Position numbers and translations under genes: made by a program. This document shows, piece after piece, positions 1-64,000 of a stretch of 64,000 bases of DNA. The stretch is from an uncultured Acidobacteriota bacterium. GTDB lineage: Bacteria > Acidobacteriota > UBA6911. The notes beneath the pieces are model-generated. The model ran no database searches. It saw only the letters and a program-made list of their open reading frames with translations, and was not told the origin of the DNA. The stretch covers positions 64,001 through 128,000 of the forward strand of contig CAWHCF010000050.1 in the NCBI GenBank assembly GCA_963827655.1, in the 5' to 3' direction. The first letter of the stretch is position 1, and every line of letters begins with the position of its first letter.

Positions 1-118
1 CGGTAGCGGCAACGCGCGCCATAGGAAAAGACGATCATACCTGCCACGATCCCATACGACCCTTTGCTGGCGCTTTGGACTCGTTCACCAGACCAGGCTC
101 GAAAACCTGATGTAGACC

Positions 119-244
119 CTGTGGCGACGGGCCATTGGCTCCGAATCGCAAGTAACGTAATCGCTGATGCCTTAACCTTAAAAGTTCGAAGTAGGGCTGC
201 CGGTCAATCAAGAGCCGTTCGCTGAATTTTTTCACAGATCACTC
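119..244 (-). repeat. Partial copy of the MITE internal module plus an outer TIR-like end
   Basis: The reverse complement of 119-194 (CTACTTCGAACTTTTAAGGTTAAGGCATCAGCGATTACG...GGCCCGTCGCCACAG) matches the core of the 60449-60653 element. AATTTTTTCACAG at ~226-238 matches TIR-like ends at ~60174 and ~60709. Confidence 0.7.
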
Positions 245-361
245 GAAGACATTGAGCAGGGTTTTGCGTTTTTGAACAAAACACAGGAACCATGGTCAAA
301 ATGCCCCATTGAATGAGACAATTCTGAATCCAGTTACATACCTGGAGAAAACCGGAGCAAC

Positions 362-937
362 ATGAAAGATACCGTCGAAACTGTCGATGTCCCTATCCTG
401 GACGCGACCAGAGAAAACGTAGCCGACTACGGCCTTTTCATAGGGACGGACGTGCCGGATTCCGGTCTCAAGATTCCGTTCTACAAAGGCTCCGTCGAAG
501 AGGGGCACAATTTGCCGTTCGAGTGCAAAGGCAGTGCAGTCATCCGCACTGCCCGCATCAGCCGCCGCAACCCGGAGGTTCTCTGGCTGGAAAGGCATAT
601 GAATATGACGCAGCTTTTCATCGGGCTGGGCGATCAACCGTTTGCCATGGTGCTCGGCAAACCCAATCACGAACAAGGAAAGAAGGCTCCCGATCTCGCC
701 GAGGTGAAGTGCTTCATACTGCCGCCCGGCCACGGAATCATGCTTCATAAGGGCACCTGGCACGACTTTCCGCTGTGCGTCAAGGATCCCGTCACCGTGC
801 TGACGGCTAACTCTCCTGAGGTTGTTGAGGCGCTGTCCGGCATGGCTGAAGCCATGGAGATGGACCATGGCGACGTTTTCAAGATCGAAGTGAAAAAACA
901 CACCGGCAAAATGTTGAGAGCCTCGTTCCGAGGGTAG
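362..937 (+). CDS. Ureidoglycolate lyase/hydrolase family protein (AllA-like cupin)
   Basis: Motifs WLERHMNMTQLF and GIMLHKGTWHDFP resemble the LERH..TQ.F and GTWH motifs of this family. GGAG RBS upstream. Confidence 0.75.
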   Translation: MKDTVETVDVPILDATRENVADYGLFIGTDVPDSGLKIPFYKGSVEEGHNLPFECKGSAVIRTARISRRNPEVLWLERHMNMTQLFIGLGDQPFAMVLGKPNHEQGKKAPDLAEVKCFILPPGHGIMLHKGTWHDFPLCVKDPVTVLTANSPEVVEALSGMAEAMEMDHGDVFKIEVKKHTGKMLRASFRG

Positions 938-980
938 CTGCTTGTCTGCCGGCCAGGACCAGGTTCACGAAGGAGTCGAT

Positions 981-2102
981 GTGCAGGTAAAGGCGATCAA
1001 GATTCTCACCAGCAGTCCCGGTGATGTCAGCGAGCTGACGCGCCTGATGGACGAAGGTATCATTGTTGCCTCGGAAGTTATTTGCATCATTGGCAAAACC
1101 GAAGGTAATGGGGGAAGGAACGACTTCACTCGCGACCTGGCCATGGCGGCTTTCGAAGATCTATTCAGCCGCAGGCTCGGTATCGACCGGCAAGAGGTGG
1201 TGGAGCGCATCATTTTTTCGCTTTCAGGCGGCTGCGAGGGAGTCGTATCGCCTCATATCGTCGTTTTTTCGATCGCGGGAACCCCTGCCGCAATCCCTCA
1301 TTCGCAGAAGCGACTGGCAATTGGAATTGGTTTTACGCGTGAGTTTTCTGCCGGCGAGATTGGACGTATGCCTCAAATCGAGGAAACAGCCAGGGTTATA
1401 CGAGAAGTAGTGGAGGCGTTGCGAATCGAGGCGTGTGGCGATGTCAAGCTGATACAGATGAAGGGCGCCATTCCGAAAGTCTCATACGAGGAGTCCGAAG
1501 CTGCTCGCAAATCCGGTAAGCCGATGCGCTCCGACATGGTCTACTCGCGTGGCGCTTCCGCTCTGGCAGCCGCTGTGGCGCTCGGCGAAGTCGAATTGTC
1601 CGCTCTCGATGACGATTCGATTTGCGCGGACTGGGACAAGTATTCTTCGACTGCTTCCTGCTCTGCCAAACCGGGACTGAAGCGAACCGAAATCGTAGTT
1701 ATGGCGAATTCTTCTTACTGGGACGGGAATCTCGTCATCGAAGGCGGTGTGCTCAAAGATATGATCGATGTCAACTCGGTAAGAGAGGTTCTTTCCGGGC
1801 TCGGAATAAATGTCGAGGCTCAGGCCACTGCTGAACAGACCGAGCGACTGGTCGGTATCTTCGCCAAGTCGGAGGCCGATCCGCGCCTTACCATTCGCGG
1901 GCGGCGTCACACCATGCTGACTGACGATGACATTAGCGATACGAGATATTCGCGCTGCATTCTTGGCGCTGTTATTGCCGGTGTCACAGGCGATACGGCG
2001 GTATACATCAGCACCAGGTCGGAACACCACGGACCACTCGGTGGGGGAACCATTGCGATCATAGCAAAGGCGACTGCCGGCGACGCGCGTGAAGCGAGCT
2101 GA
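981..2102 (+). CDS. Ring-opening amidohydrolase, cyanuric acid hydrolase (AtzD)/barbiturase family, divergent
   Basis: GKTEGNGGRNDFTR, SGGCEG, SRGASALA, FAKSEAD, RRHTMLTDDDI, EHHGPLGGG. GTG start at 981 after AGGAG; the ORF track starts at 942. Confidence 0.88.
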   Translation: MQVKAIKILTSSPGDVSELTRLMDEGIIVASEVICIIGKTEGNGGRNDFTRDLAMAAFEDLFSRRLGIDRQEVVERIIFSLSGGCEGVVSPHIVVFSIAGTPAAIPHSQKRLAIGIGFTREFSAGEIGRMPQIEETARVIREVVEALRIEACGDVKLIQMKGAIPKVSYEESEAARKSGKPMRSDMVYSRGASALAAAVALGEVELSALDDDSICADWDKYSSTASCSAKPGLKRTEIVVMANSSYWDGNLVIEGGVLKDMIDVNSVREVLSGLGINVEAQATAEQTERLVGIFAKSEADPRLTIRGRRHTMLTDDDISDTRYSRCILGAVIAGVTGDTAVYISTRSEHHGPLGGGTIAIIAKATAGDAREAS

Positions 2103-2424
2103 AACGTCCTGTGACTCATCGCGACAGCGTGGCTCCAGCACTGGTCTGTTGCGGCGCGCACGATCGCGTTCACGACTTTCCTGGACCAGACGGATCCTCA
2201 ATCGGAGGACGAGCCTATGCGCTGATTAGAGCCCTTCGTCCGGCGGCTTGCTAGTCCGTTCGATTCCTGAATCGTACCTCGTGGATCGCCGTCCGTTCGA
2301 AGGTGAAGCGGAGAGGTCGTCCTTGCAGCGAATGATGACCGTGCAGGAGCCTGACCAATCGTATGGGTACGTTCGTTCGAGTACCTGAGCCGGAACAGCG
2401 TATTTTTTGCAGTCCGGAGGAACG

Positions 2425-3525
2425 ATGAATCGCAAGCGCCATTTTCTTCTTTTTTTTCTTGTCGCCGCAGTCGCTGTTCGCGCCGATGACATCGATGATT
2501 ACGTCAAGGGCCAGATGCAGAAACTGCATATTCCCGCGGTTTCTGTTGCGGTGATCAAAGACGGCTCTCTGATCAAGGCCGAAGGATACGGGCTTGCGGA
2601 TATGGAACATGGCATTCCTGCCCGACCCGACACCGTTTTCAAGATCGGATCGGTGAGCAAGCAGTTCCTCGCAACCGGAATCATGCTGCTGGTTCAGGAC
2701 GGCAGGGTCGCTCTGGACGACAAGGTCAGCAAGTACCTTGCCGAGGCGCCGAGCACGTGGCAGGCAATCACGCTTCGTCATCTGCTTACCCACACCTCAG
2801 GCCTTGTGCGCGAGGGACCGGGTTTCGACCCGTACAAGCTTCAGCCCGATATCGATGTCATCAAAACAGCCTATCCACTCCCGATCCAGTTCAAGCCTGG
2901 CGAAAAATGGCAGTACTCCAACCTCGGTTACTTCGTGCTGGCGGAAGTCATCCATAAAGTCAGCGGAAAACCGTGGGGCGATTTTCTCGCCGAACGAGTG
3001 TTCGCTCCGCTGGGGATGACCGCCACCCGGGTGACCAGTGTCGCGGACATGGTCCCAAACCGCGCCGACGGCTATGCGTGGAAGACAGACAAATTCCAGA
3101 ACACGGAAAACTGGCCAGCCGTACGCCCAAGCGGCGCGTTCCTGTCGACTGCACTCGACCTGGCGAAGTGGGAGGCCGCTTTGCTCGCGGACCACGTTCT
3201 GAAGGGATCAACCAAGACGGAGATGTGGACGCCGGCGATACTGAATGACGGTCGAAAGTACCCTTACGGATTCGGCTGGCAGCTCGACGACTTTCCCGCC
3301 GGTTCTCCGGCTCCGACCGGTGTTCCGATGATCCGGCATGGAGGCTCGATGCCTGGATTCCGAGCCGGCTATTTTCGTTGGCCGAATCACGGACTCGCCG
3401 TGATTGTACTTGCCAATCTTGAAAACGCACCTGTCGAAGGTCTGGGAGCAGCTATTGCGGTCCGGTACGTGCCTGAACTCAAGCAGGCTTCGCTCCCGCC
3501 TCAGGCCGCGCCGGTCCCGAGATGA
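2425..3525 (+). CDS. Serine hydrolase, beta-lactamase/AmpC family, secreted
   Basis: Signal peptide, F.IGSVSK (SxxK), LLTHTSG, YSN, HGG motifs. ATG at 2425 after GGAGG. Confidence 0.88.
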   Translation: MNRKRHFLLFFLVAAVAVRADDIDDYVKGQMQKLHIPAVSVAVIKDGSLIKAEGYGLADMEHGIPARPDTVFKIGSVSKQFLATGIMLLVQDGRVALDDKVSKYLAEAPSTWQAITLRHLLTHTSGLVREGPGFDPYKLQPDIDVIKTAYPLPIQFKPGEKWQYSNLGYFVLAEVIHKVSGKPWGDFLAERVFAPLGMTATRVTSVADMVPNRADGYAWKTDKFQNTENWPAVRPSGAFLSTALDLAKWEAALLADHVLKGSTKTEMWTPAILNDGRKYPYGFGWQLDDFPAGSPAPTGVPMIRHGGSMPGFRAGYFRWPNHGLAVIVLANLENAPVEGLGAAIAVRYVPELKQASLPPQAAPVPR

Positions 3526-3715
3526 CCAAAATGATTGCGGTCCTCGTCGCAGGGATATTGCTTTCGCTGGTGCCGGGAGAGCTAACCACAAAATTCCGGA
3601 GCCGCAGGCCTGCATCGATGTAGAATGGCCCTCACCGACGTCAAGGAACCGCCGGGCGGGCGCCGGAAGTTAACATAAAACGAACCCCTCAATTCAATGG
3701 TGAACAGGAGTAATC

Positions 3716-5362
3716 ATGACTGAAAAACTGCACGACGGTGTCACGCGGCGTGAGCTGTTCCAGATCGGGAACGTGCTCGCCATGCCGGTTCTCCTGGGCG
3801 TCGCGAAAGCCCACGCAGAAGGGACGGCCGCGGTCGGTCCGCTCAAGTCCGGACCGGAGATCTACCAGTCGATCGGCGTTGAACCGGTCATCAACTGCCG
3901 CGGGACGTTCACAATCATCGGCGGATCCGTGGAGCGTCCCGAGGTCCGCGCCGCGATGGATGCGGCGGCGCGGTACTACGTGCAGATCGACGAACTGGCC
4001 GACGCCGTCGGCCAGCGGCTCGCCCAGCTGACCGGCGCGGAGTGGGGCATGGTGTCGGCGGGATGCGCCGCGGGGTTGAAGCACGTCACCGCCGCATGCG
4101 TGACGGGCGGGAACCCCGAAAGGCTCATTCGCATTCCCGATCTGACCGGTTTCGACAAGACCGAAGTCGTCAGTCCGCGGTACTCCCGAAACGTGTACGA
4201 CGCCGCGGTCCGCAACATCGGCGTGAAGATGATCACGGTCGAGACGCCGGAAGAGCTCGAGAACTCGCTCGGTCCGCGTACGGCAATGATCTATCTCACG
4301 TCCGGCGGAGCCGCGTCGTCCGGGCCGCTCTCGCTCGAGAACGTGGCGAAGATCGCCCAGCCGAAGAACATACCCATCCTGGTTGATGCGGCCGCCGAAG
4401 TGCTGACGATCCCGAACGTGCACCTTCAGAAAGGCGCCACCATCGTCGCCTACAGCGGAGGCAAGGCGCTCTGCGGCCCGCAGTGCGCCGGCCTGCTCCT
4501 GGGCCGCAAAGACATCCTCATGTCGGCGTGGCAGGCCAGCTCGCCGCACCACGGCCCGGGCCGCGACAACAAGGTGGGCCGCGAAGAAACGCTCGGCATG
4601 CTGGCGGCTGTCGAAGCGTGGGTGAAGCGCGATCACGACGCGGACTGGAAGACGTGGCTCTCCTGGCTCGACAACATCTCCAAGCGCGTCTCCACCATCG
4701 CGAGCGTGAAGACGTCAGTGCGGGAGCCGACGGGCCTCTCGAACAAGAGTCCTTCGCTGACCATTGCGTGGGACCCGGCACAGCTGCACGTCACCGGCGA
4801 AGAAGTGGCCGAGGAACTGGCGAGGACCAAGCCGAGGATTGCGCTCGGCGCTGACGGCCGAGGCAACGAGGCCGCGCCGGGAACCACCTCGATTTCGGTC
4901 ACTGCCTGGATGATGCAGCCCGGCGAGGACAAGATCGTGGCGGAGCGAATCCACGGTGTGCTGTCCAGGAAGCGCGACCCGCGATCCACGGAAATGACTG
5001 CGCCTTCGGCGGGCGTCAGCGGACGCTGGGACGTGGACATCGAATTCTTCAGCAGCAGGAGCCGGCACACGCTGTTCATCGAACAGGACGGCAACTGGAT
5101 CCAGGGTTCGCACCAGGGGGACTTCACGGTGCGGGACATGGTCGGCATGATCGAGGGCAGCGACGTGAAACTCCGCAGCGTCGAACGCCGCCCCGGCAGC
5201 CTGGTCACTTTCATCTTCTCGGGCACGGTATCGGGCGACAGCATGTCGGGCTCGATTCACATGGGCGAGTATCTGAACGCGAAGTTCACCGCGAAGAAGC
5301 ACAGCTATCCGACGGAACGCACGCGCATTGTCGTGCCCAAGGGGCCGCCGCTGGCAACCTAG
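3716..5362 (+). CDS. SelA-like (DgaE-type) PLP-dependent enzyme with Tat signal and C-terminal beta-rich domain
   Basis: TRRELFQ Tat-like motif; GVEPVINCRGTFT, LVDAAAE and YSGGKALCGPQ (PLP Lys); ~110-aa C-terminal extension. Confidence 0.8.
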   Translation: MTEKLHDGVTRRELFQIGNVLAMPVLLGVAKAHAEGTAAVGPLKSGPEIYQSIGVEPVINCRGTFTIIGGSVERPEVRAAMDAAARYYVQIDELADAVGQRLAQLTGAEWGMVSAGCAAGLKHVTAACVTGGNPERLIRIPDLTGFDKTEVVSPRYSRNVYDAAVRNIGVKMITVETPEELENSLGPRTAMIYLTSGGAASSGPLSLENVAKIAQPKNIPILVDAAAEVLTIPNVHLQKGATIVAYSGGKALCGPQCAGLLLGRKDILMSAWQASSPHHGPGRDNKVGREETLGMLAAVEAWVKRDHDADWKTWLSWLDNISKRVSTIASVKTSVREPTGLSNKSPSLTIAWDPAQLHVTGEEVAEELARTKPRIALGADGRGNEAAPGTTSISVTAWMMQPGEDKIVAERIHGVLSRKRDPRSTEMTAPSAGVSGRWDVDIEFFSSRSRHTLFIEQDGNWIQGSHQGDFTVRDMVGMIEGSDVKLRSVERRPGSLVTFIFSGTVSGDSMSGSIHMGEYLNAKFTAKKHSYPTERTRIVVPKGPPLAT

Positions 5363-5563
5363 GGACGTGCGATTAGTCATTCGCGTCGATTGTTTCATTT
5401 AGTCATTATGTCAGTTCATGGGGCTAGACAAGGCCCAGAGTAGTCGTGTCGAGCGACGAACCTCGGCCCGCAGCACCCGACTAATGACAGCATATGACGA
5501 GATCGGACGAATCGACGAACGATCGACCAGACCTGACGAGCTTTCGTGCCCGCTCGGAGAGCC

Positions 5564-5591
5564 GGACGGGCTTGATAGCCCGTCCGCACAT
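5564..5591 (-). repeat. REP-like hairpin GGACGGGC-TATCAA-GCCCGTCC
   Basis: Identical 22-bp palindrome also at 32852, 36756, 46533 and 60482. Confidence 0.85.
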
Positions 5592-5668
5592 GCATATCAG
5601 GTGCCGTATTCCAGGGCGCGCCGCGAAATAACCAATCTCCAGGCCCCGTCTAGCCAACGAGGGGAATC

Positions 5669-7433
5669 TTGATGATCGTATTCCCGTTAATCTTGAGCGG
5701 CCTTCTCGCCGCCGCGCAGACGCCCTCCGATCGGCTCGAGGCGCGCCTGTCGGCTCATGCAATCTCCGGTGTCTTCCGCTCCGCGCTGGGGGTCACACGT
5801 CAGGGCACCAGGATTCCTTATCTTTTCACGGCGGAGGATCTGGACTACAACACGCGCCGGACGCGCGTGCTGCTCGTGGGCGGCCTTGACGGTTCGGATG
5901 CATCGGTCGATTCCGTGCTCGAGGCATTCCACTGGTTCCATACCTCGCCGGCAGCGGGGAAGTTCAGGACATCCTTTGCCGTGTCGGCCGTCCCGGTTGC
6001 AAACCCGGATGGTTGGTTGAGAGGCGGGCCGGGCAACGGCTCGGGCGGCGATCCGACACACGGTTATCCACCCCCAGGCGAAGCCTACAATAGTGCGACC
6101 GACCCCGAGGCCGCCTACCTTTGGAGATGGATCGGGATGCATGCCGCGGATTTCGTGGTGGAAGTTCGAAAGGGAAAGGACTACGGTTTCGCCCTTTCCG
6201 ACGACGAGGGACTCCGAGAACTTGCTCGCTTCCTCACTCCTGGCCGGACGCTACCGCCGTCGGACGAGCTGGTTCCGCAGCTTGCGCGCGCCGCACCAAG
6301 CGGCACGGGAACCGTGCCGGCCGTCCGGGTCGAACTTTCCGGGAAGACTTCTTTCCTGGATGCGCTTCTTTCCGCCCTGCGCCAGGCGAAGTTCACCGGA
6401 CCTTCTCCCGCGCGCCGCGAGATCCAGCGGCGCCTGGCGCGAACACCGCTCGAAACCGCGCGCCAGCTTGCCGCACCACTACGGCCATGAGCTCGAGGAT
6501 GCCGTGTATATTCCGGCAATGGCCGTGATCGGAAGGCTCCGTCTTGCCGACCTGACCGGCGACCCAGCGGTCCTTCAGGACGTCGAACGCATCGTGGAAC
6601 CTTATGTTGCCGGAAGGAAACCCGCGCTTCCGCCGCAGGTGAGCGGCAGTCACTTATCCGGCCACCTTCTCTTCGGCGAGCTAGCCCGGCGAACTGCGCG
6701 CCCCCGCTATCTCGAGCTGGCCCGAGCCGCAGCCGACCTCGGATTTGATCAACAGGGAAGACCTCGTGAATCGATGCCTTTCCATAACGAGATGAGTGAC
6801 GCGGTTTTCATGGGGGGCCCGATCCTGGCCCTTGTGGGCCGGCTTACGGGTGAGGCGCGTTACTTCGAGCAGTGCATCCGCCACCTGCGCTTCATGCTCG
6901 GGCTCGATCTACGGCCGGACGGACTCTGGCGGCACTCGCCCCTGGATCCGGCAGCCTGGGGACGAGGCAATGGCTTCCCGGCGCTTGGCCTGGCTTTGAG
7001 CTTGTCCGAGATACCACGCGACAATCCAGGGCGCGACGAGATCCTCAAGGTCTTCCGTTCCCACCTGAATGTTCTTCTCGCCCATCAGGACCCGACCGGC
7101 GCCTGGCACCAGGTGATCGATGCAACCGAAAGTTATCGTGAGCTGACCGCGACGTGCATGATCGGGGTGGCGATGCTGCGCGGGATTCGCTCGGGCTGGC
7201 TCGAGCGCGCCCGCTTCGAGCCGGCGGTTGAGCGCGCCTGGCATGCTGTCCAGACACGAGTAGCTCCTGACGGCACGCTCGTCGACGTTTGCACCGGTAC
7301 CGGAAAGCAGCGTAGCCTGCGCGATTATCTGGACCGCCCGGCGATCCTCGGCCGCGATCCCCGTGGCGGGGCGATGGCGCTTTTGTTTGCTGTCGAGATG
7401 GCGGAGTGGCAAGTCCAGCGCAAAAAGCGGTGA
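5669..7433 (+). CDS. Fusion of a degenerate M14 carboxypeptidase-like domain and a GH88/GH105 unsaturated glycuronyl hydrolase; frameshift near 6470-6480
   Basis: ORF 5669-6490 (signal peptide, NPDG, PEA) and ORF 6093-7433 (MSDAVFM, WGRGNG, WHQV, ELTATCM, DVCTGT) join by removing one base; the span is 3n+1. Confidence 0.72.
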
Positions 7434-7513
7434 CTCACGTTTCCGGAGTATGCCCATTGGCGCTGCGACCCTGGCGGTTGCCTTGGCCAGGATTTTTGTG
7501 GGATTATCCCGCT

Positions 7514-7747
7514 ATGGCATTAACCACTGTCGATAAGAAAAAGCGCGTCGTGATTCCGTCAGCCCGTCCTGGAGACGTGTTTGATGTGCAGCAGCAGGAT
7601 GAGGGACGGGTGCTGCTGGTTCGTCTCGTCCGCCCGCAACCCCAAGTCCGGATGACCCGGGCCGAATGTCTCCGGGCCATTGCCGCCGCGCCACTGCGTC
7701 CTGAAATCGAATGGAATGAACTCCGCCGGCTCACCCGCGAGCCATGA
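7514..7747 (+). CDS. AbrB/MazE/SpoVT-type DNA-binding protein (orphan antitoxin-like)
   Basis: MALTTVDKKKRVVIPSARPGDVFDV resembles the swapped-hairpin motif; 77 aa. Confidence 0.65.
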   Translation: MALTTVDKKKRVVIPSARPGDVFDVQQQDEGRVLLVRLVRPQPQVRMTRAECLRAIAAAPLRPEIEWNELRRLTREP

Positions 7748-7890
7748 TGCTGCCAGGCGCTCAGATCAAGAAGAGCCTTCCCGCCGGCGCGCCCCGGCCT
7801 TATACTAGCGGCGCCGCCTTTTGCCTCAAGTCAAAAGCCTGAAGGAAAAAGGATCCTCATCGCCAAAGGCACCCACCAGGGGGGCGGGAT

Positions 7891-10884
7891 ATGAACTGTA
7901 GGTTATCCCCCATTGCCTTAGTGGTGCTCCTGTGTCTAACCCGGGGCGAAGCCCTGAGTGAGGTCGTCGCTGCCAGGCAAAACGCCAAGGTCGGCGACCC
8001 TTACCGGTTCGACGTGTGGACCACCGACAACGGCCTGCCGCAAAACTCGGTGCTGGCGATCCTGCAGACTCGGGATGGCTATCTCTGGTTGGCAACTTCC
8101 GATGGTTTGGTCCGCTTCGACGGGGTGCGGTTCACCGTCTTCAACCGGAGTAATACGAAAGGGCTCAACAGCAACCGCTTCACCGCGCTCTTCGAAGACC
8201 GCCATGGCAACCTGTGGGCCGGGACGGATGATCGCGGGCTCATCCGGTACCGGGACGGGGTGTTTACTCCCTACACGACCGCAGACGGACTGCCGGATTA
8301 CTGGGTCTGGGCGATCCGTGAGGATCAAGACGGGCGACTCCTGGTGTTGACCCAGTATGGCATTGCCCAATGGCAGGGCGCCAGGTTCGGGCCCTTCACT
8401 CCGGCCGAGGGCCTGCCGAGGCACCCTTCTCAATGGGAGCAGCGATTTGCGGGCCTCTCTTTTTACGACGCGGCCGGGGTCCACCACTTCCAGGGGGCGG
8501 GCTACCGGACCTATACCATGAAGGATGGTCTGTCGAGCCTTGACATCTTGTCGATCTATGAAGACCGCCACGGCGCCCTCTGGGTTGATACCGCACGGGC
8601 AGGCCTGAACAGGTTGAAGGACGGCGTGGTTACCGTCTATCAGACTCAGGGCCAACTTAAGAATGCGAGGGCAGTCTGTGAAGACCACAGCGGCGGCTTG
8701 TGGATCGTCGCCGATGACGGCCTGAGCCGCCTGAAAGACGGCCAACTCACGTCGTACGGCGCGGCTGCCGGGCTCACCAGTAAAGGTGTGATCACCGTCT
8801 ATGTTGACCGGGAGGGGGTTGCATGGCTGGGCACTAAAAGTGACGGCCTCTACCGGGCACGGAGCGTGGCCGTCACCGCGTATTCCAGGCAAGACGGCCT
8901 CGCTGGAAACAATGTCTACGCTATTCACGAGGACCGCGCGGGCGCCATCTGGATTGGCACCTGGGATGGCGGCCTGAGCCGGTACAAGGACGGCGCTTTC
9001 TCCCATTACACCACGAAGGACGGGCTTTCCAGCGACTTGATCAACGCCCTCTACGAGGATCGTGAAGGGGCACTGTGGGTTGGTACTCACGACCAGGGGG
9101 TGAACCGGCTTGACAAAGGCCGCTTCACCACCTTTAACAAGCGCGACGGCCTTACGGATAACACCATTCTGGCTATCTACCAGGACCGCGCCGGGAACCT
9201 CTGGTTCGGCACGCCGAGCGGCCTGAACAGATATAAGGACGGGTCGTTCACCGTCTACTCGACCGCCGACGGTCTGGTCCACCGGAAGGTACAAGCCATC
9301 CACGAGGACCGCGCCGGCAACCTCTGGCTCGGCACGCTGGGCGGCCTCAGCCGCCTGCGCGACGGCAAGTTCACCTCCTATACGGAGCAAGACGGCCTCT
9401 CGAGTAATCACGTCCGGTCGATCTACGAGGACAGCGACGGCACGCTCTGGGTTGGCACTTATGACGGCGGTCTGAACCGGCTCAAGGACGGGAGGATTAC
9501 CGCCTACACCGTCAGGGAAGGCCTCTTCAACAACGGCGTCTTTCAGATCCTGGAAGACAACCGCGGAAACCTCTGGATGAGTTGCAACCAGGGCATCTAC
9601 CGGGTCAGCAAAAAAGAGTTGAATGATTTCGCCGCGGGGCGAACACGGTCCATCATCTCTGTAGCCTACGGCAAGAGCGACGGCATGCTCAACTCCGAGT
9701 GTAATGGCGGCCGCCAGCCGGCAGGGGTGAAGGCGCGGGATGGCCGGCTCTGGTTCCCCACTCAGGCGGGGGTGGCTGTGGTCGACCCCGAGGCGGCGTC
9801 GATGAGCACCCAGCCGCCACCCGTGGTGATCGAACAGTTCATCCTGGACAAGGAGCCGGTCGCGCTGGAACGCGAAGTGCGGATCCTCCCGCGCAAGGAG
9901 AATCTCGAGATTCATTACACCGGGCTGAGCCTGATCAGGCCGGAGCATATCAGGTTCAAATACAAGCTGGAGGGCCTGGACCACGATTGGGTCGAGGCCG
10001 GTCACCGTCGCACCGCCTATTACTCGCATGTCCCGCCGGGCCAGTACACCTTTACCGTGATCGCCGCCAACAGCGACGGCGTGTGGAACATCGAAGGGCC
10101 CCGCATTCCGATCGTGGTGGTCCCGCCCTTCTGGCACACCTGGTGGTTTCGCTCGCTGGCACTGGTGGGGCTGGCCGGCGTCGTGGTTCTGGCGCACCGG
10201 CGGCGAGTCGCGCAACTGAAGCGGGCTCATGCGGCGCAGGAGGCGTTCTCGCGGCAGTTGATCGAGTCGCAGGAGCGCGAGCGCCAAAGGATCGCGGCGG
10301 AACTGCACGACAGCCTGAGCCAGAGTATGGTCATCATCAAGAACCGGGCCGTGCTGAGCTTGAGCGCGCCCGACGATCACCAGCGGGCCTTCGAGCAGCT
10401 GGACGAAATCGCGGGAGCGGCCAGCCACGCCATCGACGAGGTGAAAGAGATCGCATACGCGTTGCGCCCTTACCACCTGGACCGGCTCGGCCTGACCAAG
10501 GCCATTGAAGCCATGCTCAAGAAGGTCTCTGACGCGAACGGGGTGAGCTTCTCGGCTGACATCGACCCGATCGACGGGCTCTTTCCTCCTGAAGCCGAGA
10601 TCAACCTCTATCGCATCCTGCAGGAGGGGGTCAACAACGTCGTCAAGCACGCCCAGGCCACGGAGGCGAAGGTGACGATCAAGAAGTCGGCGCACGGGGT
10701 GGATTTGACCATTCAGGATAACGGCCGCGGGTTCACGCCGGGCGTGCCGGCGAGTGCCGAGGCCGGCCGTGGCGGCTTCGGCCTGATCAGCATCGCGGAG
10801 CGCGCCCGCCTCCTCGGGGGGCAGCCGGTGATCCAGTCCGTGCCAGGGGCGGGCACGACGATTTCGGTCAGGCTTGGTTTCTAG
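7891..10884 (+). CDS. Sensor histidine kinase with Reg_prop beta-propeller, Y_Y_Y, HisKA_3 and HATPase domains
   Basis: Repeated GL.SN.V.AIYEDR.G.LW.GT units, Y_Y_Y region, TM helix, ERQRIAAELHDSLSQ, QEGVNNVVKHA, DNGRGF. Confidence 0.95.
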   Translation: MNCRLSPIALVVLLCLTRGEALSEVVAARQNAKVGDPYRFDVWTTDNGLPQNSVLAILQTRDGYLWLATSDGLVRFDGVRFTVFNRSNTKGLNSNRFTALFEDRHGNLWAGTDDRGLIRYRDGVFTPYTTADGLPDYWVWAIREDQDGRLLVLTQYGIAQWQGARFGPFTPAEGLPRHPSQWEQRFAGLSFYDAAGVHHFQGAGYRTYTMKDGLSSLDILSIYEDRHGALWVDTARAGLNRLKDGVVTVYQTQGQLKNARAVCEDHSGGLWIVADDGLSRLKDGQLTSYGAAAGLTSKGVITVYVDREGVAWLGTKSDGLYRARSVAVTAYSRQDGLAGNNVYAIHEDRAGAIWIGTWDGGLSRYKDGAFSHYTTKDGLSSDLINALYEDREGALWVGTHDQGVNRLDKGRFTTFNKRDGLTDNTILAIYQDRAGNLWFGTPSGLNRYKDGSFTVYSTADGLVHRKVQAIHEDRAGNLWLGTLGGLSRLRDGKFTSYTEQDGLSSNHVRSIYEDSDGTLWVGTYDGGLNRLKDGRITAYTVREGLFNNGVFQILEDNRGNLWMSCNQGIYRVSKKELNDFAAGRTRSIISVAYGKSDGMLNSECNGGRQPAGVKARDGRLWFPTQAGVAVVDPEAASMSTQPPPVVIEQFILDKEPVALEREVRILPRKENLEIHYTGLSLIRPEHIRFKYKLEGLDHDWVEAGHRRTAYYSHVPPGQYTFTVIAANSDGVWNIEGPRIPIVVVPPFWHTWWFRSLALVGLAGVVVLAHRRRVAQLKRAHAAQEAFSRQLIESQERERQRIAAELHDSLSQSMVIIKNRAVLSLSAPDDHQRAFEQLDEIAGAASHAIDEVKEIAYALRPYHLDRLGLTKAIEAMLKKVSDANGVSFSADIDPIDGLFPPEAEINLYRILQEGVNNVVKHAQATEAKVTIKKSAHGVDLTIQDNGRGFTPGVPASAEAGRGGFGLISIAERARLLGGQPVIQSVPGAGTTISVRLGF

Positions 10885-10894
10885 GGGGACTGAG

Positions 10895-11548
10895 ATGGAA
10901 GGTGAAATCCGGATCCTGATTGCCGACGACCATCCGATCGTCCGCCAGGGTTTGCGCCACACGATCGGTCTCGACCCTCGCTTGAAGGTGGTGGCCGAGG
11001 CCAGCGACGGTCGCGCCGCGCTCGAGCAGATCCGGACGCTCCAGCCGGAGATTGCTGTCCTTGATATTAATATGCCGCAACTCGACGGCTTCGCCGTGGC
11101 CCGCGCCGTCCGGGAGCAGCGGCTCCCGGTCAAGATTATTTTCCTGACCGTCTACCGCGAGGAGACCTTCTTCGACGAGGCCCTGGACCTGGGCGCGAAG
11201 GGCTACGTCCTCAAGGACAGCGCCGTCGCCGAAATCGCCGGCAGCATCAGGGCGGTGGCCGCCGGAGATTACTACGCCAGCCCGGCCATGACGTCCTACC
11301 TGATCAAGCGGAGCGCGCCCGGCGCCGGGCGCGGCCCGCAGAAGCCCGGGCTCGACGACCTGACCCCGACCGAGCGGCGCATTCTCAAGCTGATCGCCGA
11401 ATACAAGACCAGCCGGGAGATCGCCGAGGCACTCTTCATCAGCTACCGCACGGTTCAGACGCACCGCGCCAACATCTGCACCAAGCTGGAGATCCAGGGC
11501 AACCACGCCCTGATGAAATTCGCCCTCGACCACAAGTCCCAACTCTGA
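10895..11548 (+). CDS. NarL/LuxR-family response regulator
   Basis: ADDHPIVRQG, LDINMP, KGYVLK, LTPTERRIL...TVQTHRANI HTH. Confidence 0.95.
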   Translation: MEGEIRILIADDHPIVRQGLRHTIGLDPRLKVVAEASDGRAALEQIRTLQPEIAVLDINMPQLDGFAVARAVREQRLPVKIIFLTVYREETFFDEALDLGAKGYVLKDSAVAEIAGSIRAVAAGDYYASPAMTSYLIKRSAPGAGRGPQKPGLDDLTPTERRILKLIAEYKTSREIAEALFISYRTVQTHRANICTKLEIQGNHALMKFALDHKSQL

Positions 11549-11625
11549 TCGACTTCGAAAATCACTACAAGCGTTTGAACAATTACCGACGAAGACACGC
11601 TGCTTCGCCACGCCGACTAAGCACA

Positions 11626-11671
11626 AGTGCGTAGCAAAAATACGCACTCCCGCCTAGCCGAAAATACGCAC
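11626..11671 (+). promoter_or_regulatory. Putative regulator binding site: AGTGCGTA-N7-TACGCACT inverted repeat plus a second AAAATACGCAC half-site
   Basis: Perfect 8-bp inverted repeat at 11626-11648; TACGCAC repeated 24 bp downstream; lies between the regulator and the next gene. Confidence 0.5.
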
Positions 11672-11774
11672 AAGGCTCGATACCCAAGCCCGGCGCGCCT
11701 GGGCATACTGCACCGGTTCTGAGCGGTTTGGCTCATCCGAAGACACATGCCAATGAAGTGAAAGGAGCACAGAG

Positions 11775-12821
11775 ATGAGAAAAGATAACCTGAGAAGGAA
11801 AGGCTTGAAGAACGCGCTGCTGCTGGCGGCGGTAATCGGTTTATCGGTCACTGCCGGCGCGGCCCAAGGACCGCCCGGACCTCCGGGACCTCCGGGACCC
11901 CAAGGACCTCCAGGGCCCCCAGGTGGGCGTCTCGACCCTCTACTGGTCGCGACTCTGCGCTGGGATCAGGCGCCCTTGGCCTACGGAGACTTCGCCGTGG
12001 GCGATCCCAAAACTGGGCAGCCCAACCCATCTGGGGTCGCCTTCGATGGGACGAACGTCTGGGTGACGAACTCTTTGAACAATACCGTGACCAAGCTGCG
12101 GGCCAGCGACGGCCAGCAGCTCGGGACCTTCGCCGTGGGCGGCTCGCCAAATGGGGTGGCCTTCGATGGCAAGAACGTCTGGGTGACAAACAGTGGCAGG
12201 GACACCGTGACCAGGCTGCAGGCCAGCGACGGCCAGCAGCTCGGGACCTTCGGCGTAGGGGCGCTCCCCTCTGCTGTTGCCTTTGACGGTGCGAACGTCT
12301 GGGTTGCCTGTCTCGGCGGTGTGGCCAAGCTGCGCGCCAGCGACGGCCAGCAGCTCGGGATCTTCGCTATAGACCCGACGTCTGCCAACCTTGGGGTGGC
12401 CTTTGATGGCGTGAATGTCTGGGTGACGACCATTTACAGCAACACTGTGACCAAGCTGCGCGCCAGCGACGGCACATTCCTCGGCACCTTCCCTGTAGGG
12501 ATCAGGCCTCATGGGGTGGCGTTTGACGGGACCAGCGTCTGGGTGGTGAACCAGGGCAGCAGCACCGTGACCAAGCTGCGCGCCAGCGACGGCGCATTGC
12601 TCGGCACCTTCCCTGTAGCGACCTTTCCTTATGGGGTGGCATTTGACGGAGCCAATGTCTGGGTGACGAGCCACGGCAGCAATAGGGTGATCAAGCTGCG
12701 GGCCAGCGACGGCCAGCACCTGGAGACCATCCCGGTGGGCATGGGACCACTTGGAGTGGCCTTTGACGGCACGAGCATCTGGGTGGCCAACTATAGCGGT
12801 CAGACAGTTTCAAAGCGGTAG
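11775..12821 (+). CDS. Secreted collagen-like (GPP)n + YVTN/YncE-type beta-propeller protein
   Basis: Signal peptide, GPPGPPGPPGPQGPPGPPG, then seven ~40-aa repeats P.GVAFDG.NVWV.N....TVTKLRASDG..LGTF.VG. AAGGAG RBS. Confidence 0.85.
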   Translation: MRKDNLRRKGLKNALLLAAVIGLSVTAGAAQGPPGPPGPPGPQGPPGPPGGRLDPLLVATLRWDQAPLAYGDFAVGDPKTGQPNPSGVAFDGTNVWVTNSLNNTVTKLRASDGQQLGTFAVGGSPNGVAFDGKNVWVTNSGRDTVTRLQASDGQQLGTFGVGALPSAVAFDGANVWVACLGGVAKLRASDGQQLGIFAIDPTSANLGVAFDGVNVWVTTIYSNTVTKLRASDGTFLGTFPVGIRPHGVAFDGTSVWVVNQGSSTVTKLRASDGALLGTFPVATFPYGVAFDGANVWVTSHGSNRVIKLRASDGQHLETIPVGMGPLGVAFDGTSIWVANYSGQTVSKR

Positions 12822-12841
12822 CAGTCATCAAATGAACAGGC

Positions 12842-12886
12842 TGCCCCGCCCCGGGTTTTGGCGCCGGTTATCCCGGGGCGGCATTT
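12842..12886 (+). terminator. Possible terminator hairpin
   Basis: GCCCCGGG...CCCGGGGC stem just after the 12821 stop; weak U-tract. Confidence 0.35.
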
Positions 12887-13171
12887 CGAAAGGGACTCAG
12901 GACCGCCGGCCGTAACTCGCGGCCGGCTGACCTGACGCAAGGGAAGAATCGCGCGAAGCCTGCCTTCCTGGAATTCTGATTACTGGACGCTTCACCGACT
13001 CCCATCTGCAGTAGCGAAGGTCCTCAAGAGCTTCCCAGCCTCTGAATTGGGCTTTTGTGCCAAGAATGCTGGACGATCGGTCAAGTATTCAAGGCCTTGC
13101 CAGCCGTCTATTAGGGTGGATCGCGACGAGCACGATCCAGAGACAGGTGAATCTAATTAAGGAGAAAACGC

Positions 13172-13266
13172 ATGCCGCTGTATATGGATACTCACCAGCA
13201 TATCGAAGGGCTAACCGCAGATGCCGTAGCCCACGCCCATGAAGCCGACCTGAAGACGCAGGAGAA
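13172..13266 (+). pseudogene. Truncated DUF4242 (SCO4226-like nickel-binding) gene
   Basis: Strong AAGGAG RBS. MPLYMDTHQHIEGLTADAVAHAHEADLKTQE matches the family N-terminus, then the sequence diverges (ORF stops at 13363). Confidence 0.65.
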
Positions 13267-13522
13267 TTGGCCGTCTGTTCAGAAAACCACATGGTTCTCC
13301 CAACCCAACGAGGATCGGCGAGGTCCGGAAACACGGATTCACCCTGCCGGCGGAGCTGGCTGACGCCTACGGAATCCCGACGGGAAGGATCGATCCGGGG
13401 CGTGGCGGCGCGGTTTGGGGAAAGAGAACCACGCCCATATCAGGGCGTGGGAATACAATCAGAATGCTTGCAGGATGACAGTATAATTCCGCTTGAAGCA
13501 AAGACTTCGGAAGGGGGCGACA

Positions 13523-15980
13523 GTGAATGAGGATCTTCGGCGTCTAGTGCACGACAGACTCAGTTCGAAAGGACTGTTGCAGAAGAATTGGAGCAGTCTT
13601 GTTCTCGCCGCGTGCGAGAGTCGTGAAGCGATCGACAATCTCCTCGATGACGCAAAAGCGGCGACGAAATCTGCCGCACCATCGGCACCACAAACACATA
13701 CCGGCGCCTATCTGACTTCTCTGACGGTTCAGGGCTTCCGAGGCATTGGACCGAAACAGACTCTATCATTTGCCACCGGTCCCGGCTTGACGATCGTCGT
13801 CGGTCGCAATGGATCCGGCAAATCGAGTTTTGCGGAGGCGTTGGAGGTGCTATTCACACGCGACAGCAAGCGGTGGTCCGAGCGACCGAAGATCTGGAAG
13901 GATGGCTGGCGCAATCTTCATCACTCGCATGCCGCCGCCGTCGAAGCAGAAGTGCACCTGGAAGGGCAGGGGTCCGCCAAAGTCACTTGTGCCTGGGATG
14001 ATGGCGCTCCATTCGAAGCGCAGAAGGTCACAGTGCAGCCGAAGGGGAAACCCAAAACCTCCATGGAGGCCCTTGGTTGGCAAAACGCCCTCACATCCTA
14101 CCGTCCCTTTCTCTCTTACAACGAGCTAGCCTCGATGCTGGACGAAGGACCGTCCAAGCTGTACGACGCCCTCTCGCTGGTGCTGGGCCTCGCGGATCTT
14201 GTTGATGCGCAAGCCGCTCTCGCGAAATGCCGCCTTGAACGCACAAAGGCTTACGACGTGGCCAATCGAGACCGGGAAGCGCTCGTGGAAGGCCTCAAAG
14301 CACTGCTGGAGCAGGAAGCCGATGACCGGGCGTCGGCCTGCCTCGATGCCCTGACATCCAAATCCGTGGGGACTCGACACGCTTGAGCGCAATGTTATGA
14401 CCGGTCCTGAGCCAACGGCGGATCAGGATATCGCCATCCTGATGCGCACCCTTTCTCTGGAGTCTCCCGATCCCGATCGCGTGATTGCAGCCGTCGCTGC
14501 GCTTCGTCTGGCTGACCAGAAGCTGAAGGCCGTGGCCGGCACCGACGCCGAAACCTCGCGCAAGCTCGCACTGCTGTTGGAGGCCTCGCTCGCGTTTCAC
14601 GCCGATCACGGAGACGGGGATTGTCCGGTGTGTGGAAGTGAAGGGCGGCTGACACAGACGTGGGCCAAGGCAGCGCGTGACCAGGTCACACGCCTTCGCA
14701 GCCTTGCTTCGGAGAGCGATCAAGCCCATCGATCCGCTCAAGATGCCACACGAACGGCGCGAGAATTGCTCGCCGCGCCACCAAAGTTCCTGACGCAATT
14801 AGTTGAAATCGGCCTCGCGGGACTGGACGTCGCTCGTGAACAATGGGATGCCTGGCATGCGGGTTCGTCCGGGAACGACCTGGCTGCTCTGGCTGCCCAT
14901 CTCGAAGGGCTTCATGAAGTCCTGGCGCGAGCAATCGAGGCGCTTAAGAGGTCAGCAGCCGCGGAACTGCGGCGCCGCGAGGATCGGTGGCGGCCCACTG
15001 CGACGGCAATTTCCGGATGGATCAAGACCGCTCGACTCGCGCGTGCCGGAGCCGAGCCTCTTCCCCGGATCAGGGCGGCTGAAGAGTGGCTGAAGGACGT
15101 CTCTGCGGATATTCGGAACGAACGCTTCGCGCCCATCGCGGACAAAGCCATGACCACCTGGGAACACCTTCGGCAGCACAGCAACGTGACCCTGGGACGA
15201 ATCGAGCTCGCGGGCGCCGGGAACCAGCGGCGGGTGACGCTCGACGTGACGGTCGAAGGTGTGCGAGGCGCGGCGCTTGGTGTGATGAGTCAGGGCGAGT
15301 TGCATTCGTTGGCGCTGAGCTTATTCCTCCCGAGAGCCACCTTGCCAGAGAGCCCTTTTCGTTTCGTGGTGATCGACGATCCGGTGCAGTCGATGGATCC
15401 GAGTCGTGTGGATGGTCTCGCCAGAGCGTTCGAGGAGACGGCGCGCACACGGCAGGTAATCGTCTTCACGCACGACGATCGACTGACTGAGGCCGTTCGA
15501 CGGTTGAGGATCAAGAGCACGATCCTCAGCGTCACTCGCCGGCCGAAGTCCGTAGTTGAAGTCAGACCCGCTCTTGATCCCGTCCAGGCTCACATCGAAG
15601 ATGCGCTGGCTTTAGTTCACACGACCGAACTGCCGCCTAAAATCTTGTGCATGGTCGTGCCAGGGTATTGTCGGGCCGCACTCGAAGCGTCGTTCATCAC
15701 CGTAGTCCGTCGGCGACGGCTGGCTCAGGGTGGCCTCCATGCCGAAGTCGAGGAAGAACTGACGCGGGCGGGAAAACTGACGCCGCTTGCCGCGCTGGCG
15801 CTGTTCGACGACAAGGACAAAGGCGGTGACGTGATGAGACGGCTGAAGCAGTTTGGTTCGTGGGCGGCCGATGTCTTCCAGAACGTGAAGGAAGCTGTAC
15901 ACGAAGGTACGCCAGACGATGTAAAGCAGATGATCCGGAATACAGAGAAACTCACGGCGAAGATACTGGAACTCGGGTGA
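13523..15980 (+). CDS. Rad50/SMC-like ABC ATPase with zinc hook and C-terminal HEPN-like extension; frameshift near 14365
   Basis: QGFRGIG, Walker A GRNGSGKSS, coiled coils around CPVC, signature MSQGE, Walker B IDDPVQSMD, H-loop FTHD. ORFs 13493-14386 and 14397-15980 join with one extra base (KS-WGLDTLE). Confidence 0.85.
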
Positions 15981-16348
15981 ACGTCGACCATTCTGATTTG
16001 GTGAGGGCTGCGCGAGATCTGGTCGAGCGCGCCGATCCCATGACGGCAGGAATCTGGCCGCGCGCGACAGCGTTTCTCGCGAGGCAAGCCCTGGAAGCAG
16101 CCCTGGACGAACTCTGGCGCCGCCGCGCTCCGGGCATGGAGGAATGCTCCGCGCGTGCGCAGCTGCTCTGTCTCCCGTCGTATCTTCATCACGGCGATGA
16201 AGCGCTTGCCGAGCGAGTGTCATACGCGTGGGCTGGACTCAGCCGAGCCTGTCACCAGCATGCCTATGAATTGCCTCCGACATCGTCCGAGTTGCTCGGT
16301 TGGATTGCGACCGTCGAACAACTGATTGCGCGCGTCACGGCCGCGTGA
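15977..16348 (+). CDS. Small HEPN-like protein (123 aa), coupled to the ATPase
   Basis: GTGA start/stop overlap at 15977-15980; AFLARQALEAAL N-terminal helix and RACHQH (Rx4H) motif. Confidence 0.65.
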   Translation: MNVDHSDLVRAARDLVERADPMTAGIWPRATAFLARQALEAALDELWRRRAPGMEECSARAQLLCLPSYLHHGDEALAERVSYAWAGLSRACHQHAYELPPTSSELLGWIATVEQLIARVTAA

Positions 16349-16458
16349 GTGTCCCGACTCGGTTGGGATAACAGCAGGATGTCTTCCACCTCCCGGCGGG
16401 GATTGAAGACGTTCCTCGTCGCACACTGCGGTAGCAGCACCGTGGGTCATTGGAGCAG

Positions 16459-16505
16459 GTGTCTTTGAGTCTCGGAGATAGCTCTAACCACGAAGACACG
16501 AAGAC
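16459..16505. repeat. Nonamer-periodic inverted repeat (ACCACGAAGACACGAAG family)
   Basis: GTGTCTTTGAGTCT...TAACCACGAAGACACGAAGAC; at least nine related copies in the window. Confidence 0.7.
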
Positions 16506-16573
16506 AAACAAATTGATGGACTTGATGCTTCCCGAGAACTAGCATGATTTTTTACAAATCAAGGGAGCCAACC

Positions 16574-19500
16574 ATGAGAACGTATCGCCTTAGCTGTGGA
16601 ACCGTAATCCTGATTCTTGCCCTGGCGGCCACGCCGTGTCTCGCGCAGTTCACCACGGCGAACCTGGGAGGCACCGTCGTGGATGCGACCGGCGCTTCGA
16701 TGCCGCAGGCCAAGGTTACCGTGCTGAACCAGGACACCGGCTACACCAGAACCGATATGACCGCCCCGGACGGGGCGTTCTCGTTCCCGGCGCTGCCGGT
16801 CGGCACCTACCGGCTGACGGTGGAGCAGACGGGCTTTTCCACGTATGTGCAGGAAGGCATCACCCTGACGGTGAACCAGGTGGCCAGTCAAAAGGTGGTG
16901 TTGCAGGTGGGATCCACCGCGCAAGAAATCACCGTCCAGGCGAACGCGGCCATGGTCAACACCCAGTCGGCGACGATCAGCCAACTGGTGAGCCAGAAAC
17001 AGCTGACCGACCTGCCCCTCAACGGGCGCGGTGCGCAAGCGCTCGTTCTCATCGCCGTCGGTACCGTGGACGCGACGCGCGTTTCCGGGATCCTCGGTCA
17101 GGGCGGCATCTACGGAGGGAACCTGTATTCCAGCGAGCAGATGGCCGGCGTGAACGGCGGCGGCACCGGGAACGTGAATTACCAAATGGACGGATCCGGT
17201 CATAATGACACCTATGTGAACATGAACCTGCCCTTCCCTAACCCGGACGCGCTCCAGGAATTCAACCTGCAAACCACCAGCATGTCGGCCCAGTATGGCG
17301 GCGGCGCGGCGGTAGTGAACATCGTCGCCAAGTCGGGGACCAACTCGCTGCACGGCAGCGTTTTCGAATTCCTCCGCAATGGGGCGCTGAACGCGCGCAA
17401 TTTCTTCTCGCCCACGCAGGACACCCTGAAGCGCAACCAGTTCGGCGCCGCCGTCGGCGGTCCGATCAAGAAGGACCAGTTGTTCTTCTTCGCCACCTAC
17501 CAGGGCACGCGGATCCGGACGGCTCCCTCGGGTATCATCACGTTCGTGCCTACCGCGGCCGAGCGCAACGGCGATTTCTCCACCACCACGACGCCCCTGG
17601 TCGACCCCATCACCCGGACGCCGTTTCCTGGAAACCAGATTCCTGTGAGCCGGTTCAGCGGCCCGTCAAAGTACTTCCTGGAAAGGATTCCGCTGCCGAA
17701 CGGTCCGGGTACGCAGTTGACCTTCCTCGGTCCGGCATCCACGCCGAACGACGACCAGTTCATGCCCAAGATCGACTGGGTGCTCGGCAAACACAGTATC
17801 AGCGGGCGGTATTTCTATACCAAGTTCAAACAGCCGTCGGACTTCTCGCAAGTGAAGCAGAACCTCCTGGCAATGGACCGCAACGGCAACGAGGTGCGCA
17901 TCCAGACGGTGGCATTCAATCACACCTTTACCGCCTCTCCGACGCTCATTTTCCAGAGCTGGTTCGGCTTTGACTCGCAGGTGGGCGGCTCACGATCCGG
18001 CATCGAGCCCGGATCAGACATCACGTTCCCGGCGGCGGGAGTGAAGATCGAGGGAGGAGCGGAGGGGATTCCCCCGGCGATCGAAGGTCTGAGCGTTACC
18101 GGCTTCTTCAGCGCCGCCAGCAACCACTTCGGCGATTTCAACCGCGGCGACTGGACCATCCGCGAATCGGTGACCAAGGTGAGGGGCTCGCACGAGTTGA
18201 TCTTCGGAGGCGAGATAGTGCGGCTGCTGCAGGACATCACCAATACCAACACGCAGTCGGGGAGCTTTGGCTTTGGGGGCCGGTTCTCAGGGTCGAACAT
18301 GGCGGACTTCATGCTGGGTGCGGCGAGCACCTTCACGCAGGGCGCCGGGCAATATCAGAACATGCGGGGGACGAAGTACAGCCTGTTTGTGCAGGACAAC
18401 TGGCGCGTTAGCCCCAGGCTGACCTTGAACCTCGGCCTGCGCTGGGATCCGTTCTTTCCCTATACGGAAATCAATAACCGCGTGCCCTGTTTTGCTCCGG
18501 GACAGCAATCGACGGTGTACGTCAATGCGCCGGTGGGCATTCTCTACGGCGGCGATCCCGGATGTCCATGGGGAAAAGGAGCGAAGATGGAGGCCCTGAA
18601 CTTCGCCCCGCGCGCCGGATTCGCCTACCGCGTCGGCCAGAAAGCGGTGATCCGCGGCGGCGCCGGGATCTATTACATGATCCCGCCAAGCCGGATTTTC
18701 AACGGGCCAAACGGCGTCGCGCCGTTCATGCCTAGATACCAGTTGACCGCTAATCTCCGTTTTGAGGATCCCTACGGCAGCTTCGGCATGGCAAATCCGT
18801 TTCCGGCCGAGTACGTGGGCGACAGCGGCGCAAGCGTGCCCAAGGACGTCCCGATCACGGTCCCGACCCAGATCTACGGCTCGTTCACAGGCCTTTACCG
18901 GGTGACTTCGTTAGGCACATGGAACCTGACCGTGGAACGTGAGGTGGGGACCGACTGGCTGCTGAGCGCGGCTTACGTCGGCAGCGGCGGGTACCATCTG
19001 CCGGGAACCTACCAGATGAATCCAGCGACCTACATTCCCGGAGCGTCGACAGTAGGAAACACGCAATCGCGCCGTCCGTACCAGGGTTTTACGTCGGTGA
19101 GCCAGACCTATACCGACTTCAATTCGCAATACCACTCGCTCCAGTTGAACGTGGAGAAGCGATTCAGCAAGGGGCTGTCAGCGCTGGCCAATTACGCCTG
19201 GGCCAAAACCATGGACGACTTCGGGACCACGATTCCTCTCCTGGGACGTGAATTCCACCGCGCCGCGGCGAGTGAGCATGTCCCGCATATCTTCCACTTG
19301 ACGACGATCTGGGCTGTTCCCGCACCGGAGGCGCAGGGGTTCGTCGGCAGGCTGCTTCAGGGCTGGGAGCTGACCTCGCTCACCACCTGGCAGAACGGGT
19401 TCCCCTTCACCGTGGGGAGCGGAGTAGACAATTCCCTCAGCGCTGTAGGCGGCGACCGGGCCGATTTCATTGGCACCGATCTGAACCAGGCGAAGCTCAG

Positions 19501-19816
19501 CGGGCAATCGCATGGCGAGATGGTCAATCAGTACTTCGACACGGCGCTGTTCGCGGTCAACCCGATCGGCACGTTTGGCAACGCAGGAAGGAACAACCTG
19601 CGGGGGCCGAGTTACTTCAATACCGACCTGGGTATCATCAAGGACACAAGAATCACCGAAGATACCAGGCTGCAGTTTCGCGCCGAGTTCTTCAACCTGT
19701 TCAACAACGTCAACTTCAACAACCCCGGAACGACGGTCGGCACGCCGGCTTACGGGAAAATCACCTCGGCCCGGGATCCCCGGATCCTGCAATTTACGTT
19801 GAAGTTGATGTTCTAG
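16574..19816 (+). CDS. TonB-dependent receptor, acidobacterial Oar-like with carboxypeptidase-regulatory domain
   Basis: Signal peptide, [48 protein letters not shown]-terminal PRILQFTLKLMF. Confidence 0.93.
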   Translation: MRTYRLSCGTVILILALAATPCLAQFTTANLGGTVVDATGASMPQAKVTVLNQDTGYTRTDMTAPDGAFSFPALPVGTYRLTVEQTGFSTYVQEGITLTVNQVASQKVVLQVGSTAQEITVQANAAMVNTQSATISQLVSQKQLTDLPLNGRGAQALVLIAVGTVDATRVSGILGQGGIYGGNLYSSEQMAGVNGGGTGNVNYQMDGSGHNDTYVNMNLPFPNPDALQEFNLQTTSMSAQYGGGAAVVNIVAKSGTNSLHGSVFEFLRNGALNARNFFSPTQDTLKRNQFGAAVGGPIKKDQLFFFATYQGTRIRTAPSGIITFVPTAAERNGDFSTTTTPLVDPITRTPFPGNQIPVSRFSGPSKYFLERIPLPNGPGTQLTFLGPASTPNDDQFMPKIDWVLGKHSISGRYFYTKFKQPSDFSQVKQNLLAMDRNGNEVRIQTVAFNHTFTASPTLIFQSWFGFDSQVGGSRSGIEPGSDITFPAAGVKIEGGAEGIPPAIEGLSVTGFFSAASNHFGDFNRGDWTIRESVTKVRGSHELIFGGEIVRLLQDITNTNTQSGSFGFGGRFSGSNMADFMLGAASTFTQGAGQYQNMRGTKYSLFVQDNWRVSPRLTLNLGLRWDPFFPYTEINNRVPCFAPGQQSTVYVNAPVGILYGGDPGCPWGKGAKMEALNFAPRAGFAYRVGQKAVIRGGAGIYYMIPPSRIFNGPNGVAPFMPRYQLTANLRFEDPYGSFGMANPFPAEYVGDSGASVPKDVPITVPTQIYGSFTGLYRVTSLGTWNLTVEREVGTDWLLSAAYVGSGGYHLPGTYQMNPATYIPGASTVGNTQSRRPYQGFTSVSQTYTDFNSQYHSLQLNVEKRFSKGLSALANYAWAKTMDDFGTTIPLLGREFHRAAASEHVPHIFHLTTIWAVPAPEAQGFVGRLLQGWELTSLTTWQNGFPFTVGSGVDNSLSAVGGDRADFIGTDLNQAKLSGQSHGEMVNQYFDTALFAVNPIGTFGNAGRNNLRGPSYFNTDLGIIKDTRITEDTRLQFRAEFFNLFNNVNFNNPGTTVGTPAYGKITSARDPRILQFTLKLMF

Positions 19817-19835
19817 GGTTCTTGGCGGTTCTGCC

Positions 19836-20002
19836 GAGTCTTTGAGTCCTGGTGGTTGGTTTTCGTTCACCGCGTTAACCACGAAGCCACGAAGACACAA
19901 AGAAACGCGAAGCGGCGTTTGGCTGCCACCAAATACTCGCCACGGATTCCACGAATTTTCACGAAATCTAAACTGGCTCCGTGAAATTCGTGTAATCCGT
20001 GA
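19836..20002. repeat. Two adjacent nonamer-periodic inverted repeats
   Basis: GAGTCTTTGAGTCCTGGTGGTT...TAACCACGAAGCCACGAAGACACAAAG, then CCACGGATTCCACGAATTTTCACG...CCGTGAAATTCGTGTAATCCGTG. Confidence 0.7.
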
Positions 20003-20054
20003 CAGAAGCTTTCGCGCCACTGGACGTTGGAGTGATGAAGAACCGCGAGGATCG

Positions 20055-22049
20055 TTGCGCGATGTCCGCAGCAGAGCGGCAGGGGCCGTGCTGGTGTTAG
20101 CGTGTGCCGCCTACGTGTCGGGTCAGACGGAGTCGAGACAGCTCGTCCCGATGCTCGAAGAGCAGATCCAAACTCCGGAGGTGACTGCGTACCAGTTGCG
20201 GCGTTTTGTCCTGAACAGGATTGCGAAGCTCCCTGCGCCGGCGTCCCCCGGGCAGTGGACGGCCGAGGCGAAGCAGTTACGCCAGCGCGTTTTGAACGAG
20301 GTCGTGTTTCACGGCTGGCCCAAGGAATGGGTTGACGCGGCGCCGCGGTTCGAGGATATGGGCTCGATTCCCACCGGCAAGGGTTACCGGATCCGCAAGT
20401 TGCGCTACGAGATCGTGCCCGGGTTTGCGAGCACCGCCATCCTCTATGAGCCCGAAGTGATGAAGGGCAAGGTTCCGGCCATCTTGAATGTCAACGGACA
20501 CGTAGGGGCGCCAGGCAAGGCGGTCGAATACAAGCAAAAACGGTGCATCAATCAAGCCCTGAGTGGAATCATCGCGTTGAACCTGGAATGGCTGGGCTGC
20601 GGCGAATTGTTCCAGAAGGGAAACGAGCACGCATTCGGCGCCCATCTGGATCTTGCGGGCGCCAACGCGGTCGGCCTCTTCTATCTCGCAATGCGAAAAG
20701 GTCTGGACTATCTGTATCAGCACCCTGCCGTCGACCGAGACCGCATCGGCATGACTGGTTTGTCCGGAGGCGGATGGCAGACCATCGTGCTGAGCGCGCT
20801 GGATGAACGGATCAACACTGCGGTACCCGTGGCCGGCCACGCGTCGTTCTTGTCGCGCCTGGAACGCGCGACCGACATCGGCGACATCGAGCAGAACCCC
20901 ACCGACATGTTCGCCTCGATCGACTACGCCCATCTGGCCGCCATGCGGGCGCCACGTCCCACCCTGCTCATCTACAACGCCGAGGACAATTGTTGCTTCC
21001 GCGCGGCGTTCGTCAAGCGCGAAAACTTCGACGCCGTGCTTCCTTTTTTCCGGCTCTTCGGCCGGGAAGACAGTCTGGCCTGGCATGAAAACACCGACCC
21101 CTCCGATCACAATTATCAGCTCGACAACCGGCTCCAATCCTATCGATTCTTCGGGAAGCACTTCGGGCTTCCGGCAGCGAGCGAGGAGATTCCTGCGGGG
21201 GCCGAGGTCAAGAGTTTCGAGGAGCTGGCGGTCGGACTTCCTGATGGGAACCTTACCATTATCGACCTCGCCAGGAAGCTGGCGGAAAGAGGAGTAAGGG
21301 CGGTGGATTCATCCGGCGAGCCTGCGCTTCGCGAATGGCGCGAGCGGCAGAGCAAACTTTTGAAGGAGACCGTGCGGTTCCGGCCAGTCGAACTCGAGCG
21401 GGCCTGGATCGCGGGCAATACCAAACGAAAGGGGCTCGAGACCCTTTCTTACCGCCTGGAGTTCAACAACGGACTGAGCGCGGCAGGAACCTGGTCAAAG
21501 GCGATTGCATCCCCGGAGCGCGCGCCGGTCACCATCGTGATCGCCGATGGCGGGAGAAAAACTTCCTCGGCAGAGGTCTCGGCCCGCGTGAATCGTGGCG
21601 AACAGGTTCTGGCGCTCGACGTACTGTTCACGGGCGAAATGGTGCCCGGGCCAAGAGCCTCGGGTTTCGTCAATCTTTTCGCCACCCTTGGTGAGCGAGC
21701 CCTGGGCATTCAGGCGGCGCAACTCATAGCGGCCGGCCAATGGATGAGGACGCTTTCCGGTCAGGGTAATGTCAGGATCGAAGCTTCAGGAATGAGAACC
21801 CAGGTGATTGCGCTGACGGCGGCTGCGCTGGGACCCGGAGTCTTTTCGGAGGTTCTGGTCAGGAACGGCATTCAGTCGCTGCGACATTTGTTCGATGCCC
21901 CGGTGGAGCCCCGCGCCGCCCCTGAACTGTTCTGCCTCGACCTCTACAAGGGGTTCGACATTGATGCGCTGACGAAGCTGTCGTCGCCACCGATCGTCCG
22001 CGCGGAGCCGGCACACACCGCACCAAAATCCGGTGCAAAGCAGCAATAA
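20055..22049 (+). CDS. Secreted alpha/beta hydrolase, acetylxylan-esterase-like
   Basis: GMTGLSGGG nucleophile elbow, NGH, DIEQ, APRPTLL. Start uncertain; the ORF-track extension from 19842 runs through repeats. Confidence 0.78.
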   Translation: MRDVRSRAAGAVLVLACAAYVSGQTESRQLVPMLEEQIQTPEVTAYQLRRFVLNRIAKLPAPASPGQWTAEAKQLRQRVLNEVVFHGWPKEWVDAAPRFEDMGSIPTGKGYRIRKLRYEIVPGFASTAILYEPEVMKGKVPAILNVNGHVGAPGKAVEYKQKRCINQALSGIIALNLEWLGCGELFQKGNEHAFGAHLDLAGANAVGLFYLAMRKGLDYLYQHPAVDRDRIGMTGLSGGGWQTIVLSALDERINTAVPVAGHASFLSRLERATDIGDIEQNPTDMFASIDYAHLAAMRAPRPTLLIYNAEDNCCFRAAFVKRENFDAVLPFFRLFGREDSLAWHENTDPSDHNYQLDNRLQSYRFFGKHFGLPAASEEIPAGAEVKSFEELAVGLPDGNLTIIDLARKLAERGVRAVDSSGEPALREWRERQSKLLKETVRFRPVELERAWIAGNTKRKGLETLSYRLEFNNGLSAAGTWSKAIASPERAPVTIVIADGGRKTSSAEVSARVNRGEQVLALDVLFTGEMVPGPRASGFVNLFATLGERALGIQAAQLIAAGQWMRTLSGQGNVRIEASGMRTQVIALTAAALGPGVFSEVLVRNGIQSLRHLFDAPVEPRAAPELFCLDLYKGFDIDALTKLSSPPIVRAEPAHTAPKSGAKQQ

Positions 22050-22080
22050 CCACGAAGACGCGAAGGATTGGCATTTCAGA

Positions 22081-23136
22081 TTAACGACTTCGGACCACCG
22101 TGATCCGTCCCGGTTCGCCTGATTCTATACGACCAATTACTGCTGCCTTTACCTCGGCATTGCCAAACGCGTCGAGCATGGCCCCAGCGTTCTCAGCCGC
22201 CACCGCTGCCAGCAATCCACCAGAGGTTTGCGCATCGGCGAGTATCAATTGATCTTCCTTGCCAAGGCTCTCTTCATAACTCACCCAATCCGCAAGAAAC
22301 CTCAGGTTCGCGTGCGTCCCGCCGGGCGCGATGCCTTCGCGCACATATTTCCAGGCGGCGGGCAAGACAGGCACATCCTCCAGCCATACCTGCGCGCTCA
22401 CGTGGCTGGCGGCCGTCATGTTCCGCAAGTGGCCCAGCAGGCCGAATCCGGTCACGTCCGTCAGCGCATGTGCGCCGATCGCAGTGATAACTTCGGCCGC
22501 CTTGCGGTTGAGCGTGGTCATGAGTTCCGTTGCTTCACGAACGGCGCCGAGTTTGTCCTCGCCGAGCTTGGCGGCGGTGACGATAATCCCTATGCCGAGC
22601 GGCTTGGTCAGGATCAGGAGATCTCCCGGCTTTGCCCCGGCATTCGTGATCATGCGCTGCGGGTGAACCGTACCGACCACCGCAAGCCCGTAGATCGGCT
22701 CTTCGGTCTTGATGGTATGACCGCCGACAATGTCGATCCCGGCTTCGTGCGCTTTCGCCGCCGCGCCGCGCAGGATTTCGCCCAGGACGACAGGAGGCAG
22801 CGCATTTTCAGGGAAACCGACCAGGTTCAATGCGGCCAGAGGCCGCCCGCCCATCGCGTAAACATCGCTCAACGCATTGGCAGCTGCCACTGCCCCGAAA
22901 TCATACGGATGATCCACGATCGGTGTGAAAAAATCCGTGGTCAACACCAACGCGAGTTCGTCACTCAACTTGTAGACCGCGGCATCATCGGCAGTAGCGC
23001 TGCCTACGAGTACGTTCGGGTCAGTGAGGCCAGGCAGTGTGCCGAGGAGGGGCAGGAGATAACCGGGCGGGTGCTTCGCCGCGCAGCCACCGCGCTTCGC
23101 CAGTTGCGTCAATCTGATCTCATCGAATTCTGTCAT
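22081..23136 (-). CDS. selD: Selenide, water dikinase (selenophosphate synthetase), Cys type
   Basis: RLTQLAKRGGCAAK, DDAAVY, TTDFFTP, NALSDVYAMGG, GGHT, TDVTGFGLLGH, DAQTSGGLL. Confidence 0.96.
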   Translation of the reverse strand: MTEFDEIRLTQLAKRGGCAAKHPPGYLLPLLGTLPGLTDPNVLVGSATADDAAVYKLSDELALVLTTDFFTPIVDHPYDFGAVAAANALSDVYAMGGRPLAALNLVGFPENALPPVVLGEILRGAAAKAHEAGIDIVGGHTIKTEEPIYGLAVVGTVHPQRMITNAGAKPGDLLILTKPLGIGIIVTAAKLGEDKLGAVREATELMTTLNRKAAEVITAIGAHALTDVTGFGLLGHLRNMTAASHVSAQVWLEDVPVLPAAWKYVREGIAPGGTHANLRFLADWVSYEESLGKEDQLILADAQTSGGLLAAVAAENAGAMLDAFGNAEVKAAVIGRIESGEPGRITVVRSR

Positions 23137-23256
23137 CGTCTGGTATCCTTGCAGATAGGATGGAAATCTTGCCCCGGCGATGCCGGGCGATCCTTAAAGC
23201 GAATCAGTCGGTGAGATCCGATTCAGAGCCAGGTTGAAATTCCTATGCGGGGCGGC

Positions 23257-23667
23257 TTACTCGGCAGTGAAATTCGCGCGCAGAGTCAGCTTGAATGTCC
23301 GACGCTCAGGATCATTCGTGGTGACATCGGCGGTCTTCTCGACTTCGCCCTTGTACCCGGCGGTGTCTTCGATCTTGAGGGTGATGCTGCCTTCTTTGCC
23401 CGGAGATACGACTTTGTCAAAGTTAGCCGCAGTGCAGCCACAGCCCGGTCTGACATTCTTGATCTCCAGGTCGGCCTGGCCGTCATTGCGAATTTTAAAG
23501 GTGTGAGTCAACGGCGTTCCCGGTTTGACATTCCCGAACGAATGCTCCGGCGCTGCGATCACGAGCTTCGGCCCGGCAGGAGAAGCCTTGGCCGGTTGTT
23601 CGAGAGTTATGATTGAAAACATTCCGAGCAACGAGGCCAGCAGCATCAAGGTGCCTTCAGTTTTCAT
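23257..23667 (-). CDS. DUF1573 domain protein (Ig-like, CGC motif)
   Basis: Signal-like N-terminus, HSFGNV..G....HTFKIRNDG..DLEI..VRPGCGCT, TTNDP. Confidence 0.8.
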   Translation of the reverse strand: MKTEGTLMLLASLLGMFSIITLEQPAKASPAGPKLVIAAPEHSFGNVKPGTPLTHTFKIRNDGQADLEIKNVRPGCGCTAANFDKVVSPGKEGSITLKIEDTAGYKGEVEKTADVTTNDPERRTFKLTLRANFTAE

Positions 23668-24138
23668 TTGGACCTCCTCAAAACCCCCTCGCGTTAATAA
23701 TCCGCGATCTCAAAAACAAACAATAACTTTCGGGATACGATCAGCTCTACTGTCTGTTCAGCATCTCCAAGTACGTAACAAATTCTACCTCAGGGAAAAG
23801 GCCACAGTTGTGAAATTCTCAGAAAAGTCCTGGTCGGGGACGCCCAGAATGTCAGCTGGAATTGAGTGCGCCGATACCGAATCATTTGCAGGGCATTTTG
23901 TTTGAACGCAGGGAACGCCTTACCAGCCGATATTGTTTTGGCGTAAAATCCCGATTTGCTGATCGGTCATCGGGGACTCTGGACCGTTGCCGATGGGTCG
24001 ATCTACCTAAAAACTATTCTCTCTTGTTAGTGATGATCTGTATCGATTACCTCATGTATTACTTGAATGAAGTCGCAAGCCCCTTCCAGCCGGCAGGAGC
24101 ACACGCCTGGCCTGTTTCTTTATCAACGGAGGTCTGTC

Positions 24139-26175
24139 ATGTTCAAGAGAACGATCATTCAACTGATCTTCACTTTCACGTTGGTCCTGACAGCAAATGC
24201 GCAGAAGCGCATACCGGCGGTTGACGATCTGATCAATGTCAAATCTCTCTCGGGCGCGCAGATTTCGCCTGACGGAAAATGGGTCGTCTATACGGTCGAT
24301 GAGACGGACTGGAAGCAGGACGCTTATATCACTCACCTATGGCTGGCCAACGCGGCAACGGGAAGGACTCTTCAACTCACGCGAGGCGAGAAATCCTGCA
24401 GTTCTCCGCGATGGTCTCCTGACAGCGCCTGGATTGCCTTCACGAGCAATCGCATCGGGGACAAAAACCAGATCTTCATTATCCATCCCGATGGCGGCGA
24501 AGCGATTCAATTAACCAAAGTCGAGAATGGGGTCAACTCCTACGCCTGGTCTTACGACGGCCGCGAGATTGCTTTTGCATCGAACGACATTGACTCCAAG
24601 ACTTCCAAGGAGCGCAAGGAACATCTCGGTGACTTTGAAGTTGTGCGGAAGGAGTACAACCACTCGCAGATCTGGACCTTCGCATTAGCCGAGGCTCTGA
24701 AGGCGCCTGTCACCGGCACGCAGCGCACCAAGGGGAAAGATTTGAGTGTCGGTTCGTTCTCATGGGCGCCGGATGGGAAACGGATTGCCTTCAGCGCGAC
24801 GATCAATCCGGATTTTATAAATAACGCAACCTCGGACATCTACCTGCTGAACCTCTCGGATAATTCGATCAAAGAATTGGTTGCGCAGCCCGGTCCGGAT
24901 AGCAATCCGCGCTGGTCTCCTGATGGCAAACAGATTGTATTTTCTTCAGCCATGGGAAATCCCAGGTTCTTTCACGCCAATTCGCGGCTCGCGGTTATTT
25001 CGATTGATGGCGGCACACCGAGATCCGTCACGGATGCTTTCGATGAACAACCGGGATTTGTCGAATGGAATGCCGACGGTATTTACTTCGGTGGTTTGCA
25101 GAAGACCGCCGCCCACCTTTTTCATACCGATCCGGCGACGGGCAAGATCAAGCGTGTCACCTCTCCCGATAACCTGATGGCCGGGGGATTCTCCTTCACC
25201 AAAGACGGGAAACAGATCGCTTTCACCGCAGCCTCGCCGAACTCCGTCAACGAGGTCTACATCGCATCAATCACGAGTTTTTCGCCGCGCAAACTGACCT
25301 CGATGACCGATCTGGTCAAAGATTTTTTGATTGGATCGCGCGAAATCATTTCGTGGCAGAGCAAGGACGGCGCGACCATCGAAGGTGTATTGATCAAACC
25401 CGCCGACTTCGATCCATCAAAGAAGTATCCGTTGCTTTGCATTATCCACGGCGGCCCGACCGGAATTGACCGTCCGGCGTTGCTCGATACGCGTTATTAC
25501 CCTTCGGAGATCTGGGCCAGTCGCGGTGGATTGATCTTGAAGGTGAACTATCGTGGCAGCGCAGGGTATGGCGAAAAATTTCGTCAGCTCAACGTGCGTA
25601 ACCTGGGCGTTGGCGATGCGTGGGACGTCTTGTCCGGCGTCGATCATCTGATCAACCAGGGGTGGGTCGACCCGAAGCGCGTGGGCTGCATGGGCTGGAG
25701 TCAGGGTGGATACATCTCGGCTTTTCTGACTACCTCGACCGACCGCTTCGCGGCGATATCGGTCGGCGCCGGGATTTCAAACTGGGCGACCTACTACTAC
25801 AACACCGACATCACTCCCTTTACCATCCAGTACCTCGGCAATAACCCCGCCGAAGACGGGGAAATTTATGCCAAGACCTCGCCGATGACCTACATCAAAA
25901 AGGCCAAGACTCCGACTCTGATACAACACGGCGAGTTCGACAAGCGCGTGCCGATACCGAACGCTTACGAACTGCGACAGGGACTGGAAGATCGCGGAGT
26001 GAAAGTCGAGATGATCGTCTACAAGGGCTTCGGGCACGGCATCAACAAACCTAAAGCGATGCGTTCAGTCATTCAGCATAACCTGGCATGGTTCAATCAT
26101 TATCTCTGGGGCGATCCATTGCCAGATTTCAGCAAACCCGAAGTGCCCAAGAAGGAAGAGGAACGGAGTCCATGA
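24139..26175 (+). CDS. S9 family peptidase (dipeptidyl aminopeptidase/acylaminoacyl peptidase) with PD40 repeats
   Basis: Signal peptide, WSPDG repeats, IHGGP, GWSQGG, HGEFDKRVP, GHG. Confidence 0.92.
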   Translation: MFKRTIIQLIFTFTLVLTANAQKRIPAVDDLINVKSLSGAQISPDGKWVVYTVDETDWKQDAYITHLWLANAATGRTLQLTRGEKSCSSPRWSPDSAWIAFTSNRIGDKNQIFIIHPDGGEAIQLTKVENGVNSYAWSYDGREIAFASNDIDSKTSKERKEHLGDFEVVRKEYNHSQIWTFALAEALKAPVTGTQRTKGKDLSVGSFSWAPDGKRIAFSATINPDFINNATSDIYLLNLSDNSIKELVAQPGPDSNPRWSPDGKQIVFSSAMGNPRFFHANSRLAVISIDGGTPRSVTDAFDEQPGFVEWNADGIYFGGLQKTAAHLFHTDPATGKIKRVTSPDNLMAGGFSFTKDGKQIAFTAASPNSVNEVYIASITSFSPRKLTSMTDLVKDFLIGSREIISWQSKDGATIEGVLIKPADFDPSKKYPLLCIIHGGPTGIDRPALLDTRYYPSEIWASRGGLILKVNYRGSAGYGEKFRQLNVRNLGVGDAWDVLSGVDHLINQGWVDPKRVGCMGWSQGGYISAFLTTSTDRFAAISVGAGISNWATYYYNTDITPFTIQYLGNNPAEDGEIYAKTSPMTYIKKAKTPTLIQHGEFDKRVPIPNAYELRQGLEDRGVKVEMIVYKGFGHGINKPKAMRSVIQHNLAWFNHYLWGDPLPDFSKPEVPKKEEERSP

Positions 26176-26432
26176 GGCCGGGTAGCGATCATGGCGGTGC
26201 CCGCAATCCGCCGAAATCCAGGCTTGGGGCAAGGCCCTGAGAGTGCTTGTTCGCGACCGAATGTCACGCGGGTTCCGGCTTGGAGCAATCGCGATGCCTG
26301 GGCTCGATCAATCGCTCCCGGTCGGCTTATCAAGAGCTGCGGCGGCTGGCGAGGCCGGCGGCACGGGAGCTTCCGGACACGCTCCAGGCGCGGCCTGGCG
26401 GCGGCCGGTCCGTGCCGCCGCTGATCAGAAAC

Positions 26433-26868
26433 CTACAATGACGTGACGCGCAGGCGGCGATGCATGACGTAGAAAGCGATCCAGAAGCCAATTGCCGCGA
26501 CAAGACTGAAGCCCGCCACTACCGGCGCATCGCTCCACATAGACCATCTGATCTTTTCAGTGTCCTCCGAACCGGACAGGCGGATCACGAAGGAAAACGG
26601 CAGCATCGTGAAGAACATCGCCAAAGCCCATCAGCCAACTTCGAAGTCTAATCATTTTTTTTGTCCTTTCGAGAGTTTTGATTTCATGTTCCGCCGGCAA
26701 CTCCACCGGGAGCGCGTCAAACGGCATCCGGGTCCCTTCGGAAACCTCGCGGCCAAACTCCGGATCCTGCTTCAGAAATTCCTCGACCAGCCTTTTCGTG
26801 TCGCTGCTTGCTTCCCCCGCTTGATAGAGAGGGATGAGGTCGCGTATCACATCGCGGGTAATTTTCAT
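26433..26868 (-). CDS. Membrane anti-sigma factor (zf-HC2-like N-terminus); frameshift near 26625
   Basis: MKITRDVIRDLIPLY..GEAS.DT..LVEEFL followed by two TM helices in the second frame; span is 3n+1; directly downstream of the ECF sigma. Confidence 0.75.
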
Positions 26869-26883
26869 CTCCGCCTCCTCGTT

Positions 26884-27354
26884 CTAGGCTCCAATCGCGG
26901 CTAACTTGAGCCGAGCCCTGTGAATCTTCACCTTGACGGCAGCCAGCGACAGGCCCAGCACTGCGGCGATCTGCTGATACGAAAGTCCATCATCGGCCCG
27001 CAACAACAGGGCGCTGCGATCCACTTCAGGCAGCTCCTGCAGGGCCCTCAGGACCAGGCCAAGCCGTTCCTTTTGTGCTGCCGCCAGCTCAAGATCGGGT
27101 GACGGTGAGGCTATCGCGTCGCTGAGTTCCGTGGCCCGCGCGCGCCGCCTGCATTCCTTCAGATATAGATTGCGAGCGATTGTCAGAAGGTAGCCCTTCA
27201 CCGTCTCGGTACGAATCGGCTCGGGACTGTTCAGACATAACATGAACGTTTCCGACGTGATGTCCTGCGCCAGCGCCGGGTCACCCGACAGGTAGAGCGC
27301 AAAGCGATAAACGTCCCGGGCGTATCGTTGGTAAAGATCGGAGAAGCTGATCAT
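26884..27354 (-). CDS. ECF RNA polymerase sigma factor
   Basis: AQDITSETF, YLLTIARN, LSYQQIAAVLGLSLAAVKVKIHRARLKL. Confidence 0.92.
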   Translation of the reverse strand: MISFSDLYQRYARDVYRFALYLSGDPALAQDITSETFMLCLNSPEPIRTETVKGYLLTIARNLYLKECRRRARATELSDAIASPSPDLELAAAQKERLGLVLRALQELPEVDRSALLLRADDGLSYQQIAAVLGLSLAAVKVKIHRARLKLAAIGA

Positions 27355-27410
27355 GGCCGCTCTTCACGTTGTTACATAGACAATAGCCGGAAGGGACGGA
27401 AAAGTTACAG

Positions 27411-27575
27411 CAATGACAAAGGACTAAACCATTGGTCATTTTTCATTTGTCATTTTTCATGTTGTCGATTCGCTGGATGGCGCGATATTGATGCCATGCC
27501 CGAATGCAGATACCAAGAAATGACCAATGACATGCAATGAAGTACAATGACCAATGATCCAATGACCAATGACAT
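27411..27575. repeat. Heptamer (AATGACC/AATGACA) arrays in inverted orientation
   Basis: CATTGGTCATTTTTCATTTGTCATT...AAATGACCAATGAC...AATGACCAATGAC; similar array at 29216-29251. Confidence 0.65.
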
Positions 27576-27613
27576 ATATGTACTGACTGCTCGGCTTCCG
27601 GCGAATGCACGGC

Positions 27614-27635
27614 TCTCACCGAAATCTCACCGAAA
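27614..27635 (+). promoter_or_regulatory. Tandem 11-bp direct repeat TCTCACCGAAA x2
   Basis: Perfect tandem repeat with one-helical-turn spacing, upstream of the 27800 CDS. Confidence 0.4.
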
Positions 27636-27799
27636 TTGAACCTCTGGTTTCGGGGAGCGCTGCTACTATCCCCTCGCTATGACTGGAAAGTATGGCTGGT
27701 TGTTATTCTCTGGATCCCCCTTCATATCAAACCGTTTTTCAGCGGTCCTCCGAGGGAGTGCCATCGTGAGGGGCTGCTGCGTAAAGAGAGGACAGTATT

Positions 27800-29110
27800 A
27801 TGGCCGAACGAATTGTCGAGGCCGCGTTTTCAAATGGTGTCGACGCTGCGACGTTTTTTTTGACCGATCACTATGTGATCTTCGATTACGTACAGAATCG
27901 TGTCAGGGATGGCGTTCACCCGCTAACTTCCTTTCCTGTCGGCACAGCGTCCGGCTTTCCGGCCTCCTTCGCCCCCGCGGGGCCTTCCACCAGCTTTGAT
28001 GCAGCCTTGCGAGGCAAGGGGCCCTACGCGAATATTGCGTACTTTTTTCGCGGGCCGGATTACATGCGGCTGCGAACATCGCCGCCGCAGGCATTCGATC
28101 CGTCTGTTTCCGGATCCATTGGCCTGTGGAACCTCCCTCCGCCCTTTTCCACCGTCGATGCCGCATTCAATGGCGCATTGAACCGCGAACCGTACGGTTA
28201 CTTCTTCAAGCGCAACCAATATGTCCGGTACGTCTGGGACAGGTCGGCCGCGGATACAAACTACCCAAAACAGATCAGCAACCTGGTGGGCATGCCGGCG
28301 TCCTTCGCCAGCGGGATCGATGCTGCCGTGGATGGGGCGGGCCCGTTGGCGCATATGGGATATCTGTTCAAGAATGAAAGCTTCATCAGGTTCCGGTGGG
28401 TGGCGTCGGGCGAACCGCATGTTGAGGGCCCTATCGATCGAATTCACGGCAAATGGCCGGGCCTTGCAGAATTGCTGTTGGCAGGAAAGGCGAAGTCACA
28501 TGGGCTTGAGTGGCTGCGTGTCGCCAGGGCTCGGCTGTCGGCGCTTTCGAGCGGCTCGCTGTCACCCAACGACCTGGCCGTGGTGACGGCGGCGCTGGCG
28601 ACTCACTTTCACATTACGCCGTTGGATGCGGGGAACCTGGCCGTCGTATCCAACATGTTCGCATCGATCGAGGCCACCCTCCGCGCCAGCTCCCGGATAT
28701 TCCGTTTTCGGACCGACGACGAAGCCAGAGTCGATTTTGCGCCTAAACCCCTCCCTGCCGACGGACCGGCCGCCGCCTACACATTCCCGATGCCCCCAAG
28801 CCCTGCTCCGCGCATCAATATCACAAGTAACTTCAAGGGACGTAGCGAGCGGAATCGTGTGTCGTCGGTCATTCACGAGGCGATGCACGTCAACGACCCA
28901 ACGACGAATGACCCGGCCAGGCACATCCAGGAATGGTACGTGTCGCCTGCGCTTGCGCCAGCTTTCGGGCTGGACGTTGCCGAGAACGACCCGGATATGG
29001 CGACCCGTTACGATCTGATGCCTGCTTCGGATGCGGTTCACAATCCGGCGAGCTATGCAACCTTTGCCCGCCACGTATTCTTCGGGCACGACAATCGAGA
29101 GATGCCGTGA
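27800..29110 (+). CDS. Hemopexin-repeat protein fused to an M35/aspzincin-like metallopeptidase
   Basis: Four DAA...YFF(K/R)...Y.R repeats, then IHEAMH and HNPASYATFA; no signal peptide. Confidence 0.75.
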   Translation: MAERIVEAAFSNGVDAATFFLTDHYVIFDYVQNRVRDGVHPLTSFPVGTASGFPASFAPAGPSTSFDAALRGKGPYANIAYFFRGPDYMRLRTSPPQAFDPSVSGSIGLWNLPPPFSTVDAAFNGALNREPYGYFFKRNQYVRYVWDRSAADTNYPKQISNLVGMPASFASGIDAAVDGAGPLAHMGYLFKNESFIRFRWVASGEPHVEGPIDRIHGKWPGLAELLLAGKAKSHGLEWLRVARARLSALSSGSLSPNDLAVVTAALATHFHITPLDAGNLAVVSNMFASIEATLRASSRIFRFRTDDEARVDFAPKPLPADGPAAAYTFPMPPSPAPRINITSNFKGRSERNRVSSVIHEAMHVNDPTTNDPARHIQEWYVSPALAPAFGLDVAENDPDMATRYDLMPASDAVHNPASYATFARHVFFGHDNREMP

Positions 29111-29117
29111 ACCTTGC

Positions 29118-29190
29118 TTTCTTCGTGTCTTTGAGTCTTCGTGGTTAGAGCTGTCTAACAACTACCACGAAGACTCAAAGACACGAAGAT
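29118..29190. repeat. Nonamer-periodic inverted repeat
   Basis: TCTTCGTGTCTTTGAGTCTTCGTGGT...ACCACGAAGACTCAAAGACACGAAGA: perfect 26-bp arms. Confidence 0.85.
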
Positions 29191-29317
29191 CACCAGGAAA
29201 TATCGATGAGGACGTTTGACAAATGAAGAATGACCGATGGAAAATGACAAAATCGTAAGAAACGTGCCTTGAAGTTGTAATACGCATCCGGGATGGTCTG
29301 CGTCGAAAGGAGCGATC

Positions 29318-32300
29318 ATGAAAAAACTCGCTTTGCTGGCAGTCGTTGTGGCTGCAATCCCTCTTGTGCGCGCGCAGTCCTTCACCGGCGCGATCCTCGG
29401 GACCATCAAGGACCCGTCCGGGGCCGTCATGCCCGGCGTCACCGTGAGCATCACCAACGTTGCGACCAACGTGCGCAGCGAAGTGCTTTCGGACGACCAG
29501 GGCGTCTTCATCGCCCCCGAGCTTCCGCCCGGACGCTACACGCTCGAAGCGACCCTGCCCGGCTTCAAGCGCGCCGTACGCGAGGGGATTGTGCTGCAAG
29601 TCCAGCAGCGGGCGCAGGTCGATATCGTGATGGCCGTCGGCGAGGTCTCGGAGTCCATCGAGGTCACCGCCGACGCGCAGCTCACCGAAACGACGACGTC
29701 GTCGCTCGGGAAGATCGTTGACAACCGGCGCATCCTCAACCTGCCGCTCAATACGCGCAACGTCTATTCGCTGATCTTCCTGACCCCGGGTGTCACCGGA
29801 AGCGTCGGCAATCAGTACAACAGCATGAGCTACGCGGTCAACGGGGCGCGCGCCACCATGATGGACACTCTCATCGACGGCGTCACGGCGTCCTTTCCGA
29901 CGGTCAACGGATTCACCGGAATCTCGGTCTTCCCGTCGGTCGACGCCATCGATGAATACAAGGTCATGGGCGCAAACTACTCGGCCGAGTTCGGCCGCAG
30001 CCTGGGGAGCGTGCTCAACGTCATCTACAAGTCGGGAACCAACCAGTTTCACGGCAGCGCGTACGAGTTCCTCCGCAACTCGGTCTTCGATGCGAACAAC
30101 TTTTTCAGCAACCGCCGGGGCGAGGAACTGGGCAGTTTCAAGCGCAGCCAGTTCGGCGCGACCGCGAGCGGGCCGATCCGCCGTGACCGGACCTTCTTCA
30201 TGGCTTCGTACGAAGGGTTGCGGGAGCTGAGCGCGGCGACCACGACCTTCACGGTGCCGACGGCGCTCCAGCGCCAGGGGGATTTCAGTCAGACCTTCGC
30301 CGCGAACGGTCAGCTCATCCGGATCTTCGACCCCTTCTCGACCCGGTCCAACCCCGGCGGCAGCGGCTTCATTCGCGACCAGTTCGCCGGCAACGTGATC
30401 CCGTCGAACCTCTTTGATCCGGTCGCACTCAACGTTCTTAAATATTTCCCGCTCCCGAACCAGGCCGGTGACCCGGTTACCCAGGCGAACAACTACTCGC
30501 GCAGCGGGTCCCAGCAGATCGACATCGATCAGTTCGACGTGCGCCTGGACGAGAATCTCTCGAGCGCGCGGAAACTTTACGGGCGTTACTCCTACCGTCT
30601 GACCAAAGACGCGCCGGCGATCTTCTTCCCGGACGAGCTCACGATCGCCGAAGGACGCGTGATCCAGGAGAATCACGTCCACAACATCGTCGCCGACTAC
30701 ACGCAGACGCTCTCGCCCAAAACGATCCTGACCACGCGTCTGGGATTCGCGCGCACGCTTTTTGTGTTCAACAACCAGGGGCTCGGCTTCAAGCCGTCAA
30801 GCCTGGGGCTGCCGCAGGCCATTGACGCTGTCGTCGACCGGCAGATGTTTCCCCGCTTCGGCGCGAGCGGGTACACCAATCTCGGCGGAAACGACCACCG
30901 GTACAGCGGCTTCATGAGCTACAGCGCCCTGGCCGGGCTCACCAAGGTTTTCGGCAAACACACGCTGAAGTTCGGATTCGACGGCCGGATGCTCCGCGTC
31001 AACGTCTGGGAGGCGCGCAGCGCGGGCACGTTCAACTTCTCGGCTCTCTTTACCCAGGGACCCAATCCAAGCCAGGCGTCTGCCACGGCGGGAAACTCGA
31101 TCGCGTCGCTCCTTCTCGGCACGGGAAACCCGAATGACGTCCTGATCCAGGCGTGGAAGAACGTCGCTGCGCAGAGCTTCTACCTGGCCGAATACATCCA
31201 GGACGACTGGCGCGTGACGCCTCGACTCACGCTCAACCTCGGTCTGCGTTACGACCTCGACACGCCGCGCACCGAACGCTTTAACCGCGTCAACTACTTC
31301 GACCCGAGCGCGCCATCGCCGCTGGCGCAGGTCGTGCCCGGCTTTCCGGATCTGCGCGGAGGCGTGGTCTTCGCCGGAGTCGACGGCAATAGTCGCCACC
31401 AGTACATCTGGGACACGAACAACCTGGCGCCGCGTGTCGGGCTGGCGTACCAGATCACTCCCAAGACGGTAATCCGCGCGGGGTACGCGCATGTTTTTGG
31501 TCCCTCCAACCAGGGGGCCCAGGGGACAGTCGGGCCGTTCGGCTTCCGCGTCGAGTATCCCTGGGTGACGACGATCGACAACATCACGCCGCTGAATCTT
31601 CTGCGCAATCCCTATCCGCAGGGCTTCCGGGAGCCGCCCGGAGCGTCGGAGGGCCTGCTGACGCAGGCTGGCGCGAACCTGCAGGCGCCGCTGCGCGACA
31701 CCTGGACCCCCTGGACTCAGCAGTGGAACCTGAATATCCAGCGCGAACTGCCCGGACAGATCCTGCTCGAGGTGGCGTACGTCGGGACTAAGGGTCACCA
31801 GCTTGCGCGCTCGACCGAGGGAGGGCTCAGTCTCAATCAGCTCGACCCGAAGCACATGGCGCTCGGCTCGCAGCTCAACCAGCTCGTCCCCAATCCCTTC
31901 TTCGGGATCATCAACACCGGCGTCCTGAACCAATCGCAGGTGAGCCGCGCCCAGCTTCTGCGTCCTTATCCCCAGTTCACCGACATCATCCCGCTCTATC
32001 ATGGCGGGGCCATCTCGAATTACAACTCGATGCAAGTCACGGTATCGAAGCGGCTGTCACACGGGCTTCAGTTCGACAGTTCCTACACCTGGGCCAAAAA
32101 CCTGGATGAAGGGAATAACCATCAAGACAGCTACGACATCGCAAACGACTGGTCGCTGACCGACATCGATCTGGCGCACCGGTTCGTCATGAGCTACATC
32201 TACGAGCTGCCTTTCGGACGCAACCGGCACTTCGGCCAGGGCTGGTCCCCCTGGCTCAACGCAATTGCCGGAGGGTGGCAGTTCAACGGGATCACGGTAT

Positions 32301-32722
32301 TCCAGAGCGGGACCACGCTGGCGCTGTCGGCGAGCAACACGGCCGGGATTTTCAACCCCTTGACCCGCCCGAACAACAACGGCCGCAGCGGGAAGCTGGA
32401 CGGCCCGGTCGATGAGCGCCTGGATGCTTATTTCGACAAGTCGGTCTACAGCCCGCCACCCGCCTTTACTTTCGGGAATGTCAGCATGAGGCTCCCGGAC
32501 ATCCGCAACGACGGCGTGCGCAATTTCGACCTGTCGATCTTCAAGGAGTTCCGGGTGGCCGAGAGGGTGAACGTGCAGTTCCGGACCGAGATGCTGAACG
32601 CGTTCAACACCCCGCGCTTCGGCTCGCCGAACACGACCGTCACTGCGGGTGCGTTCGGCGTGATCAGCTCGCAGGCCAATGCGCCCCGTCAGGTTCAGTT
32701 CGGGCTCAAGATCCTGTGGTAG
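29318..32722 (+). CDS. TonB-dependent receptor, acidobacterial Oar-like
   Basis: Signal peptide, [55 protein letters not shown]. Confidence 0.93.
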
Positions 32723-32784
32723 GCCTTCGCCCGTATTCCAAGGACGCGCGCCCGCTAAACGGCCAAACTCCGTACCCCGCCCTC

Positions 32785-33010
32785 AGAAGATGTGAAAGAG
32801 TTGGTCTGTGGGCGGGATGACAATGTTGCAAAACCCGCCCGGTTCATGTGCGGACGGGCTATCAAGCCCGTCCGGCCCCCTAGCGGCATTCTCAGTGGCC
32901 CGGAATCGAGCGACCGCTCGCCTACACCCGAGGCCAAGCCGGAAGCTGCTGAGCCACATTTCCAGGGTAGAGCTGAAAACTTCAACGGATCTCATATGCG
33001 CGCCACAGAC
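32785..33010 (+). mobile_element. Degenerate MITE copy (~32819-32993) nested in a REP pair behind an outer TIR-like end
   Basis: TGTTGCAAAACCCGCCCGGTTCATGTGCGGACGGGCTATCAAGCCCGTCC and TGAGCCACA..CCAGGG are shared with the 36723 and 60449 copies. Flanked by GTCTGTGGGCG/CGCCACAGAC and preceded by AGAAGATGTGAAA. Confidence 0.6.
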
Positions 33011-33171
33011 GCAATTATTTCTCCGCCTCCGGACGTGCGTAAGCTTGCTAAGCTTGCTCCGCGCCCGCATGCCTTCAGCTGACTTCCTGCGCGGTAGCGA
33101 AGCATCCGGAACAGGCTGACCACGAGCGAGCACGAAGAGCACGAATGAAATTCACGCAAAAGGATGAACTC

Positions 33172-34083
33172 ATGCGATCACTGGTGGGGAAAGTTGCTCT
33201 CGTCGCGGGCGGCACGCGCGGAGCGGGACGCGGAATCGCGGTCGAACTGGGTGCGGCAGGCGCGACGGTCTATGTGACCGGGCGCACCACCCGAAGCCAG
33301 ATGTCCGAGTATGGCCGCCCCGAGACCATCGAGGAGACCGCGGCGCTGGTCACCGGAATCGGCGGTGAAGGGGTGGCGATTCGCGTCGATCATCTTGTCC
33401 CGAACGAGGTCGAAGCGCTAGTCGCCCGAATTCGAAGCGAACGCGGAAGGCTCGATATTCTGGTAAATGACATCTGGGGTGGCGAACATTTGTTCGAGTG
33501 GAACAAGGCAGTCTGGGAGCACAATCTGGAAAACGGGTTGCGATTGGTGAGACTTGCTGTCGACACGCATCTCATTACTGCACACCACGCTCTTCCACTC
33601 ATGATCGCGAAGCCTGGCGGCCTCCTGGTCGAGGTAACCGATGGCACGGCGGAGTATAACGAGGACCACTACCGCCTGTCGGTGTTCTATGATCTTGCGA
33701 AGGTGGCCGCCATCCGGATGGCATGGGCGCACGCCAAGGATCTTGCGCCCTATGGAGCCTCAGCGGTTTCCATAACCCCGGGGTGGATGCGCTCTGAGAT
33801 GATGCTCGACAACTATGGCGTTACCGAAGAGAACTGGCGCGACGCCACTGCCAAATCGCCGCACTTTGTGATTTCTGAATCGCCGCGTTTCGTTGGACGC
33901 GCTGTCGTCGCTCTCGCCGCCGATCCGGAGCGAGCCCGCTGGACAGGAGAATCGCTTTCAAGCGGTGGGCTGGCGAAGGTCTATGGCTTCACGGATCTCG
34001 ACGGATCGCAACCGGACTGCTGGCGCTATATTCGAGAGGTTCAGGACGCCGGCAAACCGGCAGATGCGACCGGGTACCGATGA
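33172..34083 (+). CDS. Short-chain dehydrogenase/reductase
   Basis: VAGGTRGAGRG, LVNDIWGG, YDLAK, PGWMRSEMM. Confidence 0.9.
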   Translation: MRSLVGKVALVAGGTRGAGRGIAVELGAAGATVYVTGRTTRSQMSEYGRPETIEETAALVTGIGGEGVAIRVDHLVPNEVEALVARIRSERGRLDILVNDIWGGEHLFEWNKAVWEHNLENGLRLVRLAVDTHLITAHHALPLMIAKPGGLLVEVTDGTAEYNEDHYRLSVFYDLAKVAAIRMAWAHAKDLAPYGASAVSITPGWMRSEMMLDNYGVTEENWRDATAKSPHFVISESPRFVGRAVVALAADPERARWTGESLSSGGLAKVYGFTDLDGSQPDCWRYIREVQDAGKPADATGYR

Positions 34084-34242
34084 GTCGTCCGGGAGTAAGA
34101 GTCCACGCCGCGCCCGGCAATGCGGTAAACGCGTGACGTTATTTCCTGCCCGAGCAAATTTACCGTAACGCCAGATTGATTCGATATTGATACGAACTCC
34201 AGCCATAGGCTAAGCTGCGCGCACACTTCGAGGGAAAGTCTG

Positions 34243-35913
34243 ATGACCGCGAGCGAGCCCATTACCGGTATCTTCGTTTCGGTGCTCTCCCTCTATCTGG
34301 GTGGGCTCGCGATCCTGACCTGGGTTTCTTATCGCAAGACCGATTCCGTCAAGGAATTCCTCGCAATGGGCGGGACTGCCGGAAGCATCCTGACAGGCTT
34401 CGCCTATTTCGCGACCCAGTTCAGCATGAGCTCTCTCGTTGGCGTGCCCGGGACGCTCTACTTCGTCGGCTTCGCCGGTCTGGGCATCATCCTGCCGATC
34501 GCGATGCTCAGCATGGCCTTCGGCACATTCGTCGGCGGTCGGCGGCTCAACGCGCTCTCGCACTCGCTCGAGCTGTGGACGCTGCCGGATTATCTCGCGT
34601 CGCGATTCAACAGCAACGCCATCAGGCTGCTGGCGGCGCTGATGATCATCGTGTTCCTGATTCCGTACATTGCGGCTCAGCTCGTGGGCGCCGGCGTGAT
34701 TTTCAATGTCTTCACCGGTGGCTCGTATTCGCTCGGCGTAGTGATCATGGGGACGGTCGTGGTTGCCTACTGCATGCTCGGCGGGATGCGGGCCGCGGTT
34801 CTGACCGACGCTCTGCAGGCAGTGCTGATGATCGCGGCCGCAATCATGACCTTCGCCGCGACGATGGCCCGGGGCGGGGGGATCGAGCAGGTCACGGGCC
34901 GGCTGGCGGCCGTGAATCCCGGTGCGCTGTCGTTTCCGGGCGCGCCCCATGCGCTGCTCGACTGGCGCGGCTACGTGAGCCAGATCCTCATGTGGACTCT
35001 GTTCTCGCTGGGTCAGCCGCAGCTCGTCAACAAGTTCTTCGTCGCGCGCAGCTATAACGCGCTTGTGGGGGCCTCATTGCTTTCGGGTGTGGCGATGACC
35101 CTGACCTGCGTTACGATCTGGAGCGCCGGGGCAATGGCGGCCGTGGTGGTTCCCGGAATCAGCGAGCCGGACTGGGTGGTGCCGACGCTGCTGCGCGCCA
35201 CGACCGGGCCCGTGGTGGCCAGCACCGTCCAGGCTGGAATCCTGGCCGCCGGAATGTCGACCATCGATTCGATCCTGCTGATGATCGGCGCCGCATTCTC
35301 GCGCGACCTCTACGGCAAGGTGCTTCGCCCCGGCGCCGATGACCGCACCGTGCTGCGCGTGTCGCGCAATGCGACGCTGGTTGCGGGCCTGGTCGCGCTC
35401 GCGCTGGCGTTCGCACGCCCGGCGACGATCTTCCAGATGGTCCTCTTCGGCTGGTCGGGCACCGGCATCCTTGCCGTAGCCGTGGTCGCGGGGCTCTACT
35501 GGCGTCGCGCGACCGCTGCAGGCGCCAGCGCAGGCACGCTCGCGGGCGTCGTCGCGCTCCTGGCTGCAACCTTTGCGTTTCCCGGCTTGGCGCTGGGCTT
35601 TCATCCCATCGTGGTGGCCGCTGCCACCGGCTGCCTCGTGCTCGGCGGCGTAAGCCTCCTGACGCGGCCGGCGCCGGAATCCGTGCTCCAGCTACACTTC
35701 GCTCCCGGAGACCCGGGCGCACGCCGGCGTGACCGCCGGTACGCGCCGGTCTTCGCCGCCTGCTTTCTTGTTCCCTGGCTCCCGGTCCCGTTCGTCTTTC
35801 CGTGGAAGCGGTACCTCGCCGGGTGGTTCGGCGTGCCGGTGTTCGTCTGGGTCTGGCTGGGACTGCAGGTTGCTAGCGGCGCAGCGCTGGCACTCTATCG
35901 GCGCAAGGCATGA
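34243..35913 (+). CDS. Sodium:solute symporter (SSS, PanF/PutP-like) with a C-terminal two-helix extension
   Basis: Multiple TM helices; ATQFSMSSLVGVPG, GGMRAAVLTDALQ, AAGMSTIDS, GLYWRRAT. Confidence 0.9.
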   Translation: MTASEPITGIFVSVLSLYLGGLAILTWVSYRKTDSVKEFLAMGGTAGSILTGFAYFATQFSMSSLVGVPGTLYFVGFAGLGIILPIAMLSMAFGTFVGGRRLNALSHSLELWTLPDYLASRFNSNAIRLLAALMIIVFLIPYIAAQLVGAGVIFNVFTGGSYSLGVVIMGTVVVAYCMLGGMRAAVLTDALQAVLMIAAAIMTFAATMARGGGIEQVTGRLAAVNPGALSFPGAPHALLDWRGYVSQILMWTLFSLGQPQLVNKFFVARSYNALVGASLLSGVAMTLTCVTIWSAGAMAAVVVPGISEPDWVVPTLLRATTGPVVASTVQAGILAAGMSTIDSILLMIGAAFSRDLYGKVLRPGADDRTVLRVSRNATLVAGLVALALAFARPATIFQMVLFGWSGTGILAVAVVAGLYWRRATAAGASAGTLAGVVALLAATFAFPGLALGFHPIVVAAATGCLVLGGVSLLTRPAPESVLQLHFAPGDPGARRRDRRYAPVFAACFLVPWLPVPFVFPWKRYLAGWFGVPVFVWVWLGLQVASGAALALYRRKA

Positions 35914-36659
35914 TCATGTCGAGAACGGTCTTGATTACCGGTGGCGCCGGCGGGATCGGGTTGGCTGCGGCCCGGCGGTTCGCGGACGAAGGATCCCGCA
36001 TCGTTCTGGTCGATCTCGATGAGCGGGCGCTCGAGCGCGCCCGCTCGACTCTGGTCGGCGACGGCGGACGCGTCGACATCGTCGAGTGCGACGTTGCCGG
36101 ACATGCAGCCGTACAGGCGGCCGCGCGAGGCGTCCTGGACCGGTGCGGCGCCGTCGAGGTGCTCGTGAATAATGCCGGCATCTCGCAGCCGAAGGGTGTT
36201 CTGGAGCTGGAAGACGCCGAGTGGGATCGGACGCTCGCCATCAACCTCAAAGGGGCGTTCAACTGGTGCCGGGCCTTGCTTCCCGCGATGCTCGAGGCTG
36301 GGCGCGGGAAGATCGTCAACGTCGCATCGATGAGCGCCAAGATGGGAGGAGGCCCGGGCACGATCAGCCGCGCTTGCTACGCCGCGTCCAAGGCCGGCCT
36401 GCTGGGCTTCACGCGGGGACTTGCCCGCGAGGTCGCGCCCGCGGTCACGGTCAACGCCGTCTGCCCGGGCCTGATCGACACCTCGATGACCCGTGCCTTT
36501 ATTGCGCGGGCCGGCGATGAGATTGCGGCTGGAATCCCGCTTGGGCGACTCGGGACGCCCGATGACGTCGCCGGCGTTATCCAGTTCCTCGCTTCGCCTG
36601 CGGCCGCCTGGATCACCGGCGAAGTCGTGGACTGCAACGGCGGAACTTATATCGACTGA
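35910..36659 (+). CDS. SDR oxidoreductase, FabG-like
   Basis: TGGAGGIG, NNAG, YAASK, NAVCPGLIDT; ATGA overlap with the symporter. Confidence 0.92.
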   Translation: MIMSRTVLITGGAGGIGLAAARRFADEGSRIVLVDLDERALERARSTLVGDGGRVDIVECDVAGHAAVQAAARGVLDRCGAVEVLVNNAGISQPKGVLELEDAEWDRTLAINLKGAFNWCRALLPAMLEAGRGKIVNVASMSAKMGGGPGTISRACYAASKAGLLGFTRGLAREVAPAVTVNAVCPGLIDTSMTRAFIARAGDEIAAGIPLGRLGTPDDVAGVIQFLASPAAAWITGEVVDCNGGTYID

Positions 36660-36722
36660 GCGCGAGCGCTAGACGAGAGCGTTCGAGGAACCGTACCGAA
36701 TTTGGTGTTGCGCAGGTCATCA

Positions 36723-36912
36723 GAGACTGTTGCAAAACTCGCCCGGTTCATGTGCGGACGGGCTATCAAGCCCGTCCGGCTCCGAACTTTTTAAGGTTAA
36801 GGCATTCGCGATTCCGTATACTTGCGACGGGCCAATGCGACGCACTGTCTGCAAAGGGCTCAAGAGTGTCTGAGCCACACTACCAGGGGAATCTGAGTTT
36901 TGAGACAGTCTC
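36723..36912 (+). mobile_element. MITE, 190 bp, with TIRs and a 4-bp target duplication (ATCA)
   Basis: TIRs GAGACTGTTGCAAAACTC / GAGTTTTGAGACAGTCTC; ATCA at 36719-36722 and 36913-36916; no ORF. Confidence 0.85.
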
Positions 36913-37103
36913 ATCAGACCTGTGCGTCGAGCGCGCCGATGGCGCGGCACCTGCGTGTAAGGTTCAGCGCTTGCTACCACACTCCAAGAGGGATTTTATC
37001 CTTGACTGCAACGCGAACGTCATCCTATCTAGGAGCAACTTTCCAACACCAATGAGACGAGAAACCGTCTCGCTCAATCTCTTTGATGCGCGAGGTAAAC
37101 TGA

Positions 37104-38351
37104 TTGCTGCGAAGAGAGTTCCTTAGTTATTTCGCGTCGAGCTATTCGCTCTGGCTTCGAGACGCCCGGGCAGCCGGCACCTCGCGGGTTCCCAAGCTGA
37201 AAATCACGGCTATCAAGGCGCTTCGGCTCCGCGACCTGAATAATCATTTCGTTCGCGTCTACACCGATCAAGGACTACACGGAACGGGCGAGACCTTTGA
37301 CACCATCGGCGTCACCGAGATCGTGAACGGCTATCTCGGACCTGCGCTGGCGGGCCGCGATCCTCTCGATATCGAAGCCATCTACCAGGATCTTTGGACC
37401 ACGCAGGTTATTCCCGGCGGACAGCGGCCTGCATTCATGCGGGGCATGGGCGGCCCCTATCTCAGCGCGGTGAGCGCTACGGAGATGGCCTTGTGGGATC
37501 TTGCAGGCAGGGCTCTCCAGGTGCCGGCCTATCGATTGTTTGGCGGCAAGGTGCGCGACAAGGTCGCCGTCTACTTCCCGTCGAACAGCGCGGCGCGGGC
37601 CGCTGAGGTTGTGCGCTCAACCGGAGTCCGCGCCGTAAAGCTCGCCGCCGACGAAGTCCTGGAGCGGCTGAAGGCGGAAGGTAAGGTCTCGAACCTCTTC
37701 GATCCGGCGAGATCGGCGGGCCTGCGGCTGACGACCGCCGAGATCGACGCTCTGGCGGGAGTGGTGGCGTCCGTGCGCGAGGCGGTCGGACCCGGGATCG
37801 GAATTGCGGTAGATGCGCATACCAAGTTCGACACGGAAAGCGCCATCCAGCTGGCGGTGGCGCTGGAACCGTACCGGTTGCTCTGGTTGGAAGAGCCGGT
37901 GCCGAGCGACAACCGGGACGCACTTGCCGAGGTGAGGCGCCGGACCCGCACCCCTATTGCCTGCGGCGAGAATGTCTACACACGCTACGGCTTTCGAGAG
38001 ATCCTGGAGAGGCAGGCAGCGAGCATCATTCAGCCCGATGTAGGCAAGTGCGGCGGTTTGTGGGAGGCTCGAAAGATCGCGGCGCTGGCTGAAATCCATT
38101 ACGTTCCGGTCGCGGCCCACGGCGTATTTTCGCCGCTGGGGACCATGGCGTCCGCTCAATTCGGCGCGTCGATTCCCAACTTCATGATCCAGGAATGGGC
38201 GCGCTTCCTGCATCCGGTCATCAACAAGATCGCCGCGCCCCTGCCTTATAGCGCCGGATATCTCGAGATTCCCGACTCGCCGGGGCTGGGTGTGGAGTTG
38301 AAGGACGAGGTACTTCAGGAACTGGCGGCGCCGGGGTCGCCGCGCTTGTGA
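37104..38351 (+). CDS. Mandelate racemase/galactonate dehydratase-like enolase-superfamily enzyme with Tat signal
   Basis: RREFL, EMALWDLAG, VDAH, WLEEP, GEN, QPD, H and E catalytic positions. Confidence 0.88.
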   Translation: MLRREFLSYFASSYSLWLRDARAAGTSRVPKLKITAIKALRLRDLNNHFVRVYTDQGLHGTGETFDTIGVTEIVNGYLGPALAGRDPLDIEAIYQDLWTTQVIPGGQRPAFMRGMGGPYLSAVSATEMALWDLAGRALQVPAYRLFGGKVRDKVAVYFPSNSAARAAEVVRSTGVRAVKLAADEVLERLKAEGKVSNLFDPARSAGLRLTTAEIDALAGVVASVREAVGPGIGIAVDAHTKFDTESAIQLAVALEPYRLLWLEEPVPSDNRDALAEVRRRTRTPIACGENVYTRYGFREILERQAASIIQPDVGKCGGLWEARKIAALAEIHYVPVAAHGVFSPLGTMASAQFGASIPNFMIQEWARFLHPVINKIAAPLPYSAGYLEIPDSPGLGVELKDEVLQELAAPGSPRL

Positions 38352-38731
38352 GAGGTCGAGCCCGAGACAAGCTCATTCCACTCTCGGTCGTGCCGGCGCA
38401 TTTCCTCGTCCTGTGCCTGAAGCTCCTGAGCGTACTTGCGGATGCGCGGGTCGGAATGCGTGAGATAACGCTCGAAGGCCTTCCGTTGCTTTCGGCGGAT
38501 GAACCCTTCCCAGCTAACCAGCCGCTCGAGGTCGTGGAGATCCTGTCGATACGCCAGTTCTTCCTGTCCGAGTCGAGAACAGTCCTGGCAGAGGTGACGA
38601 GCGTGCCCGTGCCCGGAAAAGCGCTCGTGCGCACGGATCGTTCCGCAGCACCAGCAGAAGTGACCGCGCTTCTTCTTTCCCCGCTTCACCGGCCGAGCAT
38701 CCTTCCTCGGTCGTGTGGGCGATTTACCCAC
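38315..38731 (-). CDS. Hypothetical Cys/His-rich (zinc-binding-like) protein
   Basis: GHFCWCCG..RAHERFSGHGHARHLCQDC; overlaps the end of the convergent gene by 37 bp. Confidence 0.55.
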   Translation of the reverse strand: MGKSPTRPRKDARPVKRGKKKRGHFCWCCGTIRAHERFSGHGHARHLCQDCSRLGQEELAYRQDLHDLERLVSWEGFIRRKQRKAFERYLTHSDPRIRKYAQELQAQDEEMRRHDREWNELVSGSTSHKRGDPGAASS

Positions 38732-38786
38732 CTGTTAACAACGCGGGCAAGGTCAGAGAAGGAAACCGAGACACCGGATCTCCATT

Positions 38787-39188
38787 TCACCTTATCCATG
38801 CCACAGTGATTTCCCGCTCCACGAGCTTGAAATCCGGGTCGCTTGTGATTAGTTCGGCCTTCTTTGCCTTGCTAAGGGCGGCGGCGAAGGCATCGGCGAG
38901 GCCAAGGCCATGCTCGGTTTTGAATCGCGCGGCCAACTCAGCCAGCTCGCGGTCGAGCGCAGCCACTTCGAGCGGCATGGTCCGCTCGAATCTTTTGGCG
39001 GCCTCGGTGCCGTTTGCGCCTCGCTTCCGCTGCATCCGGTAGAGAACTTCACACCAGTTTGCTGCCGTGATGAGAAGGGGCTTGTCAGCCTCGGCGGCCT
39101 TGAGAAGCAAGATCTCTACTCTCTCCGCGCCGGGCTCGTCGAAAAATAGCGCTAGCACCGCCGAAGCATCAAGGACAGTGGTTTTCAT
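38787..39188 (-). CDS. vapC: VapC-type PIN domain toxin
   Basis: VLDASAVLA, NWCEV, LGLADAF, LITSDPDF. Confidence 0.88.
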   Translation of the reverse strand: MKTTVLDASAVLALFFDEPGAERVEILLLKAAEADKPLLITAANWCEVLYRMQRKRGANGTEAAKRFERTMPLEVAALDRELAELAARFKTEHGLGLADAFAAALSKAKKAELITSDPDFKLVEREITVAWIR

Positions 39189-39267
39189 GAGCCTTCATTC
39201 TTGTGACGGGCCATCGTTGTCATGGTGTTTGATAAGGGCTGTCGCATTGTTTCAGCGCGTCCGGCTT

Positions 39268-39516
39268 TCAGGATTCCTCGCGCTTGCGCTCCGCGGCGCG
39301 ATCCTCGCGCAGTTCCTGAGTAGCGGGCTTCTCGCCAGGCTTGAGTTTGAAGATGCCGCGAAAACTGCGGATGTACTCGCGGGTGACCGGTTGAAGGATG
39401 ATGCGCCCATTCTCCTCCAGGAAGTTAATACGGGTGCCGGGCTTGATGCCATAGCGCCGTCGTATCCCCGATGGCACTACTAACTGACCCTTCGATGTGA
39501 CATAGGCGGTGTGCAT
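39268..39516 (-). CDS. AbrB/MazE-family antitoxin
   Basis: MHTAYVTSKGQLVVPSGIRRRYGIKPGTRI; upstream of the PIN toxin. Confidence 0.85.
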   Translation of the reverse strand: MHTAYVTSKGQLVVPSGIRRRYGIKPGTRINFLEENGRIILQPVTREYIRSFRGIFKLKPGEKPATQELREDRAAERKREES

Positions 39517-39632
39517 GTCTTTGTCTTTCCTCTTTGGATAAGATAGCACCTGTTTAAAAGTAAGGCAATGAGCTCAGGTAAGACACTTCTGAAAAATAGC
39601 CACCCCTTCGACCCACCGGCGTCTGCCTTCTC

Positions 39633-40479
39633 CTACTGCTTTACCGCCGGGAGCGACTGGCCGCGCATGTCCGACCACAGGTCGCCGACGTCGGCGATGC
39701 GGCCGGCCATCGTCCGCAGCGTGAATGTCCGGGGGCCGACCTCGCCGCGTTCGAGCTCCTCCCACGTGCACGGCGCGGACACGGGCGCGCCGGGCTTCGC
39801 CCGCACGGCGTAGGGCGCGGCGAACGTCGCGCTGTAGCCGTTGCGTCCGGTGTCGACCAGGATGCGGCCGCCGCGATCGGCCTTGCTGAACTCCTGGGTG
39901 AGGTGCTGCGGATCGCGCTTGACCAGGATCGTACCGACGGCGTGTGCGAACCTCGAGACCTCGCCGAAGCCGGCCTTGCCGTCGAGCGGGACGACGATGT
40001 GGAACCCCTTGGAGCCCGATGTCTTCACCCAGCTGGTCAGAGCCAAGCTCATTCAGGAGGTCGCGAAGCCCGAGCGCTGCCGCGCGCAGGACGTCCGGCT
40101 CATCTTCGGACGGGTCGAGGTCGAAGACGCAGATGTCGGGCTGGTACAGGTTCGGCGCGCGGGACGTCCACACGTGCGGCGTGATGCTGTTCTGGTTGGC
40201 CAGCCAGAGCAGCGATCGCGTGTCGCAGACGAGTGGATGGTGCACCGTCCCGCCTTTCTTCGGAACCTCGACGCGCTCCAGCCACTCGGGAAAACCTTTC
40301 GAAACGTCCTTCTGCATGAAGCCCTGCTCGCCGATGCCGGCCGGGTAGCGCTCCATCGTGACCGGACGCGCGCGGATGTGCGGCAGCATGATCGGCGCGA
40401 TCGCTTCGTAGTAGGAGGCGAGCTCGCCCTTGGTGATCCCGTCGTCCGGGAACAGCACCTTCTCGGGGTGCGTGATCAC
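39633..40479 (-). CDS. LigD-type primase-polymerase domain protein; frameshift near 40045
   Basis: ITHPEKVLFP, RYP.G, FDLDP in one frame; KTSGSKGFHI and AKPGAPVSAP in the next; GTGA overlap with the ligase. Confidence 0.85.
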
Positions 40480-41354
40480 GCCATCTCCCTCACGACCTCG
40501 CGTGCCGACTTGTCGGTGCGGACGCCGAGCAGCCGGGGATGGCGCAGCTTGCCGTGCACCGTCCATTCGATGAAGGCGACCTGCACGACGATCTCGGGAC
40601 GCACCCAGTGCGCGCGCAGGCGCGGCAGCCCGACGGCCTTGGTGAACGGCGGCGTCGCGATCTCGAGCGTATCCAGCCGCGCGCGGAGGTCCAGCAGCAG
40701 CTTCGTGTCGAAGCCCGTGCCGACCTTCCCGGCGAAGACGAAGTCGTCGTGGTCGAAGTAGCCGACGAGCAGCGCGCCCAGGCCGACCCGTCCGCCCTGC
40801 GGATCGGTGAACCCGCCGACCACGAGCTCCTGCGTCGCCTCGCACTTCATCTTCAGCCAGTGCGGCGAGCGGCGGTGCTCGTAGGGCGAGTCGCGCCGCT
40901 TCGCGATGACGCCCTCCCAGCCCTCGCTGCACGCGCGCTCCCACGGTTTGGCATCTTCGAGTGAAGCCACGCGCTGCAGCGGCGACCGAAGGGGCAACTG
41001 GCTCAAAAGCGCGCGCCGGGCATCGAGCGGCAGCGACGTCACGTCGCGGCCGTCGAGCCAGAGGATGTCGAACACGTGGTAGGCGGTCTCACCCTGCTTG
41101 CCCCACACGCCGGTGGCCTCGCCATCGAGGATCACGTCGTGCACCGGAAGGTTCGCGATGGCCTCGACGACGGAAGGGTAGGACCCGTTCTGCGGCAGCC
41201 GGTTGCGCGACAGGAGGCGGACATCGAGTCCATGTTTGAACGCGAGCAGGCGGATGCCGTCGAGCTTGCGCTCGAAGATCCACTCCGGCCCGGTGAACCG
41301 CTCCTGGGTGAGGGTCGCGGCCATCGGCTCGACCCATTCGGGAAACGCTAACAT
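40476..41354 (-). CDS. ATP-dependent DNA ligase (LigD/LigC ligase domain)
   Basis: EPMAA, ERKLDGIR (KxDG), LDGE, EGVIAK, WLKMK, VGTGF, LRHP. Confidence 0.92.
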   Translation of the reverse strand: MLAFPEWVEPMAATLTQERFTGPEWIFERKLDGIRLLAFKHGLDVRLLSRNRLPQNGSYPSVVEAIANLPVHDVILDGEATGVWGKQGETAYHVFDILWLDGRDVTSLPLDARRALLSQLPLRSPLQRVASLEDAKPWERACSEGWEGVIAKRRDSPYEHRRSPHWLKMKCEATQELVVGGFTDPQGGRVGLGALLVGYFDHDDFVFAGKVGTGFDTKLLLDLRARLDTLEIATPPFTKAVGLPRLRAHWVRPEIVVQVAFIEWTVHGKLRHPRLLGVRTDKSAREVVREMA

Positions 41355-41374
41355 TGGTCAGGCGTACTTCGCGT

Positions 41375-41443
41375 TTCTTGGTGTCTTCGCGTCTTTGTGG
41401 TTAGTGCGCGAAATCAAAAGAGAACCGCGAAGACACGAAGAAA
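41375..41443. repeat. Nonamer-periodic inverted repeat
   Basis: TTCTTGGTGTCTTCGCGTCTTTGTGGTT...AACCGCGAAGACACGAAGAA. Confidence 0.65.
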
Positions 41444-41494
41444 CGGTAGGTTTCCGGTTTGATTTGCCGGAGAACGTCCGGCCCGACTCGGAGC

Positions 41495-42943
41495 TTACGC
41501 GAGGATCTCGCGCACTACACGCGCCGGAAACTCGTCGGTGACTCGCTCGTGCCGTCCGTCTCGCTCGAAGAACAGGTCCCGGTGATTCAAGCCTGCCAGG
41601 TGGAGGATGGTCGCGTGGAAATCGTGCACGCTGACTCGATTTTCCACCGCCTTGTAGCCGATCTCATCCGTAGCCCCGTACACCGTGCCTCCTTTAACGC
41701 CGCCGCCGGCGAACCAGACGGTGAATCCGGAGGGTCCGTGGTCACGGCCTGCGCTGGCCCCCGGAGACTGCGCGATGGGCAGCCGGCCGAACTCACCACC
41801 CCACACCACCAGCGTGCTATCCAGGAGGCCGCGCTGTTTCAGATCAGACAGCAAGGCGCCGATCGGCTTGTCGGTTTTGCCGCAGGAATATTGAAGGTCT
41901 TTGACTATGTTGAAGTGGTTGTCCCAGATCTGCGTCTCGATGTAAATCTGCACCAGCCGCACGCCTCTTTCCACCAGCCTCCGGGCCATCAAGCATCTTT
42001 TCCCATAGGAAGCCGTCAGCTCATTATTCAGCCCATACATCTCGCGGGTGGCTTCGCTTTCTTTGGAGATGTCGAGCGCGTCGGTAGCTGCCAGTTGCAT
42101 GCGGGCAGCCAGTTCGTAAGATGCGATCCGCGCATCCAGGTCGGGCTGGTTCGGCCGCTGGGCGCGATGCGCCGCATCCATGCGGTGCAGCAGGTTGCGC
42201 GTCAGCTCTACCACCGGGCTCGGCGGCGGTTCCGACGGCTGCAGGTTCAACAGCGGCGCCCCTTCGGACCGGACCCGCGTGCCCTGAAAGACACCGGGCA
42301 GATAACCCGCCTGCCAGCTCTGGATGCCGTTGATCGGAAGTCCCTTGGGATCGTCCAGCACGACATAGGCAGGCAGATCCTGACTCTCGCTTCCGAGTCC
42401 GTAAACGATCCAGGCGCCCAGCGAAGGCCGGCCGGGCAGCATGCGGCCCGAGTGAATAATAAACAGCGCGGCCTCGTGCGCCAGGTGGGTCGTGTACATG
42501 GAACGGATGATCGCCATGTCGTCCACGTGCCGGGCGATGTGCGGCAGAAGTTCGGAAACTTCGATGCCCGCCTGGCCGTGCCTGGCAAACTTGAACGGAG
42601 AAGGCATCAGCCCGCCCGCCTCGCGGACGGCCCGGACCTCGCTCGTCAGATCGCGGCTCGGCGGCTGGCCGGCATGCTTTTCGAGCGCCGGCTTATGGTC
42701 GAACAGATCCACCTGGCTTGGTCCGCCGTTCATGAAAAGCTGGATCACCGCCTTCGCTCGCGCCGGGTGATGCGCGGGCTTGGGCTTGAGATCGTGGATC
42801 CGGGGCGCTGCTGCGGCAAGGCCGGGATCCGCGTGAACCAGATCCTTGCCGAGAAGGCACGCGAGCGCGGTCCCATGAAGCCCGTCGACAATCGAGGAAA
42901 AGAATCCGCGTCGTGTGGTTCTCAGGACAGCGTCAGTCGACAT
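41495..42943 (-). CDS. DUF1501 domain protein (Tat signal)
   Basis: TRRGFF, LFMNGGPSQVDLFD.KP, SYELAARMQ, RRLVERGVR, GEFGR, GRDH. Confidence 0.92.
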   Translation of the reverse strand: MSTDAVLRTTRRGFFSSIVDGLHGTALACLLGKDLVHADPGLAAAAPRIHDLKPKPAHHPARAKAVIQLFMNGGPSQVDLFDHKPALEKHAGQPPSRDLTSEVRAVREAGGLMPSPFKFARHGQAGIEVSELLPHIARHVDDMAIIRSMYTTHLAHEAALFIIHSGRMLPGRPSLGAWIVYGLGSESQDLPAYVVLDDPKGLPINGIQSWQAGYLPGVFQGTRVRSEGAPLLNLQPSEPPPSPVVELTRNLLHRMDAAHRAQRPNQPDLDARIASYELAARMQLAATDALDISKESEATREMYGLNNELTASYGKRCLMARRLVERGVRLVQIYIETQIWDNHFNIVKDLQYSCGKTDKPIGALLSDLKQRGLLDSTLVVWGGEFGRLPIAQSPGASAGRDHGPSGFTVWFAGGGVKGGTVYGATDEIGYKAVENRVSVHDFHATILHLAGLNHRDLFFERDGRHERVTDEFPARVVREILA

Positions 42944-45872
42944 AGAGAAACTCCGCCGAGTTCAAGACAGTGTGGCAGAAACCAGCCATCGCGAGCCACC
43001 GGGCTCGGTACGAGGCCGGCTCGGCCGGCTTCTCGGCCTGGAGCTTGTGCTCCCAGGCCTCCCGCAAGCCCTTGATGGCGGTGATAGCGGCGGCCGCCTC
43101 GACGTCCGAGGGCCGGCGTGAAAGCGCCGCCAGGTACACGCGCTCTACCTGCCGGGCCAGATCCTCACCGCCGGCATCGATGACACGGCCGGCCATGTAT
43201 TGCGCGCTCTTCACGGCCAGGTCGCTGTTCATCAGTTGCAGCGCCTGCAGAGTAACCGTGGACTGACCGCGCTTGATGCAGTTCGGGTTCAGCAATGGAG
43301 CATCGTACACTTCCAGCACCGTGACGGGGCTGGAACGCCGCTGCAGGAGGTAGATGGCCCGGCGGTAGCCTTGCGCGGTCGGCACGCCAAACACTTCGCC
43401 ATCGCCCTTGCGATCGATCTCAGCCGGAGGGCCGAACGGAGTTTCGTCGAGCCGGCCGGTCACCTTCAGCAGGGAGTCATGTACGGCCTCGGCATCGAGC
43501 CGGCGGAACGGAAACCGCGACAGCAGCCGGTTGTCGGCGTCTGCCGCATGCCGGGTTTCGTCGTACCGCGAACTTTGCCGGTAAGCGTTTGACGTCATGA
43601 TCAGGCGGTGAAGGTATTTCATGCTCCAGCCCTGGCGTACAAACTCGGTCGCCAGCCAATCCAGTAACTCGGGATGCGTCGGCGCCAGACCCGCCTTGCC
43701 GAAGTTTGCCGCGCTGGCCACGAGGCCGGTTCCGAAGTGATACTGCCAGACCCGGTTCACCAGCACCCGCGTCGTCAACGGATGATTCGGCTGCGTCAAC
43801 CAGCGCGCAAAGGCGAGGCGCCGGCCGCTCGTGCCACTCTGGTGCGCGGGCTTCTCGACTTTGTAGGCGGGCAGCGCCGCACTGAGCACGGAGGGCGGCC
43901 CGGGCTCGACCAGCGCGCCCGGATTGTTGACATCGCCGCGCAGCAGGATCCGGTTCGGAGTCGGTTCCCCGCCCATGTCGAAAAGCGCTCGAATCCTGGG
44001 AGCCGGCCGCAGCTTGGCTCTCTCGGCGGCGATCTTCGGTTGGATCTGCCGCGCCAATTCACGGTAGTCGTCGAAGCGATTCAATTCCTGGCCCGAAACC
44101 TCGAGCGCCGTCTTGAACTTTTCCACCAGGTACTTCTGCAGCTCGGTCCGCTTTTCCGCCGGAGTGTCGGCCGCTTGCTGTAGATCCTTTCGAACCTCCG
44201 CCGGCAGTTTCTCGAGCTTCTCCGCTCGAAGCTTCAGGCGCAGCGGCGCCGCCTTCGCGTCCAGCGTCTTCTGGAGTTCTTCGATCCGCTGGTTTATGGG
44301 CGCGTTGTGGATCTCGTTCTGACGCTCTTCTTCCGGTGCATGGTAGGCGACGTCCCGGATATCGTCGTCGCCACACTTGGCGCCGACGCCCAGGCATCTG
44401 TTCGGCACCCGCCAGTCGTACGGATCGTACGCCGTCTGGAGAATGGCGCTCAGGCGATAGTAATCGCGCTGGGGAACCGGGTCATACTTGTGATCGTGGC
44501 ACTGGGCGCACGCGATAGAGAGGCCGAGCACGGCCGTCCCGAGAGTCTCCATCTCGCCGGCGACCGTGTCGTGCCGGTCCGCCAGAAAATTCTGCTCCGT
44601 GCTGTAAGTGGAGTCCGGAGCCATGCGCAGGAAACCGGTCGCCACCAGTTTCTCGGCTTGTTCCGGCGTGTATTGCTTGGTCGCCTTATAGTCAAACATT
44701 TCATCGCCTGCAATCTGCTCGGTCAGGAACTGATCGTATGGCTTGTCGCTATTGAGAGCGCGGATGACGTAGTCGCGATAGCGCCACGCATGCGGGCGGA
44801 TCGTGTCGGCCGAAACCGCGCCTTCCGAATCGGCGTAGCCGGCCGCGTCCAGCCAGTACTTCGCCCATCGTTCTCCGTGCCGCGGCGATTCCAGCAACCG
44901 GTCGATCATTTTCTCGTAGGCGTTGGGGCTTCGGTCCGCTTCATAGGACTCGATCTCTTCGGGCGCAGGAGGCATACCGATCAGGTCGATGTAGGCGCGC
45001 CGCATCAACACCAGCGGATTGGCCGGTTTCGAGAACGTCATGCCCTTTTGTTCCAGTTGCGCGAGAAGGAAGGCGTCCAGCGGGTTCCGCACGAGGGTCG
45101 CCGCGCGCACAGAAGGGACGGCCGGCCGCGCCGGAGGCCGGAAAGCCCAGTGCTGCCGGTCCTGGGCGCTCACCAGCGGATCCGAGTCAGGGCGCACCTC
45201 GATCGGCTTTTCGTTATCCGGGGGCGCGCCGGCCGCAATCCATGTCTTCAATTTGGCAAATTCATCATCGGTCACTCCACGAACCGAGTACTGCTCCTGG
45301 AGCTCCGCCGGCGGCATCTGCTGCCCGCCGATTTTCTTCACGATCAGGCTTTCATCCGGTTTTCCCGGAACCATCGCCGGTCCCGACTTCCCGCCGCGCA
45401 GCAGGCTTTCGCGGGTGCGCAGATCGAGGCCGGCCTGTTGCGTGCGCCGGCCGTGGCACACGAAGCACTTCGCGCCCAGGATCGAGGAGAACACGTCGCG
45501 CTCGGACACGAGCCGGGCAGCTTCTCGCTCTCCTTGTTTCAAGGCGCCCGCGTCGATCCAGCGCCGGAGCAGGGCAATCTCCTGCTCATCCAGTTTCGCC
45601 CCGCCCATCGGCATCTTGCCGGAATTGACCAGAGTGAGCAGGATGCTCTCGGCGGGCCTCCCTGGCACGACGGCAGCACCCGTCTTGCCGCCGCGCAACA
45701 CGTCGTCGCGGGTTTCGAGCGAAAGGCCGCCCTGCCGAGTGCCGGCGCTGTGGCAAGCAAGGCACCTGGTTTTGAGGAGCGGAAGAATGTGAGATTCGAA
45801 ATGCAATGGCGAATCGGCCGAGAGCAATTGCCAGCCCAGCAGCATGAGCCACGTGGTGGGGATGGAGATCAT
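42933..45872 (-). CDS. PSD1 and planctomycete cytochrome c domain protein (DUF1549/DUF1553), two N-terminal cytochrome domains
   Basis: [47 protein letters not shown]. Confidence 0.92.
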   Translation of the reverse strand: MISIPTTWLMLLGWQLLSADSPLHFESHILPLLKTRCLACHSAGTRQGGLSLETRDDVLRGGKTGAAVVPGRPAESILLTLVNSGKMPMGGAKLDEQEIALLRRWIDAGALKQGEREAARLVSERDVFSSILGAKCFVCHGRRTQQAGLDLRTRESLLRGGKSGPAMVPGKPDESLIVKKIGGQQMPPAELQEQYSVRGVTDDEFAKLKTWIAAGAPPDNEKPIEVRPDSDPLVSAQDRQHWAFRPPARPAVPSVRAATLVRNPLDAFLLAQLEQKGMTFSKPANPLVLMRRAYIDLIGMPPAPEEIESYEADRSPNAYEKMIDRLLESPRHGERWAKYWLDAAGYADSEGAVSADTIRPHAWRYRDYVIRALNSDKPYDQFLTEQIAGDEMFDYKATKQYTPEQAEKLVATGFLRMAPDSTYSTEQNFLADRHDTVAGEMETLGTAVLGLSIACAQCHDHKYDPVPQRDYYRLSAILQTAYDPYDWRVPNRCLGVGAKCGDDDIRDVAYHAPEEERQNEIHNAPINQRIEELQKTLDAKAAPLRLKLRAEKLEKLPAEVRKDLQQAADTPAEKRTELQKYLVEKFKTALEVSGQELNRFDDYRELARQIQPKIAAERAKLRPAPRIRALFDMGGEPTPNRILLRGDVNNPGALVEPGPPSVLSAALPAYKVEKPAHQSGTSGRRLAFARWLTQPNHPLTTRVLVNRVWQYHFGTGLVASAANFGKAGLAPTHPELLDWLATEFVRQGWSMKYLHRLIMTSNAYRQSSRYDETRHAADADNRLLSRFPFRRLDAEAVHDSLLKVTGRLDETPFGPPAEIDRKGDGEVFGVPTAQGYRRAIYLLQRRSSPVTVLEVYDAPLLNPNCIKRGQSTVTLQALQLMNSDLAVKSAQYMAGRVIDAGGEDLARQVERVYLAALSRRPSDVEAAAAITAIKGLREAWEHKLQAEKPAEPASYRARWLAMAGFCHTVLNSAEFLYVD

Positions 45873-46532
45873 CTGTTACTCTCGAAGTACTCCAATACCA
45901 TTAAGACGCGAAGACACAAGAAAACACCCAGATCTTACTTCATCCCGGCCAGGTGCGACCAGTTCGATAATCGGTAGCTGTCAACGGCGAGCTTCTCGAC
46001 GGAGCCTTCGGCCACCAGCTTATCGAGGCGGTCCTGGAGCTTCCGCGATTCCCACAGAAACTCCCGCAGTCCCGCCACACCGAAGCGAAGCTCACCGGGC
46101 TGTGCGCGCTGCATATTCTGGATCTTCTGGAGAAGCCGCTCGGCATCGCGCGCGCGCACCCAGGCTGGTTCGGTCAGGCCCGCCCTGCCTGAGTCTCGCC
46201 GGGGCGGACCGGGCCCATCCGTCCAGAAAGGTGGAAAAAAACCGATCTGCCATTCGGACAGTGCTCGCTGCCGATTCGCCCGGGAGGGCACGAATAGCCG
46301 CCGGCACGTGAAGCGCGGGCCGAGAGTTTGCGATAGCATGGACCTGGGCGACGGGTCATTGAGACCGTCGCAAGCCCCTCAGTCGCGTCCCTTGCCTGTA
46401 GTGTGGCTCGGGAGCAGTCGCTACGCTTGCCCGTCGGCGACATGTCCTTCGACCCTTGTCAGCGCAAGTAGCGTAACCATTCGTGATCGGACCATTACAG
46501 CCTTAGAGAGTTCTGTGTGCCCTTCGGGGGCC

Positions 46533-46560
46533 GGACGGGCTTGATAGCCCGTCCGCACAT
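46533..46560 (-). repeat. REP-like hairpin GGACGGGC-TATCAA-GCCCGTCC
   Basis: Identical to the copies at 5564, 32852, 36756 and 60482. Confidence 0.85.
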
Positions 46561-46665
46561 AAACACGGCGACTCTGAATCGCAAAAACCGATAGCGATCA
46601 TTGACGCAGCCGCATACCGGGATGTAGCCTTGGTTGATTTTCATCGAGCGGCGTCAAAGAGAGCG

Positions 46666-47988
46666 ATGCGTCACGCGGCTACAAGATCTGCAGAGATTCT
46701 GGAACGGAACCGGAGATACATTCCGGGAGGCGTGGTTTCGCTGAATCGTGCCACGGACCCCCAGATTGTCTTCGTCAAAGCGCGGGGCGCGATTCTATGG
46801 GACGCCGACTCCAACGAATACATTGATTACCACGCCGCCTTTGCGCCGCATTTGCTGGGGCATAACGATCCTTCCGTAACCCAGGCGATAATGCGCGTCC
46901 TTGCCGATGAAGCGAGTCTGTACGGGGCCGGGACCAATGAGCTGGAGGGCCGCCTTGCGGAGTTGATGTGCGAGCACGTGCGGGCCATCGAGTCAGTCCA
47001 GATCGTCAACAGCGGAAGTGAGGCGACTTATCAGGCTTTAAGGCTCGCGCGGGCCTGGACCGGGCGGGACCACATTATCGTCATGCAGGGCGGCTACAAC
47101 GGCTGGCACAACGATGTCGCCTGCAATCTCATGACTCCGCTGAGCCAGCTCGGACCCAGATGTTCCCCCGGTGAGTACCCGTATATCGGGATCAGCAGCG
47201 GCGTGCCGCGAGAACACCAGCGTTTAGTGCATCCCATCAATTTCAACGATCTCGACTCGGTAAAGTATGTCTGCGAACGTTATGAGGTGGCGGCTCTGAT
47301 CACGGAGCCGATTCTTCAGAACGTGGGCGTGATTCACCCGCTGCCGCGGTATTTAAACGGATTGCGCGAACTGGCCGACCGCCATGGTTTCCTTCTGATT
47401 TTCGATGAGGTGAAGACCGGTTTCCGCCATGCGCTCGGCGGTTATGCGTCGATCGCGGGCGTAACGCCCGATCTTGCTGTGTACGGAAAGGCGCTCGCGA
47501 ACGGCTACCCGATTGCGGCCATTGGTGGGAAGGCAGAGATCATGAATCTTTTTGCCCATCCCGACCTGTCCAGGCGCGTCTTGCTGGCGGGGACCTACAA
47601 TGCGCATCCGGTTCCAACCGCCGCCGCCATTGCCACAATAGAGCGCCTGGCGGCGAACGGCGGAGAAGTCTATGCGTATCTGGAGCAGCTCGGCGCCTTG
47701 ATACAGGGAGGCATCGAGGAGATCCTGCAAAGACTCGGACTCGAAGCCGTGGTGGCGCGGCAGGGTTCCGCATTCTGCATCTATTTCATGGACCACCTAC
47801 CGGTCGACTGGCACGACCTTGCCTCTCATCACGATTTCGACCGTGATCTCGAAATGCGCAAGAGCCTCATCCGGGGCGGCGTCTACTTCTTTCCCCAGGC
47901 AGTAAAGCAAGCGTCGCTGTCCTTTGCCCACACGCGCGCGCACCTCGATTACACCCTGACCTGTCTCGAGAAGGCGCTCGGCAATTGA
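46666..47988 (+). CDS. Class III aminotransferase, glutamate-1-semialdehyde aminomutase-like
   Basis: IPGGV, NSGSEA, LIFDEVKTGFR, YGKALANGYP, GTYNAHP. Confidence 0.88.
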   Translation: MRHAATRSAEILERNRRYIPGGVVSLNRATDPQIVFVKARGAILWDADSNEYIDYHAAFAPHLLGHNDPSVTQAIMRVLADEASLYGAGTNELEGRLAELMCEHVRAIESVQIVNSGSEATYQALRLARAWTGRDHIIVMQGGYNGWHNDVACNLMTPLSQLGPRCSPGEYPYIGISSGVPREHQRLVHPINFNDLDSVKYVCERYEVAALITEPILQNVGVIHPLPRYLNGLRELADRHGFLLIFDEVKTGFRHALGGYASIAGVTPDLAVYGKALANGYPIAAIGGKAEIMNLFAHPDLSRRVLLAGTYNAHPVPTAAAIATIERLAANGGEVYAYLEQLGALIQGGIEEILQRLGLEAVVARQGSAFCIYFMDHLPVDWHDLASHHDFDRDLEMRKSLIRGGVYFFPQAVKQASLSFAHTRAHLDYTLTCLEKALGN

Positions 47989-49289
47989 CAGGCGCTGAAG
48001 ACACGAACGGCCCTCCCGAAATCACCGGCTTCTCGAGGACGCAGTGGACCATCGTCGGCCTGCTCTTCTCGATGATCGTTCTGAATTACCTGGACCGGAT
48101 CGTTCTTTCCATCGTAAGTCCCGTGATGCGCCAGGAACTCGGCCTGAGCGAGGTCGACTACGCCTGGGCTTTGAATTCCTTCCTGCTGGCCTATGGAGTC
48201 ATGTATCTCGGTTCCGGCCTGATCCTGGATCGGATCGGTTCGCGCGCCGGGCTGGCGATTTTTGTGGCGGTCTGGTCACTGGCTTCGAGTCTGCATGGAC
48301 TCACAACCGGCCTCTGGTCGCTGGTGATGTTTCGATTTGTTCTGGGGCTCGCCGAGCCCGGCGGCTGGACCGGCGCCGTCAAGTCAGTGGCCGAGCGCTT
48401 CCCGACGCGTCAGCGCGGTCTGGCTTCGGGCATCTTCACCTCCGGCGCAGGTCTGGGCGCAATCATCGCCCCGCCCCTGGTGGTCTGGCTGAGCCTTCAC
48501 TATGGCTGGAGGACAGCATTCTGGATCTCGGGTGTTGCCGGAATATTGTGGGTGCCGGCGTGGCTTGCATTCACGCGCTCGGGAACTGAGTTCGTGGCCG
48601 CGCCGCGTTCTGGACTTCGAATCCGCGAGCTGATCTCGGATCGCAGGGCGCTGGCTTACTGTGTAACGCGCTTCTTCGGCGACAGCAGCGGATACTTCTT
48701 TCTTTTCTGGTTACCCGAATACCTGGTGAATTCGAAGCGCTTCAGCCTGGCTGAGGTCGGCATGCTGGCATGGATTCCTTTTTTGTTTCAGGACGCAGGG
48801 GCGATTCTTGGCGGCTACTGGAGCGGCGGCCTCATCGCGCGAGGGCGACCGCCGCTGCGGGCTCGCAAGATCGCGATGACCCTGGCCGGAGTATTCGTGA
48901 TCCTGGGCACGCTGCTCCATTCCGCTTCCTCCGCCCCTGTCGTCATCCTGTCGACGAGTCTCTGCACTTTCGGCGTCGGCGTGTGGGCTGCCAACATGCA
49001 CTCGGTGCCCATGGACGCTTTTCCGCACTCGAAAGTTGCCAGCGTGCACGGGCTCGCGGGCTCGGCCGGCGCGGCCGGAGGAATTGTCTTCAATTGGATT
49101 GTCTCTAGTTTCACGTCTCAGGGAAATTACGGGCTGGCCTTTCTGGTGCTGGCGACGCTTCAGCCGTTTGGCGTCGCAGCGCTGTGGCTGGGAATGCCGA
49201 GCTCCCGAAGCAACGCCACACTCCGTTCGCTCAATCTCGAAGGAGCGCCTCTTGCAGCAACTCGTGCGGTCCGAAAACGATCATGTTGA
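47985..49289 (+). CDS. MFS transporter, ExuT/ACS-like
   Basis: LNYLDR, RFVLGLAE, FWLPEYL; TTGA overlap with the aminotransferase. Confidence 0.88.
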   Translation: MTGAEDTNGPPEITGFSRTQWTIVGLLFSMIVLNYLDRIVLSIVSPVMRQELGLSEVDYAWALNSFLLAYGVMYLGSGLILDRIGSRAGLAIFVAVWSLASSLHGLTTGLWSLVMFRFVLGLAEPGGWTGAVKSVAERFPTRQRGLASGIFTSGAGLGAIIAPPLVVWLSLHYGWRTAFWISGVAGILWVPAWLAFTRSGTEFVAAPRSGLRIRELISDRRALAYCVTRFFGDSSGYFFLFWLPEYLVNSKRFSLAEVGMLAWIPFLFQDAGAILGGYWSGGLIARGRPPLRARKIAMTLAGVFVILGTLLHSASSAPVVILSTSLCTFGVGVWAANMHSVPMDAFPHSKVASVHGLAGSAGAAGGIVFNWIVSSFTSQGNYGLAFLVLATLQPFGVAALWLGMPSSRSNATLRSLNLEGAPLAATRAVRKRSC

Positions 49290-49376
49290 AGACCGGGTGA
49301 GAATACTTCTGGCTGTGAGAAACAGGAGTCACTGTGGCATCGCCCCGTTTCTAACGAACGGACCCTTTCCTTAGCG

Positions 49377-49441
49377 TTTCTTCGTGTCTTCGCGCTTGGT
49401 GGTATTTGTTCCGCAGACCTGACCACGAAGACGACAAGAAA
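49377..49441. repeat. Nonamer-periodic inverted repeat
   Basis: TTTCTTCGTGTCTTCGCGCTTGGTGGT...ACCACGAAGACGACAAGAAA. Confidence 0.7.
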
Positions 49442-49444
49442 CCG

Positions 49445-50252
49445 TCAGGGCTTCTCGGCCAGAACCTGATCGAGCGCCTGGTCCAGCGCCGAATTGAACC
49501 GGACCGGGTCCTCCAGCATGGGATAGTGGCCGGTGCCCGTGACGATGATCGCGCTGGAATCCCGGCATATGGCGCCGGTTGACCTCGACATTGGTGGGGA
49601 ACTTGTCGGCGTTGACCGCGCGGATCGGCGCCTTGATCTCGCGCAACGCGGGCAGCGGGTCATAGGTCCAGGACTGACGCAGCAAGGCGATCGAGATGCC
49701 GGGATGCATCGCAGTCGCGTGGCGGAGCACCCGTTCGCGCACCGCCTCCGTCGTGCTTGGCGTGAACAGGTACTCGGCTGACATCTGCGTCACCGTCGTC
49801 TTGTAGTCGGCCTGGAGCTGACTGGCGATGGCTTCGACTTCCTCCGGAGACGAGCGTTGCTCGACGTCGAGCAGCGTGTCGATCAGCACCACTCCCTTCA
49901 CGCGTTCCGGCATCCGTCGCGCCGCCTCCAGCACCACCGGGCCCCCCATGGAGTGGCCGATGAGCACGACCTGACTCGCGTTCACGGCCTCGACCACTGC
50001 CTTCACGTCCTGGCCGAAGGCGGCCATCGTCCACTGAGCGCGCTGGCGGCCTGATTCGCCGTGGCCGGCGAGGTCGAGGGTTACCACGCGATGCCGGGCC
50101 GCGAGCGCGGGCACCTGGCCGTCCCACAGCCGGCGATCCAGGGCCCAGCCATGGACAAGCACCAGAGTCGGCCTGCCCTTGCCGTGAACCTGGAAGTGGA
50201 TGGTAGCGCCATCATCCGAGCGCGCCGTGCCTCCGTTGGTATTCTGGTTCAC
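49445..50252 (-). CDS. Alpha/beta fold hydrolase; frameshift near 49560
   Basis: VHGW, DLAGHGES, GHSMGG; the catalytic His (GTGHYPMLEDP) is in the other frame; span is 3n+1. Confidence 0.85.
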
Positions 50253-50287
50253 GAGTCGCTCCTCCTTGCACCAAAGTGCGCTAAGTG

Positions 50288-50352
50288 TTCTTCGTGTCTT
50301 CGTGGTTAGCGCTGCGAAACAAATACCACAAAGCCACTAAGACACGAAGAAA
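50288..50352. repeat. Nonamer-periodic inverted repeat
   Basis: TTCTTCGTGTCTTCGTGGTTAG...ATACCACAAAGCCACTAAGACACGAAGAAA. Confidence 0.7.
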
Positions 50353-50391
50353 CACCAGGAATCCGTCGGGCTTCGGTGTAGGCTAAACCGC

Positions 50392-51294
50392 GTGCTTTCA
50401 TTGCAGTCGTCACTCAAGCCCCGAAGCTCCAATTTGAGCGGCATCGTCGCCATGCTGGCCGCAGTCGGCCTGTTCGCGCTGATGGACGTCGTGCTGAAGC
50501 TCCTGGCGCCGCGCTATCCTCCGCTGCAAGTGGCGGCGTTGCGAGGCGCCGCATCGCTGCCGCTGGTGGCGATCTGGGTACTGTCCTCGGTGGGCCTGGC
50601 TTCACTGTGGCGGGTGCGTTGGCCCTTGCATCTTCTGCGTGGCGCGCTGGGCCTGGGGATGATAACCAGTTTCACCTATGCCTTGCGCTCGCTGCCGCTG
50701 TCGACCGCCTACACATTGTTCTTTGTCGCGCCGCTCTTGATCACGGCGCTATCGGTGCCTGTTCTGGGCGAGCGCGTGGGGCCACGCCGCTGGAGCGCCA
50801 TTGCGATCGGCCTGCTCGGCGTGTTGGTGGTGTTGCGGCCCAGCGCTGAGGGCATGGTGACCTGGGCCGGGCTGGCCGTGCTGGTCGCGGCGGCAGGTTA
50901 TGCTTTGTCAGCGATCACAGTTCGGGTGCTGTCGCGCACGGATAGCACGCAGAGCATGGTGTTCTGGTTGTTGCTGATGATCGGTCTCGGCGCCGGCGCG
51001 TTGGCCGCTCCGGGCTGGGTGCCGATCCAAACAAGTGATTGGCCTTTGATCGCCGCCCTGGGCCTGTCCGGCGCCCTGGGTCAAGTCGCGATCACCGAGG
51101 CCTTCCGCCGCACCGAAGCTTCAGTGAACGCGCCGCTGGAATACACCGCGCTGGCCTGGGGCGTGGGCTTCGACGCCATGCTTTGGGGCGTGCTGCCCGA
51201 TCGCATCACCTGGCTGGGCGCGGCGATCATTGTCGCCAGCGGCCTGTATTTGATCCGCCGTGAGCGCGTGCACGCCGAGGCAGAGCATCCTTAG
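50392..51294 (+). CDS. DMT/EamA family transporter
   Basis: About ten TM helices; LGERVGPRRW, APLEYTAL. Confidence 0.9.
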   Translation: MLSLQSSLKPRSSNLSGIVAMLAAVGLFALMDVVLKLLAPRYPPLQVAALRGAASLPLVAIWVLSSVGLASLWRVRWPLHLLRGALGLGMITSFTYALRSLPLSTAYTLFFVAPLLITALSVPVLGERVGPRRWSAIAIGLLGVLVVLRPSAEGMVTWAGLAVLVAAAGYALSAITVRVLSRTDSTQSMVFWLLLMIGLGAGALAAPGWVPIQTSDWPLIAALGLSGALGQVAITEAFRRTEASVNAPLEYTALAWGVGFDAMLWGVLPDRITWLGAAIIVASGLYLIRRERVHAEAEHP

Positions 51295-51443
51295 AGACTT
51301 CGTATTACACGACTGTGAAATCTTGTTTTTAGCGCAACCTTTTTTTGCCACGAGTTGCAGCACGTTGATTAGAAGCCCAAGTGCTCGAAGTAAAACGAAT
51401 GTCTACTTCTCTCATCCAGAAACCAGCAACGGCGTTCGCCAAA

Positions 51444-51474
51444 GCTGATAGCTGACCGCTGACAGCCGATAGCT
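51444..51474 (+). repeat. Heptamer array (GCTGATA/GCTGACC/GCTGACA)
   Basis: GCTGATAGCTGACCGCTGACAGCCGATAGCT. Confidence 0.55.
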
Positions 51475-51549
51475 CAGCGCGGCCAGGCGTTTTTGATCAT
51501 TTTTGGTTGCGGCCTTCCGGGCCGCGCTGTGTCTTAGCGGTATTTGTGG

Positions 51550-53040
<1,491 letters not shown>

Positions 53041-53091
53041 GATGGCGTTGCTGACCGCTCCGCTTGCCAGGAGATTACGTCCCCGAGTCTG

Positions 53092-55620
53092 TCAGTCCAC
53101 ATAGAGAAATTCATTCAGGTTGAGCATCGCGTGACAGAAGTCGCGCAGTGCGGCCGCCTCCGGATGTTCGTGCCGGCGTTGAGTGTAGCGGTCGCCTTGA
53201 TTTTTCAGGAACTTCAGCGCCCAGTCAACCTCCTTGGGACTGGCCGGCCGGCTCAAAGCATGCTTGAACGCGCGTGTGATCTGCGCGCGCCGGTCGGCCC
53301 CTGCTTCCAGCTCGATGCGCCGGGCGAAATGGTTGGCCTGCTCCAGAGTCGATTCATTGTTGAGCATAGCGAGTGCCTGGGGCGCGACGGTTGAAACGCT
53401 GCGTGTTGGAGACGAAACCGTCGTGGCAGGGCAATCAAAGACTTCGATCAGCGGCAGGAGGACCGAACGCTTGACGAAAATGTAAACGCTGCGCCGCCAC
53501 TCTTTCGGCCCTTCTGTAACGTCGAGGGGCCATCTGGGCCGGGATCCGGTTGCGATTACCGATGAATCGATGCGCGGGTAAATCCCCGGACCACCCATTT
53601 GCAAATTGAGCTTCCCGCTCACGGCCAGGATGCTGTCGCGCAGGGTTTCGGCTTCCACCCGGCGCGGATTCATGCGCCAGAATAGCCGGTTCTCGTGATC
53701 CCGCGACGCGGCTTTCGGATCGAAGCGGCTTGACTGCCGGTAAGTGTTCGAGGTGAGGATCAGCCGATGCATCGCTTTCCAGCTCCAGCCCCGCGCGGTG
53801 AACTCGACCGCGAGCCAGTCCAGCAGCTCCGGGTGGCTTGGGCGATCACCCGTCGCTCCAAAGTCGCTCGGGGTGCGCACGAGGCCTTTGCCGAAATGGT
53901 ACTGCCAGATCCGATTCACGGCCACTCGGGGCGTCAGTGGATTAGCGGAGCTTGCGATCCAATCGGCCAGCTGTTTGCGCCGGTCCTCCAATGAGATGTC
54001 CGCTTCGCCGGCCAGGACCGCCGGGAAACCGGGACCCACGGCTTCGTCCTTTTGAGTAATGTCCCCGCGTAGCAATAGAAATGCCTGTTCCGGCTTCGCC
54101 TTGTCGGTGATCCCCATCGCAGCAGGAAGCGGCTGCGGCCGTGTCTGGTTGATCTTTCTGATTTCCTCCTGCAGCTCTTTGCGCGCTTTCTTCTCTTCGG
54201 GCGAAAGCAGCGCCTCGATCTCTTCGTCCTGAAGTTTGACGTCTTTGGCAAACCGCGTGGCAGTCGCCTGGCGGAACTGCTCCCGGTCAATCTGGCTCAG
54301 GGCTCCGCTTGATTCTGCCAGGCGAACGTGAAACTTCACTTTCTCGGCCAGGAGGTGTTCGCGATGCGGACCTTCGATGACGGCGATTTTCTCCCTGAAC
54401 GGCTTGACCAGTTCATCGAGCTCATTGTTGCGCGCTTTGAAGGCAGCCGCCTCGGATGCGCTCACGAGAAGGCGATCGGTTTTCTCGAAAGGGAAGAAGA
54501 TCGCCTGCATGCGATAGTAGTCCTTCTGCGGGATCGGGTCGTATTTGTGATCGTGACAGCGGGCGCACCCGACCGTCAGACCGAGAAAGACAGATGAGGT
54601 CGTGGTCACCATATCATCGAGTTCATCCGCGCGGGTCTGTTCGTTGGTGGCATTGTCGACGGTCGGCCCGTTGCGGCAGAAACCGGTCGCGATCAAAGCC
54701 GCAGGATCTGCGGGATTGAGCTGATCACCAGCCAATTGCTCGCGAATGAAACGATCGTAGGGCTTGTCTTCGTTGAACGACTGGATCACATAATCGCGGT
54801 AGCGCCACGCGTGCGGGCGATCGTAGTCGAATTCGTATCCGCCGCTGTCGGCATAACGGGCCAGGTCGAGCCAGTGGCGGCCCCAACGTTCACCGTAGCG
54901 GGGCGAGGCGAGAAGCCGATCAATGATCTTTCCGTAGGCCGCGTCGGATGGGTCGGCCAGGAATTGGTCCAGGTCTTCAGGCGAAGGCGGCAGCCCAATC
55001 AGATCCAGATAAATCCGGCGCAGCAATACCTGAGGTTCCGCAGGGGGCGCGAAGGCCAGGCCGTTGGCCTCGAGTCGCAGCAGAATAAAAGCGTCGATTT
55101 CATTCCGCACCGACGAACGGTTCTTGACCGCCGGAACTGCCGGGCGCACCGGCCTCTGGAATGACCAGAATTGCCTGTCGGTGCCGGTGATCGGAGAACC
55201 AGGTTGGCGTACCGGCATGGTCGTTTCTGATGCAGCGGCCAAATCCCTGGGCAGGCTTTCGATCCAGCGCGCGATTTCAGCCGTATCCGAATCGGGCAGT
55301 CTGGCCATCCCCATCGGCATGGCGGGTTCTTCCTGGTGAGTGATCAGCCGGTACAACAGGCTTCGGTCAAGATTGCCGGGGACAACCGCAGGCCCTCTTG
55401 CTCCGCCGCGCAGGATGGTAGGTTCACTACGCAGATCAAGACCGGAACGTTGGACAGAACCGCCGTGGCACATGACGCATTTCTGCTCGAGGATCGGCGC
55501 GACCCGCTTGAAGAGCTCCGCCGGACGTTCCGATTGCTGGGCCGCCAGGACGCAGGTTACCCCGAGAATAAGGATGGCGAGCGTCTTGCTGGCGCATTGT
55601 GCGAGGCTGGGTGTTCTCAT
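53092..55620 (-). CDS. PSD1 and planctomycete cytochrome c domain protein (DUF1549/DUF1553)
   Basis: [42 protein letters not shown]; start placed at MRTPS (signal peptide follows). Confidence 0.9.
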
Positions 55621-56201
55621 CCGAAAAGCCGGCCCTCTGAAAGGCTGGATTATCTTAGCTGAATTTGACCCTGCTCTCAAAAGGTTCGTTGCTTTTTCAG
55701 CGGCATTCTTGATGTTCTTCGTGTCAGGGTGACTGGAGCGTTTGCACCCACACCGAGTTTCCATTAGACGTTCCCGTCGCTGCGTAACTAAGAATGCCTC
55801 TGCCGTTTTTTGGGAAGCAAACCTCCGCGATTCAGACAACGGTAGTCAATAGCTCGCTCGTGAGGGCGTGCACTGAAAAATCTCGTAGTCCGAGGTCCGA
55901 ATGTCCGGCAGTGTCCGGCCGTTAGGCCGGGATGGCGAAGCAAGCGTAGCAGGCTATTGCTTATCCGGTTGTTTCACCTATCTGGCCATCGCCATCTTGC
56001 TAAATAGTGATGGCGAACAGCAAGCACCTCAGGAGTCCGGGGTCGAGCAGCTTCACTCTTCCGGCGGGCCTGAGCGGCGCTTTCGATCACACACCCCTCG
56101 AAGTCGGTGTCCTTGCTGTCAGTTGGCGATCCAGTGTACCTTTTCTTTGTAACACGCTTGTTTTATGAATCAGAAACCGGAAGTGGGAAGGAATGGGCTA
56201 A

Positions 56202-56375
56202 ATGATGAATCGAATTCAAGTCAACCCGGCCCAACAGCAGAAGAACGAATTAGCGATCGAACTGTTGGATGAATGGCTGGCAGATGAGTCTGGATACGAT
56301 GAACAGGTCTGGCCAACAGTAAAGAAGCTGCTCGAAGAGAATCGCCTATCCGACAGGAGTCGTTTTGGTGATTAG
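56202..56375 (+). CDS. 57-aa small protein, antitoxin-like (below the ORF-track cutoff)
   Basis: Hand-translated MMNRIQVNPAQQQKNELAIELLDEWLADESGYDEQVWPTVKKLLEENRLSDRSRFGD; GGAAGG upstream. Confidence 0.55.
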   Translation: MMNRIQVNPAQQQKNELAIELLDEWLADESGYDEQVWPTVKKLLEENRLSDRSRFGD

Positions 56376-56506
56376 CCGTGTGCTTTGTATCACAATCCAA
56401 CGGCATAGCAGCATGTGTCTCCGCGAACGGGGAGAGGCGTGGGTCGGGCATAAAAAGTGTGAACGATACTCAGGCTACTGCCAGAGACCAAAGCGTAAGC
56501 TCGTCG

Positions 56507-59051
56507 TCAAAGCGGGCGAAGCAGTTCGAGCAGTTCCTGGCGCGTGAAGATCTTGTTCAGGTGGGGGTCATCGGCCTGGACCACAGAATCCATGAGATTC
56601 CGTTTCCGGGCGACGATGGCCGAGATCTTCTCCTCCAGGGTGCCCTCGGTAATCAGCTTGAACACTTGAACCGCGCTCCTCTGTCCGATCCGGTGCACGC
56701 GGTCGGTGGCCTGATCCTCGCGTGCCGCATTCCACCAGCGATCGTAATGAATGACAACCGAGCCTCCTACCAGGTCGATCCCCGCGCCGCCGGCCTTGAG
56801 ACTCCCCAGGAACACGCGACACGCAGGGTCATCGTTGAACCGGCGCACAATTTCGCCGCGGTCCACGCTTGCGCCGGTGAGCGTAGCGAACTCGACACCG
56901 AGCGCTGACAGCAGCCGCTCAATCATCGTGATCATCCCCAGGTACTGGCTGAAGACGACTACTTTGTGGCCGCTGTCCAGGCTTTCGAATAAGAGTTCCT
57001 GAAACAACTCCCATTTACCGGACTGATAGTCCTGATATTGCTCGATCTTATTCAGGGCGAGTGCCGGATGATCACAGATCCGCTTGAGGAGGTTGAGCAG
57101 AGCGAAGACGTGGATGTAAGGAAGCTGGCGGCCGACCGCTCGGATTTGCTCCGCCAGTTCCACGCCCTTCGTCGATATCGCCTCGCGGTAAAGCCCCACT
57201 TGCATCTCGCTCAATACGCAGGTGCGAAGGTCCTCAAACTTTTCGGGGAGTTCATCAAGCACCGCGCTCTTGAGCCGGCGCATCACGAAGGGCGCGATCA
57301 ACCTGCTCAACTCCGCGCTTGCCGGCCGCGCAGACTCTTCCGGCCCTTTCTCCAAGTACCGTGGCGCGAATTCATCGTCGCTGCCGAGGTAACCCGGCAG
57401 CACAAGGTCGAAGAGAGACTTCAGATCGCTCAGCGAGTTTTCGATCGGCGTCCCGGTCAGTCCGATCTTCATTCGGGCCGGAATGGCGCAGGCGGCCTGG
57501 TAGCTCAGCGTCTCGCGGTTTTTTAGATTCTGGATCTCGTCGAAGACCACCAGCGAGAAGGGGACCCGACCGAGCTGCGCCACATCGCTGCGCAGTATCC
57601 CGTACGAGGTCAGCAGCACGTTTGCGTTCTTCAAGACGGCATCCAATTGCCGCTGGCTGCCATGATAGGCGGCCGGCTTCAGTCCGGGCGCGTGTTCGCC
57701 GATCTTGTTCAGCCAGTGGCTGATGACAGTCGTGGGACAGATGACCAGGAAGGGGTCCTTCGCCTTTTGCTGCTCTAGCAGCCACACCATCAGCGCCAGG
57801 GCCTGGTGAGTTTTGCCGAGTCCCATGTCGTCGCACAGCAGGCCTGAAAGGCCGTTCTCATAGAGGAACCTCAACCAATCGACCCCCTTCACTTGGTAAG
57901 GCCGCAAGGCTGTCTTCATGCCTTTCAATCTGCCGGTGGGCGCGGCTGGAGCGAGAGCCAGCAGGCGGTTGACGATGTCCGATCGATTCTCCTCTTTCAC
58001 CCGAACGGGCTTTCCTCCTGAGGCCATCAGCCGCAAGACGTCGAGGGCCGATAGGCGGACTTTCTCGCCGGTGACCGCTAGATCCTCGCTGAAGGCGTCA
58101 AGCGCGCCAAATGCCGGCGAATTCACATCGACCCACCCTCGTCCGAGGGGAAGATAAGACCGTCCCTCGCGCCTCGCTTCCAGGATATCTGCCAGCGAGA
58201 CTGAATCGCTTCCGAATCCATAGTGGATCGAGAGCCAGTACCAGCTCCGCTCGACCGCACCCGGGACAATCTCCACGTGGTCGTACTCGCGCAACACCGA
58301 AAGATGACGCAGCGGATCGTCCAACACAAGCAGGCCTTCCGCGATCTCGCTCCGGTGCTCGTCGAGAAACGCGGGGAGACGGCTTTTTTCAAGCCGCATG
58401 GAGATCGGAGTCGTAAAGTTTCTTCCGCAACCCGGCTTTGCCAGGTCGGCCAGCGATGTTATATCGCGCAGATAGACCAGGTTGCCGTAATGGAATTTGG
58501 CAAATTCCTTCCCCTCGAAAAACTTCACCTCTCCTGAGGACTGCAGCGCCTGGATAACCGGGCGGACTTCGAGATCCAGCTCGGTTTTTTCAGAGACGAG
58601 GAAAATGGACCTGAGCGGGACAGGGTGGATCGCCAGATCGGACTGCTTCGGGAACTCGGCCGATAGCAGCGCAAGTACCTTCCTGACTTGCCTGCGGGGG
58701 ACAGCCAGCTTCAAGAGAGGCTCGGAGTTGCTGGAAACGCACTCGAGGATGAAGTCGCCGCTGCTCTCCTCAATCGCCGGGTGGAAGATGCAATCGTTGC
58801 CGTACTCGCGGAAGCAGTGATAGGCGAGCCTCCCCCAGAAGCTCTGCTCCGCTGCCTGGCGGCGCGTGAGGCTACCGGCCTCATTGATCCTTTTCTCTTC
58901 GTCGCTCTGCAGGCAGCGGGTGATTCGTTCAATGAGATCCGACCGATCCTGGAAGCGACTTGGCTGCGGCAGCTTTCCTGCCCGCTGGACGAAGGGCAGG
59001 GAGGCCAGCTTAATTCAAGACACGACGGCGAGCGGATCCTGCGGTGGGCAT
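56507..59051 (-). CDS. SNF2-family (SWI2/SNF2) helicase; frameshift near 59012
   Basis: LRPYQ..G, CDDMGLGKT, FDEIQ, LTGTPIEN, SGK, WWNAAREDQATDRVHRIGQ. The frame stays open 100 codons above 58714 and joins the ATG at 59051 by removing one base; TATAAT upstream. Confidence 0.85.
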
Positions 59052-59160
59052 ATTGCTCAGCCGGGCTCTGCAGGATTATAGTAGCCTGGCAAAAGCCGAC
59101 GACTAACGACGTACCACCGTCAGGATGACAACTGGATACACATCAAGAGGGAAAACCGAC

Positions 59161-59862
59161 ATGAAAAATATGTTAGCTGTCCTGGCCGCGATACTGCTGA
59201 GCTCGTCGTATGTGGGGCTCGGGCAAGCGGGAGCACAACAACAGACTCAACCCATGGGTTTCTTCATCACCAGCGTTGGTCCGGGGAATGGAGCCGATCT
59301 TGGTGGTCTGGCAGGCGCCGATAAGCACTGCCAGTCGCTTGCCCAGGCTGCGGGAGCCGGCGGTCGAACGTGGCGGGCTTACCTCAGCACCAACGCTTCC
59401 GGCGGTCAGCCGGCGGTGAACGCCCGCGATCGCATTGGCAATGGTCCCTGGCACAATGCGAAGGGAGCCATCATCGCTCAAAATGTAGCCGATCTGCACG
59501 GGGACGTTCAACGCGACCGTAACAGCATTAACAAGGAATTCGCGCTTAACGAAAAGGGCCAGCCGGTCAACGGCCGAGGCGATCAGCCCAACCAGCATGA
59601 TATCCTGACCGGGTCGGACTCACTCGGCAATGCATTGCGGGGTGATCCAATCAATACCACCTGCTCCAACTGGACGAGCAGCGCTGCCAACACCGGGGCT
59701 CAAGGCCAGCCGGCCTCGAGTAGCGCGATGGTAGGCCATCATGATCGCGCCGGCGGTGGCAACTCGTCGTGGAATGCGGCGCACCCAAGCAGAGGTTGCA
59801 GTCAGGCGAATCTGGTGGCCACGGGCGGCGCCGGCTTGTTCTACTGCTTCGCCACTAATTGA
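59161..59862 (+). CDS. Secreted C-type-lectin/endostatin-like (DUF1554-like) protein
   Basis: Signal peptide, FFITS..GADLGGLAGADKHCQSLA, WRAYLS, ARDRIG.GPW, HDILTGS, LFYCFA. Confidence 0.7.
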   Translation: MKNMLAVLAAILLSSSYVGLGQAGAQQQTQPMGFFITSVGPGNGADLGGLAGADKHCQSLAQAAGAGGRTWRAYLSTNASGGQPAVNARDRIGNGPWHNAKGAIIAQNVADLHGDVQRDRNSINKEFALNEKGQPVNGRGDQPNQHDILTGSDSLGNALRGDPINTTCSNWTSSAANTGAQGQPASSSAMVGHHDRAGGGNSSWNAAHPSRGCSQANLVATGGAGLFYCFATN

Positions 59863-60014
59863 GACCGCGTGAGCCTCGAGATGCCCAGGAGCTTCCGGTG
59901 GGCGGTTGAAATGATCCGGAGGGTTCTGGATTGCGATAGCGAACTGGCGTCGCGGGCCGCGCTTCGCCCATCAACAATGGCGTGTCGCCGGATCGCTGGA
60001 GTGTAACAGCCGAA

Positions 60015-60108
60015 TTGGAGCAAGCGAAGCAAGCTTCGGCACTCCAAGGGCGCGCCTTTGGAGTGCGCGAGCTTGCTTGCGCCTTGTGCCGCGGCAGCTT
60101 GCTGCCCG
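60015..60108. repeat. REP-like cluster (TTGGAGTGCG / GCACTCCAA family)
   Basis: CGAAGCAAGCTTCGGCACTCCAA...TTGGAGTGCGCGAGCTTGCTTGCG; related hairpins at 60738-60789. Confidence 0.65.
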
Positions 60109-60301
60109 CCCGCGAAATGGCCAGTCTGCAGGCCGAAGCCAAAGGGATCCCGGTTAATTGAAGGCGTTCGCCGAATTTTTTCACAGCTTCTCAGCGTCAG
60201 GGCGGGGTCATCAAGATCTCGCTGACACGAGGCCCAAACGCCGGCACTCCGGCTGTGTCTCACCTTCGGCGCTTCTTAACCGCACGTCCAATCCCGGCCT
60301 T

Positions 60302-60726
60302 AGAAGATGTGAAAAAATTGATCTGTGGCGCGGGTCATCAGACCCGCGCGTTGCGGGCAACTAAGTTCGTACGCGTGCTTTAGATCTCTTTAACGCGATC
60401 CTAATGAATAAGTGGCAGATCGGCTGACGTGAAATGCACGGGTCTAATGAGACTGTTGCAAAGCTCGCCCGGTTCATGTGCGGACGGGCTATCAAGCCCG
60501 TCCGCTCCCGACGGGGCACTACTGAACTTCTAAGGCTTAAGGCATAGCGATTACGTTAGACTTGCGACGGGCCATTGGCTCGTCGCCACAGCGGTGCTCA
60601 AATGAATGTCTGAGCCACACTACCAGGGGAATCGTGAGTTTTGCGACGGTCTCTAATGGCCCGCGCCACAAAAGCCAAAGGCGGCCGGTTGATCGAGAGT
60701 CTTCGCTGAATTTTTTCATAGCTTCT
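60302..60726 (+). mobile_element. Outer MITE-like element with 18-bp TIRs enclosing a REP pair and the inner MITE
   Basis: AGAAGATGTGAAAAAATT / AATTTTTTCATAGCTTCT (16/18 match); similar ends at ~226, ~32785 and ~60174. Confidence 0.65.
60449..60653 (+). mobile_element. MITE, 205 bp, with TIRs and a 4-bp target duplication (TAAT)
   Basis: GAGACTGTTGCAAAGCTC / GAGTTTTGCGACGGTCTC; TAAT at 60445-60448 and 60654-60657; colinear with 36723-36912. Confidence 0.85.
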
Positions 60727-60889
60727 GAGGCCGGGGATGGCGAAGCAAGCTTCGCCAAATTGAGGCGGTAGCAAGCTACCGCACTCCAAGTTCGCGCCTT
60801 ACTCCAAATCATGGAACTCTCAACTTTGTCGTCTCGGCTTGTCCCCGGCAGGGGCGGCTCATGCGCTATACTGTGTGGCGGAGGTCCTC

Positions 60890-62980
60890 ATGAGAATTTC
60901 ATCATCGATGCGCGTGCTGTTCACCGCCTTGCTTGCGATCGCTCCTTTTACTGTTCGCGGCGACGAGGGGATGTGGACGTTCCACAATCCACCGGCCCAG
61001 CAGCTGAAGGAACGTTACGGGTTCAACCTGACCCCGGAATGGCTCGATCAAGTGCGTCTTTCCAGCGTTCGTTTCAACGACGGGGGTTCCGGCTCCTTCG
61101 TAAGCCCGCACGGCCTGGTCCTGACCAACCACCATGTGGCGTTCGGGCAATTGCAGAAGATGTCCACGCCCGAGAAGAACTATGTCCATGATGGCTTCTA
61201 CGCCCGGACCCGCGGGGAGGAGATCAAGTCTCCCGACCTCGAGCTCAACGTCCTGGTCTCGATGGAGGACGTGACTGCGCGCGTTCAGGGCGTGGTCACG
61301 AAACAGATGGCCGACGCCGAGGCCCTGAAGGCAAGGAAGGCGGAGATCGCGAAGATCCAGAAGGAAAGTCTCGATTCCACCGGACTGCGCTCCGACGTGG
61401 TTTCGCTGTACGGCGGCGGCGAGTACTGGCTCTACCGTTACAAGAAGTACACCGATGTACGGCTGGTCTTCGCGCCGGAACAGCAGATTGCCTTCTTCGG
61501 CGGGGACGCCGACAATTTCACCTACCCGCGCTATTGTCTGGATATGGCGCTCTTCCGCGTCTACGAGAACGGCAATCCGGTGGAAAGCAAGCGCTACCTG
61601 AAATGGAACGCCGCCGGCGTCAATGCGGGTGATCTGGTCTTCGTATCCGGCCATCCAGGCTCGACGGAGCGGCTGAAGACCGCCGAGGAGCTCGAGGCTC
61701 AACGCGATCACCACCTCCCGATGATCATGCGAATGCTCAATCGGCGCCTGAACGTCTTGAAGCAATATGGCGCGCGCGGACCCGAACAGGCGCGCCAGGC
61801 CGCGAACCAGTTGTTCTCGATCGAGAACGCGCTGAAGGCTATGAAGGGAGAACACGATGGGCTGCTGAACAAGGGGCTCATGGAGAAGAAGAGGAAGGAA
61901 GACTCCGAATTCCGGGGTCTGGTCTCGAAGAATCAGGAACTCGAGGGCCGTTACGGCAGCGCGTGGGAAGACCTCCGGCTTGCCCAGAAACGGGAGCTGG
62001 AGCGTGCCAAGGAGATGCGCTTCCGAACGCTGCGCGGTTCACGCCTGGCCCCCATGGCCCTCTCGATTGTCCTCTACGTCGAGGAGGTTGGGAAACCTGA
62101 TGGCGAAAGGCTCGAGGGATTTCACGAGTCCGAGCTCGAATCGCTCCGGTTCCGTCTTCTCTCGCCGGCGCCGCTCTATCCCGATCTGGAGATCGCGCTT
62201 CTGGCTGACAGCCTTCAGGAATCGCTCGAGCAACTCGGTCCCGACGACGCCTTCGTCAAGGCTGCCCTTCAAGGGCGCGCTCCGGCCGACGTGGCCAGAG
62301 AGGTAATCGAGGGGACGAAGCTTACCGATCCGGCGTTCCGGAAGAAGCTGATCGAGCAGGGGAAAGCGGCCGTCGCCGAATCGAAGGACCCGGCCGTCGC
62401 GCTGGCCCGCAGGGTCGAACCCGCTGTGCGCGAGATCCGCAAGTGGCACGAGACCCAGGTGGAAAGCCTCACAACCTCGGCGGGCGAAAAACTGGGCAAG
62501 GCGCGGTTTGCAGTCTACGGCAGATCGATCTACCCCGAGGCCACGTTTACGCTGCGGCTGGCATTCGGAACGGTCAAGGGTTATCCGATGAACGGAACCA
62601 TGGCGCCGCCGAAGACGACTTTCTTCGGGCTTTACGACCGGGCGCGCAGCTTCGATCTGAAGCCGCCCTTTGAACTGCCCGAGCGGTACGGCAAGAAGCG
62701 CGAGCGCCTGGACCTGTCCACTGCGTTCAACTTCGTCAGCACGGCGGACATAATCGGAGGCAACTCCGGGTCGCCGGTCATCAATCGGGCGGGCGAAGTC
62801 GTCGGGCTGATTTTCGACGGCAACATGGAAAGCCTGGTAGGGAACTATATTTACTACGAGGAGACGAATCGCGCGATCGCCGTTGACACTGCCGGCATGA
62901 CCGAGGCCCTGAGAAAGTTGTATGGAGCCGACGCGCTGGTGAATGAACTGGCGGGCGAATCCCCGCAAGCTTCGCCGTAG
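60890..62980 (+). CDS. S46 family dipeptidyl peptidase (DPP7-like)
   Basis: Signal peptide then DEGMW, LTNHH, GGNSGSP; FDGN (Gly at the S1 position, as in DPP7 rather than the Arg of DPP11). Confidence 0.92.
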   Translation: MRISSSMRVLFTALLAIAPFTVRGDEGMWTFHNPPAQQLKERYGFNLTPEWLDQVRLSSVRFNDGGSGSFVSPHGLVLTNHHVAFGQLQKMSTPEKNYVHDGFYARTRGEEIKSPDLELNVLVSMEDVTARVQGVVTKQMADAEALKARKAEIAKIQKESLDSTGLRSDVVSLYGGGEYWLYRYKKYTDVRLVFAPEQQIAFFGGDADNFTYPRYCLDMALFRVYENGNPVESKRYLKWNAAGVNAGDLVFVSGHPGSTERLKTAEELEAQRDHHLPMIMRMLNRRLNVLKQYGARGPEQARQAANQLFSIENALKAMKGEHDGLLNKGLMEKKRKEDSEFRGLVSKNQELEGRYGSAWEDLRLAQKRELERAKEMRFRTLRGSRLAPMALSIVLYVEEVGKPDGERLEGFHESELESLRFRLLSPAPLYPDLEIALLADSLQESLEQLGPDDAFVKAALQGRAPADVAREVIEGTKLTDPAFRKKLIEQGKAAVAESKDPAVALARRVEPAVREIRKWHETQVESLTTSAGEKLGKARFAVYGRSIYPEATFTLRLAFGTVKGYPMNGTMAPPKTTFFGLYDRARSFDLKPPFELPERYGKKRERLDLSTAFNFVSTADIIGGNSGSPVINRAGEVVGLIFDGNMESLVGNYIYYEETNRAIAVDTAGMTEALRKLYGADALVNELAGESPQASP

Positions 62981-62981
62981 T

Positions 62982-63040
62982 TGCTTGTGTTTCTTCAGTG
63001 GTCAGAACTGCGGAACAAATACCACAAAGACGCGAAGACA
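62982..63040. repeat. Nonamer-periodic inverted repeat between convergent stop codons
   Basis: TGCTTGTGTTTCTTCAGTGGT...ATACCACAAAGACGCGAAGACA. Confidence 0.6.
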
Positions 63041-63900
63041 CTATTTCACGAATGTTCCCAGGCGGAGATCCAGCAGCGCCTGCTTGATCTCCTCTTCCGT
63101 GTTCATCACGAACGGACCATAGCGCGCAATCGGCTCATGCAGAGGCTTGCCGGAAACCAGCAGAAAGCGAACGCCGCGCTCCGTCGCGCGAACCTGCACT
63201 GAATCCCCGTCGCCAAACACGACCAGTCTGGGCTGGGTAACGGCGCTTCCTGCTTCCGGTCTGTAACACCGAAGATTCCCCCTCCCTCGTAGACGTAGGC
63301 AAAGGCCGTGTGTCCCTGCGGGATCGGATGAGCGAAGGAAACTTCCGCAGGCATTGAAATATCCAGGTAGGTCGGGTCTAACGCGATTTCGCTGACCGGA
63401 CCGTGCGCATCGCCGACCATCCCCGCGATCACTTTGATCTTCACCCCGTCCTTGGCGCTTACTTCTGGAATCTTCCCGGCGGCGTATTCCTGATAGCGCG
63501 GACGGGTCATCTTGAGCCTGGCCGGCAGGTTGACCCACAACTGAAACCCATTCAGTCGTCCTCCGCGCACCTGGGGCATTTCTTCATGCATGATCCCGCT
63601 CCCGGCGGTCATCCATTGAACATCGCCGGCGCCGATGCTGCCCGAATGCCCGATAGAATCCCGGTGATTCACGACGCCCGACAGCATGTAGGTCACGGTC
63701 TCTATGCCGCGGTGAGGATGCATCGGAAATCCCGCGATATAGTCGTCGGGGTTGTCTGAACCGAAATGGTCGAACAACAAGAACGGGTCCAGGTAATTCA
63801 GCGACCGCGTGGCTATGCTTCGTTTCAGCTTCACACCCGCGCCCTCGACTGTAGGCTCGGGATTCACGATTCGCTGCACGTTCCTGGGTTGTAATTCCAT
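63041..63900 (-). CDS. Pirin family protein; frameshift near 63240
   Basis: DPFLLFD, HPHRGIETVTY, WMTAGSGIMHEE, FQLWVNLP; C-terminal EPIARYGPFVMN in another frame. Confidence 0.92.
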
Positions 63901-64000
63901 ATTCCCTCCCGCATCGTGGCAATGCCTCAACTAAGGGTCAAAATACTGGCGAGAGATTGGCGAAGTCAAACAAAGAAAGGACGCCACGGTTCTCCGCGAC

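Follow-up and report, generated by a model that had tools for sequence, protein, structure and literature searches.

RloC and PrrC are among the described systems closest to the gene pair analyzed here. The RloC family motif is Arg-X3-Glu-X36-52-His, and substitution of any residue of this triad with alanine causes the loss of both nuclease activity and toxicity (PMC2610378, in excerpt). PrrC has the triad Arg320-Glu324-His356 in its C-terminal nuclease domain (PMC2610378, in excerpt). PrrC and RloC have nuclease domains that count as diverged HEPN domains and are fused to ABC ATPases (PMC3710099, in excerpt). Two further types of system are relevant. Lamassu, which has an SMC-like ATPase, senses DNA ends (PMC12663957, in excerpt), and in Cas13, Csm6, and RnlA dimers, a single active site is made by a pair of HEPN-type domains, which may or may not be identical (PMC3710099, in excerpt, and general knowledge).

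We analyzed two adjacent genes, one for a large ATPase and one for a small partner protein, in a stretch of 64,000 nucleotides (the window) from an uncultured Acidobacteriota bacterium. The pair forms an unnamed two-gene module that, on our tentative reading, may function as a two-subunit, RloC-like or ABC-HEPN-like anti-phage system that cuts RNA. A literature search turned up no description of the pair. Krishnan et al. 2020 reportedly present a classification of ABC ATPases, which may cover it.

Layout of the gene pair and the frameshift in this copy

The first gene encodes an 818-residue ABC ATPase of the Rad50/SMC type that spans positions 13523-15980 (Table 1). Its GTG start at 13523 is consistent with the MNEDLRR start of the homologue P0001, and its 5' part matches the Pfam models AAA_23, SMC_N, and AAA_15. 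All of the sequence features quoted in the earlier note were found where it had placed them. A scan for promoter and terminator consensus sequences around the operon was uninformative.

Table 1. Positions of the two genes and their motifs in the window.
Feature	Position	Strand	Remarks
ATPase gene, 5' part (residues 1-281)	13523..14365	+	62-residue N-terminal extension (conserved) and N-lobe of the ABC head
Walker A, GRNGSGKSS	13802-13828	+	ATPase N-lobe
ATPase frameshift, single surplus base	14366..14366	+	TCC G TGG GGA; intact homologue reads SKS-WGLDTLE
ATPase gene, middle and C-lobe (residues 282-675)	14367..15548	+	Helical arms, hook, signature, Walker B, switch His
CPVC hook	14622-14633	+	Middle part of the ATPase
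Signature, MSQGE	15285-15299	+	ATPase C-lobe
Walker B, FVVIDDP	15363-15383	+	ATPase C-lobe
Switch His	15471-15473	+	ATPase C-lobe
ATPase C-terminal tail domain (residues ~676-818) plus stop	15549..15980	+	Arg-x3-Glu...His triad
Tail triad	R717 15672-15674; E721 15684-15686; H793 15900-15902	+	R and E in CRAALE, H in NVKEAVH
Small partner gene (123 aa)	15977..16348	+	GTG start overlapping the ATPase stop (GTGA)
Small-protein triad	R36 16082-16084; E40 16094-16096; H93 16253-16255	+	R36 and E40 in ARQALE

The ATPase gene is frameshifted in this copy. The frame is broken after codon 281, and with base 14366 set to X it runs through all 818 residues with no further stop. The repaired protein is 91.4% identical to P0001, an intact 818-residue homologue, along its entire length, and the gene is a single unbroken open reading frame in 78 of 80 related loci. 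This copy is either a module disabled by a single-base frameshift or the product of a sequencing error; because it is frameshifted, it may be non-functional.

Frameshifts within the tail were also found in the database homologues P0084, P0093, P0100, P0104, P0112, P0383, and P0391 and in locus L004. The first five of these homologues had been candidates for a naturally tail-less ATPase and were rejected as a real variant, all of them being frameshifted. Two apparent fusions of the ATPase to the small protein were likewise rejected as frameshift read-throughs from the tail: P0391, the one protein returned by a search among longer relatives for a fused small protein, and P0383, the single 485-residue match from a search among representative sequences.

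The pair lies between ordinary genes. Its neighbors in the window encode an NHL-repeat protein and a TonB-dependent receptor, and the wider setting of metabolic and transport genes is that of an ordinary chromosome, not a defense island. The earlier note had reported that no genes for SbcD/Mre11, a kleisin, or restriction-modification adjoin the pair, in agreement with these two neighbors.

The hook ATPase and its relatives

The motifs of the ATPase are strictly conserved. Among 25 homologues, residues G94-S102, C367, P368, C370, M588-E592, D618, D619, and H650 were invariant. The best sequence matches in the PDB were the heads of Rad50 and SMC proteins (best E value 1.3e-8), and the Pfam model SMC_N scored above its cut-off in all five full-length homologues scanned. 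An insert of approximately 340 residues separates the two ATPase lobes, and a crude script indicated that the arm regions are poor in proline and glycine. Long coiled coils in the ATPase are indirectly supported by the length of the insert, by this low proline and glycine content, and by a match of the homologue P0113 to LmuB (below). On the best reading of the sequence, the ATPase belongs to the CxxC-hook branch (Rad50/SbcC/LmuB/RloC-like), with arms predicted to meet at a CPxC zinc hook. The earlier description of the ATPase as Rad50-like, with a hook and a single frameshift, was borne out by the invariant motifs, the PDB matches, and the repaired reading frame.

We compared the ATPase with models of known and candidate defense proteins. 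The PADLOC models LmuB, mad3, and PDC-S06 matched it with similar scores, at E values of about 1e-20. The LmuB model PDLC03859 had E values of 2.5e-21 for P0001 and 1.3e-20 for P0113, the latter match covering model positions 19-593 of 611, near full length. The Pfam model AAA_13 (PF13166), which we take to be that of the RloC/PrrC family, scored 15.8-31.3 bits against a cut-off of 36, below it in five of five full-length homologues, and its match was confined to the region of the signature and Walker B (model positions ~366-578 of 713).

The pair shares more with RloC than the ATPase head. Both ATPases are approximately 800 residues long and have a Walker A, a signature, a Walker B, a switch His, and a helical insert with a CxxC hook. 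Like the tail of the ATPase, the C-terminal domain of RloC has an Arg-x3-Glu...His pattern (PMC2610378, in excerpt). RloC genes are often found apart from restriction-modification genes and are at times linked to restriction, as is the pair (a GmrSD gene in 6 of 80 loci). However, RloC is described as a single polypeptide, whereas here a separate small protein, present in 74 of 80 loci, bears a second triad, and the spacing from Glu to His is 36-52 residues in RloC versus 70-76 in the tail. No PADLOC match named RloC was found in the full table for the C-terminal piece or among the best 25 matches for each of the other queries. A plasmid-borne protein, H4/L082, was considered as a bridge to named RloC proteins and rejected. 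This hook ATPase is not the one studied here, its tail reading R-x3-E-x65-S-H, and it provides no such bridge because PADLOC names it only as LmuB-like or PDC-S06-like.

The resemblance to PrrC is more limited. In PrrC, too, a C-terminal nuclease domain that bears a triad follows an ABC ATPase (PMC2610378, in excerpt). It lacks the coiled-coil and hook insert found in the ATPase here, however, and is encoded inside a type I restriction-modification locus. The PADLOC PrrC model matched the ATPase with an E value of only 0.06, in the Walker B region.

PDC-S06, a single-gene candidate in PADLOC whose models have ~780-860 positions, is similar in length to the ATPase. Our comparison was made through the PADLOC model matches alone, and these cover only the ATPase head (E values 1e-8 to 5e-20): residues 12-160, in the N-terminal extension and N-lobe, align with model positions 24-164, and the C-lobe with positions 600-713 of 858. 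The ~145 positions of the model that remain as a tail beyond the C-lobe match do not match the tail described here. The main text of one PADLOC paper, as excerpted, does not use the name PDC-S06.

The ATPase tail and the small protein

Both the tail and its small partner contain an Arg, a Glu, and a His that are invariant. In the small protein, R36 was conserved in 194 of 195 sequences and E40 and H93 in all 195; in the tail, each of the three residues was present in all 143 sequences. The Glu-to-His spacing in the small protein is 46-53 residues. The earlier note had called the tail degenerate. That description does not hold, because the tail, like the small protein, has an invariant triad of the RloC/PrrC pattern.

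The motif on which the earlier note had based a HEPN assignment, Rx4H, is present in this copy of the small protein, where RACHQH contains both H93 and H95, and is not conserved in the family (R90 in 109 of 195 sequences, H95 in 153 of 195). No arginine is found four to six residues ahead of the invariant histidine, either H93 of the small protein or H120 of the tail. HEPN models from Pfam matched none of 49 tails and none of 49 small proteins at E values of 1 or below. The same Pfam scan gave no consistent family for either set and no match for any of the 49 tails. The small protein had no match among Pfam, PADLOC, or NCBIfam models, the tail matched no PADLOC model, and searches of PDB sequences with profiles of either gave matches at chance level. 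The earlier note had recognized no named system in this arrangement, and none was matched in the Pfam, PADLOC, and NCBIfam scans.

The tail and the small protein appear to be related to each other, in support of the earlier reading on this point. An hhalign comparison of the two gave a P value of 0.0019 over 113 collinear columns with the R-x3-E residues aligned, compared to P values of 0.059-0.58 and 1-24 columns for six control segments from elsewhere in the ATPase. The hhalign probability was only 14-16%, and the invariant histidines of the two were three columns apart in the alignment. With an HMM of the small protein, the tail was the best-matching part of the ATPase in 86 of 94 full-length sequences, at a median of 1.2 bits and a maximum of 15.6 bits for the tails. 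The small protein (~125 residues) thus looks like a distant paralogue of the ~145-residue helical domain at the C terminus of the ATPase.

The term HEPN-like is partly supported for both domains, by the three-residue pattern and the weak profile similarity. The RloC/PrrC-type triad, conserved in the tail and in the small protein, takes the place of the Rx4H motif on which the earlier HEPN reading was based; neither has the Rx4-6H motif or a match to a HEPN model in Pfam. Compared to the composite RNases made of two HEPN domains, the domains here would belong to separate polypeptides, with an SMC-type ATPase attached to one of them, and both domains lack Rx4-6H.

Conservation, context, and possible function of the pair

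The two genes are conserved as a pair. In 74 of 80 related loci, the small gene was directly downstream of the ATPase gene and shared its strand; five of the remaining six were at contig ends, and the sixth was L004. The start of the small gene overlapped the stop of the ATPase gene in 64 of the 74 loci (50 with NTGA, 4 with TGATG, and 10 with longer overlaps). Judging from these overlaps, the small gene is translationally coupled to the ATPase gene. The two proteins co-diverge, with a Mantel correlation of 0.885 across 67 loci that was reached in none of 999 permutations. A third conserved gene was not found; the most frequent of the other neighbor clusters occurred in 16 of 81 loci. These counts uphold the earlier claim of a coupled, stand-alone small gene conserved with the ATPase.

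The pair is widespread, and its occurrence goes well beyond chance. Database relatives of the ATPase piece numbered more than 4380, the small protein formed at least 1364 clusters at 50% identity, and at least 579 confirmed matches, patchily distributed, were obtained among 185,579 species genomes. According to the phyla named in database records, the carriers include Acidobacteriota, Actinomycetota (among them Streptomyces), Dormibacterota, Chloroflexota, Gemmatimonadota, and Myxococcota. Three full-length copies were plasmid-borne, and none was found in phage records. The module is best read as widespread and horizontally mobile.

The genomic context of the family is of the accessory or defense type. 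Among 124 immediate neighbors, 21 proteins in 19 of 80 loci matched PADLOC models at E values of 1e-15 or below, a raw rate without a matched background in which one of the 21 is probably a false positive (UvrA). The GmrSD restriction gene in six of the 80 loci was immediately upstream and on the same strand. Other neighbors included PglZ, BrxHI, type IIG restriction-modification, HepT/MNT, and PIN proteins and transposases, and neighborhoods differed between loci. None of the 124 neighbors had a Pfam match of the Mre11/SbcD type.

In the mechanism that we propose, the tail would pair with the small protein, as HEPN-type RNase domains dimerize, to form a metal-independent RNase that would probably cut tRNA or another RNA used in translation. 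The hook ATPase would keep this nuclease inactive until its heads meet foreign or broken DNA and would then release it, as described for RloC and Lamassu, and the population would be protected by the resulting abortive infection or growth arrest. A more specific form of this proposal, which we regard as possible though doubtful, is a split, heteromeric nuclease of the RloC type, representing an unnamed immune family plentiful in the soil phyla Acidobacteriota, Actinomycetota (including Streptomyces), Dormibacterota, and Chloroflexota, in which the hook sensor bears one half of the RNase site and its small paralogue the other half. The ATPase cycle would then gate the assembly or the geometry of the nuclease.

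Tight translational coupling, which would keep stoichiometry fixed, and the weak paralogy that links the small protein to the tail would also suit a toxin-antitoxin-like pair, an explanation that we consider unlikely. The tail would be the sole nuclease and the small protein a paralogue-derived decoy inhibitor on its dimer interface, from which infection would release it or trigger its degradation, in the way that RnlB restrains the HEPN RNase RnlA. There is precedent in RnlA and LsoA, HEPN RNases that are kept inactive by the small partner RnlB (PMC3710099, in excerpt), and the several frameshifted tails among the homologues would fit a toxic tail, with assembly errors an equally possible cause. 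A pure inhibitor, however, would not need the invariant Arg, Glu, and His of the enzyme (194-195 of 195 small proteins), and model scans found neither an instability signal nor an antitoxin-type DNA-binding domain in the small protein. The invariant triads also bear on a derivation from Lamassu, which would leave their presence in both the tail and the small protein unexplained and which we consider quite improbable. The ATPase would be a DNA-end sensor of the LmuB type, and the small protein an adaptor or specificity factor that binds the coiled-coil apex or the heads, like LmuC or the C-terminal bundle of an effector-less LmuA; effector activity, if any, would not be that of an RNase. The pair does resemble Lamassu in combining a hook/SMC-like ATPase with a small partner, and the LmuB matches (about 1e-20; 1e-20 to 2.5e-21 with PDLC03859) extend nearly full length in P0113. 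Reported features of Lamassu include CxxC hooks in LmuB variants, LmuC partners of small size, C-terminal bundles of five to six helices in LmuA, and one clade that no longer has the effector domain (PMC12663957, in excerpt). On the other hand, Lamassu has a separate LmuA effector gene, and no LmuA-type gene is conserved near the pair (81 loci), where the C terminus of the ATPase itself carries the candidate effector domain. Furthermore, the small protein matches no Lamassu model, or any other in PADLOC, and gene order differs: the small gene is 3' of the ATPase gene, whereas LmuC precedes LmuB (PMC12663957, in excerpt).

The similarity to SMC_N and Rad50 could alternatively reflect an ATPase for housekeeping or stress-related DNA repair (SbcC/RecN/RecF-like) that has a small accessory subunit and no role in immunity. 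The ordinary chromosomal context in the window and the GO term for double-strand break repair that automatic annotation gave to a plasmid copy in RefSeq are in line with this explanation, which we nevertheless hold to be very improbable. Unlike in Rad50-Mre11 and SbcCD, no gene for an Mre11/SbcD phosphoesterase nuclease is adjacent or linked to the pair. The patchy distribution, the variable neighborhoods, often with defense or mobile genes, and the plasmid copies also argue against it, and core repair genes are not typically broken so repeatedly by frameshifts.

If the two-subunit RloC-like reading is correct, then this is a large family whose tail and small protein are covered by neither Pfam nor PADLOC models and whose small protein has no match in NCBIfam, and the defense theme of an ABC ATPase plus an RNase, known from PrrC and RloC, gains a two-subunit form. 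The pair would also be a tractable case for the long-standing question of how an SMC/Rad50-type ATPase passes DNA sensing to an effector. If that reading is wrong, the two genes are still a well-defined conserved pair. The family is concentrated in phyla with few tested defense systems, such as Acidobacteriota and Dormibacterota, and its occurrence in Streptomyces makes it testable. An operon of GmrSD, the ATPase, and the small protein recurs in Streptomyces and parallels the linkage of PrrC to type I restriction-modification.

The ATPase and small protein genes

The window carries a gene for a Rad50-like hook ABC ATPase, broken once, and the gene of a 123-aa product (the small protein) that overlaps its end. 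All motifs quoted in the earlier note were found in the window sequence, and the single indel that it had reported in the ATPase was borne out. The window reads TCC G TGG GGA where the intact 818-aa relative P0001 continues uninterrupted (SKS-WGLDTLE), indicating one surplus base near 14366. Translation across the break, with X in place of that base, gave 818 residues and zero further stops, and this repaired product was 91.4% identical to P0001 over 818 columns (91% for the C-terminal piece in a database protein search). The C-terminal ORF ends in a tail of ~145 residues, downstream of the signature and Walker B motifs. The ATPase was a single unbroken ORF in 78/80 related loci (the best 80 of at least 579 matches), which ruled out a split-gene architecture for the window ATPase. 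The break is therefore a recent mutation that inactivated the gene, or else an error of the assembly.

The neighbors in the window are ordinary chromosomal genes, whose products include an NHL-repeat protein and TonB-dependent receptors as well as a histidine kinase, a response regulator, hydrolases and transporters. There are no tRNA genes in the window. The 700 bases 5' of the ATPase gene (12822-13522) contain no ORF with a Pfam match, and a consensus scan called no promoter there. A perfect TATAAT is located at 13482-13487, and the GTG start is preceded by a purine-rich stretch that resembles a Shine-Dalgarno sequence. Two long ORFs upstream are in different frames and overlap by ~400 nt; one may be spurious, or the overlap may reflect another assembly frameshift.

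Positions of the gene pair and of other features in the window
Feature	Position	Strand	Basis or remark
ATPase, N-terminal ORF	13523 (GTG start)-14386	+	ORF and Pfam; Walker A GRNGSGKSS
ATPase, C-terminal ORF, next frame	14397-15980	+	ORF and motifs; CPVC, MSQGE, FVVIDDP (Walker B), switch His, tail
Small protein gene, 123 aa	15977 (GTG)-16348	+	Start overlaps ATPase stop (GTGA)
Long ORF	5669-6490	+	No Pfam match
Long ORF	6093-7433	+	GH88 match (Pfam)
LigD primase-polymerase domain protein	39574-40944	-	No apparent link to pair
DUF1549/DUF1553 cytochrome-like gene	42933-45872	-	No apparent link to pair
DUF1501 gene	51550-53040	-	No apparent link to pair
DUF1549/DUF1553 cytochrome-like gene	53092-55839	-	No apparent link to pair
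SNF2-family helicase	56507-58714	-	No apparent link to pair

Conservation and genomic context of the pair

The ATPase and the small protein are inherited as a unit, in an accessory context that is often flanked by defense genes. A profile scan of one genome per species yielded at least 579 confirmed matches, of which the best 80 were kept. In these 80 loci, a small-protein HMM placed the small gene directly 3' of the ATPase on the same strand in 74. Five of the other six (L008, L017, L028, L032 and L072) stop at a contig edge, and in the sixth, L004, the ATPase tail is frameshifted. The start of the small gene overlaps the ATPase stop as NTGA (50/74 loci), as TGATG (4/74) or by 8-17 nt (10/74), or follows it after 5-23 nt (9/74). 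The sole large gap (1/74; 709 nt) is in L045, a Vicinamibacterales locus, and holds an extra ORF (8490-9206, +) of 238 aa with ATGA start/stop overlaps at both ends; its N-terminus is hydrophobic and resembles a signal sequence, and Pfam gave no match. Pairwise distances of the two proteins were correlated (r 0.885; 0 of 999 permutations as high) across the 67 loci in which both were complete. The coupled, conserved pair proposed from the window thus held up. When the ORFs of 81 loci were clustered all against all, no third conserved gene emerged near the pair; the next cluster was present in 16.

By record titles, the best 80 loci were from Actinomycetota (about 35, including Streptomyces, Nocardia, Blastococcus and Frankia), Acidobacteriota (about 19), Dormibacterota (15), Chloroflexota (5) and Gemmatimonadota (3), plus a Polyangiaceae MAG (Myxococcota), a MAG labelled 'bacterium' and one labelled Enterobacterales, a doubtful label at 72% G+C. 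The small-protein family comprised 1364 clusters at 50% identity (E<=0.001), and nearly all lengths among the 150 clusters listed were 107-229 aa. The only longer forms that turned up, P0383 and P0391, were considered as fusions, and both were frameshift read-throughs. Frameshifts within or just before the tail were also seen in the homologues P0084, P0093, P0100, P0104 and P0112 and in L004:5894-6385. These could mean that a toxic domain has been inactivated repeatedly, or simply that the MAGs contain assembly errors, in a count biased by hit selection.

Neighborhoods varied among the other loci (80 loci, the best of at least 579). PADLOC models matched 21/124 immediate-neighbor proteins in 19/80 loci at E<=1e-15, a raw count with no matched background rate, from which it is reasonable to regard the pair as defense-associated. 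One of the 21, a UvrA-like protein in L005, is probably a false positive. The matches included a gene for GmrSD type IV restriction immediately 5' of the ATPase and on its strand (L058, L061, L064, L066, L068, L070), PglZ and a HEC-04-like ATPase (L023), BrxHI/SngC helicases (L074, L077), a type IIG restriction-modification enzyme (L027), and Mokosh-like and Tiamat-like proteins (L038, L054). To these, Pfam added HNH, PIN, HepT/MNT, Phd and Schlafen-type domains and transposases among the neighbors. The GmrSD gene (at about 3.6-6.0 kb in each locus; Blastococcus in L064, Streptomyces in the other five) stops a few bases short of the ATPase ORF, and GmrSD, ATPase and small gene look like a three-gene operon, recalling the linkage of PrrC to restriction-modification. 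In the five Streptomyces loci the match to the ATPase model does not start until about position 53-58, versus position 4 in L064, and most of the N-terminal extension seems to be missing from the Streptomyces proteins. Three full-length copies were on plasmid records and none was found on phage records. The annotations of the pair on Streptomyces plasmid pM92 read 'AAA family ATPase' and 'hypothetical protein'.

The ATPase and two conserved triads

The ATPase has the motifs of a Rad50-like enzyme. Walker A, signature, Walker B, switch His and the hook C367-P368-x-C370 were invariant in 25 sequences 50-76% identical to P0001, and among solved sequences a profile of 25 homologues came closest to the head domains of Rad50 and SMC proteins (best E 1.3e-8). 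SMC_N exceeded its cut-off in 5/5 full-length homologues (51-63 bits versus 40), and AAA_23, AAA_21 and AAA_15 were likewise matched. AAA_13 (PF13166), which we take to be the RloC/PrrC family, stayed under its cut-off in full-length homologues (15.8-31.3 versus 36 bits) and matched only the signature/Walker B region. PADLOC gave moderate matches only (mad3, LmuB and candidate PDC-S06, about 1e-20), the LmuB match being nearly full length in homologue P0113, and nothing in NCBIfam came near a cut-off. The two ATPase lobes are separated by ~340 residues with the hook near the middle; in a crude script, Pro/Gly content of this insert was 7-8% versus 11-17% in the heads, and the heptad score was slightly higher. 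We infer coiled-coil arms.

The tail and the small protein each contain an Arg-x3-Glu...His triad. In the tail, R717-x3-E721 and, 70-76 residues on, H793 were invariant in 143/143 sequences, with Ala or Ser directly before the His in the sequences displayed. The small protein has R36 (194/195), E40 (195/195) and H93 (195/195), with 46-53 residues between Glu and His. The published RloC/PrrC motif (PMC2610378) is Arg-X3-Glu-X36-52-His, often with Ser before the His; the spacing in the tail is thus longer. The same paper gives the triads as R320/E324/H356 in PrrC and R692/E696/H737 in Geobacillus RloC, each Ala mutant losing activity and toxicity. A later classification counts these nuclease domains among the diverged HEPN domains, fused to ABC ATPases (PMC3710099). 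Since the tail keeps the RloC/PrrC nuclease pattern throughout, it is not degenerate, contrary to the earlier note, and seems the foremost candidate for the catalytic domain, with a second full triad in the small protein. The Rx4H motif offered as evidence of HEPN did not prove to be a family feature (R90 in 109/195 sequences, H95 in 153/195). Neither the tail nor the small protein matched a Pfam or PADLOC model, the small protein matched none in NCBIfam, and sequence searches with both gave no match among solved structures; for PADLOC and NCBIfam, the scan covered the tail only within the C-terminal ATPase piece.

Profile comparisons are suggestive, but not proof, that the tail and small protein are distant paralogues. 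In hhalign the two were collinear nearly end-to-end, over 113-117 columns; the R-x3-E helices were aligned with each other and the invariant His residues lay three columns apart (P 0.0017-0.0019; probability only 14-16%). For six control segments from elsewhere in these ATPases, P was 0.059-0.58 over 1-24 columns, and a second tail alignment from closer database homologues only gave P 0.038 over 109 columns. The small-protein HMM scored up to 20 bits on the 143 tails (best E 3.7e-6) and had its best domain in the tail of 86/94 full-length ATPases, at low scores (median 1.2 bits, maximum 15.6, non-tail maximum 2.5).

Relation to known systems and possible mechanism

At the level of sequence, the pair joins a hook-type ABC ATPase, its catalytic motifs intact, to a coupled small protein, and the fused tail of the ATPase and the small protein each have an RloC-like triad. 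By analogy, we class it as a candidate ABC-ATPase/RloC-type RNase system in two-subunit form. It resembles RloC in ATPase architecture and motif pattern, but differs in the AAA_13 score and in not being self-contained, having a separate small protein; the triad spacing is ambiguous in this respect. The observation in the earlier note is confirmed, and from its interpretation the conservation of the pair and the RloC-like logic stand, whereas the Rx4H evidence for HEPN and the degenerate tail do not. The literature searched did not describe the pair, and an earlier mention elsewhere, for instance in the 2020 ABC ATPase classification, is possible. The family is large and cleanly defined and has no name; its architecture is somewhat unusual and lends itself to testing. 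The copy in the window is frameshifted.

Lamassu senses DNA ends (PMC12663957), and on that basis, and by analogy with RloC, we propose that an ATPase dimer would monitor DNA and keep the nuclease inactive. Engagement of the heads or hook would change in response to foreign or broken DNA, the tail and small protein would then assemble an active two-triad RNase, and cleavage of tRNA or other translation RNA would cause abortive infection. We hold this mechanism tentatively, as a possibility somewhat short of an even chance. The small protein might be an RnlB-like inhibitor of the tail, which we consider unlikely. That it has a Lamassu-like adaptor role is distinctly unlikely. With no LmuA gene linked to it, the pair is not Lamassu itself. 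The resemblance of the heads to Rad50 might point to DNA repair, a function we judge quite improbable for the pair, and identity with SbcCD was rejected because no nuclease partner is linked.

A different hook ATPase (799 aa, CPFC) is encoded on the Aliiroseovarius plasmid NZ_CP080785.1 (L082:3784-6391, +). Its tail has R-x3-E, 65 residues, S-H and a C-terminal CxxC, and its PADLOC matches were only LmuB-like or PDC-S06-like. An overlapping 71-aa gene precedes it, and Tn7-like tniQ, tniB and transposase genes adjoin.
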